Positions 1-64,000 are shown, numbered from the stretch's first letter. The stretch: 64,000 nt of DNA from Candidatus Latescibacterota bacterium (GCA_963667175.2 CAXXXF010000016.1:416001-480000), one strand, 5' to 3'. The notes: generated by a model from the sequence alone, not told the origin. Numbers and translations are program-made.

Positions 1-2516
1 TGTGTGATGGCCGCCGTGATTCGGTTGCACGCGTCGTCGGCAAGTGCCTGGTACATCAATTGGGCGGGATAGGTACCTCCCTTGCAGACAAGGCAGTTAT
101 CCAACCATTTCCTTGTGATGCTCTTCAGTTGTCCGAAGAGATGGAGTTTCGGTTCGTCTCCAGGGTCCCGCCATTTTGTATACAATAGCCTCTGGGTAAG
201 GTGGAATAAGAGTGTCGATTGCCGAAGATCGTTTGTATGGATCAGGTTGAGATCCACGCCTTCGCCAATGATCCCCTGATTGGTGGTGATGGACGGCCCG
301 ATCAGATCCGGCGTCAGTTCCAGAACGGAGTCTTCGTTGAACTCGGCCGTAAGCCTCTCTTCAGGCAATTCCACGCGATATCCGGCCACCCGGGGGAATC
401 GTATCTCGAGTGCGTCCCTCTCCGGTCGCATCGCCCGTACCTGTACAGTTTCTCGCGGGGCAGGTGGAGCAACCACGACAGGTTTGGCGGTAAAGTCGAA
501 TGGTATGCCCAATACGTCAGCATACTCCACGTCGAACAAACCGATGTCATTGAGATCGTAGGACTGCCGGCGCAAGGCGCGGCCGACAACCTGCTCACAG
601 AGCAACTGGGTGCCGAATGCGCGGACTCCCAGAACGTGGCTGACGTTGTTCGCGTCCCAGCCTTCGGTGAGCATGGACACCGAAACCACACAGCGAATGG
701 AATCCCCGAGCCGGCCGGCCTTGCCGACCGTGTTCATGACCTCACGGAGAAGCTCCTGGTCGGTGATCTTCTCAGCCTGTTGTCGATCACCGGTACGCTC
801 AATGATCTCTCGCCTGAATCGGTCGATTTCATCGGCGGCCATCTTCCGGAAACTCGTGTCCAATGCGTCGCCGGACTCCAACTGCTCGCTGTCTATAAGT
901 AAAGTACGTGGCCGAGCGAACTTTTCTCCGTATTCGTCGAAGTTGCGAAACAGATCGAGGCGTCCCTGAACAAAGTTCTCCGAGCCGTCTTCTGTTTCGC
1001 GATGGAATCCGGAGATGTAGTCGTAAACCAGCTTGGAGGTCGACGTATTGTTGCAGACGACGATAAAACACGGCGGAACGCTTATGCCCGCCTTCTGCAT
1101 CACTTCATAGGTCTTCTTGTAATGCCCGTAAAGCGCCTCCAGCGCTGTCTGTAGTTCAACGGGAAGGCTCAGCGGATCGAGATGCTTGCTCTTGCCGCGT
1201 CCCTTCTTTGGCATGGCAGGACGAATGTGTTCCCAGAGGTTCCTGAACTTGGGCATGTCCCCGCCGGGGATGTTGTCCGCTACGGGCACGCGGGGAAGCT
1301 TGACAATACCGCTTTCAATAGCGTCCATCAGCGAAAAGTCGCACATTGTCCATGGGAACAGTGTCCCTTCCGCATATCCGGAACCGCGCAAGAAGAACGG
1401 CGTTGCGGATAGATCCATAACGCGGCTGATGCCAAGCTTTGTGTCGACCGTCTCCAGTCCAGAAATCCACAGACGCGCGGCTTCCGTGTTCTTCTCGGCT
1501 TCCTTCCGATCGTCACCCTTGAGCGTGCCTTCCTCCCCATCCCCCGGCATTTCGCGGTAGCAGTGATGGGCTTCGTCATTCAGAACGATGACATTCTTGA
1601 TCCCCATCAGTTCGGGCATCACCCGCTGGAGCATCTGACCTTCTGACTCCAGCGTCGCCAATGAGTCGCCACGGCCTTGAAGCAATCGACGACCACCCCT
1701 GGATAGGTCAAGGCGCTCCCGCAACTTGAACGCGTGGTAATTCGTGATGACGATCTTCGCCTGTTGAAGATCCGGCAGCATGTCGCCAGGGGCCAATTCA
1801 CGTTGTTTATAGTAGCTGTCCGGATCGTTGGGTTGCAACACACGCAGCCGATCCTTGATCGTGATGCCGGGGGTGACGACGAGGAATCCACGCGTAAATC
1901 GCCTGCTCTGTGGTCGGCGTACGGCGTTGATGGTCTGCCAGGCGATCAACATTGCCATGACCGTGGTCTTCCCGGCGCCGGTCGCCAGTTTTAACGCCAG
2001 TCGCTGTAATCCAGTATTCGCTTCTTTGTTGGCGCCGGCCAAATGGTCGAGGAATCTCCTGCCGGTCGCACCGGCTTGCGGGGCAACTTCCGTCAGCCAG
2101 ATGACCGTCTCCACAGCTTCGATCTGACAAAAGAATGGCTTAATATCGATGAACTGATGATGCCGCCAGTGCTCGAGTAGACGGGCGGTCTCAGGGGACA
2201 CCTGCCATTGTCTTGGATTCGGCAGTTTTCGCCATCGGTCGACCTGAAGACGAACGCCGTTGATAATTTCGGTTAAATCGTATTGCTGGCCTTCTGTCCC
2301 AAGTTTCCTGGCGGCCTCGTCGAAGACCATCGCCGTTTGATCCGTTGAAGATCCCTTTTGTTTTTTCGGCAATGGGATGGGCGAAATAAACTCGGCCCGC
2401 CTTCGACTTTCGACGACGTTCTGCGTGGGCTGGCCGGTCTCATCCAGTTCCCAGTGTCTGCTCGGGTACTCGTACGGCGAGTTGAGTATCGGTCGTTCGA
2501 AGAATGGGTCGCTCAA
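1..2516 (-). CDS. Type III restriction enzyme Res subunit (DEAD/DEAH helicase-endonuclease, BPTD_3080-like); 3' end runs off the window
   Basis: Missing from the ORF track because there is no stop in the window. Hand translation from TTG at 2516 (AGGAG upstream) gives LSDPFFERPILNSPYEYPSRHWELDETGQPTQ..., Walker A LATGAGKTTVMAMLIAWQ, Walker B VLNDEAHHCYR. The segment at base 1 is in the same frame. Confidence 0.88.
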   Translation of the reverse strand, partial: MSDPFFERPILNSPYEYPSRHWELDETGQPTQNVVESRRRAEFISPIPLPKKQKGSSTDQTAMVFDEAARKLGTEGQQYDLTEIINGVRLQVDRWRKLPNPRQWQVSPETARLLEHWRHHQFIDIKPFFCQIEAVETVIWLTEVAPQAGATGRRFLDHLAGANKEANTGLQRLALKLATGAGKTTVMAMLIAWQTINAVRRPQSRRFTRGFLVVTPGITIKDRLRVLQPNDPDSYYKQRELAPGDMLPDLQQAKIVITNYHAFKLRERLDLSRGGRRLLQGRGDSLATLESEGQMLQRVMPELMGIKNVIVLNDEAHHCYREMPGDGEEGTLKGDDRKEAEKNTEAARLWISGLETVDTKLGISRVMDLSATPFFLRGSGYAEGTLFPWTMCDFSLMDAIESGIVKLPRVPVADNIPGGDMPKFRNLWEHIRPAMPKKGRGKSKHLDPLSLPVELQTALEALYGHYKKTYEVMQKAGISVPPCFIVVCNNTSTSKLVYDYISGFHRETEDGSENFVQGRLDLFRNFDEYGEKFARPRTLLIDSEQLESGDALDTSFRKMAADEIDRFRREIIERTGDRQQAEKITDQELLREVMNTVGKAGRLGDSIRCVVSVSMLTEGWDANNVSHVLGVRAFGTQLLCEQVVGRALRRQSYDLNDIGLFDVEYADVLGIPFDFTAKPVVVAPPAPRETVQVRAMRPERDALEIRFPRVAGYRVELPEERLTAEFNEDSVLELTPDLIGPSITTNQGIIGEGVDLNLIHTNDLRQSTLLFHLTQRLLYTKWRDPGDEPKLHLFGQLKSITRKWLDNCLVCKGGTYPAQLMYQALADDACNRITAAIT

Positions 2517-2664
2517 ATCAATGCACTCCTATCGTAACCAAATCCCGTTGTTCCATGTTGATCGTATTACGGGGAGCACCGTATTGTTTACATCCTCCCA
2601 TTCTTCTGTGGTGGGGCCTGGATGTCGACGATTTGCTGCTTCTGAAAATAAATGGAAGCTGACA

Positions 2665-3425
<761 letters not shown>

Positions 3426-3816
3426 ACTGTTCTTCCTGACCACTGGCCACTGTCCACTATTTACTGCTCCTGGTAATCAGTGGTACAGGCGCCGAATTCC
3501 TGGAAGGCCGTTTCTGTGTTGCACCAAATCTCCAACTGCGACGAAAGTAGAAATGACACCAATAATTGCGTCTCGTGTCAAGGAAAACCTGCATCTTCCC
3601 GCCATTCGCAGACACCGCCACGGACGGGAGACGAATCTGACGAATCTCGGATTTTTTTTGCCTGCCCGCCGATTGCTGACAGGCAACTTCCCACCGTATC
3701 AGGCGTTATAAGCCCATGTGGGACGTTCGCTCTTGAGAGACGGAAAACGTATTGCAAATATAGGCACAGACGATTGACCCGTGCACATCTTTCCACGCGC
3801 GGCCACCGAGGTTTTC

Positions 3817-5175
3817 ATGCGCCAAACAGACCGAAGATCAGCTCAAACGACGTTTCGCTTCCCAATCGGACGGTGGATACCCATCGCGATGTCCGCGGTC
3901 CTTATCGCGGCACACCCGGGATGCGGGGGAAAATCACCGGTTGACGAGGCGCCGGATGAAACGGAGGAGGATCAGGCCGAAGTGGTGCGGTCCGAAATGG
4001 CGCGAAAAACCTCGCTTTCCCCTTCGGACGTGAAGCTGGACGATCTGGTGCGCGGAAACAGCGCGTTCGCGTTCGACCTTTTCGGTGCGTTGCGAGAAAA
4101 GGATGGAAATCTATTCTATTCGCCGCACAGCATCTCCATAGCGCTGGCTATGATATATGCGGGCGCCAATGAAGAGACGGCACGGCAGATGGAGGAGGTC
4201 CTGCGTTTCCAGCTTGCTTCGGATCAGCTGCACCCGGCATTCAACGTCCTTGACCTCGAGCTTTCGTCTCGCGGCGAGACGAGCAGCGGTCAGGATGGTG
4301 ACGGATTCCGCTTGAACGTCGCGAATGCCATCTGGGGACAGAAGGAGTACGCGTTTCTGCCGCGCTTCCTCGACACGCTGGCCGAGAACTACGGCGCCGG
4401 TCTGCGCGTTGTCGATTTCATCCAGGATCCGGAAGCGTCGCGTCAGTCAATCAACGACTGGGTCGCTGAACGGACCGAAGACAGGATCCAGGACCTGATT
4501 CCGGAGGGTCTCATCGATCATCTGACGCGGCTGGTGCTGTCAAACGCAATCTACTTCAAAGCGGCCTGGCGCCTCCCGTTCGAGGAAAGCCTGACGTCGA
4601 CGGAGACGTTCCACCTGCTGAGCGGCGACCGCGTCGACGTACCGATGATGCGCCAGACGGAGACCTTCGGGTTCGCCCGGGACGAGACTGCCCGGGCTCA
4701 GGCGGTGGAATTGCCGTACGCGGGCGACGAGGCGTCGATGTTGCTCTTTCTTCCCGACGCCGGAACGTACGATCAGTTCGAACGCTCGTTGAGCGTGGAA
4801 CTCGTCAGTGAGTTCTCCAGGCAACTGAGCCCCGACCGACTCCGGCTTTCCGTTCCGTCCTTCGAGATCGAATCCGAATTCAGGTTGGCCGACACCCTGA
4901 AGGGCATGGGTATGGCGGACGCATTCAACCCTGCTTTGGCGGACTTCTCAGGGATCGACGGAACGAAGGACCTTTACCTCTCGGCGGTTGTTCACAAAGC
5001 GTTCGTCAAGGTGGACGAACGGGGCACGGAGGCCGGCGCGGCCACCGGAGGGACGATTGGCGTCACCTCGCTGCCGCCCGCGTTCACGGTCGACCGGCCG
5101 TTCATCTTCCTCATCCGCGACAACGCAACGGATGCCATCCTGTTTGTCGGGCGCGTCATGGATCCGACGAAATGA
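3817..5175 (+). CDS. Serpin (serine protease inhibitor), probable lipoprotein
   Basis: NLFYSPHSISIAL, NAIYFKAAW, hinge VDERGTEAGAAT and DRPFIFLIRD motifs; hydrophobic N-terminus with Cys (PGCGG). Start placed at ATG 3817 after GAGG. Confidence 0.93.
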   Translation: MRQTDRRSAQTTFRFPIGRWIPIAMSAVLIAAHPGCGGKSPVDEAPDETEEDQAEVVRSEMARKTSLSPSDVKLDDLVRGNSAFAFDLFGALREKDGNLFYSPHSISIALAMIYAGANEETARQMEEVLRFQLASDQLHPAFNVLDLELSSRGETSSGQDGDGFRLNVANAIWGQKEYAFLPRFLDTLAENYGAGLRVVDFIQDPEASRQSINDWVAERTEDRIQDLIPEGLIDHLTRLVLSNAIYFKAAWRLPFEESLTSTETFHLLSGDRVDVPMMRQTETFGFARDETARAQAVELPYAGDEASMLLFLPDAGTYDQFERSLSVELVSEFSRQLSPDRLRLSVPSFEIESEFRLADTLKGMGMADAFNPALADFSGIDGTKDLYLSAVVHKAFVKVDERGTEAGAATGGTIGVTSLPPAFTVDRPFIFLIRDNATDAILFVGRVMDPTK

Positions 5176-5207
5176 TCCCGGTAACGTCAGCCGTCCCCAG
5201 ACCGGGA

Positions 5208-5257
5208 CACGAAGCGCAAGACCCGTACGTCATCAGGCGTACGGGTCTTGCTTCGTG
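5208..5257. terminator. Long inverted repeat between convergent genes
   Basis: GCAAGACCCGTACG (5216-5229) and CGTACGGGTCTTGC (5238-5251) form a perfect 14-bp stem, extended by CACGAA/TTCGTG. No U-tract. Confidence 0.5.
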
Positions 5258-5287
5258 CGGGAAGTTCGCAATATTCCAACGGTAATC

Positions 5288-5665
5288 TCAGGCGGGATCC
5301 GATTCGCGTTGAAAGAGCTGAAGGAGGACGTCGTTCGGACCGTTGAAGAAGCTGAGCCGGATATCCGTTCCCTCCGCGTCGAACGGCTCGACGGCAACGT
5401 TCACGCCGGCAGCCTTGAGATCGCCCGCGCTGTCGTCCACGTCGCCAACTTTGAACGAGATATGATGAAAGCCCACGTCCGCCTGCATGGTTTTCTGGGG
5501 CATCAGCTCCAGGATGACATTCCCTGCCTTCAGAAAGACGAAGTCCTCATCGTCGTCATTCGGGAAACGCTCGAGTTCGGTCAGGCCGAGTGTCTCTGTA
5601 TAGAAGCGTACGGCGCCTTCGATGTCGTCGCTCACGATCGCGATTTTGTGAATATTGTCGATCAT
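5288..5665 (-). CDS. VOC/glyoxalase family protein
   Basis: IHKIAIVSDDIEGAVRFYTETLGL, GFHHISFKVGDVD, FFNGPNDVLLQL. Confidence 0.88.
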   Translation of the reverse strand: MIDNIHKIAIVSDDIEGAVRFYTETLGLTELERFPNDDDEDFVFLKAGNVILELMPQKTMQADVGFHHISFKVGDVDDSAGDLKAAGVNVAVEPFDAEGTDIRLSFFNGPNDVLLQLFQRESDPA

Positions 5666-5745
5666 TTCGTTCTCCTGTGGTTGCGAGGATCAGGATCCCA
5701 CTCGTATTGCGATATCAGAATGCGCATTCGCACGGGCAGCCAAAC

Positions 5746-6867
5746 TCAATACAACAGCTCCCGCAGCCTCGGGGGAAGCGATCCCCGCTGCGCAGAATGC
5801 CGGTGCGTCAGGTCGAGAAGATCCACGCCGTAGAACGTCTGAAATGCTGAATGGATCTCTTTTTCATGGTCGGTCATCGCCGGCAGAGGCAGGTTCAACC
5901 TTAGCCCGTCCTTGCCGGCCGATTCGCGGACGGCCATCAGGACTTCGATGTCTTTTCGCGCGTTGTGCGCGCCATACTCCGGAGCCTCGCCGCGCACCGC
6001 GGCATCGTAGAGGCTGCACCACGCCTCGGCGATGGCAATTCCGTCCTCACCGGGAAGATTGTAGGCCGCGAGGGGCCGTTCCCGAACGACCTCGGGCAGA
6101 ATTCCCGCGACGGACCGATGTGTCGCTCCCATCAGCGCGGCGCCCCGGTCCCCAGTGACGATTCCCAGTTTCCTGTCGTCGCCGTAGAGGTGCAGTTGCA
6201 TTCCCCGTATGGCCCCTTCCGTCCCCAGAATCTCCCAGTAACCCTTCTTCTGCAGATTGTGTTCGTACGTCCCGCGAACGTTGTCCGACCAGCGTATGAT
6301 ACCCCGTTCTCTCACGTCCCTTGAGGCGGGGCGAGCGCCCGAAACGGCCCGAGGCTCCGATCCCAGAATCGACCGGATTGCGCTGATGCCGTGGTACGAA
6401 CCCGAGGTGTAGGAGAGGTAGAATTCCTTGACTTCGCCGATAAGACCCTGCTTTACAATCTTCTGCTTTAGCCGTTCGCGAGGCCATCTGCGGACGTTCT
6501 CGGAGACTTCCAGAAAAACGCCGTTATCCTCCGCGGCCCGGATCATCATGTCGGCGCAGGGCAGCGTGTGGGCGATCGGCGTCTCGGTGAGGATATGGAT
6601 TTTTCGTTCCGCCAGCACGCGGGCGACCGGGTGATGAATCTCCGGCTGGACCGCGATCAGTGCGGTATCCAGCGCCTCGGTGTCCAGCATTTCATCCAGA
6701 TTCGTGTACGCGTTCGCACCCAGCTTGCCCGCGACAGATCGAGCCTTCTCCCCGTCGATATCGCACACGCCGACCAATCTGTACCTGTCGGAAAGGATCG
6801 GCAGAACGGCCAGATGCGCGCTGGATCGCCCGCCGAGACCAATGACACCGGCATTCAAGATTGACAT
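5746..6867 (-). CDS. Gfo/Idh/MocA family oxidoreductase
   Basis: N-terminal GVIGLGGR Rossmann motif, VCDID, HILTETPIA (variant of EKP). Start moved to MSILNAG. Confidence 0.85.
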   Translation of the reverse strand: MSILNAGVIGLGGRSSAHLAVLPILSDRYRLVGVCDIDGEKARSVAGKLGANAYTNLDEMLDTEALDTALIAVQPEIHHPVARVLAERKIHILTETPIAHTLPCADMMIRAAEDNGVFLEVSENVRRWPRERLKQKIVKQGLIGEVKEFYLSYTSGSYHGISAIRSILGSEPRAVSGARPASRDVRERGIIRWSDNVRGTYEHNLQKKGYWEILGTEGAIRGMQLHLYGDDRKLGIVTGDRGAALMGATHRSVAGILPEVVRERPLAAYNLPGEDGIAIAEAWCSLYDAAVRGEAPEYGAHNARKDIEVLMAVRESAGKDGLRLNLPLPAMTDHEKEIHSAFQTFYGVDLLDLTHRHSAQRGSLPPRLRELLY

Positions 6868-7111
6868 GCAACCGGATCCTCCCGTTACGTGGTCGCAAGG
6901 TTGTTGACATGATCGCCCGCCACCGCGGAACCATTCGGCGATCGGCACAGCCGTTCGGAAGGGCCCTGACTGACAACGTCAGGAAGCTTCGGATCTCCCT
7001 ACCGGTGCGATTGCGAGCACTGCCGGATCCGTCGTGAATCCGTCCGCGATAGAGAAAGAGGCACTCGAAGAGCGCCTCGCGTCACGTCACCGTATCCAGC
7101 CTGCATGCGGG

Positions 7112-7759
7112 TTACCGATCCTTTGCGGCCGCCTCCTTCAGCATCTCGACAACCTCGGTCTTGTCGCGATATTCCGCCAGCCAGAGCGCGGTCTTCCCGT
7201 TTCTGGTGACGGCGTCGGCGTCGGCGCCCTCATCCAGCAGGCGGCCCACCACGTCCTTGTGGCCCCCGTAGGCTGCGTAGATCAGCGGTGTCCAGCCCGA
7301 ACGCGCGGAGGCATTCACGTCCGCCCCCGCGGTCAGCAGGACGTGGACCACGCCCGTCAAGCCCGCGTCGGCGGCGAGCATCAGAGGCGTCCGTTGGTTC
7401 AGATCTCTGGCATCCACGACGGCGCCAGCCTCCAGCAGGATCTCGGTGAGCGTGGAATCCTTCTTGATCGCGGCCTCCATCAGCGCCGTCCGGCTATATA
7501 GATCGTCGTTGACGTCGGCGCCTGCGTCGAGCAGAAGCCGCACCACCTCGGGAACCGCCTTCTTCGCGGCCTCGATCAATGGGGTCGTCCCCGCCTTGCC
7601 CTCTTCGTTCGCGTCGGCGCCTTCGTCCAGGAGCTCCTTTACCCCCTTTTCATCTCCCTTTTTGACCATGGCGATCAGATCCGTGTCCTCGGCGGATTTG
7701 CACGCCGAAACCACAAGAAGCGGGACCAGTACCACGAGATTCAACGTACGACTCGCCAT
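7112..7759 (-). CDS. Ankyrin-repeat lipoprotein
   Basis: About 5 repeats of TPLxxAA...VxxLLxAGADVN; signal peptide ending VSAC. Confidence 0.9.
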   Translation of the reverse strand: MASRTLNLVVLVPLLVVSACKSAEDTDLIAMVKKGDEKGVKELLDEGADANEEGKAGTTPLIEAAKKAVPEVVRLLLDAGADVNDDLYSRTALMEAAIKKDSTLTEILLEAGAVVDARDLNQRTPLMLAADAGLTGVVHVLLTAGADVNASARSGWTPLIYAAYGGHKDVVGRLLDEGADADAVTRNGKTALWLAEYRDKTEVVEMLKEAAAKDR

Positions 7760-7983
7760 ACGAACACCGGTTTTCGAACCATGTTTTGCGCTACAAATCC
7801 GCCTTGTGGATAACAACTGAAACAACACGCCCCTCGCCGATCCGCTCTTCAAATGCAATTGTCATTGTACGTCCGGCATCGGGAAGTCTCCAGAATCGCG
7901 AACCCGCCGACCGCCTCTTCGTCCGGAACGACCATTGGACATTCCTGCCGGATCCCGGGTTCCGCCCGGAGTCCGTTCGGCGT

Positions 7984-8406
7984 TTATTCGCCGGATTTGG
8001 AGAAGACCAGGGTCAACGTCCGGGCCTGTCCGTCCACCTGCGCGGAAATCAATATGGTTATCGTATTTCCCCCATCTGAAACCTGGCCGGATTGGGTACC
8101 GCCGCCGTCGGGCGTGAGCGTCAGGTTCGAACCCGATGCGACGTACCCTCCCGTCTGTGCGACCCGTATCACGTCGTCTGAACCCGCAGTAACAAAAGAT
8201 GCCACAACTGAATACCGGTTTTCGGTCAAGGTCATGATCCCGGAAGCGTTTGGAGGAGATATCGCGGAACCCCCGGAAGGCGTCAACCTCAAAAGATCGT
8301 AGGACCCGGCCAGCGTCTCGGAAGCCGCGGGGTTATCGTCGTTGTCGTCTCCGCCGCACGCGACACAGACACAAATCGTCAGCAGACCCAACAGGATGGG
8401 CTTCAT
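7984..8406 (-). CDS. Hypothetical lipoprotein (possible lipocalin-like beta-barrel)
   Basis: MKPILLGLLTICVCVAC lipobox, AGGAG RBS, LAGSYDL start and beta-strand-rich body. Confidence 0.7.
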   Translation of the reverse strand: MKPILLGLLTICVCVACGGDDNDDNPAASETLAGSYDLLRLTPSGGSAISPPNASGIMTLTENRYSVVASFVTAGSDDVIRVAQTGGYVASGSNLTLTPDGGGTQSGQVSDGGNTITILISAQVDGQARTLTLVFSKSGE

Positions 8407-8618
8407 CAATGCGTTCTCCTTTTGGATTTCCAACGCGATACCCCCGCGCAGGTGGTCGAAACACGCGGGAACAGCGTTCAATTTCAATATAAATCGCGTA
8501 CGAATCTCCGGCAAGCGTTCTTTTGGGAGGCTGGACGTTTCGGACCTCGTCTCAGCCCCCGGCAGAGTGGACGTGCAGACGAATGAATTCTCATTTTAAA
8601 ATTCTGTTTTTTTTGGTG

Positions 8619-8647
8619 TTGACATTGGAAAATATCTGAGTTATCGT
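8619..8647 (+). promoter_or_regulatory. Sigma70-type promoter for the HU/IHF gene
   Basis: TTGACA-17 bp-TATCGT preceded by a T-rich tract. Confidence 0.6.
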
Positions 8648-8692
8648 TGACCCTTCCATAGCTGTCGGAATCGGATTTATCGGGGGAAACGT

Positions 8693-9004
8693 ATGGCAAC
8701 GATCACGAAGGCTTCTCTGGCGCGTTATCTTTCGGACAACATCGGCCACCCCAAAACCAAAGCCTTAGAAGCCGTCGACGTCCTGTTCGAAGCCATGACT
8801 TCTTCCATCTGCAATGGAAAGCGAATTGAGATCCGTGGTTTTGGTTCCTGGGAAGTCAAGGAAACGAAGGAAAAGACCCAGGCGCGCAATCCCAGCACCG
8901 GGGAAACGGTTTACGTGCCCGCGCGCCGCAAAGTCATGTTCAAACCCGGAAAGATTTTGAAAAAGGTGCTGTCCCAGTCCCTGGAATCCGGAACCCCGAA
9001 GTAG
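8693..9004 (+). CDS. HU/IHF family DNA-binding protein
   Basis: IEIRGFGSW, ARNPSTGETVYVPARRKVMFKPGK. Confidence 0.95.
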   Translation: MATITKASLARYLSDNIGHPKTKALEAVDVLFEAMTSSICNGKRIEIRGFGSWEVKETKEKTQARNPSTGETVYVPARRKVMFKPGKILKKVLSQSLESGTPK

Positions 9005-9033
9005 ACCTGCGTCCCGAAACGCCGAAACAGCGC

Positions 9034-9840
9034 ATGCGATGGCGTGAAAAGCTGAAGCAGTTTCAGGCCGACGGTCCGAACAGGCTCCTGGTGGTCAGCG
9101 ACTGGGACCGAACCCTGACGCGGGCCACGGCGGAGGACGGCAGAGACCAGTCAACGTGCTCGGTCATTGCCAACAGCGGGCATCTCGGACCGGCCTTCGC
9201 CCGTCGTTACCGGGAGCTGTTTGACCGCTATCGCGGAATCGAACGCGCGTCGGATATTCCAGGGCGCGAGAAGTTGCCCCACCTGCGTCAGTGGTGGACC
9301 CGCCAGTTCGATCTGCTGCTTGAATACAAATTCAACATTCGGATCATTCATCGGATTGTGGGTGAAAACCGGCCGCACCTTCGAGAAGGCGCGCGCCGTT
9401 TTTTTTGTTGCCTCCACGACCGAGGCATACCCCTGATCATTCTGTCGGCGGGCATCAGGCAAATCATCGAAGCCAGGCTCGCGGCTGTTGGCGTACCCAC
9501 CGCAAATGTCGTCATCATCGCCAACGTCCTCGCCTTTGACACGAAAGGCGATGCGGTGGCGTACAATACGCCGCTCATCCACAGCCTGAACAAAAGCGGG
9601 GCCGGCGCCAAAGCGTTCCCCGGACGCCGGAACCTGCTTCTCCTCGGCGACACGCTTGAAGATATCAACATGGCGGCGGGCATCAGCCACGAAAGCCTGC
9701 TCAGCTTCGCCTTCCCCGTCGATTGCGACCACATTGAAGACTTTCGGTTCATATACGACGTCGTACTCGCTCCGGAAGCCTCTCTGGCGCCCGTGAATGC
9801 GGTCTTGAACGACGTCTGTGCGCCTTCTCGTCGGCATTGA
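9034..9840 (+). CDS. HAD pyrimidine 5'-nucleotidase-like protein (UMPH-1/NT5C3 family)
   Basis: LVVSDWDRTLT, LREGARRFF, IPLIILSAGI, IHSLNK, NLLLLGDTLEDINMA. Confidence 0.78.
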   Translation: MRWREKLKQFQADGPNRLLVVSDWDRTLTRATAEDGRDQSTCSVIANSGHLGPAFARRYRELFDRYRGIERASDIPGREKLPHLRQWWTRQFDLLLEYKFNIRIIHRIVGENRPHLREGARRFFCCLHDRGIPLIILSAGIRQIIEARLAAVGVPTANVVIIANVLAFDTKGDAVAYNTPLIHSLNKSGAGAKAFPGRRNLLLLGDTLEDINMAAGISHESLLSFAFPVDCDHIEDFRFIYDVVLAPEASLAPVNAVLNDVCAPSRRH

Positions 9841-10012
9841 CCGGGCGCGACAGGCGTCACGGCTGACGGCCGGTCTCCCGGACAGGACCATGCGCGTGCA
9901 TCCGCCCGCGTGTAGACATGCGGACCGTTCAACGCGCGTCCTGTTGATGCGTCAACGGAACCCGAACGGGCCATGGCGCGTGGCCTGTCCCGCGAAGGAA
10001 AGGAGGCGAATC

Positions 10013-10051
10013 ATGAAGGAGATTACCACGCGGAGGGTGTCCGGTCGATAA
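10013..10051 (+). CDS. Putative 12-aa small peptide MKEITTRRVSGR
   Basis: AAGGAGG Shine-Dalgarno 6 nt before ATG 10013; terminator follows. Confidence 0.3.
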   Translation: MKEITTRRVSGR

Positions 10052-10081
10052 GGACGGCCGACATTCCTTCAGAAAGTCGAA

Positions 10082-10113
10082 CCGGGCGCCCCCCAAAAGG
10101 GGCGCCCGGCTTT
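10082..10113 (+). terminator. GC-rich hairpin terminator between convergent transcription units
   Basis: CCGGGCGCCCC-CCAAAA-GGGGCGCCCGG followed by CTTT. Confidence 0.7.
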
Positions 10114-10144
10114 GTGTCGTAGATTTGGAATCTGGAGCCTGCGC

Positions 10145-11512
10145 CTACTCCATCCGTAATGGCATCACCAGTGCCTTTCGGTCCGGATGGTCTGCCGGTA
10201 CAAAAAGGATGGCCTTCAGCGGGTCCGTAACGAAAACGTCCAGTTCCCCTTCTGCCTCGAGCCCGGAGACCACGTCTCTCAGGAAGGCGTGGTTTACATG
10301 GATCCTGAAGGGGTCAGGACTGTCCTCGATGGAAACATCGCCCTCCACGGTGGTCGAAAACCACCAGTATGGAACTCCAGTCCAGGCCTCATCATCTGTT
10401 GAGACCATGCCGCCGGCCTTTTCCTGCCGGACCTTATAACCCATATCCCGCGACGTGGAAAGAGAGAGCCCGCCGGGCGCTGACGCAATCTGAATCTCGA
10501 CTCGTGGCTGATATTCCCATGTCTCCGACGCCGGGTGTCTGGGTTCCAGGTGCTCGGCGATCAAATCAATTGCTCGCATCAATTCGCCTGCGTCCAGCCT
10601 GACGCGAAGGCCCGCCGCGTCGGGAATAACCGCTTCATAGTTCACGTAGGGCTCGTCGATGATCGAAATAGCCCTTTGAGCTTCTCCTTCCAGGCAGAGA
10701 ATCGCCTCGTCCTCCCCGATCGACAACCTGGCGGGTCCCGTATGTGCCGCGTGCAATTCAAAATCGGGTTCCAGTAGCACTTGTGACTTCAGGTCCTCAG
10801 TCCCCTGGAGCGTGCGCAGCAGCAACCTCACCCCATCGCACGCAACAACGCGCCCGCCAGTGTCCAGACAGACCCCCCGAAGCCGGTTACGGGACTCGTC
10901 GTTACTAACCAGCCGGGTCGCCCAGTGGAGGGCACTGAGATCCTGTGCGGTAAGATCGTAGGTTTCTGCAATTCCTGTCATCTCGCTCATCTCCTTTCGG
11001 ATCCGCTGCCTCGCCTTCTGCAGGCGGCTGCGGACCGTGTTGACTTCCAGTCCCAGCTGATATGCGGTTTCCGCGTAGGAACGCCCTTCGAAATAGTGCT
11101 TTTCGATCACGTCCCGATGCGCTTTCGAAAGCCGGCGAATCGCCTGCCTGATCATCATCCGCGCTTCCCGTTCCGCCCCCGAATCGTCGACCGCAAGTTC
11201 CTCCCATTCCCCGGTCAACAGACGTTCGAAACGAACCTGGACCATTCGCCGGCGGTACCACTTTCGGGCCGTGTTTTCCGCGATTTTCGAAAGCCACGGG
11301 GAAAACCGGCTTTCATCCCGCAGTTGACCCAGACGCCGAAACGCCTGCAGGAATACCTCCTGCGCCAGGTCTTCGGCATCGTCCGGTTGCCTGACGATAC
11401 GGCGGATTCTCGCGAAAACCAGGCCTCCGTGGCGCTCCACGAGGCAGCCGAACGCCCATGTCTGTCCTGAACCTGCAAGCCGGACCAGGTCCCGGTCCTC
11501 AAGTGGTTCCAA
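10145..11512 (-). CDS. ECF sigma-70 factor with C-terminal DNA polymerase III beta-clamp (domains II-III)-like extension
   Basis: Sigma region 2 (DAEDLAQEVFL, FSPWLSKIA) and region 4 (SYAETAYQLGLEVNTVRSRLQKAR); then VSNDESRNRLRGV, VACDGVRL, YVNYEAVIP, VNHAFLRDVV and terminal VMPLRME resembling DnaN motifs. Confidence 0.85.
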   Translation of the reverse strand: MEPLEDRDLVRLAGSGQTWAFGCLVERHGGLVFARIRRIVRQPDDAEDLAQEVFLQAFRRLGQLRDESRFSPWLSKIAENTARKWYRRRMVQVRFERLLTGEWEELAVDDSGAEREARMMIRQAIRRLSKAHRDVIEKHYFEGRSYAETAYQLGLEVNTVRSRLQKARQRIRKEMSEMTGIAETYDLTAQDLSALHWATRLVSNDESRNRLRGVCLDTGGRVVACDGVRLLLRTLQGTEDLKSQVLLEPDFELHAAHTGPARLSIGEDEAILCLEGEAQRAISIIDEPYVNYEAVIPDAAGLRVRLDAGELMRAIDLIAEHLEPRHPASETWEYQPRVEIQIASAPGGLSLSTSRDMGYKVRQEKAGGMVSTDDEAWTGVPYWWFSTTVEGDVSIEDSPDPFRIHVNHAFLRDVVSGLEAEGELDVFVTDPLKAILFVPADHPDRKALVMPLRME

Positions 11513-11633
11513 ATGACGCCTCCCGGAGGCGGCGGATCGTCACGCACGCGACATGAATACAGATACCCGTTGCGTCGGAAAGTATCCCGCGGAAGGGAAA
11601 AATACCTCCTCGCGTCCGGCCCCCTTTCTTCAC

Positions 11634-11659
11634 AAAAAAAGCCACCCGATACGGGCGGC
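11634..11659 (-). terminator. Rho-independent terminator
   Basis: Minus strand GCCGCCCG-TAT-CGGGTGGC-TTTTTTT downstream of the transglutaminase-like gene. Confidence 0.75.
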
Positions 11660-11697
11660 AGCTTGCCAGGTGCGCAATGAAGACGAGGCGACGTCCG

Positions 11698-13776
11698 CTA
11701 TAACGTGACCGCGAGGCTGCTGACGGGACCCTTCACGCCGGCGCTGTTGACGGAACGCACCCGCAGGGTGTTCAGTCCGCTGTGCAGTCGCCAGTCGAAG
11801 GCCTCCGGGCTCGGTTTCCATTCATCCCGGTCCACGCTGGACAGAAAACCCGAGAAACAGGGTGTCTGCGTCTCCAGGCTGACCCTCAGCAAGGCCGCGT
11901 TCCGCGTCGTCTCCACCGTGTACCGGGTCTGGTTCATCGTCGGATAGAAGTCCGACCGCCGGTTCGTATGACGCGAGAAGTGCGGCAACGGCGGCACGTT
12001 GTCATCGGCCCAGTTGAGATACCCGTCCCACGCCCAGATCTCCGTGCCCTGACTCACCGGAAGCGGCCGCGGCTGGCTGAACACGTTGCTGCGCGGAATC
12101 ATCCGGAAGTGGCAGAAGGACCGGAACAGAAAGTGCGCGCCGTCGGTGGTGGAAAACTCGTGGCGGCCTTCCCGAATTGCAATCGGCAGGTCGCGGACGA
12201 GGGTTTCCAGGTCCTGCCGGAACAGATACGGACGATCCCAGCGCTCGACGTCCTCGAGCCTGTCCACCAGGACCCGGCGCACCTCGAGCGTATCCAGCGG
12301 CACACGCGTCCCGGGATCGTACCAGTAGAAATCCCGCGTGGCGTCAAGATGGACCCACTTGCCGTAATCGTTCGACCAGACCTCCGCAATCTCGTGCCCG
12401 GTCATGCCTTCGCTGTGAAAGTTCACGTGACGCGCGGGAAAGCCGAAGCTCAGACACGCGGCCACGAGCGCCACGTTCGGATAAAGACACATCTTGTCGC
12501 GCCGGCGTTCCCTGTATCGATTCATCACAATCGACCCCGACTCGTCCCGCTCGAGCACCAGCCAATCCAGGACGTTCCAGGGAAAGTGCCGGCACGCGCC
12601 CAGCGGAACGGCATACGCCCACGCCATCAGGCGCTCGATGGCTTCGAATTCCGTCTGAGCCCCGGCGACAACGGCATCCAGTTCGAACCGTTCGCGCAGT
12701 TCGCGCAAGGTGGCGTGACTGTAGTCTTCGTCCGCGGTCCAGTAAGAAGACCGCCTGATGGCCGGGTTCTCCGCATTGACGATCCGCGGACGCGGGGCGC
12801 CGTCAGGGCGCACCTCCGCCTGAACGCGCATCGTTCTCAGAACAGGAGTGCGCGCCGGGTGGGACGTCTGTAACCGCATCCGCCACTGAAGGTACCGTCC
12901 CAGCAGGCGCGTTACCGGCGACCCGCGTTCACACGACTGCCATTCGCTCCAGCACGCCCCTTTCACAACCGGCCCGGCCCCCGTGCGCACCTCACAGCTC
13001 ACAGCAGTTCCGCCGGGGACGTCCGCGTCCCAGTCCAAACGCAATTCACGAATGGATTTGCGCCGCTTCACGCCTTCGCGTTCGCCCGCGGCATCGATGA
13101 CCGGCGACGTGACAACCCCTTCTTCGCGGTACCCGTCCACGATCAGCCGGATCACGTATTCGCCGCGTTCGGGCGCCCAATCGCCATTTCGGCGCACAAA
13201 ACTCGACGCGGGCAGCACGACCGGGTCCGCCGTCCCCTTTTCAAAGTCCCGGTAATCCGCCACCATCAGGCTCCATCCCACCCTCCCGCCGGCCACGTCG
13301 ACGACCAGATGGTTTTCTCCCTGCCGCAGACATCCCGGCGGAAGTTCCACGTAATACCACCGGCTCCAGCTCCACGCGCCTTCATCGGGCGCCAACTCCC
13401 AGTACTGCCGGGCATCGGGAGTCGCCAGCGGGGACGGCGGCCGCAGCACCTCCCGTCCGTTGACGTTGAATCGCAACGTGGCCGAATGCCCTCTCCGCTC
13501 CCTTGCGACAAAAGCCACCTGTGCCTTCCCGGGAGGACGCTGCGCCAACGTCAGTGTCTTCTTCAGCGCCACCCGGCCGGACAACGCCAGGAACGGATCC
13601 TCGTCCATGTCGTCCGACCTTCCGGCCCCGGGGCTGTCGTTCTCCGCTACCGAACCCTTGAAAAGGCGGATCCCGTCTTCTTCTTCCCCCATCCAGAGAT
13701 CCGTAACGTCCGAGGCGTCGTAGGTCTCTCGCGCGGGAAAGCGGGACTTGACCCGCCTGTATCCGTCTCCAGCCAT
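11698..13776 (-). CDS. Transglutaminase-like domain protein with long N-terminal beta-rich region
   Basis: C-H-D triad pattern KMCLYPN...GHEIAEVWSNDYGKWVHLDAT. Confidence 0.75.
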   Translation of the reverse strand: MAGDGYRRVKSRFPARETYDASDVTDLWMGEEEDGIRLFKGSVAENDSPGAGRSDDMDEDPFLALSGRVALKKTLTLAQRPPGKAQVAFVARERRGHSATLRFNVNGREVLRPPSPLATPDARQYWELAPDEGAWSWSRWYYVELPPGCLRQGENHLVVDVAGGRVGWSLMVADYRDFEKGTADPVVLPASSFVRRNGDWAPERGEYVIRLIVDGYREEGVVTSPVIDAAGEREGVKRRKSIRELRLDWDADVPGGTAVSCEVRTGAGPVVKGACWSEWQSCERGSPVTRLLGRYLQWRMRLQTSHPARTPVLRTMRVQAEVRPDGAPRPRIVNAENPAIRRSSYWTADEDYSHATLRELRERFELDAVVAGAQTEFEAIERLMAWAYAVPLGACRHFPWNVLDWLVLERDESGSIVMNRYRERRRDKMCLYPNVALVAACLSFGFPARHVNFHSEGMTGHEIAEVWSNDYGKWVHLDATRDFYWYDPGTRVPLDTLEVRRVLVDRLEDVERWDRPYLFRQDLETLVRDLPIAIREGRHEFSTTDGAHFLFRSFCHFRMIPRSNVFSQPRPLPVSQGTEIWAWDGYLNWADDNVPPLPHFSRHTNRRSDFYPTMNQTRYTVETTRNAALLRVSLETQTPCFSGFLSSVDRDEWKPSPEAFDWRLHSGLNTLRVRSVNSAGVKGPVSSLAVTL

Positions 13777-13846
13777 CTTCCGGCCTCTGCCGATTCGCAA
13801 GTGCGCCGCGGACGGCGTACCGTATGCGGGGTGGACAGAACACCGC

Positions 13847-15085
13847 CTATTTCAGGTAGGCGGCTTCCACTTTCTCTAAAGCGGCCACAATGTCGGACAC
13901 TTCCCGCTCCCCGTAGTTCTCGTGGACGGGCATCGTAAAATGGCTTTCAGCGGCCTCGACCGCGTTGGGACACGGGAAGGTGGCATTGCGGTCGCCCTTG
14001 TAGTCCGGAAGCCCCCAGGGATAGTCGGTGTTTCCGAAAACCCTGCGTTCCCTGAACCAGGACGCCTCGGACGGGATATGCCTGTAGGACACCGACCCGG
14101 GAATGCCCTCCGCGGCCAGCGCGCGAACGAAACCCGCCTTGTCCACGTTCAGTTTCTCCGTATCCAGGTGGAACCGGAGGAACCAGTACACGCATTCCGT
14201 CCCCGGTGCCTGCCTGCCCATGGAGACGGCCTCCAGATGTTCGATGCCGTCGCGTATCGCATCTCCCGCCTGTCGCCGGTTGTCCGCAATCTCCCCCAGG
14301 CGGCGCAACTGGACACGGCCGATGGCCGCCGCCAGGTCGCTCCCGTTCATATTCAGGCTCGCCCTCACGTTGGAAAGCCCGCTGCCCTCCAGATTGTACG
14401 GTTTGCCCCGATCCGAGAAGCGCTTCACCCGCCAATAGAGATCGTGGTCCTTCGCGAAGATGACCCCGCCCTGGGAACCGGTGGCGTGATGTTTGCCGCT
14501 CATCGTCGAAAACGTCCCCATCGTCCCCATGCTGCCTACCATTCGTCCCCTGTATCTGGCGCCGTGGGCCTGCGCGCAATCTTCGATCACGGGCAGGCCG
14601 CGCGAATCGGCCAGCTCCAGAATCGGGTCCATGTCGGCCGGTTCGCCGGCGATATGCGCCACGATGATCGCCCGCGAATGCTCCGTCAGCACGGCTTCGA
14701 TCTGTTCCGCTCCGGCGTTGAACGTGCCCGGTGCGGCGTCCGCCACCACCGGAACCAGGTTCAGCAACGCCACGGGCATCACGCCTCCGGGATCGGTGAT
14801 TGGTGGCGCCACGACCTCGCCCGGGACCTCCGGTTCGAGGCCTCCCAGCGCCGCGTAGAGAGAGTTGGTACCCGAATTCACGAGGTCGGCGTATCCGCCG
14901 CCCATGAAATCCGCGAAGTCCCGTTCGTACGCCCGCTCCTCCGGGCCATCGTACCCGAACGCGTTGCCCGACCGGATACTTTCGTCGAAGAGCGCCATCA
15001 CGGCCTGTTTCTCTTCCTCCCCGAAAAGGCGCCGCGCGGGCATCGGCACGTTACGGACCTTCTCACCGCCATCGATCGCCAGCAT
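13847..15085 (-). CDS. DegT/DnrJ/EryC1/StrS family PLP aminotransferase
   Basis: NSGTNSL, IEDCAQAHGA, FSTMSGKHHATGSQGG. Confidence 0.92.
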   Translation of the reverse strand: MLAIDGGEKVRNVPMPARRLFGEEEKQAVMALFDESIRSGNAFGYDGPEERAYERDFADFMGGGYADLVNSGTNSLYAALGGLEPEVPGEVVAPPITDPGGVMPVALLNLVPVVADAAPGTFNAGAEQIEAVLTEHSRAIIVAHIAGEPADMDPILELADSRGLPVIEDCAQAHGARYRGRMVGSMGTMGTFSTMSGKHHATGSQGGVIFAKDHDLYWRVKRFSDRGKPYNLEGSGLSNVRASLNMNGSDLAAAIGRVQLRRLGEIADNRRQAGDAIRDGIEHLEAVSMGRQAPGTECVYWFLRFHLDTEKLNVDKAGFVRALAAEGIPGSVSYRHIPSEASWFRERRVFGNTDYPWGLPDYKGDRNATFPCPNAVEAAESHFTMPVHENYGEREVSDIVAALEKVEAAYLK

Positions 15086-16007
15086 ACCAGTTGCCTCCTG
15101 AAGGTTGTTGTGTTACAGCTCCGGCAAAGGCACGCCACAGGGCATCGATGCCCTTGCCCATTGTCCGCTCATCCGAGAAACACCGGTAGACCAATCGTGT
15201 ATGCGCCGCCATCTCGTCGCCGGCCGCCAGGTCCCTGCCGTAGCACCAGTCGTGCGCGGTATCCCATCCGTGGTACTGCCCCGTCAGGTAGGTCGTGTGG
15301 ACGGGGTCGCAAAGAAACACCAGCGTGAATCCGTTGGACGAGTTCCGGGCGGCCAGTACGGGCAGGCTGAAGTCCCTGTCTTCCAGGTCCCGATGCAAAC
15401 CTCTGACCGGGTCACCGTATCGACCATCCCGAAGCATTTCCCGCGACCGGCGGTCTCTGACGATGCCGAACGTCCGGTTGATTTCCACGCGGTTATCGAG
15501 CCTTGTCCAGGTTCGAGTCCCGTCGGCATTGCCCAAAGACACCCAGGTCTCATCGAAATCTTCGGCAACGTAAGAGGCAAAGAAAACCTCGAAACGCCGT
15601 ATATTCACCGAAGGCCGGATGATCATCTTCAGGTCCACCGCGTCGCCATGCGGCCGGTAAACGAGATCCATCGCAAAGCGGAATTCCGGCTCCTCCGGGA
15701 AATGTATGGCCACCCCGTCCTCGGACAATTCGTGCGCCACCTTCCTCGCCAGAGAGAGCCGCCTGGGGTACATGACCATGCCCGAACCGGGCTTCAGGTA
15801 ATATTCCGCGTTCAGGAATGCCTTATTGTGCCGCACCACCCCGACCCTGTAGTCCCGGTGCATCAACCCGCAGATGCCGTGGTAGTTCATGTACGGTTGT
15901 ATACCGCCCATAATCTCGCCGGTATCGAACTCGTAGCACTGAGACAGGGTGCTCCAGGCAATCTGCACGACCGTCCTCCGAGAAAACCGCGTTTCGTCCC
16001 GGCACAC
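15063..16007 (-). CDS. Hypothetical protein
   Basis: 314-aa ORF collinear with its neighbours and overlapping the DegT start; no recognised motif; start uncertain. Confidence 0.6.
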   Translation of the reverse strand: MCRDETRFSRRTVVQIAWSTLSQCYEFDTGEIMGGIQPYMNYHGICGLMHRDYRVGVVRHNKAFLNAEYYLKPGSGMVMYPRRLSLARKVAHELSEDGVAIHFPEEPEFRFAMDLVYRPHGDAVDLKMIIRPSVNIRRFEVFFASYVAEDFDETWVSLGNADGTRTWTRLDNRVEINRTFGIVRDRRSREMLRDGRYGDPVRGLHRDLEDRDFSLPVLAARNSSNGFTLVFLCDPVHTTYLTGQYHGWDTAHDWCYGRDLAAGDEMAAHTRLVYRCFSDERTMGKGIDALWRAFAGAVTQQPSGGNWYAGDRWR

Positions 16008-16186
16008 GCAGGAAAACCGGCGTCCCCGATCGGGTACTGCCCCCGGGCGCCCTTCGCCCGCAAGATAATATTCCAGGGGGTCAACGCAACCGGATTCTGG
16101 ACGCGAAAAAAGCGCGAGAATCGAGTTCCCGCGCCAGTTCCAGGTTGAAATTCGCCGATGGCGTCACCGGCCGTTTGCCGGCAGAC

Positions 16187-16891
16187 TCAGTTTCCGCCGG
16201 CTTGCTCTTTCGTTGCCGCCGTATCCGCCGCGGCGTCCAACTCCAGCATAAGCGGGCTCGACGTATCCCTCCTGGCATCGATCAGCACCGGAGAAGCCGG
16301 TGACGCTGCCGCGGGAGGCGCCGCCGCGTCCACGTCGATATCCGGACCCGTCGTGTCCGCTCCAGCCGGCTCGGGCTTTCGGCCCCAGAAGTCGGGCGTC
16401 GCATTCAGATAATAGGTAATATTGTTGTTGGTCAGATAGACCGCTTTCCCGGACCCGAGACGCACGTAATTCTTGCTCCAGTCTCTCTTCGACTGGCCAA
16501 ACACAAAAGCGGCCAGTTCCGCGCCCCCGGCGTCCCTGACGGACAGCCGGATGCCGGCTGAGTCGTCCACGGAATACACGGTCCACCGGTCCGCGCTCCG
16601 GGTCATCAGGGTCGTGCGCTCGACGTTCAGTACCCGGTCGAACAGATTGTCAATCGGCGCTTCGCGCACCTCCAGGGAATCGTGGCCCACGAGCCGCCAG
16701 ACGTCTCCGTCCAGGCGCAGCTCAACGCGCTCGCCTCCGCGTTCGATCACGACCTGCTGAACGTCGTCACGGCTCCCCGCAAAAATCCGGCTTCCCGAAG
16801 CCGTATGTCTGGTCTTGGAAAACTGGACGTAGGCGACACCCGCGGCCAGCGCCAGAATCACGATCAGCCAACCCCTCGCCCGCTTAGCCAT
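16187..16891 (-). CDS. DUF4340-like membrane-anchored protein
   Basis: N-terminal TM helix; typical fourth gene of a GldA/F/G-like ABC operon. Confidence 0.7.
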   Translation of the reverse strand: MAKRARGWLIVILALAAGVAYVQFSKTRHTASGSRIFAGSRDDVQQVVIERGGERVELRLDGDVWRLVGHDSLEVREAPIDNLFDRVLNVERTTLMTRSADRWTVYSVDDSAGIRLSVRDAGGAELAAFVFGQSKRDWSKNYVRLGSGKAVYLTNNNITYYLNATPDFWGRKPEPAGADTTGPDIDVDAAAPPAAASPASPVLIDARRDTSSPLMLELDAAADTAATKEQAGGN

Positions 16892-18386
16892 ATTGCTCCT
16901 CCAACGTTCTTGCGCGCCCGGCCTCCCGACGCCACCGCAGCAGACCGTACGCGACGATCAGAACCGGCGGCAGCAGTACGTTCAACCACTTCCAGCGCGC
17001 CTTTTCGGCGTCGTCGAGTTCCGCCAGAGGACGGGTCGTTATCTCCCGGGAGCGGAGCGCCACCAGATCGCTGTCGCCCATCAGGAAATCGACGACATTG
17101 GCGATAAAGATGAAATTCTCCTGAAAAGTGCCTCCCGATTCGTCTTCAAACAGACCGGAATCCCCCACCAGAACCACCTGGCTCATACCCTGCGGTCCTT
17201 CCTGTCGTGCCAGCGCGCCCACCACTTTCCCCGGCTGATTGAGCGTGTTGAAGAACGGGTTCTCCATAGGGCGCAGATTGAAGAATCCGGTCATCACGCC
17301 GGACCGGTCGGACGTAACCATCAACGGCGTGGTCTGCGCGCCGCCGGCAGCCGAATCGGCCAGCGCGATCTCGCTGCTGAACAGCAGGCGCACCTGTTCG
17401 AGCCCATCCACCGTCAGGTGCTCGCCGAAGCGGTGTACCACCGGGAAAAACGGGTACTGTATCTGTGAACTCATCTGCAGGAATCCGTGGCGCTGGCTGA
17501 TCGTGATCGCGCTGCATCGCTGGTCCAGCACCAGGTTTTCCTTTACCTGCAGGCCCAGTGACTCCAGAAAACCGAACAGGTTCGACTGTACAGGCGTGCC
17601 GCGCTGCCCGTTCAGGTCGCCCGTGACCCGCCCCTGACCGATAAACAGATTGCCGCCCCTGTGCGTGAATGCCTCAAGGTTCTCGAGCTCGGCCTCGCTC
17701 AACGAGTCCGTCACCCCGCTGATCATCAACAGGCCGACGTCGTCGGGCACAGGCGAGGCCAGCCTGACGTTTCGGACGAGGTACGACTGCTGGAGCACGG
17801 CGGAGACGTTCCGGACCGCGGGCGGCTGGGCGCCTATGATCGCGAATGCGACTGCCTGTTTTTCCGTATCGATGAGCTTTTTGATCTGCGTGGTGATTTC
17901 GTACTCCAGACCGGTTGTGCTCTCGATCACCGGGATCACCTCGCGTCCGTCTCCGTAGAGGAAGACCATCCCCATGTAGACCCGCTTGACCTCCAGCTTG
18001 TCGTTTTCAACCACCTGCAGCTGTACGGGCTGAATCCCGTATTTCCGCGCTTCCTCCGCGAGCGCCTGGTCGTCTTCGGGCCGGAAAAACTCGAACCTTA
18101 CGCCGCCGCCGCCGAACGCTTCGTACTCTTCGAGTATATCCTGCAGGTAGCGCCGGTTGTTGCCGTACTGGCCGGGAAGATTGTCCGTAAAGTAGACCTT
18201 CATCGTCAGCAGATCTTCCACCTGGTCCACCACCCGTTTGCTGGAATCGGAAAGCGAATAGATCCCGTTCGCGGTCAGATCCAGCCGAAAAAACAGGTCT
18301 CTCGACACGAAGTTCAACGCCGCGACGATTACGACCGCCAGGAGCAGATAGATGGTGAACGAACGTCTATTGTGAACCGCAAACAT
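16884..18386 (-). CDS. GldG-like ABC transporter auxiliary/substrate-binding protein
   Basis: FFRLDLTANGIYSLS, A..YGIQPVQ, LEYEITTQI, N- and C-terminal TM helices. Confidence 0.85.
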   Translation of the reverse strand: MFAVHNRRSFTIYLLLAVVIVAALNFVSRDLFFRLDLTANGIYSLSDSSKRVVDQVEDLLTMKVYFTDNLPGQYGNNRRYLQDILEEYEAFGGGGVRFEFFRPEDDQALAEEARKYGIQPVQLQVVENDKLEVKRVYMGMVFLYGDGREVIPVIESTTGLEYEITTQIKKLIDTEKQAVAFAIIGAQPPAVRNVSAVLQQSYLVRNVRLASPVPDDVGLLMISGVTDSLSEAELENLEAFTHRGGNLFIGQGRVTGDLNGQRGTPVQSNLFGFLESLGLQVKENLVLDQRCSAITISQRHGFLQMSSQIQYPFFPVVHRFGEHLTVDGLEQVRLLFSSEIALADSAAGGAQTTPLMVTSDRSGVMTGFFNLRPMENPFFNTLNQPGKVVGALARQEGPQGMSQVVLVGDSGLFEDESGGTFQENFIFIANVVDFLMGDSDLVALRSREITTRPLAELDDAEKARWKWLNVLLPPVLIVAYGLLRWRREAGRARTLEEQYG

Positions 18387-18389
18387 CGA

Positions 18390-19103
18390 CTACCTCCACT
18401 TCCTCATCTCGAGAACCCGCAGGGTGAGCGCCAGAAACAACCAGATCATCCCCGCGAAATAGACAAGATTCCTCGAATCGATAACGCCGCGCGCAATATT
18501 CGACAGGTGGAAGTCCACACTGACGTATTGGGCGATCGTCGCCAGCCCGGCCGGTATGAAAAGCAGCAGTTTGTCCAGCAGGAAAAACACCATCACGATC
18601 GCGATCGAGATAATCAACGAAACCACCTGGTTCTCCGTCAGGCTGCTTGCAAACGTGCCAACCGCGGCATAAAACGCGCCGACGAGAACGAGTCCGATGT
18701 ATCCGGTAATGACCGCGCCGACGTCGACGTGGGTCCCCACGACAAGGAGCGTGAGAAAATGCACCAGCGTAAACAGCAGCCCCACCACGATCAGGCTCAC
18801 CGCCGCCAGGTATTTGCCCGCGACGAATTCAACGTCCTGGATGGGCATGGTGGTCAATACTTCCATGGTGCCCAGGTTCTTCTCTTTCGCGACCAGTCCC
18901 ATCGAAATGGCCGGCACGAAGAACAGGAAGACCAGCGGGACGATGTTGAAAAGGGCGCGCATATCCGACTGTCCGATAAGGAAGAACGTGCTCGTGAAAA
19001 AGTAACCGCTCAAAACCGCGAAGATCACGAGAAATATATAGGCCATGGGGCTGTTGAAATAGGAACGAAGTTCCTTGAGATAGATCGCCTTCGTATTACG
19101 CAT
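18390..19103 (-). CDS. ABC-2 type permease (GldF-like)
   Basis: KELRSYFNSPMAY, EKNLGTMEVL, GKYLA, ARGVIDSRNLVYF. Confidence 0.9.
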   Translation of the reverse strand: MRNTKAIYLKELRSYFNSPMAYIFLVIFAVLSGYFFTSTFFLIGQSDMRALFNIVPLVFLFFVPAISMGLVAKEKNLGTMEVLTTMPIQDVEFVAGKYLAAVSLIVVGLLFTLVHFLTLLVVGTHVDVGAVITGYIGLVLVGAFYAAVGTFASSLTENQVVSLIISIAIVMVFFLLDKLLLFIPAGLATIAQYVSVDFHLSNIARGVIDSRNLVYFAGMIWLFLALTLRVLEMRKWR

Positions 19104-20040
19104 CGGACGGCCCCTCCGCGGTGAGGTTTCTGAATACGTCCTCCAGTTGAACCCGGGCCTGGCTCATCTCCAGGATCACCCATCCATGGTCTCTGGCATA
19201 GTGAAAAATGCGCTCCCTGGGATCCGTGTCGCGGTCGTATTCCAGAACGAGCGTTCGAGACCCGTTGCTTTCCGCCGTGCCGGAAAGCACGACGCCCTCC
19301 AGCCGTTCCGGCAGCCGCCGCACGCTATCGTCTTCCGCCTGTCTGACCTCCAGCGTCAACTGCGTCTGTCCCCGGAAGCTGGACATCAACTCCTCCCGCA
19401 GACCGTCCGCGACGATTTCACCATTGTGAATGATGATGATGCGGTCCACCGTCGCTTCGATTTCCTGCAGGATGTGGCTGGACATGATCAGCGTCTTCTC
19501 GCGGCCGAGAGACCGGATCAGTTCCCGGATTTCCACAATCTGGTTGGGATCCAGCCCGGTCACGGGTTCGTCCAGAATCAGGATATCCGGATCGTGCAGC
19601 ATGGCCGTTGCCAAGCCGATCCGCTGTTTATACCCCTTGGAACACTCCTGCACCGCCCGGTGAACCACGCCGGCGAGACCGCACTGCTCAACAACGCGTT
19701 CCAATGCCTGCCGGAACACCCGTCCCTCCATGCGTCGGATCGTCGCAATAAAGGAAAGCAGGTCGTAGACGATCATTTCACCGTAGAGCGGATTCAGTTC
19801 CGGCAGGTACCCCACCCTCCTGCGGATCTCCAGGGAATCGTCCATGATGTTCATATCGTCCACGAATACGTCGCCGCCAGTTGCCGACAGGTAGCCGGTC
19901 ATCACCTTCAGCGTGGTTGACTTGCCGGCCCCGTTCTCGCCCAGAAATCCCAGAATTTCGCCATCGTTAACCTGGAAACTGATATCCCGAACGGCCCGGA
20001 CGTCACCGTAGTTCTTGACCAAGTTTTCCACCCGGATCAT
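19096..20040 (-). CDS. ABC transporter ATP-binding protein (GldA-like)
   Basis: GENGAGKST, CSKGYKQR, LILDEPVTGLD. Confidence 0.95.
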   Translation of the reverse strand: MIRVENLVKNYGDVRAVRDISFQVNDGEILGFLGENGAGKSTTLKVMTGYLSATGGDVFVDDMNIMDDSLEIRRRVGYLPELNPLYGEMIVYDLLSFIATIRRMEGRVFRQALERVVEQCGLAGVVHRAVQECSKGYKQRIGLATAMLHDPDILILDEPVTGLDPNQIVEIRELIRSLGREKTLIMSSHILQEIEATVDRIIIIHNGEIVADGLREELMSSFRGQTQLTLEVRQAEDDSVRRLPERLEGVVLSGTAESNGSRTLVLEYDRDTDPRERIFHYARDHGWVILEMSQARVQLEDVFRNLTAEGPSDA

Positions 20041-20091
20041 GCACGGTCCTCCTTCAACCCATGGTGTGACGCACTAAAATTCAACCGGGAA

Positions 20092-20120
20092 ATTTTAAAG
20101 AAAAAGACAAATCCTGTCAA
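20092..20120 (-). promoter_or_regulatory. Sigma70-type promoter for the ABC operon
   Basis: Minus strand TTGACA-17 bp-TAAAAT. Confidence 0.7.
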
Positions 20121-20248
20121 GCCCCCGGCACGAAAAAAAGAAATCACACGCATCCGCGACCCGCAACGTTCGGATGCCCGGCGCGCGCACGCCGAGACGG
20201 GCTGAGCCGAACGCGCGGAAACGAAATGGCGCATACGCCTGATTTTTC

Positions 20249-20277
20249 TTGACACGCCATTACAAATCCAGTATTAT
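20249..20277 (+). promoter_or_regulatory. Sigma70-type promoter for the ilvN-leu operon
   Basis: TTGACA-17 bp-TATTAT. Confidence 0.75.
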
Positions 20278-20321
20278 TCGGATTTTAAGATCCGGATGGA
20301 TCCCTATCGGAGAGTGCGACG

Positions 20322-20471
20322 ATGAATTCTCACCCTTTGCGTAGCGCACCGGCAACCTCCGGCGCCTTCCCCGTACCGGCTTCGCGCGCGGCTTTCGTCG
20401 CAAGCACGGATTTTCTTTTTCTCCCCGCGTCCTCCAGCCTCTTGTTGTCCGCCATCCTTCCGGACAATTGA
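20322..20471 (+). promoter_or_regulatory. Candidate leader peptide (49 aa) / attenuator of the ilvN-leu operon
   Basis: GGAG RBS; peptide ends ...[20 protein letters not shown]; the Leu codons are complementary to a downstream segment that has an alternative partner. Confidence 0.55.
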
Positions 20472-20598
20472 ACGCACACAAGAGGCTCTCTTCCACGTCG
20501 AATCACCTGAAAACTCAAAATACGCCGATCCCGGAACGAGCCTCTCGGGCGATCGCCAGGCCCTTGCCCTGTCATGTCTTTGCCATGAGGAACGAACA

Positions 20599-21126
20599 AT
20601 GCCGACAAGACATACCATTTCCGCGCTGGTCGAGAACCACTTCGGCGTTCTGTGCCGCATTTCCGGCCTCTTTTCCAGCCGCGGGTTCAACATCGACAGC
20701 CTCTCGGTCGGAGAAACCGAAGATCCCACCATTTCCCGCATGACCATTGTCGTGAGGGGCGACGACCGTGTACTGGAGCAGGTGGTCAAACAACTCAATC
20801 GGCTCGTGGACGTCATCCGGGTCATTGACATCACCCAGGGTGAATTCGTCGAGCGCGAACTGGCGCTCATCAACGTGAAGACACGAGTCGACACGCGATC
20901 CGAAATCATTCAGATCGCGGAAATCTTCAGGGCAGGCGTTGTGGACGTCAGCACCAACTCGATGACCATCGAAGTCACCGGGAAAGAGGACAAAATCGCG
21001 GCAATGATCAACATGCTGCGCGACTACGGGATCAATGAAATCGCCAGGACCGGCACAGTCGCGCTTCTGCGGGACTCCCAGATGAAGAAAGACGCCGAAG
21101 CCGTGAAACAGCAGAGCGTACCGTGA
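20599..21126 (+). CDS. ilvN: Acetolactate synthase small (regulatory) subunit
   Basis: [37 protein letters not shown] domain, EIARTG. Confidence 0.95.
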
Positions 21127-21284
21127 AACGGGCAGAACCCGACAAAGCACACGACGGACCGAATTCACCTCTCATCTCGATTCGGAAACGTGAAGCCCCT
21201 GCCGGGATTTGCGGCTTGCCCGCAATCGGGCGGGTTTCTGAACCGCCGGTTGCCTGATCCGGTCGAAGGAGGCGAAAACACCCC

Positions 21285-22829
21285 ATGGACAGTCGAGACC
21301 GTGTCATCATCTTCGACACCACGTTGCGCGACGCCGAACAAACGCCCGGCGCCAAACTCTCGGTACGGGAGAAGGTGGAAATCGCTCAGCAACTCGGCAG
21401 ACTGAAGGTGGACGTCATCGAAGCCGGCTTTCCGATCTCGTCGGCAGAAGACTTCGAAGCGGTACGGCGAATCGGACAGGAAGTCGAAGGTTCGGCCGTA
21501 TGCGGCCTTTCCAGGGCCGTCATAAAGGATATCGATCGTGCCGGCGAAGCGCTCAGAGACGCCGCCAATCCCAGGATCCACACGTTCATCGGCACCTCGC
21601 CGAACCATATCGCGATGGTCGGCAAATCCACCGACGAGGTTTTCGGCATGGCCGTCGATGCCGTCAAGAGGGCGAGGGCGTACGTCGATGACGTCGAATT
21701 CTCGCCTATGGACGCCGCCCGTACAGAACCCGGGTACCTCTATGCGATCATAGAGGCCACCATTGAAGCCGGCGCATCCACGGTGAACATTCCCGATACC
21801 GTGGGCTATGCCGTCCCCGAACAGTTCGGCGGCCTCATCCGAAATATACGCGAGAATGTCCCCAATATAGACCGGGCCGTCATCAGCGTGCACTGTCACG
21901 ACGACCTCGGGATGGCGGTCATCAACAGTCTCACAGCCATCCTGAACGGCGCGCGGCAGGCGGAATGCACCGTCAACGGCCTGGGCGAGCGCGCGGGCAA
22001 CGCCTCGCTCGAGGAAATCGTGATGGCAATTCGCACACGGGGAGATTATTTCCGGCTGTATACGAATATAGACACAAAGGAAATCTGTCCGACAAGCCGG
22101 CTCGTAAGCCGGTTGATGGGCATCCCCGTTGCGCCCAACAAGGCAATTGTGGGCGCCAACGCCTTCGCGCACAGTTCCGGTATACACCAGGACGGCGTCC
22201 TGAAAAACCGTACAAACTTCGAAATCATCGACCCGAAAGACGTAGGCCTCGAAGCCACGAGCATCGTGCTCACGGCAAGATCGGGACGACACGCCCTCCG
22301 GCACCGCCTCGAAGAACTGGGATACCACCTTGAACAGAACGACCTGAACAAGGCGTACGAGCGATTCCTTATCGTTGCCGACAAGAAAAAGGAAGTGTAC
22401 GACGAAGACCTTATGGCCATTGTCGAGGACGAGATCCGGGATATCCCCGAAAAATACAAGCTTCAGTATATGCACACCACCAGCGGCACCGGCACCATCC
22501 CCTCCGCCACCGTGCGGATTTGCATTGACGGCGAAAGTGAAATCCAGGAGTCCGCCTGGGGCGATGGCCCGGTCGACGCCACCTACAAGGCCATCGCCAA
22601 CGCCACTTCGACGGACGCCCGGGTCGACGAATACCATATCCGTTCCGTCACCCACGGCGCGGAAGCGATGGGTGAAGTGACCGTTAAAGTAACCGGGCAG
22701 GAAGACGGCGCCACGGGCAGGGGCGCATCGACGGACATCATCCAGGCCAGCGCAAAGGCCTACATCGACGCCCTGAATCACCTTGCCTTGCGCGCGGGCG
22801 TAAGGCGGCACCGGACGGAAGCGGTATAG
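21285..22829 (+). CDS. leuA: 2-isopropylmalate synthase
   Basis: FDTTLRDAEQ, SVHCHDDLG, GERAGN, GDGPVDA regulatory domain. Confidence 0.95.
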   Translation: MDSRDRVIIFDTTLRDAEQTPGAKLSVREKVEIAQQLGRLKVDVIEAGFPISSAEDFEAVRRIGQEVEGSAVCGLSRAVIKDIDRAGEALRDAANPRIHTFIGTSPNHIAMVGKSTDEVFGMAVDAVKRARAYVDDVEFSPMDAARTEPGYLYAIIEATIEAGASTVNIPDTVGYAVPEQFGGLIRNIRENVPNIDRAVISVHCHDDLGMAVINSLTAILNGARQAECTVNGLGERAGNASLEEIVMAIRTRGDYFRLYTNIDTKEICPTSRLVSRLMGIPVAPNKAIVGANAFAHSSGIHQDGVLKNRTNFEIIDPKDVGLEATSIVLTARSGRHALRHRLEELGYHLEQNDLNKAYERFLIVADKKKEVYDEDLMAIVEDEIRDIPEKYKLQYMHTTSGTGTIPSATVRICIDGESEIQESAWGDGPVDATYKAIANATSTDARVDEYHIRSVTHGAEAMGEVTVKVTGQEDGATGRGASTDIIQASAKAYIDALNHLALRAGVRRHRTEAV

Positions 22830-22895
22830 TAACGGAAGGACCATTCAGCGCGAATTTCCGGCTGCGAACCGTAATATCCGGAGGTTGCACCACCC

Positions 22896-24299
22896 ATGGG
22901 CAAGAGTCTGTTTTACAAAGTGTGGGACGCCCACGCCGTTCGCGAACTACCATCGGGCCAGACCCAGCTCTTCATTGGTCTGCATCTGATTCACGAAGTA
23001 ACGAGCCCCCAGGCGTTTCAGATGATGCGCGAACGCAGTCTCAAAGTCGCCTATCCGGAGCGCACCTTTGCCACGGTGGACCATATCGTGCCCACCGATA
23101 TCCGTACCCGCCCGCTGATGGATCCCATGGCGGAAGAGATGCTCGGCGCGATCGAGGAAAACTCGCGGGAATTCGATATTCCCCTCTTCAATCTCCACGA
23201 CGACCGTCAGGGCATCGTCCATATCATCGGTCCCGAACTCGGGCTCACGCAACCGGGCATGACCATCGCCTGCGGCGACAGCCACACGTCCACCCACGGG
23301 GCGTTCGGCGCCATCGCCTTCGGTATCGGGACCTCGCAGGTGCGCGACGTCCTCGCCACGCAGTGCCTCGCCATGCACCCGCTCAAGGTCCGCCGCATCG
23401 AAGTGACCGGCAGCCTCACGAACGGCGTGTACGCGAAAGACGTTATCCTCAACGTCATCCGCCGGCTCGGCGTCAAGGGCGGCGTCGGCTACGCTTATGA
23501 ATACGCCGGACCGGTAATCGACGGGTTGAGCATGGAAGAACGCATGTCCATCTGCAACATGTCCATCGAAGGCGGCGCCCGCGCGGGATACATCAATCCG
23601 GACCAGACCACGTTCGACTATCTCGCGGACCGGGCTTACTCGCCCTCCAACGGCGGGTTCGACCGGGCGGTGGACTGGTGGAAGACCATGGCCTCGGACG
23701 CCGACGCCCATTACGACGACGTCTTCGAGCTGGACGGGGCGGCGCTCGAGCCCACCGTGACATGGGGCATCACTCCCGGCCAGGGCGTTTACGTGACCGA
23801 AAGAGTCCCCGCCCTGCGGGATCTTCGTGACGACGAACGGGACGTCGCCGCCGAAGCCTACGAATATATGGATTTCGACGCAGGCAGCCCGATCGCGGGT
23901 ACGCCAATCGACGTTGCGTTCATCGGCTCCTGCACCAACGGCCGGATTTCCGATCTTCGAGAGGCCGCCAGCGTTGTGAAGGGGCACAGCGTGTCGGCCA
24001 ACGTCAAGGCCCTCGTGGTACCCGGCTCGGCGGCCGTGCGCAGGAACGCGGAATCGGAAGGTTTGCATGAGATTTTCCGTGAAGCCGGGTTTGAATGGAG
24101 AGAAGCAGGTTGTTCCATGTGTCTGGCCATGAACCCGGACAAGCTCCAGCACCGCCAGATCTGCGCTTCCTCGAGCAACCGGAATTTCAAGGGCCGCCAG
24201 GGCAGCCCCACGGGCCGCACCCTGCTGATGAGCCCGGCCATGGTCGCCGCCGCGGCCGTTTGCGGCGAAGTGACAGACGTACGTGCCATGCTCACGTGA
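22896..24299 (+). CDS. leuC: 3-isopropylmalate dehydratase large subunit
   Basis: [32 protein letters not shown]. Confidence 0.97.
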
Positions 24300-24311
24300 A
24301 AGGGCATCCTG

Positions 24312-24908
24312 ATGAACGGCGCATCCTCCACAGTCACCCGCGTGTCCGGTCGAGGCATCCCGGTACGGGGCAACGACGTCGATACCGACCGGATCATTCC
24401 CGCCAGGTACCTGCGCAAGATCACGTTCGAGGGTCTGGGGGAGTTCGCCTTTGAAGACGAACGTAAATCCACGGACCATCCTTTCGACGACGCCCGGTAC
24501 CGGGGTGCGTCCATTCTGGTGGTCAATGCCAACTTCGGATGCGGATCCTCCCGTGAACACGCGCCGCAGGCGATCATGCGCCGGGGTATCAGGGCCATCG
24601 TGGGCGAGTCGTTTGCCGAGATCTTCCAGGGCAACTGCACCGCGATGGGTTTGCCCTGCGTAACGGCGTCCGCTGCGAGCATTCAGACGCTGATGGAGGC
24701 CATCGAATCCGATCCGACACGGGAGATCAGCGTCGACCTGGAAGCAAAAACCCTGGCTTGCGTCGACCTGGGCGTCGAGGTCCGGATCCCGGACGGCGAC
24801 CGAATTCAGCTCCTGGAAGGGACGTGGGACGCCACCGGGATGCTTCTGGCCGGCCGTGAGGCCGTTCGCTGCGTTGCGCGAAATCTCCCCTACATCTCAG
24901 GTTTCTAA
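24312..24908 (+). CDS. leuD: 3-isopropylmalate dehydratase small subunit
   Basis: DVDTDRIIPARYL, NFGCGSSREHA. Confidence 0.96.
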   Translation: MNGASSTVTRVSGRGIPVRGNDVDTDRIIPARYLRKITFEGLGEFAFEDERKSTDHPFDDARYRGASILVVNANFGCGSSREHAPQAIMRRGIRAIVGESFAEIFQGNCTAMGLPCVTASAASIQTLMEAIESDPTREISVDLEAKTLACVDLGVEVRIPDGDRIQLLEGTWDATGMLLAGREAVRCVARNLPYISGF

Positions 24909-24925
24909 CCCTTTGGAGGAACCCA

Positions 24926-25990
24926 TTGTCCTATAAGATCGCAGTCATCCCCGGCGACGGCACCGGCCCGGAGGTTGTCGTCGAAGGCCTGAAATGCGTC
25001 ACAGCCATCGCGCAAAAGTGCGGTTTCGACTTTGAACCGGTTACCTTCGATTTCGGCGGCGATCGGTACCTGAGAACCGGCGAAACCCTGCCGGACTCGG
25101 CGATCGAGGAACTCCGGGGGTTCGACGCCATCTATCTGGGCGCGATCGGCCATCCGGACGTCCGGCCCGGGATCCTTGAGAAGGGCATTCTCCTGAGAAC
25201 CCGCTTTGAACTCGACCAGTACATCAATCTGCGTCCGGTCAAGCTGTATCCCAGCGTGGACTGCCCTCTTAAGGACAAGGGCCCCGAGGACGTCGATTTT
25301 GTCGTCGTGCGCGAAAATACCGAGGGCCTCTATTCCGGCGCGGGCGGATTCCTGAAGAAGGGCACCCCCGACGAGGTCGCCGTCCAGGAGTCCGTCAATA
25401 CCCGCAAGGGCGTCGAGCGCTGCCTGAGGTATGCCTTCGAATACACGCGCAGGCGCAAGCGGGAGAATACCCTTACCCTTTGCGGCAAGACCAACGTGCT
25501 GACCTTTGCCTTCGATCTCTGGGAGCGCGTGTTCAACGAAGTCGGAAGTGCCGAGTACCCCGATGTCAAGCGGGACTATGCTCACGTTGACGCGATTACG
25601 ATGTGGATGGTAAAAAACCCGGAGTGGTTCGACGTCATTGTCACCGACAACATGTTCGGCGACGTCATCACCGACCTGGGGGCGATGATTCAGGGCGGCA
25701 TGGGCGTCGCGGCCGGTGGAAACATCAACCCCAAGGGCGTCTCCATGTTCGAGCCCATCGGTGGCTCGGCGCCCAAATACACCGGTATGGGGGTCATCAA
25801 TCCCGTGGCCGGCATCGCCGCCGCGCAGATGATGCTCGACGTTCTGGGCGAAACCGACGGCGCCGCCATTCTGGAAAGCGCGATCATCCACGTCGTAGGC
25901 GCCAGACTCAAGGGGATGGGCGCCGGAGAGATGGGCTGCAACACCTCCGAAGTCGGCGACCTCATCGCTGACGCAGTCGCACGCGCATAG
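24926..25990 (+). CDS. leuB: 3-isopropylmalate dehydrogenase
   Basis: [38 protein letters not shown]; operon context. Confidence 0.92.
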
Positions 25991-26175
25991 CTGGGGAATC
26001 CCGGAGATAGCGCACGTGAGATCACGGGAAGGGAAGTGGAATCAGCCGGGCGGCCGCCGCCGCCCGGACCGCATTGGATCGGCGGACGATTGATTTCGAG
26101 GACGCGACCCCCGGCCGACCGGGCGCGCCTGTTCGAGACCCGCCAATCTCCAATCCAATGCATAGGGAGCTATTC

Positions 26176-27783
26176 ATGTCCAACCACGTACAGATATACG
26201 ATTCCACCCTGAGGGACGGCGCACAGGCCGAAGGCATCGCGTTTTCGCTGGATGACAAGCTGATGATCGCGCAGCGCCTCGACGAACTCGGTGTTCACTA
26301 CATCGAGGGCGGGTGGCCGAATCCCACCAATCCCAAAGACCTTGAATTCTTCGATCGCATCAGCGAACTCCCGCTCGAGAACGCGAAGGTTGCCGCCTTC
26401 GGCAGCACCCGCCGGGCGAACAAGCACCCGGAGGACGACGCCATTCTCAACACCCTGCTCCAGGCGGGCACGAACGTGGTCACCCTCTTCGGCAAGTCCT
26501 GGGAACTGCACGTCACCCACGTCCTCCGCACCACTCGCGACGAAAACCTGAAACTCATCCGGGACTCCGTCGCGTACATCGGATCGAACGGGCGTGAGGT
26601 CGTCTACGACGCGGAACACTTCTTCGACGGGTACAAGGCCGACCCGCACTACGCCGTCGCCACGCTGCTGGCCGCGCAGGACGGCGGCGCCCGCATTCTC
26701 GTCCTTTGCGACACCAACGGCGGCACCCTGCCCACGGAACTGCAGGAAATCATCGAAGACGTAAAGCGAAAGATCAGCCTGCCGTTCGGGATCCACTCCC
26801 ACAACGACGCCGGCGTGGGGGTCGCCAACGCGCTTGTGGCCGTAGAAATGGGCGCGGCACAGGTACAGGGTACATTCAACGGATACGGTGAGCGCTGCGG
26901 CAACGCCAATCTCTGTTCCATCATTCCGAGTCTCGAACTGAAACTCGATAAAACCAGCATCGGCCCCGGAAAACTGGCGAAATTGATGGACTTCTCCCGT
27001 TTCCTGAGCGAAATCGCAAACGTCCATCACGACCACCGGCAGCCCTACGTGGGCGAGAGCGCGTTCGCGCACAAGGGCGGGGTTCACATCGACGCCATGG
27101 TCAAACAGCCGGCCACCTACGAACACTGCGATCCCGAGGAGGTCGGGAACGAGCGGCGCTTTCTCCTGTCCGAGCAGTCCGGAAGCGCCACCATCGCCGC
27201 CAAGTTGAATCACCTCATCCCCGGACTCGACAAAAAACATCCGGCGCTTCAGCGCATTCTTCGACAGATCAAGCAACTCGAAAACGAGGGCTACGTGTTC
27301 GAGGCCGCGGAGGCATCCTTCGAGATTCTGGCGCGCAAGGCGCTGGGCGCCATTTCCGACCCGTTCCGGTTAATCGGATTCCGCACCATCAACCGCAAAT
27401 CCGCGGAAGCGACGGAAGTCGAAGCGATCGTCAAAGTCGAGGTGGAGGGTCGGACCTATCATACGGTTGCCGATGGAGACGGTCCGGTAAACGCGCTGGA
27501 CGCGGCGCTGCGGCAGGGCCTGGAGCAGGAGTACCCCATCCTCAAGGACGTCCACCTGGAAGACTACAAGGTCCGCGTCCTCTCCGCCCACGACGGCACC
27601 GCCGCAAAGGTACGGGTACTCATCGAGTCCTCGGACAGCCGGAGAATCTGGAATACGATCGGCGTGTCCGAAAATATCATAGAAGCCAGCTGGATCGCTC
27701 TGGTCGACAGCCTCACGTACAAGCTGCTGATGGAGGGCGTGCTTGCAAACAGCGAACCGATCCTGCATGAAGCGCTGGCGTGA
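26176..27783 (+). CDS. cimA: Citramalate synthase
   Basis: YDSTLRDGAQAEG, IEGGWP, YDAEHFFDG, HKGGVH; start moved to MSNHVQ after GGAG. Confidence 0.9.
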   Translation: MSNHVQIYDSTLRDGAQAEGIAFSLDDKLMIAQRLDELGVHYIEGGWPNPTNPKDLEFFDRISELPLENAKVAAFGSTRRANKHPEDDAILNTLLQAGTNVVTLFGKSWELHVTHVLRTTRDENLKLIRDSVAYIGSNGREVVYDAEHFFDGYKADPHYAVATLLAAQDGGARILVLCDTNGGTLPTELQEIIEDVKRKISLPFGIHSHNDAGVGVANALVAVEMGAAQVQGTFNGYGERCGNANLCSIIPSLELKLDKTSIGPGKLAKLMDFSRFLSEIANVHHDHRQPYVGESAFAHKGGVHIDAMVKQPATYEHCDPEEVGNERRFLLSEQSGSATIAAKLNHLIPGLDKKHPALQRILRQIKQLENEGYVFEAAEASFEILARKALGAISDPFRLIGFRTINRKSAEATEVEAIVKVEVEGRTYHTVADGDGPVNALDAALRQGLEQEYPILKDVHLEDYKVRVLSAHDGTAAKVRVLIESSDSRRIWNTIGVSENIIEASWIALVDSLTYKLLMEGVLANSEPILHEALA

Positions 27784-27835
27784 GTCCCGCACCCGCCGGG
27801 CCTGACGGACGCGGTTCTTTTTTCCGATTGCGAAA

Positions 27836-29008
27836 ATGAAAATCACCTCCCGTAGAATCGAACGCCTTCCGCCATATGTGTTTGCCGAGGTCAACGCGCA
27901 CAAGATGCGCCTGCGCCGGCAGGGTGTGGATATCATCGACCTCGGGATGGGAAATCCGGACCAGCCCACGCCGGCGCACATTGTGGACAAACTCATCGAA
28001 GTCGCCGGTGATCCGAAAACCCACCGCTATGCCCCGTCACAGGGCATCGCCGCATTGCGCGCGGCCGTCTGCCGGCATTACAGACGGCGTTTCGGCGTCG
28101 AACTGGACCCCGACACGGAGGCCCTCGCGACCATCGGCTCCAAGGAGGGCCTCGCCCACATCTGCCTGGCGCTTCTGGATCCCGGCGATCTCGCGATTGT
28201 ACCCAACCCGGCGTACCCGCTGCATCTCTACGGCGTGGCCATTGCAAACGGCAATGTCCTGAGCCTTCCTCTCCGCCCGGAGAAAGAGTTCATCCCCGAA
28301 ATCCGGATGGTGGCGAGGGAGCTGTGGCCAAAACCGAAAATGATGATTTTCAACTTCCCGAACAACCCCACGACAGCGACGGTTGACGCTGCTTTTTTCG
28401 AAGAGATCGTGGATTTCGCCCGGCGTCAGGAAATCGTCATCATCCACGATATGGCGTATTCCGACATCGTCTTCGACGGCTACCGGGCGCCCAGCCTGCT
28501 CCAGATGAAAGGGGCAAAGGAGGTGGGCGTGGAATTCTACACCATGTCCAAGACGTACAACATGGCCGGCTGGCGGGTCGGTTTCTGTCTGGGCAATCCG
28601 GAAGTCATCGAAGCGCTGAAGACGATAAAACACTACTACGACTATGGTATCTTCACGCCCATCCAGGTCGCCGCAATCGCCGCCCTGGACGGTCCCCAGG
28701 ACTGCGTCGTTCAGGCCGCTGAGATCTACCGATCCAGGCGTGACGTACTGGTCGAGGGACTCAACCGGATCGGCTGGCCCGTTTTCAAACCCAAGGCGTC
28801 GATGTTCATCTGGACGCCGATTCCCGACAAATACCGCTACCTGGGCTCCATGAGGTTTGCCCTCAAGATGATGGAAGAAGCGGAGGTCGCCGTTTCTCCC
28901 GGGATCGGTTTCGGCGACATGGGCGAAGGTTACGTGCGGATTTCTCTCATTGAAAACGAGCACCGGATCCGTCAGGCCATCAGAAATATCAAGCGGGCAT
29001 TCTTCTGA
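27836..29008 (+). CDS. Class I/II PLP aminotransferase (AlaC / LL-DAP aminotransferase-like)
   Basis: LPPYVFAEV, DLGMGNPD, NFPNNPT, SKTYNMAGWRVGF. Confidence 0.88.
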   Translation: MKITSRRIERLPPYVFAEVNAHKMRLRRQGVDIIDLGMGNPDQPTPAHIVDKLIEVAGDPKTHRYAPSQGIAALRAAVCRHYRRRFGVELDPDTEALATIGSKEGLAHICLALLDPGDLAIVPNPAYPLHLYGVAIANGNVLSLPLRPEKEFIPEIRMVARELWPKPKMMIFNFPNNPTTATVDAAFFEEIVDFARRQEIVIIHDMAYSDIVFDGYRAPSLLQMKGAKEVGVEFYTMSKTYNMAGWRVGFCLGNPEVIEALKTIKHYYDYGIFTPIQVAAIAALDGPQDCVVQAAEIYRSRRDVLVEGLNRIGWPVFKPKASMFIWTPIPDKYRYLGSMRFALKMMEEAEVAVSPGIGFGDMGEGYVRISLIENEHRIRQAIRNIKRAFF

Positions 29009-29019
29009 GAGGATCGGCT

Positions 29020-30213
29020 GTGAACGTCACCGAAGGGAGTTGCATCTGCCCCGAAGGGTTCCGCGCCTCGGGTATCGCGTGCGGCCTGAAGCCGGAAGGC
29101 AGGGATATGGCCCTCATCGCGTCAGACAGACCGGCGGCGGCGGCGGGCGTGTTCACGACAAACCGGGTTCAGGCGGCCCCGATCCAGGTCAACCGGGAAC
29201 ACCTGACCGACAAAACGGCGCAGGCCATCGTCGTCAACAGCAAGAACGCCAATGCCTGCACGGGCGAGCGGGGGTTGGCCGATGCCCGGCTGACGGCGCG
29301 CGAGGTGGCGCGTGAGCTCGCCGTCGCGCCCGAAGACGTGCTGGTCAATTCGACGGGGGTGATCGGCGTGCCGCTTCCCATGGAGAACATCCGGGCGGGC
29401 ATCCCTGCGGCCGTCCGCGGCCTTCGCGAGAATGGTTGGGCGGACGCCGCTCTCGCGATCATGACCACCGATACGGCGCCGAAGCAGGCGTCCGCGGAAA
29501 TCCGGCTCGACGGGCGCGCCGTTGCCATCTCCGGAATCGCGAAGGGCGCCGGAATGATCGCGCCCGATATGGCCACAATGCTTGGCTTCGTCGTCACGGA
29601 CGCCGCTGTGCCTCCGGGACGCCTGGAGACGTGTCTCCGCGTGGCTGCAGACCGGTCTTTCAACTGCATAACGGTGGACGGCGACACAAGCACGAACGAC
29701 ACGGTGATCCTGATGGCCAACGGCGCCGCATGCGGACGCCCGATATCCGGCGGCGACGTCGAGACCTTTCAGGCCGGACTGAACGCCGTCTGCGGCAGCC
29801 TGGCCAGGCAGATCGCACGCGACGGCGAGGGCGCCACCAAGCTCATCACCATCCGGGTCGCCGGCGCCCCAACGAGTCAGGATGCCCGAAAAATCGGCCT
29901 GGCCGTCGGCAATTCCAACCTGGTCAAGACCGCCGTCTTCGGCAGAGACCCGAACTGGGGCCGGATCCTGTGCGCGGTCGGGTACGCCGGCGTTCCGGTC
30001 GAACCCGGCAGGATCTCCGTGTCGATGGCCGGCATCCCCATCTACGGCGAAGGAGGCGGGCTTCCTTTCGATGCCGGGGAGGCCATTCGCGCATTGTCGG
30101 CGGCTGACGTGGAAATCGAAATCGACCTCGGCCAGGGTGACGAAACCGCCACCGTCTACACCTGCGACCTTACATACGACTACGTCAGGATCAACGCCGA
30201 ATACACGACCTGA
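29020..30213 (+). CDS. argJ: Bifunctional ornithine acetyltransferase/N-acetylglutamate synthase
   Basis: NANACTG, KGAGMIAPDMATML, DGDTSTND, DGEGATK, INAEYTT. Confidence 0.96.
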   Translation: MNVTEGSCICPEGFRASGIACGLKPEGRDMALIASDRPAAAAGVFTTNRVQAAPIQVNREHLTDKTAQAIVVNSKNANACTGERGLADARLTAREVARELAVAPEDVLVNSTGVIGVPLPMENIRAGIPAAVRGLRENGWADAALAIMTTDTAPKQASAEIRLDGRAVAISGIAKGAGMIAPDMATMLGFVVTDAAVPPGRLETCLRVAADRSFNCITVDGDTSTNDTVILMANGAACGRPISGGDVETFQAGLNAVCGSLARQIARDGEGATKLITIRVAGAPTSQDARKIGLAVGNSNLVKTAVFGRDPNWGRILCAVGYAGVPVEPGRISVSMAGIPIYGEGGGLPFDAGEAIRALSAADVEIEIDLGQGDETATVYTCDLTYDYVRINAEYTT

Positions 30214-30314
30214 CGGGGCGCGGGTCTGGTGATTGAACTGGACCGCGGATCGGCTCCAACGCACGTGGAATGCGGTTCCCTCAATCCCACACGCCCCGTA
30301 GTCGATTCAAACCT

Positions 30315-31508
30315 ATGGATAAGACGGACTCACCGTTCGCCAGACGCGTTCTCGATATCGATGAATCGCTTACCGTCGCCACGTTTGCCCGAATGGGTGA
30401 ATTGAAGCGCAGGGACATGGATGTCATCGCCCTGGTCGCGGGCGAGCCCGACTTCGACACACCTCGGAACATCAAGGACGCGGGTATTCGGGCCATCGTC
30501 GACGGGCGTACCAAATATACGGCCCCCGCATCGGGTCTTCCCGAACTCAAACGAGCAATCGCGAGTAAACTCGAGAGAGAAAACAATCTGGACTACGACC
30601 CGTCGGAGATTGTTGTCACCTGCGGGGCCAAGCAGGTTATCTTCGACGCGGTTGTGGCGATGATCAACCCCGGCGACGAGGCCATCATTCCCGCTCCTTT
30701 CTGGGTCAGCTACGCTGACCAGGTCAGACTGATGGGCGGGCGGCCGGTCATTCTGAAGACAACCGAGGCCACGGGTTTCAGGCTTACCCCCGGGATGCTT
30801 GCGGACGCCATCACGGCGCGGTCCAAGTTCGTGCTCCTGAACAGTCCGTGCAATCCAACCGGCGAAGTGTACACGCCCGATGAACTGGGCGCCCTCGCCG
30901 ACGTCATCGTGAATGCCGGCATCTACGCGATCTCGGACGAGATCTATGAAAAAATCGTCTATAACGGCGCCGAGCACGTCTCGATCGCCGCCATTCATCC
31001 TGAGATCAAGCGAAGAACGCTGCTTGTCAATGGTTTCTCCAAAGCCTACGCGATGACCGGCTGGCGGGTGGGCTACGGCGCCGGTCCGCCCGACCTGATG
31101 AAACTGATCGCCAAAGTACAGAGCCAGGAAACCACCAACACGTGCACGATTTCCCAGTACGCGGCCATCGAGGCGCTTAACGGGCCTCAGGATAGTGTGG
31201 ACGCCATGCGAGCCGCATACCAGGAGCGCCGGAATCTGATCGTCGGCCTTTTGAACGGCCTGCCGGGGGTCTCGTGCCTCCTTCCGGGCGGCGCCTTCTA
31301 CGCCTTTCCGAACGTGTCCGCCCTGTACGGCGAACGGATCAGGAACGACGTCCAACTCGCCGATTACCTCCTTGAAACAGCCGGGACGGGCTGCGTACCG
31401 GGCAGTGGCTTCGGTTCCGGCGACCACCTGCGCTTTTCCTATGCCGCGTCTTTAGCGGATATTCGGGAGGCCATGGACCGAATCGAAACCGCCATCAGGC
31501 GGATCTAG
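30315..31508 (+). CDS. Aspartate aminotransferase-like PLP enzyme
   Basis: [38 protein letters not shown]. Confidence 0.9.
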
Positions 31509-31536
31509 CAGTCCGTATCCCGTCGAAAAGGACATC

Positions 31537-32508
31537 ATGACCATGACGGACAAGAAGAGAATCTATCTGGATTTCGAGCGCCCCATTGCCGAACTGGATG
31601 AGAAGATCGAGGACCTGAAGAACCGCGCCGAGACCGAAGAGCTCGACATGACTGCCGAGTTGACCACTCTGGAAAAACGGCTGCAGAAACTGGAAAAGGA
31701 AGTCTACTCGGACATGAGCCGGTGGCAGATATACCAGGTGGCGGGGCACCCCCAGCGCCCCCATACGCTGGATTTCATACGATTGATGCTCACCGATTTT
31801 ACGGAGCTTCGCGGCGACCGGACCTTCAAAGACGATCCCGCTCTTGTGAGCGGCTTCGCCCGGCTGGAAGGACAACCCCTCCTGGTCCTTGGAACGCAGA
31901 AAGGACGCAATACAAAGGAAAATATCCTCAGGAACTTTGGCATGGCCCACCCCGAAGGATATCGAAAGGCGCTTCGCGTCATGAAACTCGCCGCCAAATT
32001 CAAACGCCCCGTCCTGTGTCTGATCGATACGCCCGGCGCCTACCCGGGCATCGGATCAGAGGAACGGAGCGTTTCGGAAGCCATCGCCAGGAATCTCTTC
32101 GAGATTTCCAGGCTTCCGGTTCCAATCATCGTCGTCATCATCGGCGAGGGCGCAAGCGGCGGCGCGCTGGGAATCGGGGTCGGCGACAGAATCCTGATGC
32201 TGGAAAACGCGTGGTACTCCGTGATCAACCCTCAGTCCTGTTCTCTCATTCTCTGGCGGAATCGCGACAAGAGAGAAGAAGCGGCCGAAGCACTGAAGAT
32301 CACCGCGCCCGACCTGGTTCCCCTCGGAATCGTCGACAGAATCGTACCCGAGCCATTCGGCGGGGCGCACAGAGACGCCGTTACGGCGGCCGGGAACCTG
32401 AAGCGGATTCTGCTGGACGAACTTCAGCATCTCCAGGGCATGCGCCCCGACGAACTCGTGCGCGAGCGGGTGGACAAGTTCGGTCGCATGGGGGTCTGGG
32501 ATGAATGA
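31537..32508 (+). CDS. accA: Acetyl-CoA carboxylase carboxyltransferase alpha subunit
   Basis: [34 protein letters not shown]. Confidence 0.97.
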
Positions 32509-32564
32509 CCCGCACCTGCGGCGGTCCCACCGGATCCATGTCGTCTCCATGCAACGAAATTAGC

Positions 32565-32597
32565 AAAAAATGGGCCAGTGATTGCCCGTTTTTTTTT
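32565..32597. terminator. Rho-independent terminator after accA, possibly bidirectional
   Basis: AAAAAATGGGC-CAGTGATT-GCCCGTTTTTTTTT. Confidence 0.75.
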
Positions 32598-32810
32598 ACG
32601 CTTGACGCCTTTCAGCGCCGGGACATTTCTAACTTGCTGTTTACGTGAGACGTTTCTAAAGTTGAGCGAATTTCTGGACCATTTTTCGGGAAGAATGGCC
32701 CGAGGATACCTTCCGCACTGCGAAAAAAAAGTCAGTACGTCCAGCCAGTTGTGTTTCAATATCTTATGCGAACGTCACAAACTCGGTCTCTCATTTTCTC
32801 AAATTACCCC

Positions 32811-32839
32811 TTGACGGAAAGGGGCTCGGATTATATATT
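32811..32839 (+). promoter_or_regulatory. Orphan sigma70-type promoter pointing into a gene-free region
   Basis: TTGACG-17 bp-TATATT. Confidence 0.5.
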
Positions 32840-33079
32840 CTCAATCGTTCTTGCGAAGAGACCGTCTTCTCATAAGACGTTGCCTTGGAACAAGTTACAT
32901 TGCAGAATCCGTGTGTTTTTTCCGGCAGACGCTCCTGGGAAATCGCGACCGGATTTCAGACGCAACCGGGGGTTTTCTGCGGTTTGTTTTGATGTTGGGC
33001 CCGGACCGACAGGATCAAGACAGACGGTCCCGGGAGTTGGACATCGCAGAAGCCTCGTCTTCCAGGCAGGTATTGCTAT

Positions 33080-33289
33080 AATGGGCGGTATGGCCGTTAC
33101 CGTAATTCGCTTCGGCACCTGATCCAGCCCGGGGGAAGTTGAAAGCATCGGCTCTTTGGTTGGCGGCAGTCTTATTGGGGGAGATAATACTGCCAGCTAG
33201 ACCGATCACGCAGAACTGCTGCTTTTCTTCCTATGCATCGTGACTCTGTGCCGAACCCGCGTTCCAGTACGTCCAGCCGCCCATTTTTT
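33080..33289. ncRNA. Candidate structured ncRNA (rod-like, about 205 nt), family unassigned
   Basis: Nested complementary pairs 33080-88/33277-85, 33111-18/33248-55, 33134-47/33220-31 and an apical hairpin, followed by a T-tract. Confidence 0.35.
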
Positions 33290-33294
33290 CGCCG

Positions 33295-35658
33295 TCAGCG
33301 CCCTTCCAGCCATCCCCGTGCGTCTATCCCCTCCTCGTCGATCCGGATTTCCACCGCACCCATCATATCGGTCCGATAGACCGAGGTCCCCATTGTCTCA
33401 AAACGCCGAATGACCTCGGGAGAGGGATGGCGAAATTTGTTCCTGATTCCGCACGAGACCGCTGCAAGCTCCGGACGCACGCCGTTCAGAAAAGCGGCGG
33501 TGGACGAGGTGCGGGATCCGTGGTGGGCCACCTTCAACACCTGGGCGTGAAGTCGGTCGCCCCACCGCAACAGATCCGAATCGGTCTCATGTTCGACGTC
33601 GCCCGTTAAAAGGACGGCGGATCCACCGTACGTCAGCCGGATGACGACGGAACCGTTGTTGAGTCCCATCGGGGCCGGTCCTTTTTTCGAAACATAATCC
33701 GGTGTGGGGTGCAGAACAAGGGCGTCCACGCCGCCCAGTCCGGCGAGCCGGTCGCCCGCCTCGACTGCGGCATAACGGATATCCTTCTCCCGGATCAGCG
33801 TCCGGATCCGCCGCGCCGTCCAGGAGTCGTAATGTTGTCCGGCATCCAGGTACCATCCGACCTCTATCCTCTCCAGTAGCGTCACGAACCCGCCGATGTG
33901 ATCGCTGTGCGGGTGGGATGCCACCACCACGTCGATGCGGCTGATTCCTTCCGCCTTCAGAAACGGGATCAGCACCCGTTCTCCCATATCGACGTTCACC
34001 GCGCGCAGACCGCCGTCAACCAGCATGGTCCTCCCGTTCGGAAACCTCAGAAAGATCCCGTCGCCCTGCCCCACGTCCAGTACCAGCAACCGCAGGCCGG
34101 CGCCTCGCGGCCAGAGGTCCGACCAGACCCAGAGATTCGCCAGAGACAGCGCGACGATCACAATCCGGCGGCCCCAACGCTGCGACCTGGCTTCGGGATG
34201 GATGAGAAGGACCGCGCAGAGATACAACCCCACGGTCGTCCAACCGGGTCGCGGTATTTCCACGGCGGCCCATGCCGGTCCGGCGAACCATCCTGCCGTC
34301 TGGATAGCACCCGTCAGGACAAGCCAGTTTGCGCCGTTCAACAACGCAGCGACCGGCGGCGAAGCGTGAAAGACAATCACGCCGAGCAGCCCCAGCGCGA
34401 CGGCAGCCGCCATTAAGGGCACCACGACGAGGTTGGCGAGAACCGAGACAACCGAGAGAAACCCGAAATAGGTCAGCACGAAAGGCAGCGTGCCCACCTG
34501 CGCGGCCACCGATACGGCCAGCGGCGACCATACCCAGTGCGTGAGACCGCCCGTGCCGCCTCCCGGGAGCCAGGCCCGGATTGGTCGATAGAGCAGCAGG
34601 ATTCCTCCAGTGGCGGAAAAAGAGAGTTGGAATCCCACGTCGAACAGATCCTGGGGCCTGAAGACCAGAATCACAAGAGCCGCCAGACCGAGTGAATTCA
34701 ATCCTTCCCCCTGCGTGTTTCCCAGGCGACCCCAGATGGTAATCGCGCACATCATAGAGGCTCTCACCACCGAAGGCGGCAACCCCGTAACCAGCGCGTA
34801 GAGCGAAACCCCGCAGACGGTTGCCCATGCCGTGGTTCTCCTGCCGCATCCGAGCGCGCCGAGGCCGAAAAACAAGACCGCGGCAATCAGACCTACGTGC
34901 AGGCCCGAAACGGCCAGGACGTGGTTGACGCCGGCCCGCGTAAACGCGGTTCGAACGCCGTCGGGCACCCCGCGTTTCTCTCCCAGCAATACCCCGTTCA
35001 GCAGGCCCGCCGGCCCTCCCGAGAGGTTGTTCGCCACGCCGCGGCGCACGCCACGGCGCACGGGCAGCACCACGTACGTCCACAGCCAGCCCCCCCTGCC
35101 CGCACGGGTGTCCAGGACCTGTTCCGCCCTGAACACCGACCCCATAACGTGGATTCCCTTCCGTTTCAGAAAGGCGCGGTAATCGAACGCGCCCGGATTT
35201 CTGGCCGGGTGCGGCCGCCGCAGGTTGAGCCGCGTCACCAGACGGTCTCCGTAATCCACCTGCGGCCGGAACTTCCAAAACCGTACAAGAACCGCTCCCT
35301 GAATCGAAAACACGGTATCACGTACGGTCACGCTCTCCGCGGCGAGCCGAAGTCGCAGCCCGTCTTCAATCCATTCAGGTTCTTCAGCGACGCGCCCATG
35401 GAGCACCACCGGATGGTCCCGACCCGCAAACCGTGCGACGTGGTCATCGGGCAACCCCTGTGTAACGCATTCATACCTCAAGGCCCCCAGAGCGACAAAG
35501 AGGGCCACCGGCCACACGGAACGCCTCCAACGGATCAGGGACACGATCCAGAACGCGAGACCACCGGCCCATAGCATCCATACCGGCAGCTCCCACGGAT
35601 GAGCCAGGAGCACGCCCGCGGCGAAAGACGCCGCGGACAACAACGCCGGACGATGCAT
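33295..35658 (-). CDS. comEC: DNA internalization competence protein ComEC/Rec2
   Basis: NPGAFDYR, HVLAVSGLHV, GFQLSF, LDVGQGD, SHPHSDHIGG, KVAHHGS. Confidence 0.95.
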   Translation of the reverse strand: MHRPALLSAASFAAGVLLAHPWELPVWMLWAGGLAFWIVSLIRWRRSVWPVALFVALGALRYECVTQGLPDDHVARFAGRDHPVVLHGRVAEEPEWIEDGLRLRLAAESVTVRDTVFSIQGAVLVRFWKFRPQVDYGDRLVTRLNLRRPHPARNPGAFDYRAFLKRKGIHVMGSVFRAEQVLDTRAGRGGWLWTYVVLPVRRGVRRGVANNLSGGPAGLLNGVLLGEKRGVPDGVRTAFTRAGVNHVLAVSGLHVGLIAAVLFFGLGALGCGRRTTAWATVCGVSLYALVTGLPPSVVRASMMCAITIWGRLGNTQGEGLNSLGLAALVILVFRPQDLFDVGFQLSFSATGGILLLYRPIRAWLPGGGTGGLTHWVWSPLAVSVAAQVGTLPFVLTYFGFLSVVSVLANLVVVPLMAAAVALGLLGVIVFHASPPVAALLNGANWLVLTGAIQTAGWFAGPAWAAVEIPRPGWTTVGLYLCAVLLIHPEARSQRWGRRIVIVALSLANLWVWSDLWPRGAGLRLLVLDVGQGDGIFLRFPNGRTMLVDGGLRAVNVDMGERVLIPFLKAEGISRIDVVVASHPHSDHIGGFVTLLERIEVGWYLDAGQHYDSWTARRIRTLIREKDIRYAAVEAGDRLAGLGGVDALVLHPTPDYVSKKGPAPMGLNNGSVVIRLTYGGSAVLLTGDVEHETDSDLLRWGDRLHAQVLKVAHHGSRTSSTAAFLNGVRPELAAVSCGIRNKFRHPSPEVIRRFETMGTSVYRTDMMGAVEIRIDEEGIDARGWLEGR

Positions 35659-35839
35659 CACCGCTCCCTCCGTTTGGCCCCGGGTTCGCGACACAATGCG
35701 GCAAATTTCGTGCCGCTCCGAATAACGGCGGATTTTCCGGGTTTCCCGTTGTTGTCTGGAACGATCCTTTCAATCGATGTCTCGAAACGTTCACCCGCGT
35801 GTTATGACTCCGGCCACTCGACGCCGCCGGAACAATCCA

Positions 35840-35868
35840 TTGACATTACCCGGTGGAGATGCTATATT
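35840..35868 (+). promoter_or_regulatory. Sigma70-type promoter for the truA operon
   Basis: TTGACA-17 bp-TATATT with TG extension. Confidence 0.7.
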
Positions 35869-35938
35869 TCGGGGAAAATCCGTCGGTCAACAGTCTTCAT
35901 TGGCGGCGTCCCTGACTTTTCATGCCGATCCAGCTGGA

Positions 35939-36685
35939 ATGCGACGGAATATTCGGCTTCGACTGGAATACGACGGAACAGATTTCAAGGGCTGGCAGAT
36001 TCAGCCCGACCAGCGCACAGTCCAGGGAACACTCGAGTCCTGCCTGGAATCTCTAATGGGACACCACGTCCGCGCCGTCGGGGCCGGGCGCACGGATGCA
36101 GGCGTCCACGCGCTTGAGCAGGTGGCCAATTTTACCACGTCCAACCCCCTGCCATTGCATCGCGTCGAGGCCGCCTTGAACGGAATGTTGCCGGCAGACG
36201 TGGTTGTCCTCGACGCAGATGAGGTTCCGCACGCGTTTCATGCACGACGTAGCGCAAGGCGCCGGAGTTACCTGTATCGCATCGCGTACCGACGCCGGGC
36301 AATCGGCCGCGGACAGGCGTGGCACCTGCGAAGCAGGCTGAATATCGACGCGATGCAGTCCGCGGCGGCACGCACGCTGGGCTGTCATGATTTCACGTCG
36401 TTCTGCGTGGCTGCGGCTGAGAAGGAGAACCGGACCTGCCGCGTCTTCGAGTGCCTGCTGGCCAGCATCGGCGACGCGGTCCACGTGGAGATTTCGGCCG
36501 ACAGGTTTCTCAGGTCGATGGTGCGCGGCATTGTCGGTACTCTGGTGCAGGTGGGAAGAGGCACACGGGCGCCCGACGCGATGGACACCATTCTGAAGGC
36601 GCGAGACAGGCGCCAGGCGGGGCCCAACGCCCCGCCCCAGGGCCTTTTCTTAAAAAAAGTGACTTACGACGACCCGGAAGAATAG
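35939..36685 (+). CDS. truA: tRNA pseudouridine(38-40) synthase
   Basis: YDGTDFKGWQ, AGRTDAGVHA, FLRSMVR, APPQGLFL. Confidence 0.96.
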   Translation: MRRNIRLRLEYDGTDFKGWQIQPDQRTVQGTLESCLESLMGHHVRAVGAGRTDAGVHALEQVANFTTSNPLPLHRVEAALNGMLPADVVVLDADEVPHAFHARRSARRRSYLYRIAYRRRAIGRGQAWHLRSRLNIDAMQSAAARTLGCHDFTSFCVAAAEKENRTCRVFECLLASIGDAVHVEISADRFLRSMVRGIVGTLVQVGRGTRAPDAMDTILKARDRRQAGPNAPPQGLFLKKVTYDDPEE

Positions 36686-36688
36686 CGC

Positions 36689-37834
36689 GTGCGGCAACCG
36701 GTGCGGATCGTTCTCAAAAGCGTCGTTGCGGGATTGATACTGGTACTTTGCGCCGATGGTCAATCGGAAGGGGCGTCTCCGGCTGCCGCCGCGGGCCCTG
36801 AAATCGACGCCTCACGTAAAAACGCCATCGTGCGGGCCGTCGAGAGGGTGGCGCCCACGGTCGTCGGGGTAACCACGGTTTCCTTCGAACCCGTCGACGT
36901 CCGGGTTGCGCACCCGTTTTGGGATCTTTTCTGGTATCCGGGAACCGTCCGGAAAGAACGTCCGGGGATCGGATCCGGCGTGGTTATCCGGTCCGACGGG
37001 TACATCCTGACCAATCACCACGTCGTCAAGGGCGCGCGGGAAATCACGGTCACGTTTTCGGACGGTCGGAGCCTGAAGGTTCGGGACACCCGCAAAGACG
37101 TGATGGTCGACCCCGGCGCTGATCTGGCGGTCATACGGGTTAACGCGACGAATCTCCCGGTTCCGGAACTGGGAGATTCCGAAGACGTGATTATCGGCGA
37201 GTGGGCGATCGCCATCGGCAAGCCCTTCGGGCTGCTGATCGAAGAACCCGAACCCACCGTGACCGTCGGCGTCGTAAGCGCCGTAAACCGGAACCTGTCG
37301 CTGCGGCAGGATGAGGGCGGCCATTCCTATTCGAATATGATCCAGACCGATGCGTCAATCAATCCGGGCAACAGCGGCGGGCCCCTGGTCAACGGCGTCG
37401 GTCAGGTCATCGGCATCAACACCTTTATCTTTACCAAGAGCGGGGGTTCCCTCGGCATCGGTTTCGCGCTCCCCATCAACCGGGCAAGAAAAATAGCCGA
37501 ACGTCTGATCGCAGGGGGTGTGCAGGAATTCTGGACCGGTTTCGAGGTGCATCCGAACCTGACGCCAGGGCTGGCGAACGCTTTGGGGTTATACACGCAT
37601 CGGGGCGCGCTGATCACGCGCGTGGCGGACCGCAGTCCGGCGTCTCGCGCAAGGCTGAATCCGGGCGACCTGATCATCTCCGTGAACGGCCGCGCCGTCC
37701 GAAACGCCGACGACGTGGACAGGATCATCGAAGACGCACGCGTCGGGGACGTCCTTTCACTGAGCATTCTGCGAGGCAGGCTGCGCTTAGCGACCCGTCT
37801 CCGGCCGGAACGGGCCCCTGCCGCTCAACAGTAG
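36689..37834 (+). CDS. HtrA/DegP-like serine protease with one PDZ domain
   Basis: TNHHV, DLAV, QTDASINPGNSGGPL. Confidence 0.93.
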   Translation: MRQPVRIVLKSVVAGLILVLCADGQSEGASPAAAAGPEIDASRKNAIVRAVERVAPTVVGVTTVSFEPVDVRVAHPFWDLFWYPGTVRKERPGIGSGVVIRSDGYILTNHHVVKGAREITVTFSDGRSLKVRDTRKDVMVDPGADLAVIRVNATNLPVPELGDSEDVIIGEWAIAIGKPFGLLIEEPEPTVTVGVVSAVNRNLSLRQDEGGHSYSNMIQTDASINPGNSGGPLVNGVGQVIGINTFIFTKSGGSLGIGFALPINRARKIAERLIAGGVQEFWTGFEVHPNLTPGLANALGLYTHRGALITRVADRSPASRARLNPGDLIISVNGRAVRNADDVDRIIEDARVGDVLSLSILRGRLRLATRLRPERAPAAQQ

Positions 37835-37879
37835 GTAAACCGGCAACGGGGTAGCACTGTATTTCGGAGCCATGACGCC

Positions 37880-38596
37880 ATGAGAAAAAGGGCCGCAGTC
37901 CCGAGCATGGTTACACTCTGCAATCTCTGCTGTGGATTCCTTGCGATCGCGTACGCCATGGACGGGAAACTGGTCCCGGCGGCGTGGTTAATCGTTATCG
38001 CGGGCTTTCTCGATGCCTTCGACGGCAAGCTCGCCCGACTGATGGACTCGCCCAGCAACTTCGGGGTTCAGTTCGACTCCCTGGCCGACGTCTGTTCGTT
38101 CGGCGTGGCGCCCGCGGTCCTGATGTTCCAGTACCTGCAGGGTTTGCTGGATGCCGTGTGGTTGCCGTTCGCGGCCTGTTTTCTGTTCCTGCTGTGCGGC
38201 GCGTTGCGCCTGGCGAGGTTCAACGTTCAGGTCAAAGGCGACGAAAAGGAGGACTTTGTCGGCCTTCCGATTCCATCGGCCGCCGGAACGATGGCCGCTT
38301 ATATCGTCTTTGCCGAGCGGGTCTGGCAGAGTACCCGGGAACCCCATGTCGCCCTTCTCCTTTGCATGGTTCTGGGCCTTCTTATGGTCAGTCCGTTCGG
38401 ATATCCCGCCTTTCCCCGGTTCAGCATCGAAGCGCGGAGGGACCGCTGGAGGCTGGGAATCGCCCTTGCCGCGTTTATCCCCGTCGCGGTATTTCCGGAC
38501 GAAGCGTTTTTTCCGATCGCGTTTGCGTTTTCGATCTCGGGCGCCGTGCGGTGGGTGTCGCATCTGATTATACATAGAGAAGTCGCGGATATGTGA
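37880..38596 (+). CDS. pssA: CDP-diacylglycerol--serine O-phosphatidyltransferase
   Basis: DAFDGKLAR...FGVQFDSLAD, ALRLARFN, FVGLPIP. Confidence 0.88.
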   Translation: MRKRAAVPSMVTLCNLCCGFLAIAYAMDGKLVPAAWLIVIAGFLDAFDGKLARLMDSPSNFGVQFDSLADVCSFGVAPAVLMFQYLQGLLDAVWLPFAACFLFLLCGALRLARFNVQVKGDEKEDFVGLPIPSAAGTMAAYIVFAERVWQSTREPHVALLLCMVLGLLMVSPFGYPAFPRFSIEARRDRWRLGIALAAFIPVAVFPDEAFFPIAFAFSISGAVRWVSHLIIHREVADM

Positions 38597-38628
38597 ATCG
38601 TCCTGAAACGAGAGTGGAGCGGAAATCG

Positions 38629-38910
38629 ATGAAGAACAAGAGCATCGGACTCCTGGTTGTGGCAATCTTCCTGGGTATTCTGGCAAGCCAGGTCTTCGGC
38701 GCGGTCCTGAACGTGATCTTCGGCAGCCTCGGCCTGCAAGACAACATGGTCTCCAGGGTACTTGTGGATCCCCTGGTCGCCTACGAATTCTACCCGATGC
38801 GCCTCAATCTGCTCGTGATGACGCTCACCCTGGGGTTTTCGCTCAATTTCAACGTACTCAGCCTGATCGGCATCGGAACCGCGTACTATTACGTGAAGTA
38901 CTCCTACTGA
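38629..38910 (+). CDS. Small membrane protein (DUF4321-like)
   Basis: Two hydrophobic segments, LTLGFSLNFNVLSLIG; GGAG RBS. Confidence 0.65.
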   Translation: MKNKSIGLLVVAIFLGILASQVFGAVLNVIFGSLGLQDNMVSRVLVDPLVAYEFYPMRLNLLVMTLTLGFSLNFNVLSLIGIGTAYYYVKYSY

Positions 38911-39004
38911 GTGACGGCCGCGCCACTGCGCGACGGCTGCCGCCGGCGTCCCCGGCGCCGCTTCGGATCGAATACGGCCGTTTTTCATAGATACGAGGTG
39001 ATTC

Positions 39005-39229
39005 ATGCTGGGTGGAATCGGAACATGGGAAATCCTCCTGATCTTCCTGGTCATCCTCCTGCTGTTCGGGGCCAAACGCATTCCCGATATCGCCAAGAGC
39101 GTGGGCAAAGGAGTTACGGAATTCAAGAAAGGCCTTCGGGACATCCAGGACGAAATAGAGACCGGAGGCGACCCCCCTTCCCGGTCCGGCGACAAAACAC
39201 CGGATACGGAAAAAACCGCCAAACCCTAG
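39005..39229 (+). CDS. tatA: Twin-arginine translocase TatA/E
   Basis: [35 protein letters not shown]. Confidence 0.93.
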
Positions 39230-39240
39230 GGGGAGGTAAG

Positions 39241-40698
39241 TTGGCAGTCTCCGGGAAGCCACTGAACGAACGGCCCGCCCACGAACTGACGGCGTCGATT
39301 CTGTCGGGAAGGGTAACTTCCAGACAGCTGGTCGAGGCCGTTTTTCGTTGCATTCGGGCGACGAATCCGACGCTCAACACATACGTCACCCTGAATGAAT
39401 CAGAGGCGATCCGCAAGGCGGAGGAAGTAGACGCCAGAATATCGGCAGGAAATCCGGTCGGTCCGCTGGCGGGTATTCCCGTTGCGCTTAAAGACCTGCT
39501 TTGCACCAGAGGATTGCTCACCACCGCGGGTTCCCGCATCCTCGAAAATTTCGTTCCGCCCTACGACGCCACGTCCGTCGAACGCCTCCGCGATGCCGAC
39601 GCGGTTATCGTTGGCAAACTCAATCTGGACGAGTTTGCCATGGGGTCATCAAACGAAAACTCGGCGTACGGTCCGGCGCGAAATCCCCACGATCCGGCGC
39701 GTGTGCCGGGAGGTTCCAGCGGCGCCAGCGCCGCCAGCGTGGCCGCGAACCAGACCGTGCTGGCCCTGGGCACGGATACCGGTGGCTCCATTCGCCTTCC
39801 CGCCTCCTTCTGCGGCGTGGTCGGTCTCAAGCCCACCTACGGCCGGGTCTCCCGCTACGGCCTCATTGCGTACGCGTCTTCCCTGGACCAGATTGGCCCC
39901 GTGGCACGGAACGTGACGGATGCAGCGCTCCTCCTGAACGTCATTGCCGGGCACGACCCGCGAGACTCCACGTCCGTGGACCTGCCAGCGCCGGACTACA
40001 CGGCGGGCCTCGATGCGGGTGTCGCCGGCCGGACCGTGGGTCTTCCAACGGGGTATTTCGGGGACGGGCTGGACGAAGAGGTACGGGCGTCGGTATTCCG
40101 AGGCGTTGAAGTCCTGAAAGACGCCGGCGCGGAAATCCGGGAGATCGACCTCCCCATCGCGTGCCATCCGGCCTACTCGATTGCCGCCTACTACATCATC
40201 GCCACGGGTGAGGCATCTTCGAACCTCTCCCGGTACGACGGCGTCAAGTACGGCAGTCGAACGGAAGGTGACGATCTGATCGACATGTATTGCCGGACCC
40301 GAAGCGCAGGGTTCGGCGCGGAAGTCAAACGCCGCATCATGCTTGGCGCCTACGCCCTCAGCGCGGGCTACTACGATGCCTATTACCTGAAAGCTCAGCG
40401 GGTGCGCACGCTCGTCAAGGGGGATTTCGACGGCGCCTTCGAATCCTGCGACCTGCTCGCCGCGCCCGTTTCGCCCACACCGGCTTTCCCCATTGGCGAA
40501 AAGACCGATGACCCGCTCCAGATGTACCTCTCCGACATCTACACCGTCTCCGTCAACCTGGCGGGCATTCCGGCCATCTCGGTCCCCTGCGGCCTTTCGG
40601 GCGAGGGTTTGCCAATCGGTCTGCAACTGTTGGCGCCGGCGTTCAAGGAAGAGAACCTGCTCAGGGCCGCCTACGTGGTCGAACAGGAACTGACCTGA
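39241..40698 (+). CDS. gatA: Asp/Glu-tRNA amidotransferase subunit A
   Basis: [29 protein letters not shown]; TTG start at 39241 after GGAGGT. Confidence 0.95.
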
Positions 40699-42164
40699 TG
40701 AGATACGAATCCGTCATCGGTCTGGAGGTCCACGCGCAGCTTGCCACGCAGACCAAGATATTCTGCGGTTGCAGCGTGTCGTACGGCGCCGAAGCCAATT
40801 CGCGCACCTGTCCGGTCTGCCTGGGGCTGCCCGGCGCGCTGCCGGTGTTGAACAGGGAGGCGGTCGAGCACACCATTCGCATTGCCCTGGCGGTTGGCTG
40901 CACCGTCCAGAGCCGAAGCCGCTTTCTGAGGAAGAACTATTTCTACCCCGATCTGCCGAAGGGGTATCAGATTTCGCAGTTCCAGTCCAACGAGGAAATG
41001 CCGCTGGCCACGGGAGGCCGTATCGAGATCCCGTCCGGCAGCGGCACAAAGACCATTCGCCTCATCCGCATCCACATGGAAGAAGACGCGGGCAAGAGCA
41101 TCCACGACGAGGCGTTTGTCGCCGCCGGCGAGTCACTGGTGGACGTCAACCGTTGCGGGGTCCCGCTCATCGAACTCGTCAGCGAACCGGACATCGCGAC
41201 GCCGGAAGAAGCCTCCCTCTTCATGACCCGCCTGCGACAGCTGCTGATCTACACGGGAGTTTCGGAAGGAGACATGGAAAAGGGCCACATCCGCATCGAC
41301 GCCAACGTATCGATCCGGCCGGACGGCGCCACCGGACTCGGCGCCAAGGTCGAGATCAAAAATATGAACTCCATACGCAACTGCCGGCGGGCCCTCGAAG
41401 CCGAAATCCTGCGCCAGATCGACACGCTGGAGACCGGCGGCGACGTCATGCAGGAAACCCTGCTCTACGATCCCGACCGCAACCGGCTGCGCACGATGCG
41501 CGGCAAGGAGTCCTCCGACGACTACCGCTATTTCCCAGAGCCCGATCTGGTTCCGGTCGTCGTCGATCCGGAATGGACGGACCGGATCCAAGCCACCGTT
41601 CCCGAACTGCCGGAAGCGAAACGCACCCGTTTCGAGCTCGCGTACGGGCTGAGAACAGACCAGATCGACACCCTGATCGCCGACCGGAAAATGGCCGATT
41701 ACTATGAAGCCGCCGTGTCGGCCGGGGCAGAGCCCGCCACGGCCGCAAACTGGGTCCACGGCGACGTCCTCCGGACTCTCAACGAACGAAAAATCGACGT
41801 CGATCAACTCAAAGCCGCCCCCGCAGATCTTGCGGCGCTGCTCAAGTTGATCGAAGGCGGCGTCATCAGCGCGAGCGTCGGGAGGACCGTATTCGCCCGG
41901 ATGGCCGAAACCGGCGACGCACCCGAAGCCGTCGTCGAACGGCAGGGTCTCGCGCAGATCAGCGATTCGTCCCGGATCGACGGCCTGATCGAAACGGTGA
42001 TTTCACAGCACCCCGACGCCGTCGAGAGATACAGGAGAGGCGACGCAAAGCTGCTGGGTTTCTTCATGGGGCAGATCATGAAGGCCACAAGAGGCCAGGC
42101 GAACCCCGGCATGGCGAATCGGCTGTTGCGGGAGAAGCTGGCGCCCAGACCCCCGTCCTCCTGA
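40698..42164 (+). CDS. gatB: Asp/Glu-tRNA amidotransferase subunit B
   Basis: IGLEVHAQL, RKNYFYPDLPKGYQISQ, YRYFPEPDL. Confidence 0.97.
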   Translation: MRYESVIGLEVHAQLATQTKIFCGCSVSYGAEANSRTCPVCLGLPGALPVLNREAVEHTIRIALAVGCTVQSRSRFLRKNYFYPDLPKGYQISQFQSNEEMPLATGGRIEIPSGSGTKTIRLIRIHMEEDAGKSIHDEAFVAAGESLVDVNRCGVPLIELVSEPDIATPEEASLFMTRLRQLLIYTGVSEGDMEKGHIRIDANVSIRPDGATGLGAKVEIKNMNSIRNCRRALEAEILRQIDTLETGGDVMQETLLYDPDRNRLRTMRGKESSDDYRYFPEPDLVPVVVDPEWTDRIQATVPELPEAKRTRFELAYGLRTDQIDTLIADRKMADYYEAAVSAGAEPATAANWVHGDVLRTLNERKIDVDQLKAAPADLAALLKLIEGGVISASVGRTVFARMAETGDAPEAVVERQGLAQISDSSRIDGLIETVISQHPDAVERYRRGDAKLLGFFMGQIMKATRGQANPGMANRLLREKLAPRPPSS

Positions 42165-42184
42165 CTGCAAAGCCGACGGCAACC

Positions 42185-42871
42185 GTGAGCAATCATCTCG
42201 TTATCTTCGCCAAAAACCCCGTTCCCGGCGCGGTCAAGACGCGCCTCCATCCCAGGTACACACCGACACAGGCGGCGGCGATCTACCGTGCCTTCGTCCT
42301 GGATACCGTGGACGCTGCGATGCAGGCCCGCGTGGACCTGCGCTGCGTTGCCTTCGATCCGCCGGGAGCGGAAGTCGAACTCGGCGATCTGGCCGGTCCT
42401 GGTTGGGTACTCTTCGCCCAGGTCTCCGGCGACCTGGGCGAACGCATGTACCTGGCGGCACGCCACTGTTTCGACCTGGGCGCGCGGCGCGTCGTGGTCT
42501 TGGGAACCGACGTTCCTTCGCTGCCGCCCAGCCGCATCGATCGTGCATTCGAACTCCTGGAAGCCAACGAGATCGTACTCGGACCCAGCATGGATGGCGG
42601 GTACTATCTCGTTGGCCTCTCACGACCGGTCCGGGAGATCTTCCGCGACATCGCGTGGAGCACCGCCCGGGTGTTCGCGCAGACGCTTGAGCGGGCCAGG
42701 GCCGCCGGTCTCGCCGTTGGCGTTCTTCCGTCGTGGCACGACGTGGACACGCCCCGGCAGCTGGATTATCTCGTCGACCACGCGCGCGCGCATCTCCACG
42801 CCGGCACGGTCGACCCCATTCCTCACACCCGCGCCTGCCTCTCGACCATCGACGGGCCCGCTGGACCGTGA
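42185..42871 (+). CDS. DUF2064/TIGR04282-type glycosyltransferase-like protein
   Basis: FAKNPVPGAVKTRL, GDLGERM, LGPSMDGGYYLVG, DVDT. Confidence 0.85.
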   Translation: MSNHLVIFAKNPVPGAVKTRLHPRYTPTQAAAIYRAFVLDTVDAAMQARVDLRCVAFDPPGAEVELGDLAGPGWVLFAQVSGDLGERMYLAARHCFDLGARRVVVLGTDVPSLPPSRIDRAFELLEANEIVLGPSMDGGYYLVGLSRPVREIFRDIAWSTARVFAQTLERARAAGLAVGVLPSWHDVDTPRQLDYLVDHARAHLHAGTVDPIPHTRACLSTIDGPAGP

Positions 42872-42906
42872 CGGCAGACGGCGATGCCGCCGCAAGGGAA
42901 ACCAGG

Positions 42907-44049
42907 ATGACAATCAAACGCATCGAACAGTTTTTCCCGCGTCCTCGCACCCGCCTGCTGAAAATTTCGACCGATAACGGCCTCGAGGGCTGGGGAGAAA
43001 CCACCCTGGAGGGCAGACCCGGAAGCACCGTTGCCGCGGTGGAGGAACTGTCAGCCTATCTCATAGGCAAAGACCCGCTCCGGATCCAGCACCACTGGCA
43101 GCATATCTACCGTTCAGCGTTCTACCGAGGAGGCGCTGTCCTCATGACCGCGCTGTCGGGCATCGACCAGGCGCTGTGGGATATCGCGGGCAAGTACTAT
43201 GGCGTACCCGTATACCGGTTGCTCGGAGGCCCGGTGAGGGACCGGATCCGGGTCTACGCCCACTGGGGAATCGGCGGCCTCACGGAGGACGAACAGGCCG
43301 CATCGAGACAACGCCTGGACAGTCTCCGGAAAAAGGGCGGTTACAAGGCGTTCAAGACCGGGCCCGGGGGCAAGTGGCGTGCCCACGAACCTCCCGCCGT
43401 TATCGATGAATTCGTCCGCCGCGCCTACATGATGCGGGAGTGGGTCGGGCCCGACGTGGAGCTCTGTTTCGATTTTCACGGAAAAATGACACCGGCACTG
43501 GCGGTCGAAATCTGTCAGGAACTCAGAGGCATGCGGCCGATGTTTGTGGAAGAACCCGTACCACAGGAGAACGTGGATGCGCTGAAACACGTCTCCGACA
43601 GGGTCCCCTTTCCCGTCGCCACGGGCGAGCGGCTGCTCAGCAGGTGGGAGTTCCGGCGCGTCTTCGAAAACCAGGCCGCCGCGTACATCCAGCCGGACGT
43701 TTCTCACGCCGGCGGTATTTCGGAAACCCTCAGAATCGCCAATATGGCCGAAGTCTACTACATGCACGTCATGCCCCATTGCGCCATCGGACCCGTTGCG
43801 TTCTCGTCGTGCCTGCACGTCGACGCCGCCGTGCCCAACTTTCTGATTCAGGAGCAGGTCGACGCGTGTCTTGGAGAAGGCCTGCTGATGCAACCCTGGC
43901 AGGTGAACGACGGTCACGTCCCGCTTCCGGCCGGGCCCGGCCTCGGCATTGAACCCGACGAACGCGAAGTGCGCAAGATGAGCGACTACACGGAGGAACT
44001 GGGAGGTGAATATTACCACCCGTCCGACGGGAGTGTGGCGGACTGGTAG
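42907..44049 (+). CDS. dgoD: Galactonate dehydratase-like (mandelate racemase/enolase family)
   Basis: GWGETTLEG, ALSGIDQALWDIAGK, DFHGK, FVEEP, ATGERL, QPDVSHAGGI, GSVADW. Confidence 0.8.
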   Translation: MTIKRIEQFFPRPRTRLLKISTDNGLEGWGETTLEGRPGSTVAAVEELSAYLIGKDPLRIQHHWQHIYRSAFYRGGAVLMTALSGIDQALWDIAGKYYGVPVYRLLGGPVRDRIRVYAHWGIGGLTEDEQAASRQRLDSLRKKGGYKAFKTGPGGKWRAHEPPAVIDEFVRRAYMMREWVGPDVELCFDFHGKMTPALAVEICQELRGMRPMFVEEPVPQENVDALKHVSDRVPFPVATGERLLSRWEFRRVFENQAAAYIQPDVSHAGGISETLRIANMAEVYYMHVMPHCAIGPVAFSSCLHVDAAVPNFLIQEQVDACLGEGLLMQPWQVNDGHVPLPAGPGLGIEPDEREVRKMSDYTEELGGEYYHPSDGSVADW

Positions 44050-44108
44050 GTGGGCCCGACATTGCCGGTGAACAGCGACGCCGCGGCACAGGCCGGCGAC
44101 CGCGTGGG

Positions 44109-45386
44109 TCACTCTTCCGACTGTCGCCAGTATCGCCGGATCGGTACCGGCACGATCGTCGTCTCCCAGTAGTCCTCGGGCAGGTCCTGCCACCGCGCCA
44201 TGCTCCGGGCGTCCGCGTCCCAGACCAACTCGCCTTTGCGGAGCGTCAGCTTGCACACCAGACGCTCGTTCCCGTCCATCCGCCCCCATCCGCAGTCCCG
44301 GAAGGAAAACGCTCCCTCGAGGCGCGAGAACACCGCGACGTCGGCCTCCGCCCCGACGCCGAGCGTGCCCAGGTCCGGCCGGCGAATCGCCTTCGCCGGC
44401 GTTGCCGTGGACCGGTAGATCACCTCCCGCAGGGGCATTCCCATCAGGAGGCACTTGGACATCACGTCGGTCATGCTGACCACGGACCCGTGGATATTTC
44501 CGGTATGCAGGTCCGTGCTGATGGAGTCCGGCGAAAACCCGTCCGCAATGGCGGGAACGCCGTTGCGGTACCAGAAACTCGCCGCGCCGTGGCCCAGGTC
44601 GAACCAGACACCCCGATCCCTGGCCTCGAACATATGGTCCCGGACCCGCCCGTTATCGTCCACGACGGGAAACTGCCGGGCGAAAACGTGCGTGTGAATG
44701 TCCCCGGGACGCAGCTTCCGCAGGATCAGATCCTGGTAGGACCGCTCAGGCGGACGGGGCCAGAAGTCGACCATCACCGGCATCTCGCACAGGTCGCCCG
44801 CCTCGACCGCCCGCTCGACGGACGCCCAGGGAGGATGGTTGTCGTCGAACGGTCCTCGCGGCCAGTAGTGGGCTGTCTTGATGCCCACGACCACGTCCCC
44901 GTGATCCGCCGCCGCCGCCGCCGCGCCCGCGGCGTCGAACGTGCGGATATCCTGCTCCGAACTTCCCATTCCCGGAGCGGAGACGTTGACAAGAGCCAGA
45001 ATCCGGCAGATCTTTTTCTCCATCACAGTCTGCCTGAAATGCGCGATTTCCTCACATCCCGCGGTTCCGGTATCCACGCAGGTCGTCACTCCGTCGCTCA
45101 GAAAATGCGCATCCGCGTTCAGACTGCTGGTGAATTTTCCGGACCCCGGGTCCAGCCTGGTGTCGTAGGCATGGACGTGAATGTCCACCAGCCCGGGCGT
45201 GACCAGCAGGCCCGATACGTCGATGACGCGCGATGCCCGGTCCGCGGCGATCCGGTCCGAAACTTCGGCGATTTTTCCGCTCCGAATGCCAACGTCACGG
45301 TTACCTTCGACGTCATTCGCGGGATCGATGACGTACCCGCCCTTCAGCAACAAATCCAACCGAACATCCTCCCGGACAGTCTCCAT
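44109..45386 (-). CDS. Amidohydrolase/deacetylase family metallohydrolase (dihydroorotase-like)
   Basis: PGLVDIHVH, LRPGDIHTH, FDLGHGAASF, ISTDLH. Confidence 0.88.
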   Translation of the reverse strand: METVREDVRLDLLLKGGYVIDPANDVEGNRDVGIRSGKIAEVSDRIAADRASRVIDVSGLLVTPGLVDIHVHAYDTRLDPGSGKFTSSLNADAHFLSDGVTTCVDTGTAGCEEIAHFRQTVMEKKICRILALVNVSAPGMGSSEQDIRTFDAAGAAAAAADHGDVVVGIKTAHYWPRGPFDDNHPPWASVERAVEAGDLCEMPVMVDFWPRPPERSYQDLILRKLRPGDIHTHVFARQFPVVDDNGRVRDHMFEARDRGVWFDLGHGAASFWYRNGVPAIADGFSPDSISTDLHTGNIHGSVVSMTDVMSKCLLMGMPLREVIYRSTATPAKAIRRPDLGTLGVGAEADVAVFSRLEGAFSFRDCGWGRMDGNERLVCKLTLRKGELVWDADARSMARWQDLPEDYWETTIVPVPIRRYWRQSEE

Positions 45387-45565
45387 ATTTCCACGCTCCT
45401 TTATTGTGAGTTTCCCGGCTTTCCGCCCGTCCACTAGAATTTTGAAATTACACCTCGGTACGTTATATTGTAGGCCCTTGCTCGAAGTCGCGCGCGTTCG
45501 GCGCAACCGCCGGCAGGAATTGAATCAAACGGGACTCAGCCCGGCACATTTGCGAAGGAATTAGC

Positions 45566-46108
45566 GTGAAGCGGAAGAAGCTCGGACTCAATAAATATCA
45601 GAAGCGAGCCTTCAGAATCGGGGAAGCGCGCGTCAACGGCGAAAGTATCGGTAGGCTGATCGACCTCTCCCGCAGCCCCAACCCGGTAGATCGCGAAACC
45701 GCCGCCAGATTCCTGTGCCCCTGCCACGTCCGGCGCCGCCGGCAAGACGTCTGGGACGCGCTTTACCGGATGCTCGAAGACCCCGATCGGCGTGTGCGCA
45801 AGGCCGCGTGGCACACCCTGGAAGACGGCGGGAGACCGGACGACCCCGCTTTGGATTCCATATTCGAACGTGCGGCACAGGAAGATTCCGAAAAGGGAAT
45901 TCGACTGCAGGCTGGCGCCTATCTGAAGGCACGTCGGGGATCTGCAGACGCCGCACTTCAGGCGGATGCCGAAGCCGGTTACCGAATACGCGGCAAGTGC
46001 GACTTCTGCGGTTCAACGGATGTATTCGTAAAAACAGACATTGGAACCGAAATCCCTGACGACGGGCGGATGCGCTTCAGTCTCGTCTGCGAGGCCTGCG
46101 ACAACTGA
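45566..46108 (+). CDS. HEAT-repeat protein with C-terminal Zn-ribbon
   Basis: LCPCHV, MLEDPDRRVRKAAWHTL, CDFC...CEAC. Confidence 0.7.
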   Translation: MKRKKLGLNKYQKRAFRIGEARVNGESIGRLIDLSRSPNPVDRETAARFLCPCHVRRRRQDVWDALYRMLEDPDRRVRKAAWHTLEDGGRPDDPALDSIFERAAQEDSEKGIRLQAGAYLKARRGSADAALQADAEAGYRIRGKCDFCGSTDVFVKTDIGTEIPDDGRMRFSLVCEACDN

Positions 46109-46136
46109 GTCCCGCGTCCGGAACGGAGGACGAAGC

Positions 46137-46928
46137 ATGCAGATCATTGTCCGAAACGAAGACGATCTCAAGGACCGCTGGAACAGGCTTCAGAACTTTC
46201 TCTTCGACCCTGAATACTTCAAGTTTGACATGGAGTTCCCCTCCGCCGAGGAGATCGTGGACATTCTCCGAAGGGACAGTCAGGCACGAATCAACGTTCC
46301 CGGCGACCTTCCGGAGGAGGAAGAAATCGAGAAGCGTGAGGAATTCAAAACGCTGCCCATCGCCGACGTCATCGACCGCCCCTTCTCGCTGGCCCACTTT
46401 CACCTTCAGAGCTTCTACGGCGAAGGTCAGTTCCTGCGGGACTTCCAGAAGAAGGTGATGATTCCGTGGCGCACCTTTCTGGCGTCGAGCGGATTCACCT
46501 GGCAACGGTGTTATCCCATTATTTTCATTTCCGGGAGGCATTGCAGTTCTTCCTACCACATGGACACGTCGCACGTCGTTGCCTGGCAGGTCTGGGGGGT
46601 AAAATACTTCAATGCATTCAAAGATCCCTACAAATATGCGCCCCTGGATGACGCCGTCAACAACCGCGAGTCACTCAGAGGGCCAGACGGGCCGCCGGAA
46701 CACGATCCCGGCGACGTTCTTAGCTATAAAATGGAAAAGGGCGACCTGCTCTGGAATCAGTTGCTCACCCCCCACTGGGTTCCCGCGGGGGACAGCGTTG
46801 CCGTTAGCGTCAACATTTCGCACGGCGGCATCGCTTTTGGCGGGCAGTTCAGCCCCAACGAAACGGCCCTGAGAAAACGCTGGGAAGCCCATCCAAGGGA
46901 AGCGTGGCTCGTGGATACCCGCTACTGA
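46137..46928 (+). CDS. Cupin/JmjC-like Fe(II) oxygenase
   Basis: SSYHMDTSH...WQVWGVKYF...GDLLW...PHWV (HxD...H triad); GGAGG RBS. Confidence 0.7.
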   Translation: MQIIVRNEDDLKDRWNRLQNFLFDPEYFKFDMEFPSAEEIVDILRRDSQARINVPGDLPEEEEIEKREEFKTLPIADVIDRPFSLAHFHLQSFYGEGQFLRDFQKKVMIPWRTFLASSGFTWQRCYPIIFISGRHCSSSYHMDTSHVVAWQVWGVKYFNAFKDPYKYAPLDDAVNNRESLRGPDGPPEHDPGDVLSYKMEKGDLLWNQLLTPHWVPAGDSVAVSVNISHGGIAFGGQFSPNETALRKRWEAHPREAWLVDTRY

Positions 46929-47071
46929 CGGGGTGCGACCAAACCGGCGAGACCTGCTGCTGCCGGAATCGCCTCCAAGCCGGAAATCTCGCGCAGGCGA
47001 TTCCGGCATCGGTTCCGGGCGAAACTACAGACGTCGGCGGCGGTCACGGTCGTTTAATTCTCGAAAACCAA

Positions 47072-47902
47072 ATGGCGTACGAAAAACCAGACGCGCCTCC
47101 GGTTTCAGGATGGCAGCGGCGTCTACGGAACCTCTTTTTTGAATCGGACACGCCCACGGGACGCCGGTTCGCCCTCGTGCTCATCTCCAGCATCGTCCTG
47201 AGCGTGCTGACCGTGATGCTGGACAGCATCGACGCGGTCCGGGAGTCCCATGGCGGCCTGCTTTATGGACTCGAATGGTTCTTTACAGTCCTATTCACAC
47301 TCGAGTATTTCATGCGGCTGATCTGCGTTGGCCGCACGTTGCGTTATGCGTCTTCGTTCTTCGGCGTCGTGGACCTGCTTGCAATCATCCCCACGTACAT
47401 CAGTCTGCTCCTGCCGGGCAGCCAATATCTGGTGGTCATCCGCGTCCTCCGCGTACTGCGCGTTTTTCGCGTCCTTAAACTGGTGCAGTACATGGACGCG
47501 GCCCGAATGATGGCCCGCGCAGTCCACTCGAGTTACAGGAAGGTTGCCGTTTTTGCGGTTACGGTGATGACGGCAGTCGTTATCCTCGGCTCCCTGATGT
47601 ACATCATTGAAACACCTGAGAACGGCTTTACCAGCATACCCCGGAGCATCTATTGGGCCATCGTGACCCTCACGACCGTCGGATACGGTGATATTTCCCC
47701 GAAAACCGCACCCGGCCAAATCCTTGCGACCGTTGTCATGTTGCTGGGCTTCAGCATAATCGCAGTGCCCTCCGGAATCCTGTCGGTCGAAATCTTCCAG
47801 GCCTCGAAAGGCCGGTCCGCCGCACGGTACTGCCCGGGATGTAACGCCGAGACCCGTGAGGCCGATGCGAACTATTGTCGATATTGCGGCACGAGATTAT
47901 AG
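47072..47902 (+). CDS. Voltage-gated potassium channel (6TM ion transporter) with C-terminal Zn-ribbon
   Basis: S4 IRVLRVLRVFRVLKL, selectivity filter TTVGYGD, CPGC...CRYC. Confidence 0.93.
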   Translation: MAYEKPDAPPVSGWQRRLRNLFFESDTPTGRRFALVLISSIVLSVLTVMLDSIDAVRESHGGLLYGLEWFFTVLFTLEYFMRLICVGRTLRYASSFFGVVDLLAIIPTYISLLLPGSQYLVVIRVLRVLRVFRVLKLVQYMDAARMMARAVHSSYRKVAVFAVTVMTAVVILGSLMYIIETPENGFTSIPRSIYWAIVTLTTVGYGDISPKTAPGQILATVVMLLGFSIIAVPSGILSVEIFQASKGRSAARYCPGCNAETREADANYCRYCGTRL

Positions 47903-48875
47903 GCTGCTGACCGTGCTCGTCGTCGCGGGGATGGCGGCCGTCCTTTATCTCCCGGCATCCGGGACGCCGGAACAGCGGGCGGCGGACCTGTGCGCCGGCG
48001 CCGAAACCGCGCAAAGACACGGAGACGACGAATCGGCGATTGCGACCTACCGGGAAGCCGTCGGCATTCACTCTGAATCCGTTTGTGCACGCCTGGGCCT
48101 TGCAGGCCTTCTGACTGAAAGGCGAAGATTCTCCGAAGCAATGGAAACTCTGCAGGCGGTATCACCCGCCCTGTTGCGTCCCGGGGAGTGGATGGAATAT
48201 GCGCGCGCCCTTAGAGACGCACGGGCTGACAGCGAGGCCGAGTCTGCATATCTTACGGCCTCCGCAAGAATGCCGGAGGATCCAGGTCCCGCCCTGGAGT
48301 TGGCCGAATTTTACCTCTCTGCGGGAAGACTCGACAGCGCAGAATCCCGGTTCCGGCGCGCAAGGTCTCTGGACGGCGATCCCGGCGCGATTCACGCCGG
48401 CATGGGGCGCACGTTCGTCAGTCGCGGCGAACTCGACTCGGCTGCTGTCCGCTTCCGGCTTGCGCTTCAGGAAGACCCGGCAGACGTCGAATTGCTCTGC
48501 GACACCGCCCGGAACGAGCTCCAGCGAAAGCGGCCGGGCGCCGGCTTGCGCTATCTCCGCGGCGCCGTCGCACTGGACCCGTATCTGCCTCGCGCACGGT
48601 ACCTGCTGGGACGGACGCTGCTCGCACTCGGGCATGAAGAGGAAGCCCGGGCTCAACTGGACGTCTTCGACCGCCAGAACAGGCTGGCCCTTCGCATACG
48701 CGTACTGAAACATCGCGTTGCCGAGAACCCGACGGCGGAAGACTATCAGGCGCTGTCTCACCTTTACAGTCTGACGGGACGGGACAGCCTGGCGTCGTCG
48801 TGCCTTCAGCGGGCCACCGCGCTGAATCCGCTGGCAACCGCGCCTCACGAGGCCCAGGGCGCCGTCCGCTTCTGA
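47865..48875 (+). CDS. Membrane-anchored TPR protein
   Basis: N-terminal TM helix and multiple TPR-like repeats; start uncertain. Confidence 0.8.
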   Translation: MRTIVDIAARDYRLLTVLVVAGMAAVLYLPASGTPEQRAADLCAGAETAQRHGDDESAIATYREAVGIHSESVCARLGLAGLLTERRRFSEAMETLQAVSPALLRPGEWMEYARALRDARADSEAESAYLTASARMPEDPGPALELAEFYLSAGRLDSAESRFRRARSLDGDPGAIHAGMGRTFVSRGELDSAAVRFRLALQEDPADVELLCDTARNELQRKRPGAGLRYLRGAVALDPYLPRARYLLGRTLLALGHEEEARAQLDVFDRQNRLALRIRVLKHRVAENPTAEDYQALSHLYSLTGRDSLASSCLQRATALNPLATAPHEAQGAVRF

Positions 48876-48973
48876 CCTCGTCGTTTCACGAAAATGCGTC
48901 CCTCGGGTCGGCGCCTTCTTCCCCACGCCGGACGTCGGGCAACCCGAACCGCGTTCGAGAAAACGCCCATCTC

Positions 48974-50983
48974 ATGTCAATGCCATCGCCGAAATCGAGG
49001 GATTCCCGGGTGGAGACCACCTCCGGATCGGACGCAGTGAAAAATCGCGGCGTGACCGTGAGGGCCATTGTCTACGGGCTCCTGCTTTCCGTGGCCATCG
49101 GAATTCTGGGCGACACGGTGCGTTATGTCCTGCACGCGTCGTTCATGGCGTACAGCCATATGCCCATGGGCAACCTGATCCTCACGCTGGTCTCGATCAT
49201 CCTCTGCTCGCTGCTGGCCTACAGGTTCGGCCGGCGGTTTGTCTTCTCCTCATCGGAATGGATCACCATCTTCTGCATGGGGTTCATCAGCTCTCTGGGG
49301 CCTACCTACGGGATCAGCGGTTACCTCGTGGGTATCATGGTGGCGCCGCACTATTTCGTGACCCAGGAGAACGAGTGGGTAAGGTACCTGCATCCCTATC
49401 TTCCCGGATGGCTGATACCGGAAAACGACGGCAATGCAATGGCCTGGTTCTACGAGGGCCTTCCACAGGGCGCATCCATACCCTGGGGCGTCTGGGCCGT
49501 GCCTCTCTTCTGGTGGTTCACGTTTCTCTGCGCGGTCGCCCTGGCCGTAGCCTGCCTGTCCATCATCTTCCGCAAGCAGTGGTCCGAGTACGAACGGCTC
49601 GTCTTTCCGGCGATGGAACCCATCATAGAATTCACAACACAGGCGGGAACGGGAAAACGCCGGTTGCCGGAATTCATGAAGGGTAAGGCGTTCTGGGCCG
49701 GATTTATGCTCACCACGTTTGTTTTCGGCTGGAACATGATTGCATGGTTCTATCCCCAGTTTCCCCGGTTTCCCACGGCTTCCGCCCGGTGGGTCTTTTT
49801 TTCGCGTGACTATCCGCCCGGCTTTTTCTTTTTGAGTGCCGTTGTCATCTGTTTTTCTTACTTCGCCAGCCTCGAGATTCTCTTCAGCCTCTGGTTTTTC
49901 GACGTCCTATTCATTCTTGAGGGCGGCATCCTCAATGAACTCGGCATATCGGCGATTTCGCCCTACTACGGCAGAGGTCGATATATCTGGCAAACGGCCG
50001 GAGGGTTCACGGCCTTCGCCCTCTGGGGGATCTGGGTCGCGAGACACCACCTGCGGGACGTCTTCGCGAAAGCGCTGAATCCGAACCGGTCCGCCCCGGA
50101 CGACAGCACTGAGTTGCTCTCGTGCCGGCACGCCGTGCTGGGGCTTGTTGTCGGATGTCTATACATGGCGCTCTGGCTGGCATGGATCGGGATGCAGGCA
50201 AAGGTGATTGTCCTCCTCATCCTTTGTATGCTCATCGTCTACACCACCGTTTCAAAAATGCTGGCGGACTCAGGCATCATCTACCTGAACCCACCCACGT
50301 CCGCATGGGGTCTTGTCAGCAGATTTCTGGGCGGTTCACACACCTATACCGCGTCGACCAAAATGGCGTTGAGCCTCTCCTCGCGGGCCGTAAACCACTA
50401 TCGAGGCCTGTCCATGGGAACGATGGCCCATATCAACCGCCTCGCGGAGTTTCTTCCCACCGGAAAACGTCGGCTGTTCGGGGCGGTCTGCGGGGCGTTC
50501 GTGGTGGGGATGGTTACGTCGACGCTTTATACCGTGTGGCTCGGCTATACCATGGGCGGGTACAATATACAGCCCAACTGGCTGATCATCCACGCGGGCA
50601 TCCGGCAGGTAACCGGCATTGCCAATTCAATCAAGGCCGTCGACAGCCCGATTGAGCCGGTCAACTACTGGTTCTTTCTGGCCGGGGCCGCCGTCATGGC
50701 AATTCTCAATCTGATGAGGTATCGATTCGTCTGGTGGCCGCTGCATCCCATCGGGTTTGCGCTGTCCGGCACCGCGCTTTCGAGGCTGACCAGCGCGACC
50801 ATATTCGTGGCCTGGCTGGTCAAACTGACCATGCTCAAGCTCGCGGGCGCCGCCTTTTACCGTAAGTCCAGACCCTTCTTCATCGGGATGCTGGTGGGTT
50901 ATATTCTCTCTGTCGCCTCCGGCGTTGTCGTTGACGCCATCTGGTTCCAGCCGGATGGCCACGTGGTACACAAGTGGTATTAA
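48974..50983 (+). CDS. Polytopic membrane protein, DUF6785/DUF6784-like (putative transporter)
   Basis: Many TM segments; IPWGVWAVPL, RKQWSEYERLVFP, WWPLHPIGF, RPFFIG. Confidence 0.78.
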   Translation: MSMPSPKSRDSRVETTSGSDAVKNRGVTVRAIVYGLLLSVAIGILGDTVRYVLHASFMAYSHMPMGNLILTLVSIILCSLLAYRFGRRFVFSSSEWITIFCMGFISSLGPTYGISGYLVGIMVAPHYFVTQENEWVRYLHPYLPGWLIPENDGNAMAWFYEGLPQGASIPWGVWAVPLFWWFTFLCAVALAVACLSIIFRKQWSEYERLVFPAMEPIIEFTTQAGTGKRRLPEFMKGKAFWAGFMLTTFVFGWNMIAWFYPQFPRFPTASARWVFFSRDYPPGFFFLSAVVICFSYFASLEILFSLWFFDVLFILEGGILNELGISAISPYYGRGRYIWQTAGGFTAFALWGIWVARHHLRDVFAKALNPNRSAPDDSTELLSCRHAVLGLVVGCLYMALWLAWIGMQAKVIVLLILCMLIVYTTVSKMLADSGIIYLNPPTSAWGLVSRFLGGSHTYTASTKMALSLSSRAVNHYRGLSMGTMAHINRLAEFLPTGKRRLFGAVCGAFVVGMVTSTLYTVWLGYTMGGYNIQPNWLIIHAGIRQVTGIANSIKAVDSPIEPVNYWFFLAGAAVMAILNLMRYRFVWWPLHPIGFALSGTALSRLTSATIFVAWLVKLTMLKLAGAAFYRKSRPFFIGMLVGYILSVASGVVVDAIWFQPDGHVVHKWY

Positions 50984-51115
50984 ACCGGACGAAGGCTTCG
51001 TGTGTCGTTATTCGGCGATCGGCATCCCTGAGGCGGCACGCTGCCGTGAGCCGGAAGTTCCAAAACGTCGAACTGACCTTGTGCCCGAAATCTTTCGCCT
51101 GATGCAGGTGTCTTC

Positions 51116-54100
51116 GTGAAAACCAACAACGTCGCGCTTGGTCTGTGCATCCTGATCGCCTTTCTACTGTTGACCCTGGTCTCACCGCAGGCGATCACCG
51201 ACCGCCTGTTCCAATGGTTCGATATTCGCTATCCGGAACCTCCGCCCGCCAGGGTGGCCACCGGGCAGCAGGAACTGGCCGATACCATCACAGACTGGAT
51301 AACGCCCGCCGAAGTCGAGTCGCGTCTGCGCCGACTGGCCGAATCGGGTTCGCGGGTGGTCGGCTATCCGGGCCACGGCGCCGCGTCCCGATACATCCAG
51401 GCAGAATTCGAGCGCATGGGTCTGGAGAACGTCTCCATCGAATCCTACGACGTCACGTCTCCCGTGGACAAGGGCGGCGGACTGCGCATCATCGGCGAGC
51501 CCGGCGTGATACCGATTCATGCGGTCTGGCCCAACCTTGTGCGCACGTCCACGCTGCCGCGCGCGGGACTGCGAGCTCCGCTGATTGACGGGGGCGGCGG
51601 AGAATTCGCGGATTTCAACGGCAAGGAGCCCGGCGGCAGCGTCGCGCTGCTGGACTTCAACTCCTGGAACCGCTGGATGAACGCCTCCATGCTGGGCGCC
51701 CGGGCGATTGTATTCGTTGCGCCGGATTCCACCACAACCGCCGAAGCCGAGCAGAAGTTCTTCCAGGTTCCGCTCAACGCGCCGCGGTTCTGGATCGGCA
51801 GGTCCGACGGGGAACGCCTCCGGAGACGCCTGGCCGCCGGCGAGCGGATCGACGTGGAACTGAAGGCGCGAATGGACTGGGAAAGGCACTCCGCAGACAA
51901 TATTATCGGCTGGATACCGGGTACGGACCCGCAGCTTCGGGAACGCGTGGTACTGATCGACGCCTATTACGACGCGATGTCCGTTGTGCCCGCGCTCGCC
52001 CCCGGCGCCGAGCAGGCGTCCGGCATCGTGGGCCTTCTGGAAATGGCCGAATACTTCAAGGCGCATCCGCCCGCCCACACCATCCTCTTTCTGGCAACGT
52101 CGGCGCACCATCTCGGTTTTCGCGGCGTCTGTGACTTTCTGGGCAGACACGCCAGAAAAGAGGAACACTTCGCCGAACTGATGACGGACCCCATCGATAT
52201 CCGGCTCTGGATCTCGCTGGATCTCACCTCGCAGACCGACCAGATGGCGGTCTGGAACGGCTCCACCGCGTTCTATTTCCAGCGTTTCTTCACGCCACTG
52301 GGCAAACGTTTCAGCGGCCATGGCGCGGACCTGGCGCCGGCATTCGGCATGGACGCAAAGAGGTCGCTTGTCGACGGCATCAACCCTCCTTCGGGCATGA
52401 GTTGGCGAATGTTCATCCCGGGCGGCAATCTGAAGACCGACTCGCAGGTGGTGCTCACCGCGGGAATGCCGACCCTGGCTTTCGTGACCATCAACGACGC
52501 GCGATTCAGGGTGGATACACCCTACGACACGGTAGACCACGTCAATCTCACCCATCTGACGAATCAGATCAGGCTGCTTACGGCGGTGCTCAGCAAAGCG
52601 CTGAATGAACCCGATTTCCTGCCCGACTATCGCGTCAAGATGAAGGACAGGATGCGAGCCCTGAAGGGGCGCCTGCTTACGTTTCCGAGGCGCAGCATCA
52701 CCCCGGACCGGCCGCGCAAAGGCGCGGTGGCGGTACTGCGAATGTCTTCCGAAAAAACCGTCAAGGGGGTACGCGCCATATTCTACGACCAGGCCGACGA
52801 GAACGGCGAGTTCTACGTTCCCGGTCTCGCGGTGCGCCGGGTCGGCCTGGACGCCTATTACCTCGACCCGGAGAGCGGTGAAATCACCTATGCGGCGGAT
52901 CGGGGTCAGGCAGCGCGGATCTACAAGCCCGAATTCGGCATGGACTGGTGGATTACACGCGCCACCCGCATCATGTTTCCCTGTGTGTCGACCGACTTCT
53001 ACGAAACCGTAGATCCGCGATATCTCACCAAGCTCCCGAGCCTCTCCCTGTACGGCGACGGAAACACCGCCCCCCGGGAATACGGATATACCCTGGGTTA
53101 CGGACCCAACGAACCGGTCGGCGTGGTCTTCACGCCCCCGGGCGTCAAGCTCAAGATCACGATGCAGACGAAGGGTATCGGCATCCGCTACATGCTGCTG
53201 AATGCCACCGATACGACCAGCGTGGAAGCCGCGCGCAAGAGCGGATTCGTGGCCGCCACCCACGGCGCGATCACCCACACGGCCTATCAGGCCGCCAAAG
53301 ACATGTGGGTCCTCGACCACGCCAGGATGCGCGAGCTCAACGACTACGGAATCGAAAACGACCGGCTTTCCGATCTGCACAACCGGGCGGGGGTGCATCT
53401 GGCGCGCGCGGACTCGGCCCGGCAGCAATTGCGATGGGACGACTTCATCAGACATTCGCGCGCTGCGCTCGGCCTTGAATCGCGCGCCTATCCGGACGTG
53501 AAGGGGACGCAGAACGACGTGATCCGGGGCATCATCTTTTTCATGGCGCTGGTTCTGCCCTGCGCCTTTTTCGGCGAACGGCTGATTTTTACCGCGGTGG
53601 ACATCCGTTGGCAGATCGTGGGTTTCGCCGGTATATTCGTGGTTATCTGGGTCTTTCTGTCCATCGTTCATCCCGCATTCGACCTTTCGAATCCTTTCGT
53701 CATCCTCCTGGCATTTGTGCTCCTGGCACTGGCCAGCTTCGTGATCAGCCTGGTTTTCTCCCGGTTCAACAGTCAGATGCGCAGCCTGCGCACCGAGGCA
53801 GCCGTTATCCACGACGTGGACGTGGGACGAATTTCCGCATCGCTGGCGGCCTTCCAACTGGGCATCGCCAATATGAAGCGGCGCAAGCTCAGAACGGCGC
53901 TCACCTTTAGCACGCTCGTCCTGCTTACCTTCACCGTGTTGTCTTTCTCTTCGATCAAGTCCCAGCTCAGGTTTCACCAGATTTCACGGGACAATCTGGG
54001 CCCGTATCCTGGAATGCTCATCCGGAGCAAGTATTGGGCGCCCCTCGAGGAATCGGTACTGGACTATGTAAACGCCAACTTCGGCCGGGAAGCCGTAGTG

Positions 54101-55651
54101 GCGGCGCGCAGCTGGTACGCCTCCAAGGAAAAAAAGGCCATCCAGGTCGTTTCGGACAGCGCGTCGGCCAACGCACTCGGCATTGTGGGGCTGACCGCAC
54201 AGGAAACCGGCGTGATCGGGATTCAGGACTGTCTGTCTGTCGGTCGGTGGTTCCTCCCGGGCGAGCGGAACGTCGCCATACTGCCCCAGGCAATGGCCGA
54301 CCTCCTAAAGATCGGAGAGTCCGATATCGGACAGGCCGAGGTCCGGCTCTTCGGAGAGCGATTCAAGGTGGTGGGTCTGATCGACGCCGAGCGCATGAAG
54401 GATCTCGAAGACCTCGACGGAGAGCCCCTGACGCCCGCGGATTTCGTTCTGACCGATGAAAACGTGTTCATGCAGATGGCTCAACAGGAGAAACGCGAGA
54501 AAGCCGGCCTGGAAGAGACCGACGTCGAGATCATGGAATTCGAACACCTCGACCCGGCCAACGTCATGGTGGTGCCCTACCAGGCGCTAAGGGAAGTCAA
54601 CAGCCCGCTGCAGGCCATCGCCGTGAGGTTCCGGGACCCAACGGTGGTCAGGCAGCGGGTGGAAAGCTTTATCTCGCGGCTCTCCGTCGTCCTCTTTGCG
54701 GGGGTCCCGGAGGTCTCGCCCGAGGGAAAGATCGGACGTATTGCCGTTTCCGTCTACTCCTCTTTCGGACAGGCCTCGGCGCAAGGCCTGAGCAACCTGT
54801 TTATTCCCATTGCGATCGCCGCCCTGATCGTGTTGAACACGATGATGGGGTCGGTTTACGAACGATTCCGAGAAATCGGCATCTATTCCTCGGTCGGCCT
54901 GGCGCCCGTGCACATCGCCTTCCTGTTCCTGGCGGAGTCCTGCGTTTACGCCGTGCTTGGCGCGGTTTCGGGTTATCTGCTTGCGCAGGGTGTTTCAAAA
55001 ATCGTGCTCTGGCAGGGGCTTCTGCAGGGCATCACCGTGAATTACTCCTCCATCTCCGCCATGGCCTCCTCCACGCTCGTGATGCTCGTGGTGATCCTTT
55101 CCACCATCTATCCCGCCCGCCGGGCTTCGCAGATGGCGGTTCCGGATATCACCCGACGCTGGAGACTGCCGGAGCCGGATGCGGACCGCTGGGATTTTGA
55201 GTTCCCGTTCACCATATCCGGCAACGAAGTCGTGGGTCTGTTTACGTTTCTCACCAGGTATTTCGACTTTCATACGGAAAGCTCGATGGGCACGTTCTTC
55301 ACGCACGGGGCCAACCTGTCCGCGTACGACACGAACCGGGGCCGCGGGTACCGGATCGATACGACCATCTGGCTCGCGCCCTTCGATCTCGGGGTCAGCC
55401 AGACCATCCGCCTGACGTCCACGCCCACGGGCGCCTTCGGCATCCACGCCCTCGAGATTACCATTGACAGGCTGTCGGGCGACCTGGCCTCGTGGAAACG
55501 ATGCAACCAGCGCTTTATGAACCAGATCCGAAAACAGTTCCTCATCTGGCGCACGATCCCGGAAGAAAGCCAGCGTCAATATGGAAACGAGGGTAACGAA
55601 CTGATCCAGGAGTCCGCAGCCCGCCTGGCGTCTGCCGGGGAGAACGCCTGA
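51116..55651 (+). CDS. 1511-aa peptidase-M28-like/PA domain plus FtsX/MacB-type permease fusion
   Basis: SRVVGYPGH, NIIGWIPG, IDAYYD, PGAEQASG; NMKRRKLRTALT; VLNTMMGSVYERFREIGIYSSVGL; IYPARRAS. Confidence 0.8.
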   Translation: MKTNNVALGLCILIAFLLLTLVSPQAITDRLFQWFDIRYPEPPPARVATGQQELADTITDWITPAEVESRLRRLAESGSRVVGYPGHGAASRYIQAEFERMGLENVSIESYDVTSPVDKGGGLRIIGEPGVIPIHAVWPNLVRTSTLPRAGLRAPLIDGGGGEFADFNGKEPGGSVALLDFNSWNRWMNASMLGARAIVFVAPDSTTTAEAEQKFFQVPLNAPRFWIGRSDGERLRRRLAAGERIDVELKARMDWERHSADNIIGWIPGTDPQLRERVVLIDAYYDAMSVVPALAPGAEQASGIVGLLEMAEYFKAHPPAHTILFLATSAHHLGFRGVCDFLGRHARKEEHFAELMTDPIDIRLWISLDLTSQTDQMAVWNGSTAFYFQRFFTPLGKRFSGHGADLAPAFGMDAKRSLVDGINPPSGMSWRMFIPGGNLKTDSQVVLTAGMPTLAFVTINDARFRVDTPYDTVDHVNLTHLTNQIRLLTAVLSKALNEPDFLPDYRVKMKDRMRALKGRLLTFPRRSITPDRPRKGAVAVLRMSSEKTVKGVRAIFYDQADENGEFYVPGLAVRRVGLDAYYLDPESGEITYAADRGQAARIYKPEFGMDWWITRATRIMFPCVSTDFYETVDPRYLTKLPSLSLYGDGNTAPREYGYTLGYGPNEPVGVVFTPPGVKLKITMQTKGIGIRYMLLNATDTTSVEAARKSGFVAATHGAITHTAYQAAKDMWVLDHARMRELNDYGIENDRLSDLHNRAGVHLARADSARQQLRWDDFIRHSRAALGLESRAYPDVKGTQNDVIRGIIFFMALVLPCAFFGERLIFTAVDIRWQIVGFAGIFVVIWVFLSIVHPAFDLSNPFVILLAFVLLALASFVISLVFSRFNSQMRSLRTEAAVIHDVDVGRISASLAAFQLGIANMKRRKLRTALTFSTLVLLTFTVLSFSSIKSQLRFHQISRDNLGPYPGMLIRSKYWAPLEESVLDYVNANFGREAVVAARSWYASKEKKAIQVVSDSASANALGIVGLTAQETGVIGIQDCLSVGRWFLPGERNVAILPQAMADLLKIGESDIGQAEVRLFGERFKVVGLIDAERMKDLEDLDGEPLTPADFVLTDENVFMQMAQQEKREKAGLEETDVEIMEFEHLDPANVMVVPYQALREVNSPLQAIAVRFRDPTVVRQRVESFISRLSVVLFAGVPEVSPEGKIGRIAVSVYSSFGQASAQGLSNLFIPIAIAALIVLNTMMGSVYERFREIGIYSSVGLAPVHIAFLFLAESCVYAVLGAVSGYLLAQGVSKIVLWQGLLQGITVNYSSISAMASSTLVMLVVILSTIYPARRASQMAVPDITRRWRLPEPDADRWDFEFPFTISGNEVVGLFTFLTRYFDFHTESSMGTFFTHGANLSAYDTNRGRGYRIDTTIWLAPFDLGVSQTIRLTSTPTGAFGIHALEITIDRLSGDLASWKRCNQRFMNQIRKQFLIWRTIPEESQRQYGNEGNELIQESAARLASAGENA

Positions 55652-55743
55652 TGATTTCCCGGTTCGCCCTTCCTCGCCCGGCGCCCACCCGGGCCCTCCG
55701 TTCGACGCGCAAATGCGCGCACGCGCCACGGAAGCCGTAAACC

Positions 55744-57042
55744 GTGCCTCTCGGCAGACACATTCTGGTTGAACTGTACGGGTCTCCCCCATCCGTACTG
55801 GATGACGTCATCCGCATCGAAGCGTGCATGGTTCGCGCGGCCCACGCGGCGAACGCGACCGTCATCAACACCGCCTTCCACCATTTCTCTCCCTATGGCG
55901 TCTCGGGCGTTGTTGTGATCCACGAGAGCCACCTGTCCATCCACACGTGGCCCGAACATGGATTCGCCGCCGTCGATCTGTTCACCTGCGGCAATACGAT
56001 CGATCCGTGGAAGGCGTACGAAGCGTTGAAGTCGGACATGGAAGCCACGCGGGGCACAACCCGTGAAATTGACCGCGGACAACCCGACGCTCCGGTTCAG
56101 TGCGGCGCCGCGCCCGCGCAAATGGAGTCAAACGCGCCTCGTGCGCACGTCCGCAATCTCTGGTTTACCAGGAGAGAAGAACAGATTGCGCTCTCGCTGC
56201 GGCACGCCGGCGTGCTTTTCCAGCGCCAGTCGACCTACCAGAGAGTTGAAGTCCTCGAAAGCTACGGGTACGGAAAGGTCCTGGTGATCGACGGGGCGAT
56301 CGCGTGCACCGAACACGATGAGCACATCTATCATGAGATGATCGCCCACGTACCCATGCAGACCCGCCCCGACGCCCGGCGAGCCCTGGTCATCGGAGGC
56401 GGCGACGGCGGGGCCGCTCGGGAATTGCTGCGATACGAGCAGATCGAGCAGGTTGTCGCGGTTGAACTCGACGCCGCGGTTGTCGAGGCCTGCAGGCAGC
56501 ATTTCCCTGCCCTCGCGCCGGCTTTCGACGATCCAAGGCTCTCGCTGCATATTGTGGACGGCCTTACCTATATTCAATCCTGCCCTGCCGAATCCTTCGA
56601 CGTCGTGATTGTGGACGTGGCCGACCCCTCAGGCGGGTCCCGACGACTCTTTACCGAGCCCTTTTACCTGCGCGTTCGCGAAAGTCTCTGTCCCGACGGG
56701 GTCATGGTGGCTCAGACCGAACCACCCGCGCTCAACGGCCGCGCGTTCGCGGAATTAACCCTGCGTCACAAGTCGGTCTTCGGCCGCGCAAACGTACACT
56801 GCTATCTCGCCTGCATTCCCACGTATGCGACCGGACTGCTCAGCTTTTCCTATGCCGAAAAGCAATGCGCGGGCCCGCTGAAAACGCTCGACCCGCTGAG
56901 GGCCCGCCAATTCTCGGAAACACACGGGCTCAAGTACTACAACGAAGAGATACACGCGGCCGCCTTTGCCCTTCCCACGTATATCAGACGTCTTCTTCGA
57001 GACGATGCGCCAACGCCCGTGGGTCCCGCGCGCCGCTGGTGA
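55744..57042 (+). CDS. S-adenosylmethionine decarboxylase-spermidine synthase fusion (SpeD-SpeE)
   Basis: N-terminus [34 protein letters not shown]; C-terminus [35 protein letters not shown]. Confidence 0.92.
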
Positions 57043-57159
57043 TGGCCGCCGCGCCCTCTCCGAGGCGGTGTGTGAGGTACGCGTTGTAAAGCCGGATTAC
57101 CGCGCCCCGGCACGCCAGCATGCCCACCAGCGATTCGAGCGGACTCGAGTACTTTCCAG

Positions 57160-57188
57160 TTGACAATACCCCCGGGTGATTTTAGCTT
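57160..57188 (+). promoter_or_regulatory. Possible sigma70 promoter upstream of the RDD gene
   Basis: TTGACA-17 bp-TAGCTT. Confidence 0.45.
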
Positions 57189-57239
57189 CTGCAACACCCG
57201 CGTTTCGCAGTTCGCTGGAATGAATGGAGGGAATCGACC

Positions 57240-57785
57240 ATGGCATACGACCACCCCGCGGAGGTCCGGCCTGATGACGTCACCGGCGAAAGAACCGGAT
57301 TCGGCAGGCGAGTCGGGGCATTTGTTCTCGATGTCATTCTCATTTTGATCGTCACGTCCATCGCGAACTCTCTCACCGGCGAAAAAGCCGCCATCGACCC
57401 TTCGGACCCACACTATCTTTCCGTCCTGACCCGCATCATGGCGGGTGTGGGCTTGTACGTCGCCTCCATACAGCTTCTGTACTGTCTGATCGAAGGTCTT
57501 ACCGGCGCATCGCCCGGCAAGATGTTTCTCAGGATGCGGATTCGAGACGCCAGCGGCGCGCCGGCGTCCATCGGTACGTTGATTCTTCGCATGGCTGTTA
57601 AACACGTCCAGATTGTCGCCACCTTCCTGGTTGTGCTGACCGGCAGCCAGTTGCTGGCCGTGGTCGGTCTGGCAGGGGGCGTCATCGTCTTTTTCGGATG
57701 CTTGCTCGCCATGAGCCCCGCCGGGCAGGCGCTTCACGACAAGCTGGTTCAGACTGCCGTATTTTCCGTGCGAACGCGCGCCTGA
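57240..57785 (+). CDS. RDD family membrane protein
   Basis: FGRRVGAFVLD, GASPGK, QALHDKLVQT. Confidence 0.88.
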   Translation: MAYDHPAEVRPDDVTGERTGFGRRVGAFVLDVILILIVTSIANSLTGEKAAIDPSDPHYLSVLTRIMAGVGLYVASIQLLYCLIEGLTGASPGKMFLRMRIRDASGAPASIGTLILRMAVKHVQIVATFLVVLTGSQLLAVVGLAGGVIVFFGCLLAMSPAGQALHDKLVQTAVFSVRTRA

Positions 57786-57854
57786 ACCGTTTCCCGATGC
57801 CCGAATTCCCTCCGAGCGGGATGCCCCGGGGAGAATTTCGTATCTTCTATTGGA

Positions 57855-58622
57855 ATGCATGATGACTTGAGACGCGCAGGAGAACGTCCCGTGCCGCGGT
57901 CACACACGGTCGATACCCTGAGCAGCGACCTGAATCATCTCGGACTCGAGTCGGGCGATACCGTTTTCATTCACGCATCGTTCAAGAGCCTGGGACCGGT
58001 CGAAGGCGGCGCGCTCACCGTCGTGCGCGCTCTGGAGAATGCAACGAACCCCGGGGGCCTTGTCCTGATGCCCTCGTTCAATCTCCTGTCGAATACCCGG
58101 TTGCGGGCTGAAGCGTGGGACCCCGATACGACCCCCTCCTCGGTGGGCTGGCTCACCGAGTTCTTCCGCGCCATGCCCGGCACGTTTCGCTCGGACCACT
58201 ATTCACATTCCGTCGCCGCGCGCGGCAGGAACGCCCGGGCGTTCGTTGCCGGCCATCGCGACAGAACAGGCCGCTCTTCGCCCTGGGACCGCGATCCGTG
58301 GGGCAAGACGTACGGCGACAATTCTCCGATGGTCAGGGCCTATGCGGCCGGCGGCAAACTGCTCATGCTGGGCGTTACCTATGAAACTTCAACCTATATT
58401 CACCTTGTGGAAGTCATCTGCTGGCACCGGCGCCGCGAGATCGAGCCGGATGCCGGATACGGCAGGATCGACCGCCCGGCGCTGGGGTCATACTGGGAGG
58501 GCAATGGCGCGCTGAACCTGGGGCGTGTGGGCGATGCCGAGTGCCGGCTGTTCCCCATCCGGACCTACGTGGATGCGCTTGTCGAGGAGATCGAACGCCG
58601 GCCGGAGGCCTATCTCAGATAG
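57855..58622 (+). CDS. AAC(3)/YokD-like N-acetyltransferase (Antibiotic_NAT family)
   Basis: LGLESGDTVFIHASFKSLG, LMPSF, RSDHYSHSVAARG, TYIHLVE; start may be GTG 57891. Confidence 0.85.
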   Translation: MHDDLRRAGERPVPRSHTVDTLSSDLNHLGLESGDTVFIHASFKSLGPVEGGALTVVRALENATNPGGLVLMPSFNLLSNTRLRAEAWDPDTTPSSVGWLTEFFRAMPGTFRSDHYSHSVAARGRNARAFVAGHRDRTGRSSPWDRDPWGKTYGDNSPMVRAYAAGGKLLMLGVTYETSTYIHLVEVICWHRRREIEPDAGYGRIDRPALGSYWEGNGALNLGRVGDAECRLFPIRTYVDALVEEIERRPEAYLR

Positions 58623-58740
58623 GCTGTTTCCGCCGGTCGACTCGCCGACCGGCGCTTTTGCAACCGCCTGCCTTGCCTGCGGTAGCAGGCAGGCGCGAAT
58701 ACCGCTGGAGATTCCAAAACAGCTTCTGAAGGAGACTGTC

Positions 58741-58989
58741 ATGACGTCGGAACAGGCCGCGGCGCTGAAAGAAGCCCTCGAATCCATGATGGACGCGATC
58801 GGAAAGAAGGAACCGATCACGGAACACCTGCTTCATCTGACCGCACTCCAGCGGAAGCTCGCGTCCGTCTCATCCCCGCAGTTGAATCACTTCCTGCAGA
58901 ACAGAAGTTATACCAAGGCGTTGGAATACCTCCGGAACGGAGTCGTCATCGAGGACCCGCGTCGACCCGCCTGCGACGACGACGCATAG
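58741..58989 (+). CDS. Small hypothetical protein
   Basis: AAGGAG RBS; helical 82-aa product containing HFLQNRSYTKALEYL. Confidence 0.65.
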   Translation: MTSEQAAALKEALESMMDAIGKKEPITEHLLHLTALQRKLASVSSPQLNHFLQNRSYTKALEYLRNGVVIEDPRRPACDDDA

Positions 58990-59037
58990 TCGCGCCGTGC
59001 CCGATCGATCCTAACGACCACGCAGAGAGAGTTCACC

Positions 59038-59805
59038 ATGGTAAAAGGCATCCGCCAACGCGCGCTTGACCGCGACCTGGTCGCGGGGACGTTCCTGAAT
59101 CTGGGTTCGCCGGTAACGGCCGAAATCGCGGGGAAGAGCGGACTCGACTGGGTCCTGATCGACATCGAACACGGCGCGTCAGACCTGGAAACGTTGCGAG
59201 TCCAGCTTCAGGTCGTCTCCGGCACGCCCGCCGTGCCCATCGTCCGCATTGCCGCCAACGAACCCCCGCGTTTCAAGCGCGTGCTGGATATGGGCGCATC
59301 GGGCGTGATGGTGCCTTACGTGAGCACGGTGGCCGAGGCCGAGCAGGCGGTGGCCTCGACCCGCTATCCCCCGCGCGGCATTCGGGGTGTGGCGAAGTTG
59401 AACCGGGGCAGCGAGTTCGGCCGCGATTTCGATGACTATTTCGAATCCTCCCACGAGTTCCTCACGACCGTCGTACAGATCGAAACCCCGGAAGCCGTGG
59501 ACGCCATCGACGATATCGCGGTGGTAGACGGCGTGGACGTCCTGTTCATCGGCCCCCTCGACCTCAGCGTCAATCTGGGGATTCCGCAGCAATTCGACCA
59601 TCCCAGGTTTCTGGATGCCAGGGCCAGGGTCTCCGATGCCGCAAGGCGAGCGGGCAAAGCAGCGGGTATCCTGCTGCTGGACCCCGGTCACCTCGACGCC
59701 GCGGCGCGGGACGGATTCACTTTTGTCGCGCTCGGATCCGACGGCGGCCTCGTCGCGGCAGGCATGCAGAACATCGCGGCCGCATTCGATCCTCACAGGG
59801 GGTAG
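59038..59805 (+). CDS. HpcH/HpaI family aldolase
   Basis: IDIEHG, RYPPRGIRG, VQIET, FIGPLDLS. Confidence 0.92.
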   Translation: MVKGIRQRALDRDLVAGTFLNLGSPVTAEIAGKSGLDWVLIDIEHGASDLETLRVQLQVVSGTPAVPIVRIAANEPPRFKRVLDMGASGVMVPYVSTVAEAEQAVASTRYPPRGIRGVAKLNRGSEFGRDFDDYFESSHEFLTTVVQIETPEAVDAIDDIAVVDGVDVLFIGPLDLSVNLGIPQQFDHPRFLDARARVSDAARRAGKAAGILLLDPGHLDAAARDGFTFVALGSDGGLVAAGMQNIAAAFDPHRG

Positions 59806-60026
59806 CGACACGCCGCGGCGGCCCGAACAGTCCACTGAAAAAGTCGCTCCGCAGGCGAGGCCGAGGCATTGTGGCCGAAGACAAGGCGCGCGACCGACGC
59901 GAATCCCTGGATTCGGGGAGGGAGCGCAACGCCGTAGTTCGGCCACAAGGGCCGGACGCAGCCCGGATGGGCTTTTTCAACGGGCTGCTACGTTGGACCA
60001 CGGGCGAAGGCGACGGGAAACCAACG

Positions 60027-60977
60027 ATGAGCGAATGCCGCACATTGAGGGAATCGATGAACGCGCGAGGGGTCTTCGTCTTTGTCATGACCCCGATGAA
60101 GACCACCCTGAACCGCCAGGGCGACTACCGGATCGATACGGCCGGATTGGAGAAAAACACGCGTTATTTCGCAGGGGTCAAGGGCCGGAAGACCCTGGTG
60201 ATCTGCGGCGGTTCGGGGGAATTCTACGCCCTGTCGCCATCGGAAGTCAGAGACGTTGCCGCGGCGGCCGTTGCGGGCGCGGGGGGAAAGTGCGCAATCG
60301 TGTGCGGCATCGGCGGAAGCACCGGAACCGCCGTAAAGATGGCGGAAAACGCCCAGGAAGCGGGCTGCGACGCCCTGCTTGTGATGCCGCACGACCCGAT
60401 CGTCGCTCGCGGAGAGGGGGCGATCTGGCGGCATCATTGCGCGATCGCGAAAGCCGCGCACGTCGGCATGATCCCCTTCCGGGCCCCGCGCCAACTCCTT
60501 TCAATCGATCTGGTAAAGCGGTTTTCCGGGATGGAACGGGTCGTGGCCATCAAGGAGGAGAGCAACGCGGTGGACTGGGTGCGTACCGGCTGCAGGGTTG
60601 TGGGCAACCGCGTACCCATCATCACCGGGGGCGGCGAGAATATGGCGCCCTATTACTATCTCGCGGGCGCCAGGGGGTTCACGACGGGGATGGCCAACCT
60701 TACGCTGCCGACGTCCATCGCCTTGCACAACGCCTGCATTCGACGCCGCTGGAACGCGGCGATGGAACTTTGCGACGTCTTCGAGCCGCTGACTCTTCTG
60801 AGGGGCGAACTCGGAACGCCCATGCTCAAGGCGGGGCTTGAAATGATGGGCCTGGCCGGCGGGCCGATGCGGGTCCCGCCGGAATCGCAATCGACGGGAA
60901 CCCCGTCCGGCGGCGTGCTCACGGCAAAGGACCGCGCCAGGGTGCGACGCCTGCTAAAAAAAAAGGGAGTGCTGTAG
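60027..60977 (+). CDS. Dihydrodipicolinate synthase family lyase (KDG dehydratase-like)
   Basis: TPM, GGSGEFYALS, VAIKEES; start uncertain. Confidence 0.85.
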   Translation: MSECRTLRESMNARGVFVFVMTPMKTTLNRQGDYRIDTAGLEKNTRYFAGVKGRKTLVICGGSGEFYALSPSEVRDVAAAAVAGAGGKCAIVCGIGGSTGTAVKMAENAQEAGCDALLVMPHDPIVARGEGAIWRHHCAIAKAAHVGMIPFRAPRQLLSIDLVKRFSGMERVVAIKEESNAVDWVRTGCRVVGNRVPIITGGGENMAPYYYLAGARGFTTGMANLTLPTSIALHNACIRRRWNAAMELCDVFEPLTLLRGELGTPMLKAGLEMMGLAGGPMRVPPESQSTGTPSGGVLTAKDRARVRRLLKKKGVL

Positions 60978-61056
60978 GCTGCACGCTCCAGCTCGACGCC
61001 CTCACGCCTCTGAGGGTCGAACGTCCCGCGATCCCGCGTCCGTCAACGGCCGGGAA

Positions 61057-62328
61057 TCAACCGGATCGCGGTCCGGACGTCGTCAGATTGCCTTCCCCGT
61101 CGAAGTTCATAGCTTCCGGTTCACCTGAGACCTCCACGTCGGGCAACGCCGAGAGTTCAGGCAGAAGGGACTCGGACGCCCGGAGGCGCTCCAGTTCCAG
61201 CGTCGAGCGTATCCGCATGACCCGCGCGTCCGGATTACCGCCGTTGCCGGACGCTCCAAGCGCGATCTCAATCGCCTCCCGGTCGGTTTCGCCCACGATG
61301 GGTATGTACGCGCGATTCAGGAACGTGCTGGTCATCGCGTTGGCATACGTCGCCTTGAAATCGATAGTGTCCACAAGCCGGCGCGTGGTCACGTCAGCCA
61401 GACCGATTCCATTGGCGTTGCCGTGCGTTTCGGGCGTCAGGTCCAGCACGACGACCCGTCCGATACGCGGTGATTCCGGCTCCTCGATCCCAGCCAGCCA
61501 TATCCGTCCGATGATGTTCGGGTCCATTCCCGTACCGCTGACGTTCTTGCCGATCCGGTCCACGATCAGGACGTCGATCCGTTCGACGGGCAGCCGCGGC
61601 ATCAGTTGCCGGGCCTCATCCAGCAATTCCGGCTCGATCGCCTCCAGCTCGTCCGGCGCCACGGCAACCACTTTTGCGGTTTTCTCGTGGGCGTTTTCAA
61701 GGATCGCCACCCCCAGGGCAATGGGCGCCTCCCGAAGGATCACCCGTCCCCACGCCGGTATCACACGCGGAAGGCAGGCCGCGCCCATCGAATGCGCCAG
61801 CGTGGCGCCCCTGTGCGACCCCAGCCCGATCGTCATCATCTTCATCAATCCGCTTTCGAACGGGCCGCGAAACGACGTGTGCGGCTTGATCCGGTTCACC
61901 AGTACCACGGCGTCGGCCTCTTTCGCCAGCCGGTTCAGGACCACAGGAATGCCGTCATCCGTTTCCCCGACCTGTACCACGTCCATCGTGGCTTCGACGG
62001 GCGCTCCCATCGTGGATTCGTCGATGCCGTACGAGGCGAGGATCTCCTTCTGCCCGTCGGCCGTGGCCCCGCCGTGACTGCCCATCGACGCGAGAACGAA
62101 CGGCATTCCCCCCAGTTCCCGGACGCAGTCCACGATGGCCCGGGTCAGCGGCGCGATCCCGTGAATGCCGCGGCTGCCTGCGGTAATCGCGACCCGGTCG
62201 CCCGCGGAAATGCGTCCGCCCAGCGATGAGCTCATGACGCAACTTCGGGTCTGCGCGACGGGGTCCGGCAGGCTCACCGCGGCGAATCTCTGCCGCAATG
62301 GAAACATCCTGGGGAAATTCATTTCCAT
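61057..62328 (-). CDS. Lactate racemase (LarA)-like/DUF362-type protein
   Basis: AITAGSRGI, MGSHGGAT, NRIKPHTSF, GKNVSGTGMDPN, HGNANGIG. Confidence 0.78.
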   Translation of the reverse strand: MEMNFPRMFPLRQRFAAVSLPDPVAQTRSCVMSSSLGGRISAGDRVAITAGSRGIHGIAPLTRAIVDCVRELGGMPFVLASMGSHGGATADGQKEILASYGIDESTMGAPVEATMDVVQVGETDDGIPVVLNRLAKEADAVVLVNRIKPHTSFRGPFESGLMKMMTIGLGSHRGATLAHSMGAACLPRVIPAWGRVILREAPIALGVAILENAHEKTAKVVAVAPDELEAIEPELLDEARQLMPRLPVERIDVLIVDRIGKNVSGTGMDPNIIGRIWLAGIEEPESPRIGRVVVLDLTPETHGNANGIGLADVTTRRLVDTIDFKATYANAMTSTFLNRAYIPIVGETDREAIEIALGASGNGGNPDARVMRIRSTLELERLRASESLLPELSALPDVEVSGEPEAMNFDGEGNLTTSGPRSG

Positions 62329-62403
62329 CCTTCTCAGTCAGGTCAGGGCTTCGAATGGCAGATCCGGGCGGGTCACAATCAGTCGGCGAGGAACCGGGGC
62401 CGC

Positions 62404-63252
62404 CTACGATATCCGGAACACCTCTGCCGCGTTTTTCGCCGTGATGCGTTCAATGGCATCCGTTGAGAGATCGGCTTCCCGTAGATAATGCAGCATCGGC
62501 GGCGTGCCCACGATCGAACACGCCGGCGACGGCCGCGTGTGGATGGTGTCCGTGGCGAACATCAACCGATGCTTCCATCGCTTCAGAAATTTCAGCCCGA
62601 ATGCCGGGTCCCGTGTGATGGCGTTGAAGCCCGATTGCGCCGAGAGGTCCGCATACAGATTCGCGTAATCCCGAAACAGTGACTCCAGACGCCCGCCGGG
62701 CGTCACCGGCCCCTCCGGATAGCGCTCGCCCTGTCCGATCTCCGCGGAGATCTCCCGCCAGAAATATTGCGCGTGGCCCACCCACTTCACGTTCCCGTAG
62801 GTCTTCAGCATCCGCTCAAAACCGGGCAATCCGGGTTCGTCTCGGTTGATCCAGTGGTCGATGTGCATCACGATTGCCAGACCCAGCCGGTCGCACGCCT
62901 CGTACACGCGCTGCTGCATCGGGTCGTCCACCGGCAGGCCGCACAGATTCTCGCCGTATCCCACGCAACCCTGGTCCATGTAGTGTTCGAGGATCGGGTA
63001 CGGATTGAAACTCCCCGGGGACCGGTGTCTCGGATCCACGGCGCACAACGGAAGCAGCCGGTCCCGGTGCGGCCGGGTCAGCTTCAGCAACTCCTTCGTC
63101 GTGAGGTAGAAGTCAAGCTCTTCCGGCACTTCCACCGCCATCACAATCCCCTTTTCTATCCCGTGGCGGTCCATCCAGCGCAGAAGCTTCCCCGGGGTCA
63201 GGCCGGGGTCTTCCAGAACGAGTTGTCCAAGATGCAAGTGCGTGTCGATCAT
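62404..63252 (-). CDS. Amidohydrolase_2 family protein
   Basis: IDTHLH, VMH, VGH, YADLSA, LMFATD. Confidence 0.88.
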   Translation of the reverse strand: MIDTHLHLGQLVLEDPGLTPGKLLRWMDRHGIEKGIVMAVEVPEELDFYLTTKELLKLTRPHRDRLLPLCAVDPRHRSPGSFNPYPILEHYMDQGCVGYGENLCGLPVDDPMQQRVYEACDRLGLAIVMHIDHWINRDEPGLPGFERMLKTYGNVKWVGHAQYFWREISAEIGQGERYPEGPVTPGGRLESLFRDYANLYADLSAQSGFNAITRDPAFGLKFLKRWKHRLMFATDTIHTRPSPACSIVGTPPMLHYLREADLSTDAIERITAKNAAEVFRIS

Positions 63253-63285
63253 TGTCTGTTCTCTCGTGTGCGCCGAAGGGCCCCT

Positions 63286-64000
63286 TCAGAGGCTGAACAC
63301 CTTCTCGGCATTCTTCCGCGTGATGCGTTCAAACGCGTCTTTCGACAGCGGCGCGTTCTTGATGTACTCGACAATCGGGGTTTCCTGGCCCACCCTGAGA
63401 TAGTCGGTGGCGAACATCAGCCGATGTTTCCATCGCTTCAGGAACTGCAGGCCGAACACCGGGTCCCGCGTGATCGCCCCGTAACCGGACCCCGCGGAAA
63501 GGTCCGCGTACAGATTCCGGTACGTTCGAAACAGCGCGTCAACCCTGCCGCCCGGGGCCACTTTCCCACGGGGATAACCCACTCCCCCTTCCACGTTTCC
63601 CGATATCTCGCGCCAGAAATGGGGTGAATGCCCGATGAATTTCACGTTTCGGTACGTCTTCAGCATGTTCTCAAACCCGGTGAGGCCGGGTTTGTCCCGG
63701 TTGATCCAGGCATCGAAATGCATGACGATGGCGATATTCAGCCGGTCGCACGCCTCGTAGACCCGCTGCTGCATCGGATCGTCCACCGGCAATCCGCACA
63801 GATTCTCCCCGTATCCGACGCAACCCTGGTCGATGTAACCGGCAATGATGGGATAGGGCTCGAACCGCCCCGGATACCGGTGACGGGGATCCACGGCGCA
63901 AAGCGGCTTCAGCCGGTCGCGATGCCGGCGCGTCATTCTGAGCAGTTCCTTCGTGGTCACGAAGAAGTCCAGTTCCTCCGGCGTCTCCACCGCCATCACC
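63286..64000 (-). CDS. Amidohydrolase_2 family protein, tandem paralogue; 5' end outside the window
   Basis: Highly similar to 62404-63252; YADLSAGSG, LMFATD. Confidence 0.88.
   Translation of the reverse strand, partial: VMAVETPEELDFFVTTKELLRMTRRHRDRLKPLCAVDPRHRYPGRFEPYPIIAGYIDQGCVGYGENLCGLPVDDPMQQRVYEACDRLNIAIVMHFDAWINRDKPGLTGFENMLKTYRNVKFIGHSPHFWREISGNVEGGVGYPRGKVAPGGRVDALFRTYRNLYADLSAGSGYGAITRDPVFGLQFLKRWKHRLMFATDYLRVGQETPIVEYIKNAPLSKDAFERITRKNAEKVFSL

Follow-up and report, generated by a model that had tools for sequence, protein, structure and literature searches.

The locus studied here raises the question of what drives a protein with a MacB/FtsX-type permease module in an operon that encodes no ATPase, and what this protein does beside a polytopic membrane protein of the DUF6785/DUF6784 families. 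The locus lies in a window of 64,000 nt (the whole stretch of DNA analysed) from Candidatus Latescibacterota bacterium, which is sponge-associated. A reading made from the sequence only (hereafter the sequence-only reading) had proposed an import or processing module of three collinear genes with no ATPase. Three + strand open reading frames (47856/47865-48875, 48800/48974-50983, and 51116-55651) and Pfam matches confirmed the three genes, which are real. They encode, in order, a membrane-anchored TPR protein, a DUF6785/DUF6784 protein (hereafter the carrier), and a 1511-aa M28-like/FtsX fusion (hereafter the giant). The start of the middle gene is most likely the ATG at 48974, giving 669 aa.

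47865..48875, + strand: membrane-anchored TPR protein, 336 aa from the ATG (TPR_19, hydropathy)
48974..50983, + strand: polytopic DUF6785+DUF6784 carrier with an OPT/Yellow-Stripe-like fold, 669 aa (Pfam, AlphaFold2, Foldseek)
51116..55651, + strand: giant, 1511 aa, with signal-anchor, PA/M28-like ectodomain, three extra TM helices, MacB/FtsX module, and cytoplasmic tail

The carrier matched DUF6785 (PF20581; E = 1.3e-98, 331.2 bits) and then DUF6784 (PF20580; E = 3.2e-21, 75.8 bits), both above the Pfam cut-offs. When its AlphaFold2 model (pLDDT 91, pTM 0.92) was compared with transporter folds by Foldseek, as the sequence-only reading had proposed, the OPT fold was matched in barley YS1 (7wsr_A; E = 1e-8, probability 1.00, TM 0.61/0.67, 685 columns), and the next unrelated matches had a TM of about 0.1. 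The OPT family itself (PF03169) was not matched by the carrier in Pfam, and a PDB sequence-profile search with the carrier gave no match. The sole PF03169 match in the genome, on a carrier paralogue on C17, was below the cut-off (E = 0.005); in one archaeal DUF6785/6784 cluster, about 11% of the members also carry PF03169. In a literature search, no paper was found to mention DUF6785 or DUF6784.

The genome encodes about 20 DUF6785 carriers, mostly without a giant, and 13 of the 17 full-length genes stand alone, with no adjoining giant. Among the neighbours of the stand-alone and split copies are PhyH dioxygenases, GFO/IDH/MocA oxidoreductases, aminotransferases, amidohydrolases, MR/MLE enzymes, a sulfatase, and heparinase-like genes; genes for TonB and TonB-dependent receptors are also found near the stand-alone paralogues. 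The carrier tree contains at least four switches between the giant-adjacent and stand-alone states, and thus the carriers are able to function alone. Because most of the DUF6785 carriers here have no adjoining giant, the carrier is probably an autonomous transport unit and the giant its accessory.

Hydropathy gave a single N-terminal TM segment in the TPR protein (residues 14-32) and eight in the giant (residues 6-24, 802-828, 834-852, 862-880, 929-947, 1229-1247, 1267-1285, and 1313-1331). Together with Pfam, it bore out the M28/PA region, the extra TM helices, the permease with an ERxREIG motif, and the tail of about 170 aa that had been described in the giant. Its parts are as follows.

51347..52612, + strand: periplasmic PA/M28-like head, residues 78-499, its metal site remodelled (phmmer against PDB)
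53519..53755, + strand: three extra TM helices, residues 802-880, located after the head and before the FtsX module (hydropathy, model helices, family-wide conservation)
53900..55135, + strand: MacB/FtsX-type module, with TM1 at residues 929-947, periplasmic core at 951-1225, and TM2-4 at 1229-1340
54857..54913, + strand: cytoplasmic coupling segment after TM2, residues 1248-1266, YERFREIGIYSSVGLAP
55136..55648, + strand: conserved cytoplasmic tail, residues 1341-1511 (171 residues), a family-specific alpha/beta domain

In the head, Peptidase_M28 was matched at residues 262-487 (Pfam; E = 2.2e-10, 41 bits against a cut-off of 21.3), and phmmer against PDB found YwaD (6hc6; E = 3e-9), 2ek8 (E = 4e-6), and, weakly, nicalin (7tm3; E = 0.008). 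Four motifs of YwaD are altered: AHYDS to AYYDA, GAnDNGSG to GA-EQASG, AEELG to AHHLG, and HTPeD to DTPyD. In the alignment with YwaD, one M28 His corresponds to Y285, the bridging Asp to E299, the Glu-Glu pair to H331-H332, and another His to D467; in M28 enzymes, these positions belong to the catalytic Glu and to the co-catalytic metal ligands (His, Asp, Glu, Asp/Glu, and His, of which the first, second, third, and fifth are mapped here). Residues Y285, D286, E299, H331, and D467 are invariant across four giant paralogues, and of 114 long family representatives, searched with a crude regular expression, 0 contain the canonical GAxD[ND] pattern. With its metal ligands and catalytic Glu exchanged for other residues, the M28-like head looks inactive, and substrate processing by this domain, as envisaged in the sequence-only reading, is unlikely.

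The C-terminal half of the giant is supported as a MacB/FtsX-type (type VII) module by both sequence and fold. FtsX (PF02687) was matched at residues 1229-1340 (E = 1.5e-13, 51.3 bits against a cut-off of 25.5). The model of this half, low in global confidence (pTM 0.44), matched MacB 5gko in Foldseek (E = 3.9e-13), and VIA-align gave MacB 5nik_J (Z 15.7) and FtsX 8tzj_C (Z 14.9, rmsd 3.8 over 184). The periplasmic core matched the MacB periplasmic domain 3ftj (VIA-align; Z 13.1, rmsd 3.4 over 180). The fold matches of the half comprise MacB, LolC/LolCDE, FtsX/FtsEX, HrtB/HrtBA, YtrEF, and BceAB.

The coupling segment, which begins with the ERxREIG-type motif YERFREIG (residues 1248-1255), is conserved more strongly than any other part of the C-terminal half. 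In structures of MacB and LolCDE, the corresponding segment contacts the ATPase. In the giants, the relative entropy of the segment was 0.17 in 9 with an adjacent ATPase and 0.16 in 28 without one; no other region had a lower value in either group, and 35 of 35 sequences share the core residues. The tail, which matched no PDB sequence, was found in all 81 extracted C-terminal halves, and in a distant branch of the family (giants only about 37% identical) it retains 26-30% identity and 17 invariant columns. Within the model of the C-terminal half it matched helix-grip-type folds at a borderline level that is common for the tool (Z 7.1-8.3, rmsd about 3.3 over 101-117 residues); the matched entries are of the START/Bet v1/AHSA1-like (SRPBCC) type.

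We then compared gene neighbourhoods. In 15 of 16 orthologous loci of the present giant (own-type loci), DUF6785 is directly upstream of the giant on the same strand; just 356 nt of upstream DNA was available for the 16th. In the distant branch, the giant is instead followed directly by DUF6785, in 58 of the 62 loci that could be assessed. Gene order thus differs between the branches, carrier-giant here and giant-carrier there, and in one case, P0014 (2120 aa), giant, DUF6785, and DUF6784 are naturally fused in a single chain. The pairing of giant and carrier is widespread, strongly conserved, and unstudied. The co-occurrence of M28-FtsX homologues with DUF6785, which the sequence-only reading had proposed to check, was found, with an ABC ATPase in the distant branch. 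The earlier idea that the giant serves the DUF6785 protein gains from this tight linkage, but most carriers of the genome have no giant beside them.

The linkage proposed for the whole module extended to the TPR gene only in close relatives. The TPR protein (TPR_19; E = 1.3e-24, Pfam) has an upstream orthologue in loci L018-L029 with 60-78% identity (36% in L029), where the carrier and giant are about 74-97% identical; in L030-L033 its identity is just 38-41%, and the upstream position is lost in L031 and L032. The TPR gene diverges faster than the neighbouring genes, and its synteny, like that of the wider neighbourhood, is restricted to close relatives. Its place in the module is weak, and it is at most a lineage-specific accessory.

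The claim that no ATPase is present stood at this locus and failed for the family. A Pfam profile search found no ABC_tran match at 42-62 kb of the window, the nearest being at 19561-19989 on the - strand, about 28 kb off. None of the 16 own-type loci has an ABC ATPase within 10 kb, and among the 82 giant copies scored, 47 are without one nearby. In the distant branch, an ABC ATPase is directly upstream of the giant, in the order ATPase-giant-carrier, in 49 of 50 assessable loci. The missing ATPase is a feature of the present locus, not of the family.

The genome itself encodes a solitary ATPase (C17:1005-1778) that has no adjoining permease and adjoins a giant paralogue 60% identical to the present one. 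This layout occurs in 15 of 79 related loci, and the ATPase-adjacent giant paralogue was also retrieved in 12 of the 16 assemblies with an own-type orthologue. Four of five further closed genomes keep an orthologue of this orphan ATPase (82-84% identical, again with no adjoining permease); the best match in the fifth, G005, is 59% identical and is not a close orthologue. In a quick tree, only the C17 orphan and the C2 ATPase, among the ATPases of the genome, join the clade of 49 giant-operon ATPases (SH-aLRT 91). In this quick tree, the orphan clade and the giant-operon ATPases are sister groups, the former not falling within the latter, and the C2 ATPase, whose partner is a small FtsX protein of its own, is closer to the giant-operon ATPases than the orphan clade is.

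An opposite-strand tRNA-Phe gene lies between the orphan ATPase and the carrier gene in this genome and in 6 of 7 relatives checked, and thus the ATPase is not co-transcribed with the carrier. In four closed genomes there is no giant within 10 kb of the orphan-ATPase orthologue, and the conserved neighbour is a divergent TIM-barrel gene; the adjacency of orphan ATPase and giant may therefore be inherited synteny. In the present assembly, the orphan ATPase has a one-base frameshift at the Walker A motif; in one study, three sponge metagenome runs gave contigs without the extra base (depth 3-5).

Complex prediction with giant residues 886-1511 and the orphan ATPase gave a median of 0.42 (runs 0.41, 0.47, and 0.42; best of three controls 0.00), which passes a mark reached by 116 of 157 solved complexes and 2 of 215 mismatches, although scores at the mark up to 0.60 were given by only 18 of the 157 and by both passing mismatches. 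The runs share at least 48% of the contacts, and the partner pLDDT is at least 72. The prediction weakly supports a pairing of the orphan ATPase with the giant; like complexes have already been solved, and the pass may reflect memory of these by the prediction model.

We consider it an even chance that the carrier and the giant form one membrane machine, an OPT-fold importer with a type VII mechanotransducer served by an ATPase in trans. The DUF6785/DUF6784 protein would be a secondary carrier of the OPT/Yellow-Stripe fold that imports a small organic nutrient. The giant would be a MacB/FtsX-type mechanotransducer, probably a homodimer because each chain has a single FtsX module, and its dead PA/M28-like head would be a receptor or gate for the substrate instead of an enzyme. 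Cytoplasmic ATP hydrolysis would move the head, so that the substrate is captured, released, or delivered to the adjoining carrier. In the present lineage the motor could be the permease-less C17 ATPase, which would act in trans and may serve all four giant paralogues. If this is true, a solitary ATPase is the shared motor for a family of uptake machines in sponge-associated Latescibacterota.

It is also conceivable, though unlikely, that in this lineage the giant has turned into an ATPase-independent accessory, a passive periplasmic receptor or scaffold, and that the carrier is driven by its own ion gradient only. Nicastrin and nicalin, whose M28-like ectodomains are likewise inactive, would be comparable parts of membrane complexes, and the head weakly matches the latter (E = 0.008). 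The lack of a nearby ATPase in all own-type loci and in more than half of the scored giants fits such a role, as do the tRNA gene that sets apart the orphan ATPase, which is not always near a giant, and the conserved tail, a possible docking site for a partner. Against this, the coupling segment is equally conserved in the ATPase-less giants, and the genomes retain an ATPase of the matching clade that has no permease. Moreover, the distant branch has both the ATPase (49/50 loci) and the tail, and thus the tail is no replacement for the ATPase.

The direction of transport could be the reverse, with the pair working as an export or extraction machine: the OPT-fold protein would carry a molecule, for example a peptide, a chelator, or something linked to a lipid, across from the cytoplasm, and the giant, like MacB, LolCDE, or HrtBA, would expel it or extract it from the periplasm or outer leaflet. 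The solved structural relatives of the giant are all exporters, extractors, or activators and none is an importer, and the borderline matches of the tail are to lipid-binding folds of the helix-grip type. We regard export as distinctly improbable, since the stand-alone carrier paralogues lie among cytoplasmic catabolic enzymes, TonB, and TonB-dependent receptors, which is the pattern of an importer, the characterised OPT/YSL proteins are importers to our knowledge, and the giant-carrier pair has no conserved neighbouring genes for the biosynthesis of a product to be exported.

We give little credence to a regulatory or flux-sensing module, in which the giant would sense the substrate or the activity of the carrier and switch the carrier rather than deliver substrate to it. 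Type VII modules frequently work on partner proteins, one of the fold matches is BceAB, which monitors its own transport on behalf of BceS, and the carriers can function alone; but no kinase, regulator, or other signalling gene is conserved in the operon, and the head, at about 800 residues, is large for a mere sensor. That the genes are mere neighbours is scarcely credible: it may hold for the TPR gene, syntenic with the wider neighbourhood in close relatives only, but is contradicted for the carrier and giant, which occur fused and which stay adjacent although their order differs between the two branches, about 37% identical.

The reading of carrier and giant as one machine would imply a previously undescribed hybrid class of transporter, an ATP-driven type VII mechanotransducer with a dead peptidase head that is physically coupled to an OPT-fold secondary carrier and gates or feeds it, with one solitary ATPase energising several giant-carrier pairs in trans; this wider claim is made tentatively. 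Among known systems, ADOP proteins (duplicated orphan FtsX permeases, TIGR03434), many of which are encoded in the present genome, are similar in that an FtsX-type permease is commonly found without an adjoining ATPase gene. They differ from the giant in that they carry two FtsX modules and lack both an M28 head and an OPT partner, and the giant scored 27 bits against the TIGR03434 cut-off of 622. The head resembles the PA-domain M28 aminopeptidases (Bacillus subtilis YwaD, 6HC6; Aneurinibacillus, 2EK8) across the PA insert and the M28 core, but differs at the four active-site motifs. A dead peptidase-like domain as the moving or receptor part of a membrane machine is also known from the analogous FtsEX-EnvC and nicastrin/nicalin; in the giant, such a domain and the FtsX module are parts of a single chain (a fusion in cis), and a transporter, not a hydrolase or protease, is the partner. 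The carrier shares its whole-chain fold with OPT/YSL proteins (PF03169, TC 2.A.67; HvYS1, 7WSR and 7WST), although it is just 13% identical and has no PF03169 match. The OPT/YSL family takes up peptides or metal chelates by coupling to protons. We know of no FtsX-type partner described for OPT/YSL proteins, and our literature searches found none. Like the type VII ABC systems (MacB, LolCDE, FtsEX, HrtBA, YtrEF, YbbAP, and BceAB), the giant has a single four-TM FtsX-type module with a large periplasmic core between TM1 and TM2 and, following TM2, a coupling segment of the ERxREIG type; its operon in the distant branch includes a MacB/LolD-like ATPase. Unlike them, it adds an N-terminal anchor, a head (about 800 residues, including a PA/M28-like domain), three TM helices, and a conserved cytoplasmic tail of about 170 residues, and it is obligately paired with an OPT-fold carrier, in the present lineage in an operon without an ATPase.

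The sequence-only reading described an uncharacterised import/processing module composed of a TPR protein, a DUF6785 transporter and a giant M28-FtsX fusion protein (hereafter, the giant), with no ATPase adjacent. We found that its observation is confirmed and that its interpretation is partly right. The three collinear genes were found on the plus strand as described; they and other features of the window are as follows.

19096-20040, minus strand: ABC ATPase
46904-47902, plus strand: voltage-gated-type ion channel (Ion_trans) that has a zinc ribbon at its C terminus; about 38 nt at the 3' end of its gene are shared with the start of the TPR gene
47865-48875, plus strand: TPR protein (Pfam TPR_19, E 1.3e-24)
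48974-50983, plus strand: carrier (Pfam DUF6785, E 1.3e-98, then DUF6784, E 3.2e-21)
51116-55651, plus strand: giant, 1511 aa (Pfam Peptidase_M28, E 2.2e-10, residues 262-487; FtsX, E 1.5e-13, residues 1229-1340)
55744-57042, plus strand: directly downstream of the giant, a single 432-aa ORF in which S-adenosylmethionine decarboxylase (AdoMet_dc) is joined to spermidine synthase domains

Hydropathy gave the TPR protein the single anchor helix expected of a membrane-anchored protein. The giant has eight helices, namely an N-terminal anchor, three extra helices (residues 802-880) and four that belong to the FtsX module, followed by a 171-residue tail, in agreement with the extra helices and the cytoplasmic tail of about 170 aa previously noted. 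Sponge metagenomes contain near-identical DNA. Clear operon boundaries were not found in a promoter and terminator scan.

The giant and the carrier are conserved neighbors. From a scan of genome contigs, which gave 428 relatives of the giant, 79 loci were kept. In 15 of the 16 loci with an orthologue of the window's own type (at least 70% identity to its giant), the gene immediately upstream, in the same orientation, encodes DUF6785; in the 16th, the upstream sequence spans only 356 nt. When distant representatives (about 37% identical) were used to seed a metagenome scan, 80 loci were obtained, and there DUF6785 is directly downstream of the giant in 58 of the 62 assessable cases. The adjacency thus survives a change of gene order, and the linkage of these two genes suspected from the window alone holds in both branches. 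In one of the 12 long representatives examined out of the 150 listed (P0014, 2120 aa), the giant is fused to DUF6785 and DUF6784. Among the 80 metagenome loci, no fused gene was found, as none of the 69 DUF6785-bearing reading frames also has the tail motif of the giant, and the apparent giant-carrier overlaps were merely overlapping stop-to-stop frames.

The TPR gene follows a narrower distribution and is a possible lineage-specific accessory. Loci L018-L029 have an upstream orthologue with 60-78% identity (36% in L029), compared with about 74-97% for the carrier and giant there. A TPR protein of 41% identity precedes a tandem of two pairs (TPR, carrier, giant, carrier, giant) in L030 and L033, and in L031 and L032 the sole TPR match, 38% identical, is downstream.

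The AlphaFold2 model of the carrier, based on an alignment of 36 homologues, was confident (pLDDT 91, pTM 0.92). The comparison of DUF6785 with OPT folds, proposed with the sequence-only reading, was positive: Foldseek against the PDB gave barley Yellow Stripe 1 (7wsr_A) as the sole match (E 1e-8, TM 0.61/0.67, 685 columns, 13% identity), the next matches reaching a TM of only about 0.1. PF03169 did not match the window's carrier, and its one match in the same genome was sub-threshold, on a carrier paralogue. A sequence link to solved structures was also sought with a profile of the 36 carriers and was rejected (best E 1.2 in the PDB, nothing meaningful). Judging from its predicted structure, the protein is an OPT/YSL-fold carrier and not a PF03169 member; we prefer the name of the fold because the link at the sequence level is nearly invisible.

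This 5.5-Mb genome contains an expanded set of about 20 carrier genes of the DUF6785/DUF6784 type. The 24 matches of PF20581 correspond to 17 full-length genes and about three split ones, and only 4 of the 17 adjoin a giant. The three genes that are seemingly split into two or three frames are at 33656-35148 and 36735-38166 of contig C2 and 55006-56518 of contig C17. Around the other copies (loci L097-L108), 98 of the 126 called ORFs were scanned, and the neighbors include PhyH dioxygenases, GFO/IDH/MocA oxidoreductases, aminotransferases, amidohydrolases, MR/MLE enzymes, homocysteine S-methyltransferases, a sulfatase, heparinase II/III-like proteins, TonB and a TonB-dependent receptor. This gene context is that of nutrient importers. 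With about 20 copies among catabolic genes, the carrier family is therefore probably a main nutrient-uptake route of this uncultured sponge-associated lineage. Carriers beside a giant and those standing alone are intermixed in a quick tree, with 8 changes, of which well-supported branches require at least 4; two stand-alone paralogues group with the window's carrier. The fourth giant paralogue of the genome (L016, contig C6) is followed by a 684-aa protein at 13166-15220 that has no Pfam match, is 18% identical to DUF6785 carriers and has a very long branch in the carrier tree; it may be a divergent carrier.

The C-terminal half of the giant (residues 786-1511; model pLDDT 71.9, pTM 0.44) resembles MacB, LolCDE, HrtBA, YtrEF, YbbAP and BceAB in Foldseek (best E 3.9e-13). 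VIA-align gave Z 15.7 for MacB, Z 14.9 for FtsX (rmsd 3.8 over 184) and Z 13.1 for the MacB periplasmic domain (rmsd 3.4 over 180). These matches, together with the Pfam FtsX hit, bear out the MacB/FtsX-type (type VII) permease that had been recognized. With this half as the query, 1269 representative clusters were found at E values of 1e-30 or lower. The tail (residues 1341-1511) is kept across the whole family. Neither Pfam nor NCBIfam, when scanned with the full-length giant, matched the tail; no match came from a PDB profile search, and Atlas scores of 0.81 or less were discarded as noise. Structural matches of the tail in the C-terminal-half model were borderline (Z 7.1-8.3), and we take them to be START/Bet v1/AHSA1-like.

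The periplasmic head matches the PA-domain M28 aminopeptidases YwaD (6hc6, E 3e-9) and 2ek8 (E 4e-6) in the PDB and, weakly, nicalin (E 0.008). Compared with those of M28 aminopeptidases, its active-site motifs are changed: AHYDS to AYYDA, GAnDNGSG to GA-EQASG, AEELG to AHHLG, and HTPeD to DTPyD. Y285, D286, E299, H331 and D467 are invariant across the four giant paralogues in the genome. As a crude regex found AYYD[SA] in only 43 and PGAEQ in only 28 of 114 long representatives, the exact remodelled site is not family-wide and was rejected as a family motif. In some family members of 2450-3050 aa (P0012, P0013, P0015 and P0031), the N terminus is extended by a long region containing Big_5 Ig-like domains or LysM repeats, a hint that some heads may bind glycans or cell-wall material.

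The absence of an adjacent ATPase holds for the window and its close relatives but not for the family. A Pfam scan found no ABC ATPase at 42-62 kb of the window, and none lies within 10 kb in any of the 16 own-type loci. In the distant branch, an ABC ATPase is directly upstream of the giant in 49 of 50 assessable loci; taken as a whole, the family is therefore a genuine ABC system.

Of the four giant paralogues in the genome, the closest (60% identical, contig C17) adjoins a solitary ATPase gene without a permease (the orphan ATPase, L014 1005-1778). A simple ATPase-carrier-giant operon is ruled out there by a divergent TIM-barrel gene on one side of the ATPase and by an opposite-strand tRNA-Phe (GAA; L014 2118-2193, minus strand) between it and the carrier-giant pair. 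The opposite-strand tRNA-Phe is kept in 6 of 7 relatives checked (L079, L073, L038, L058, L065 and L035), and the layout occurs in 15 of the 79 related loci. Downstream of this paralogue are a protein of 542 aa that contains four BMC (microcompartment shell) domains (L014 11990-13618) and a DHDPS-family enzyme.

A C17-type ATPase locus was also retrieved from 12 of the 16 assemblies with an own-type orthologue. Among the five closed genomes from which only ATPase-less giants were retrieved, four keep an 82-84% identical orphan ATPase orthologue, which has neither an adjacent permease nor a giant within 10 kb. In a quick tree, the orphan ATPase clade is sister (support 91) to the clade of 49 giant-operon ATPases, which also holds the C2 ATPase with its own small FtsX partner; the other ATPases of the genome are all outside. 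Within the giant's C-terminal half, conservation is highest in the coupling segment, the cytoplasmic stretch after TM2 of the FtsX module (residues 1248-1266), and it is equally high in ATPase-adjacent giants (relative entropy 0.17) and ATPase-less giants (0.16). Complex prediction of residues 886-1511 with the orphan ATPase gave a median score of 0.42 (best of 3 controls, 0.00), with at least 48% of contacts agreeing between runs and a partner pLDDT of at least 72. The predicted complex lends weak support to this pairing. Similar complexes have been solved, so the result may reflect likeness only.

The orphan ATPase of this assembly differs from that of two relatives by a single additional base at the Walker A motif. 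The base is missing from Logan contigs of three sponge metagenome runs, all belonging to one study (depth 3-5); thus, an assembly error is likely.

Two further FtsX arrangements were observed. A very short FtsX-domain protein of 233-234 aa, with the periplasmic domain nearly absent, precedes an ATPase 63.5% identical to the orphan ATPase (L017 6451-9687, contig C2, and L126 9397-10892); in this genome, the pair follows an S41 (Ctp-type) peptidase gene, and the short protein is the only other match of the giant. Contig C15 (579000-609500) carries a cluster of about ten duplicated FtsX permeases, likely ADOP-type and about 590-830 residues long, which includes just one ABC ATPase.

Taken together, the system would comprise an OPT-fold importer, a MacB/FtsX-type mechanotransducer with a putatively non-catalytic peptidase-like head, and an ATPase that may be supplied in trans. 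The import part of the original interpretation is retained, and the processing part is not, the head being read as non-catalytic from its changed M28 motifs. No publication was found for DUF6785, DUF6784 or the combination of FtsX, M28 and OPT; as far as literature searches reach, the giant-carrier system is unpublished. The giant family is large and has no literature under its Pfam names. How an FtsX-type permease obtains its energy when no ATPase gene adjoins it can be asked concretely at this locus. Type VII ABC systems are known to serve in export, in extraction or in the activation of periplasmic enzymes. A conserved pairing of such a system with an OPT/Yellow-Stripe-fold secondary carrier would be a new way to combine primary and secondary transport.
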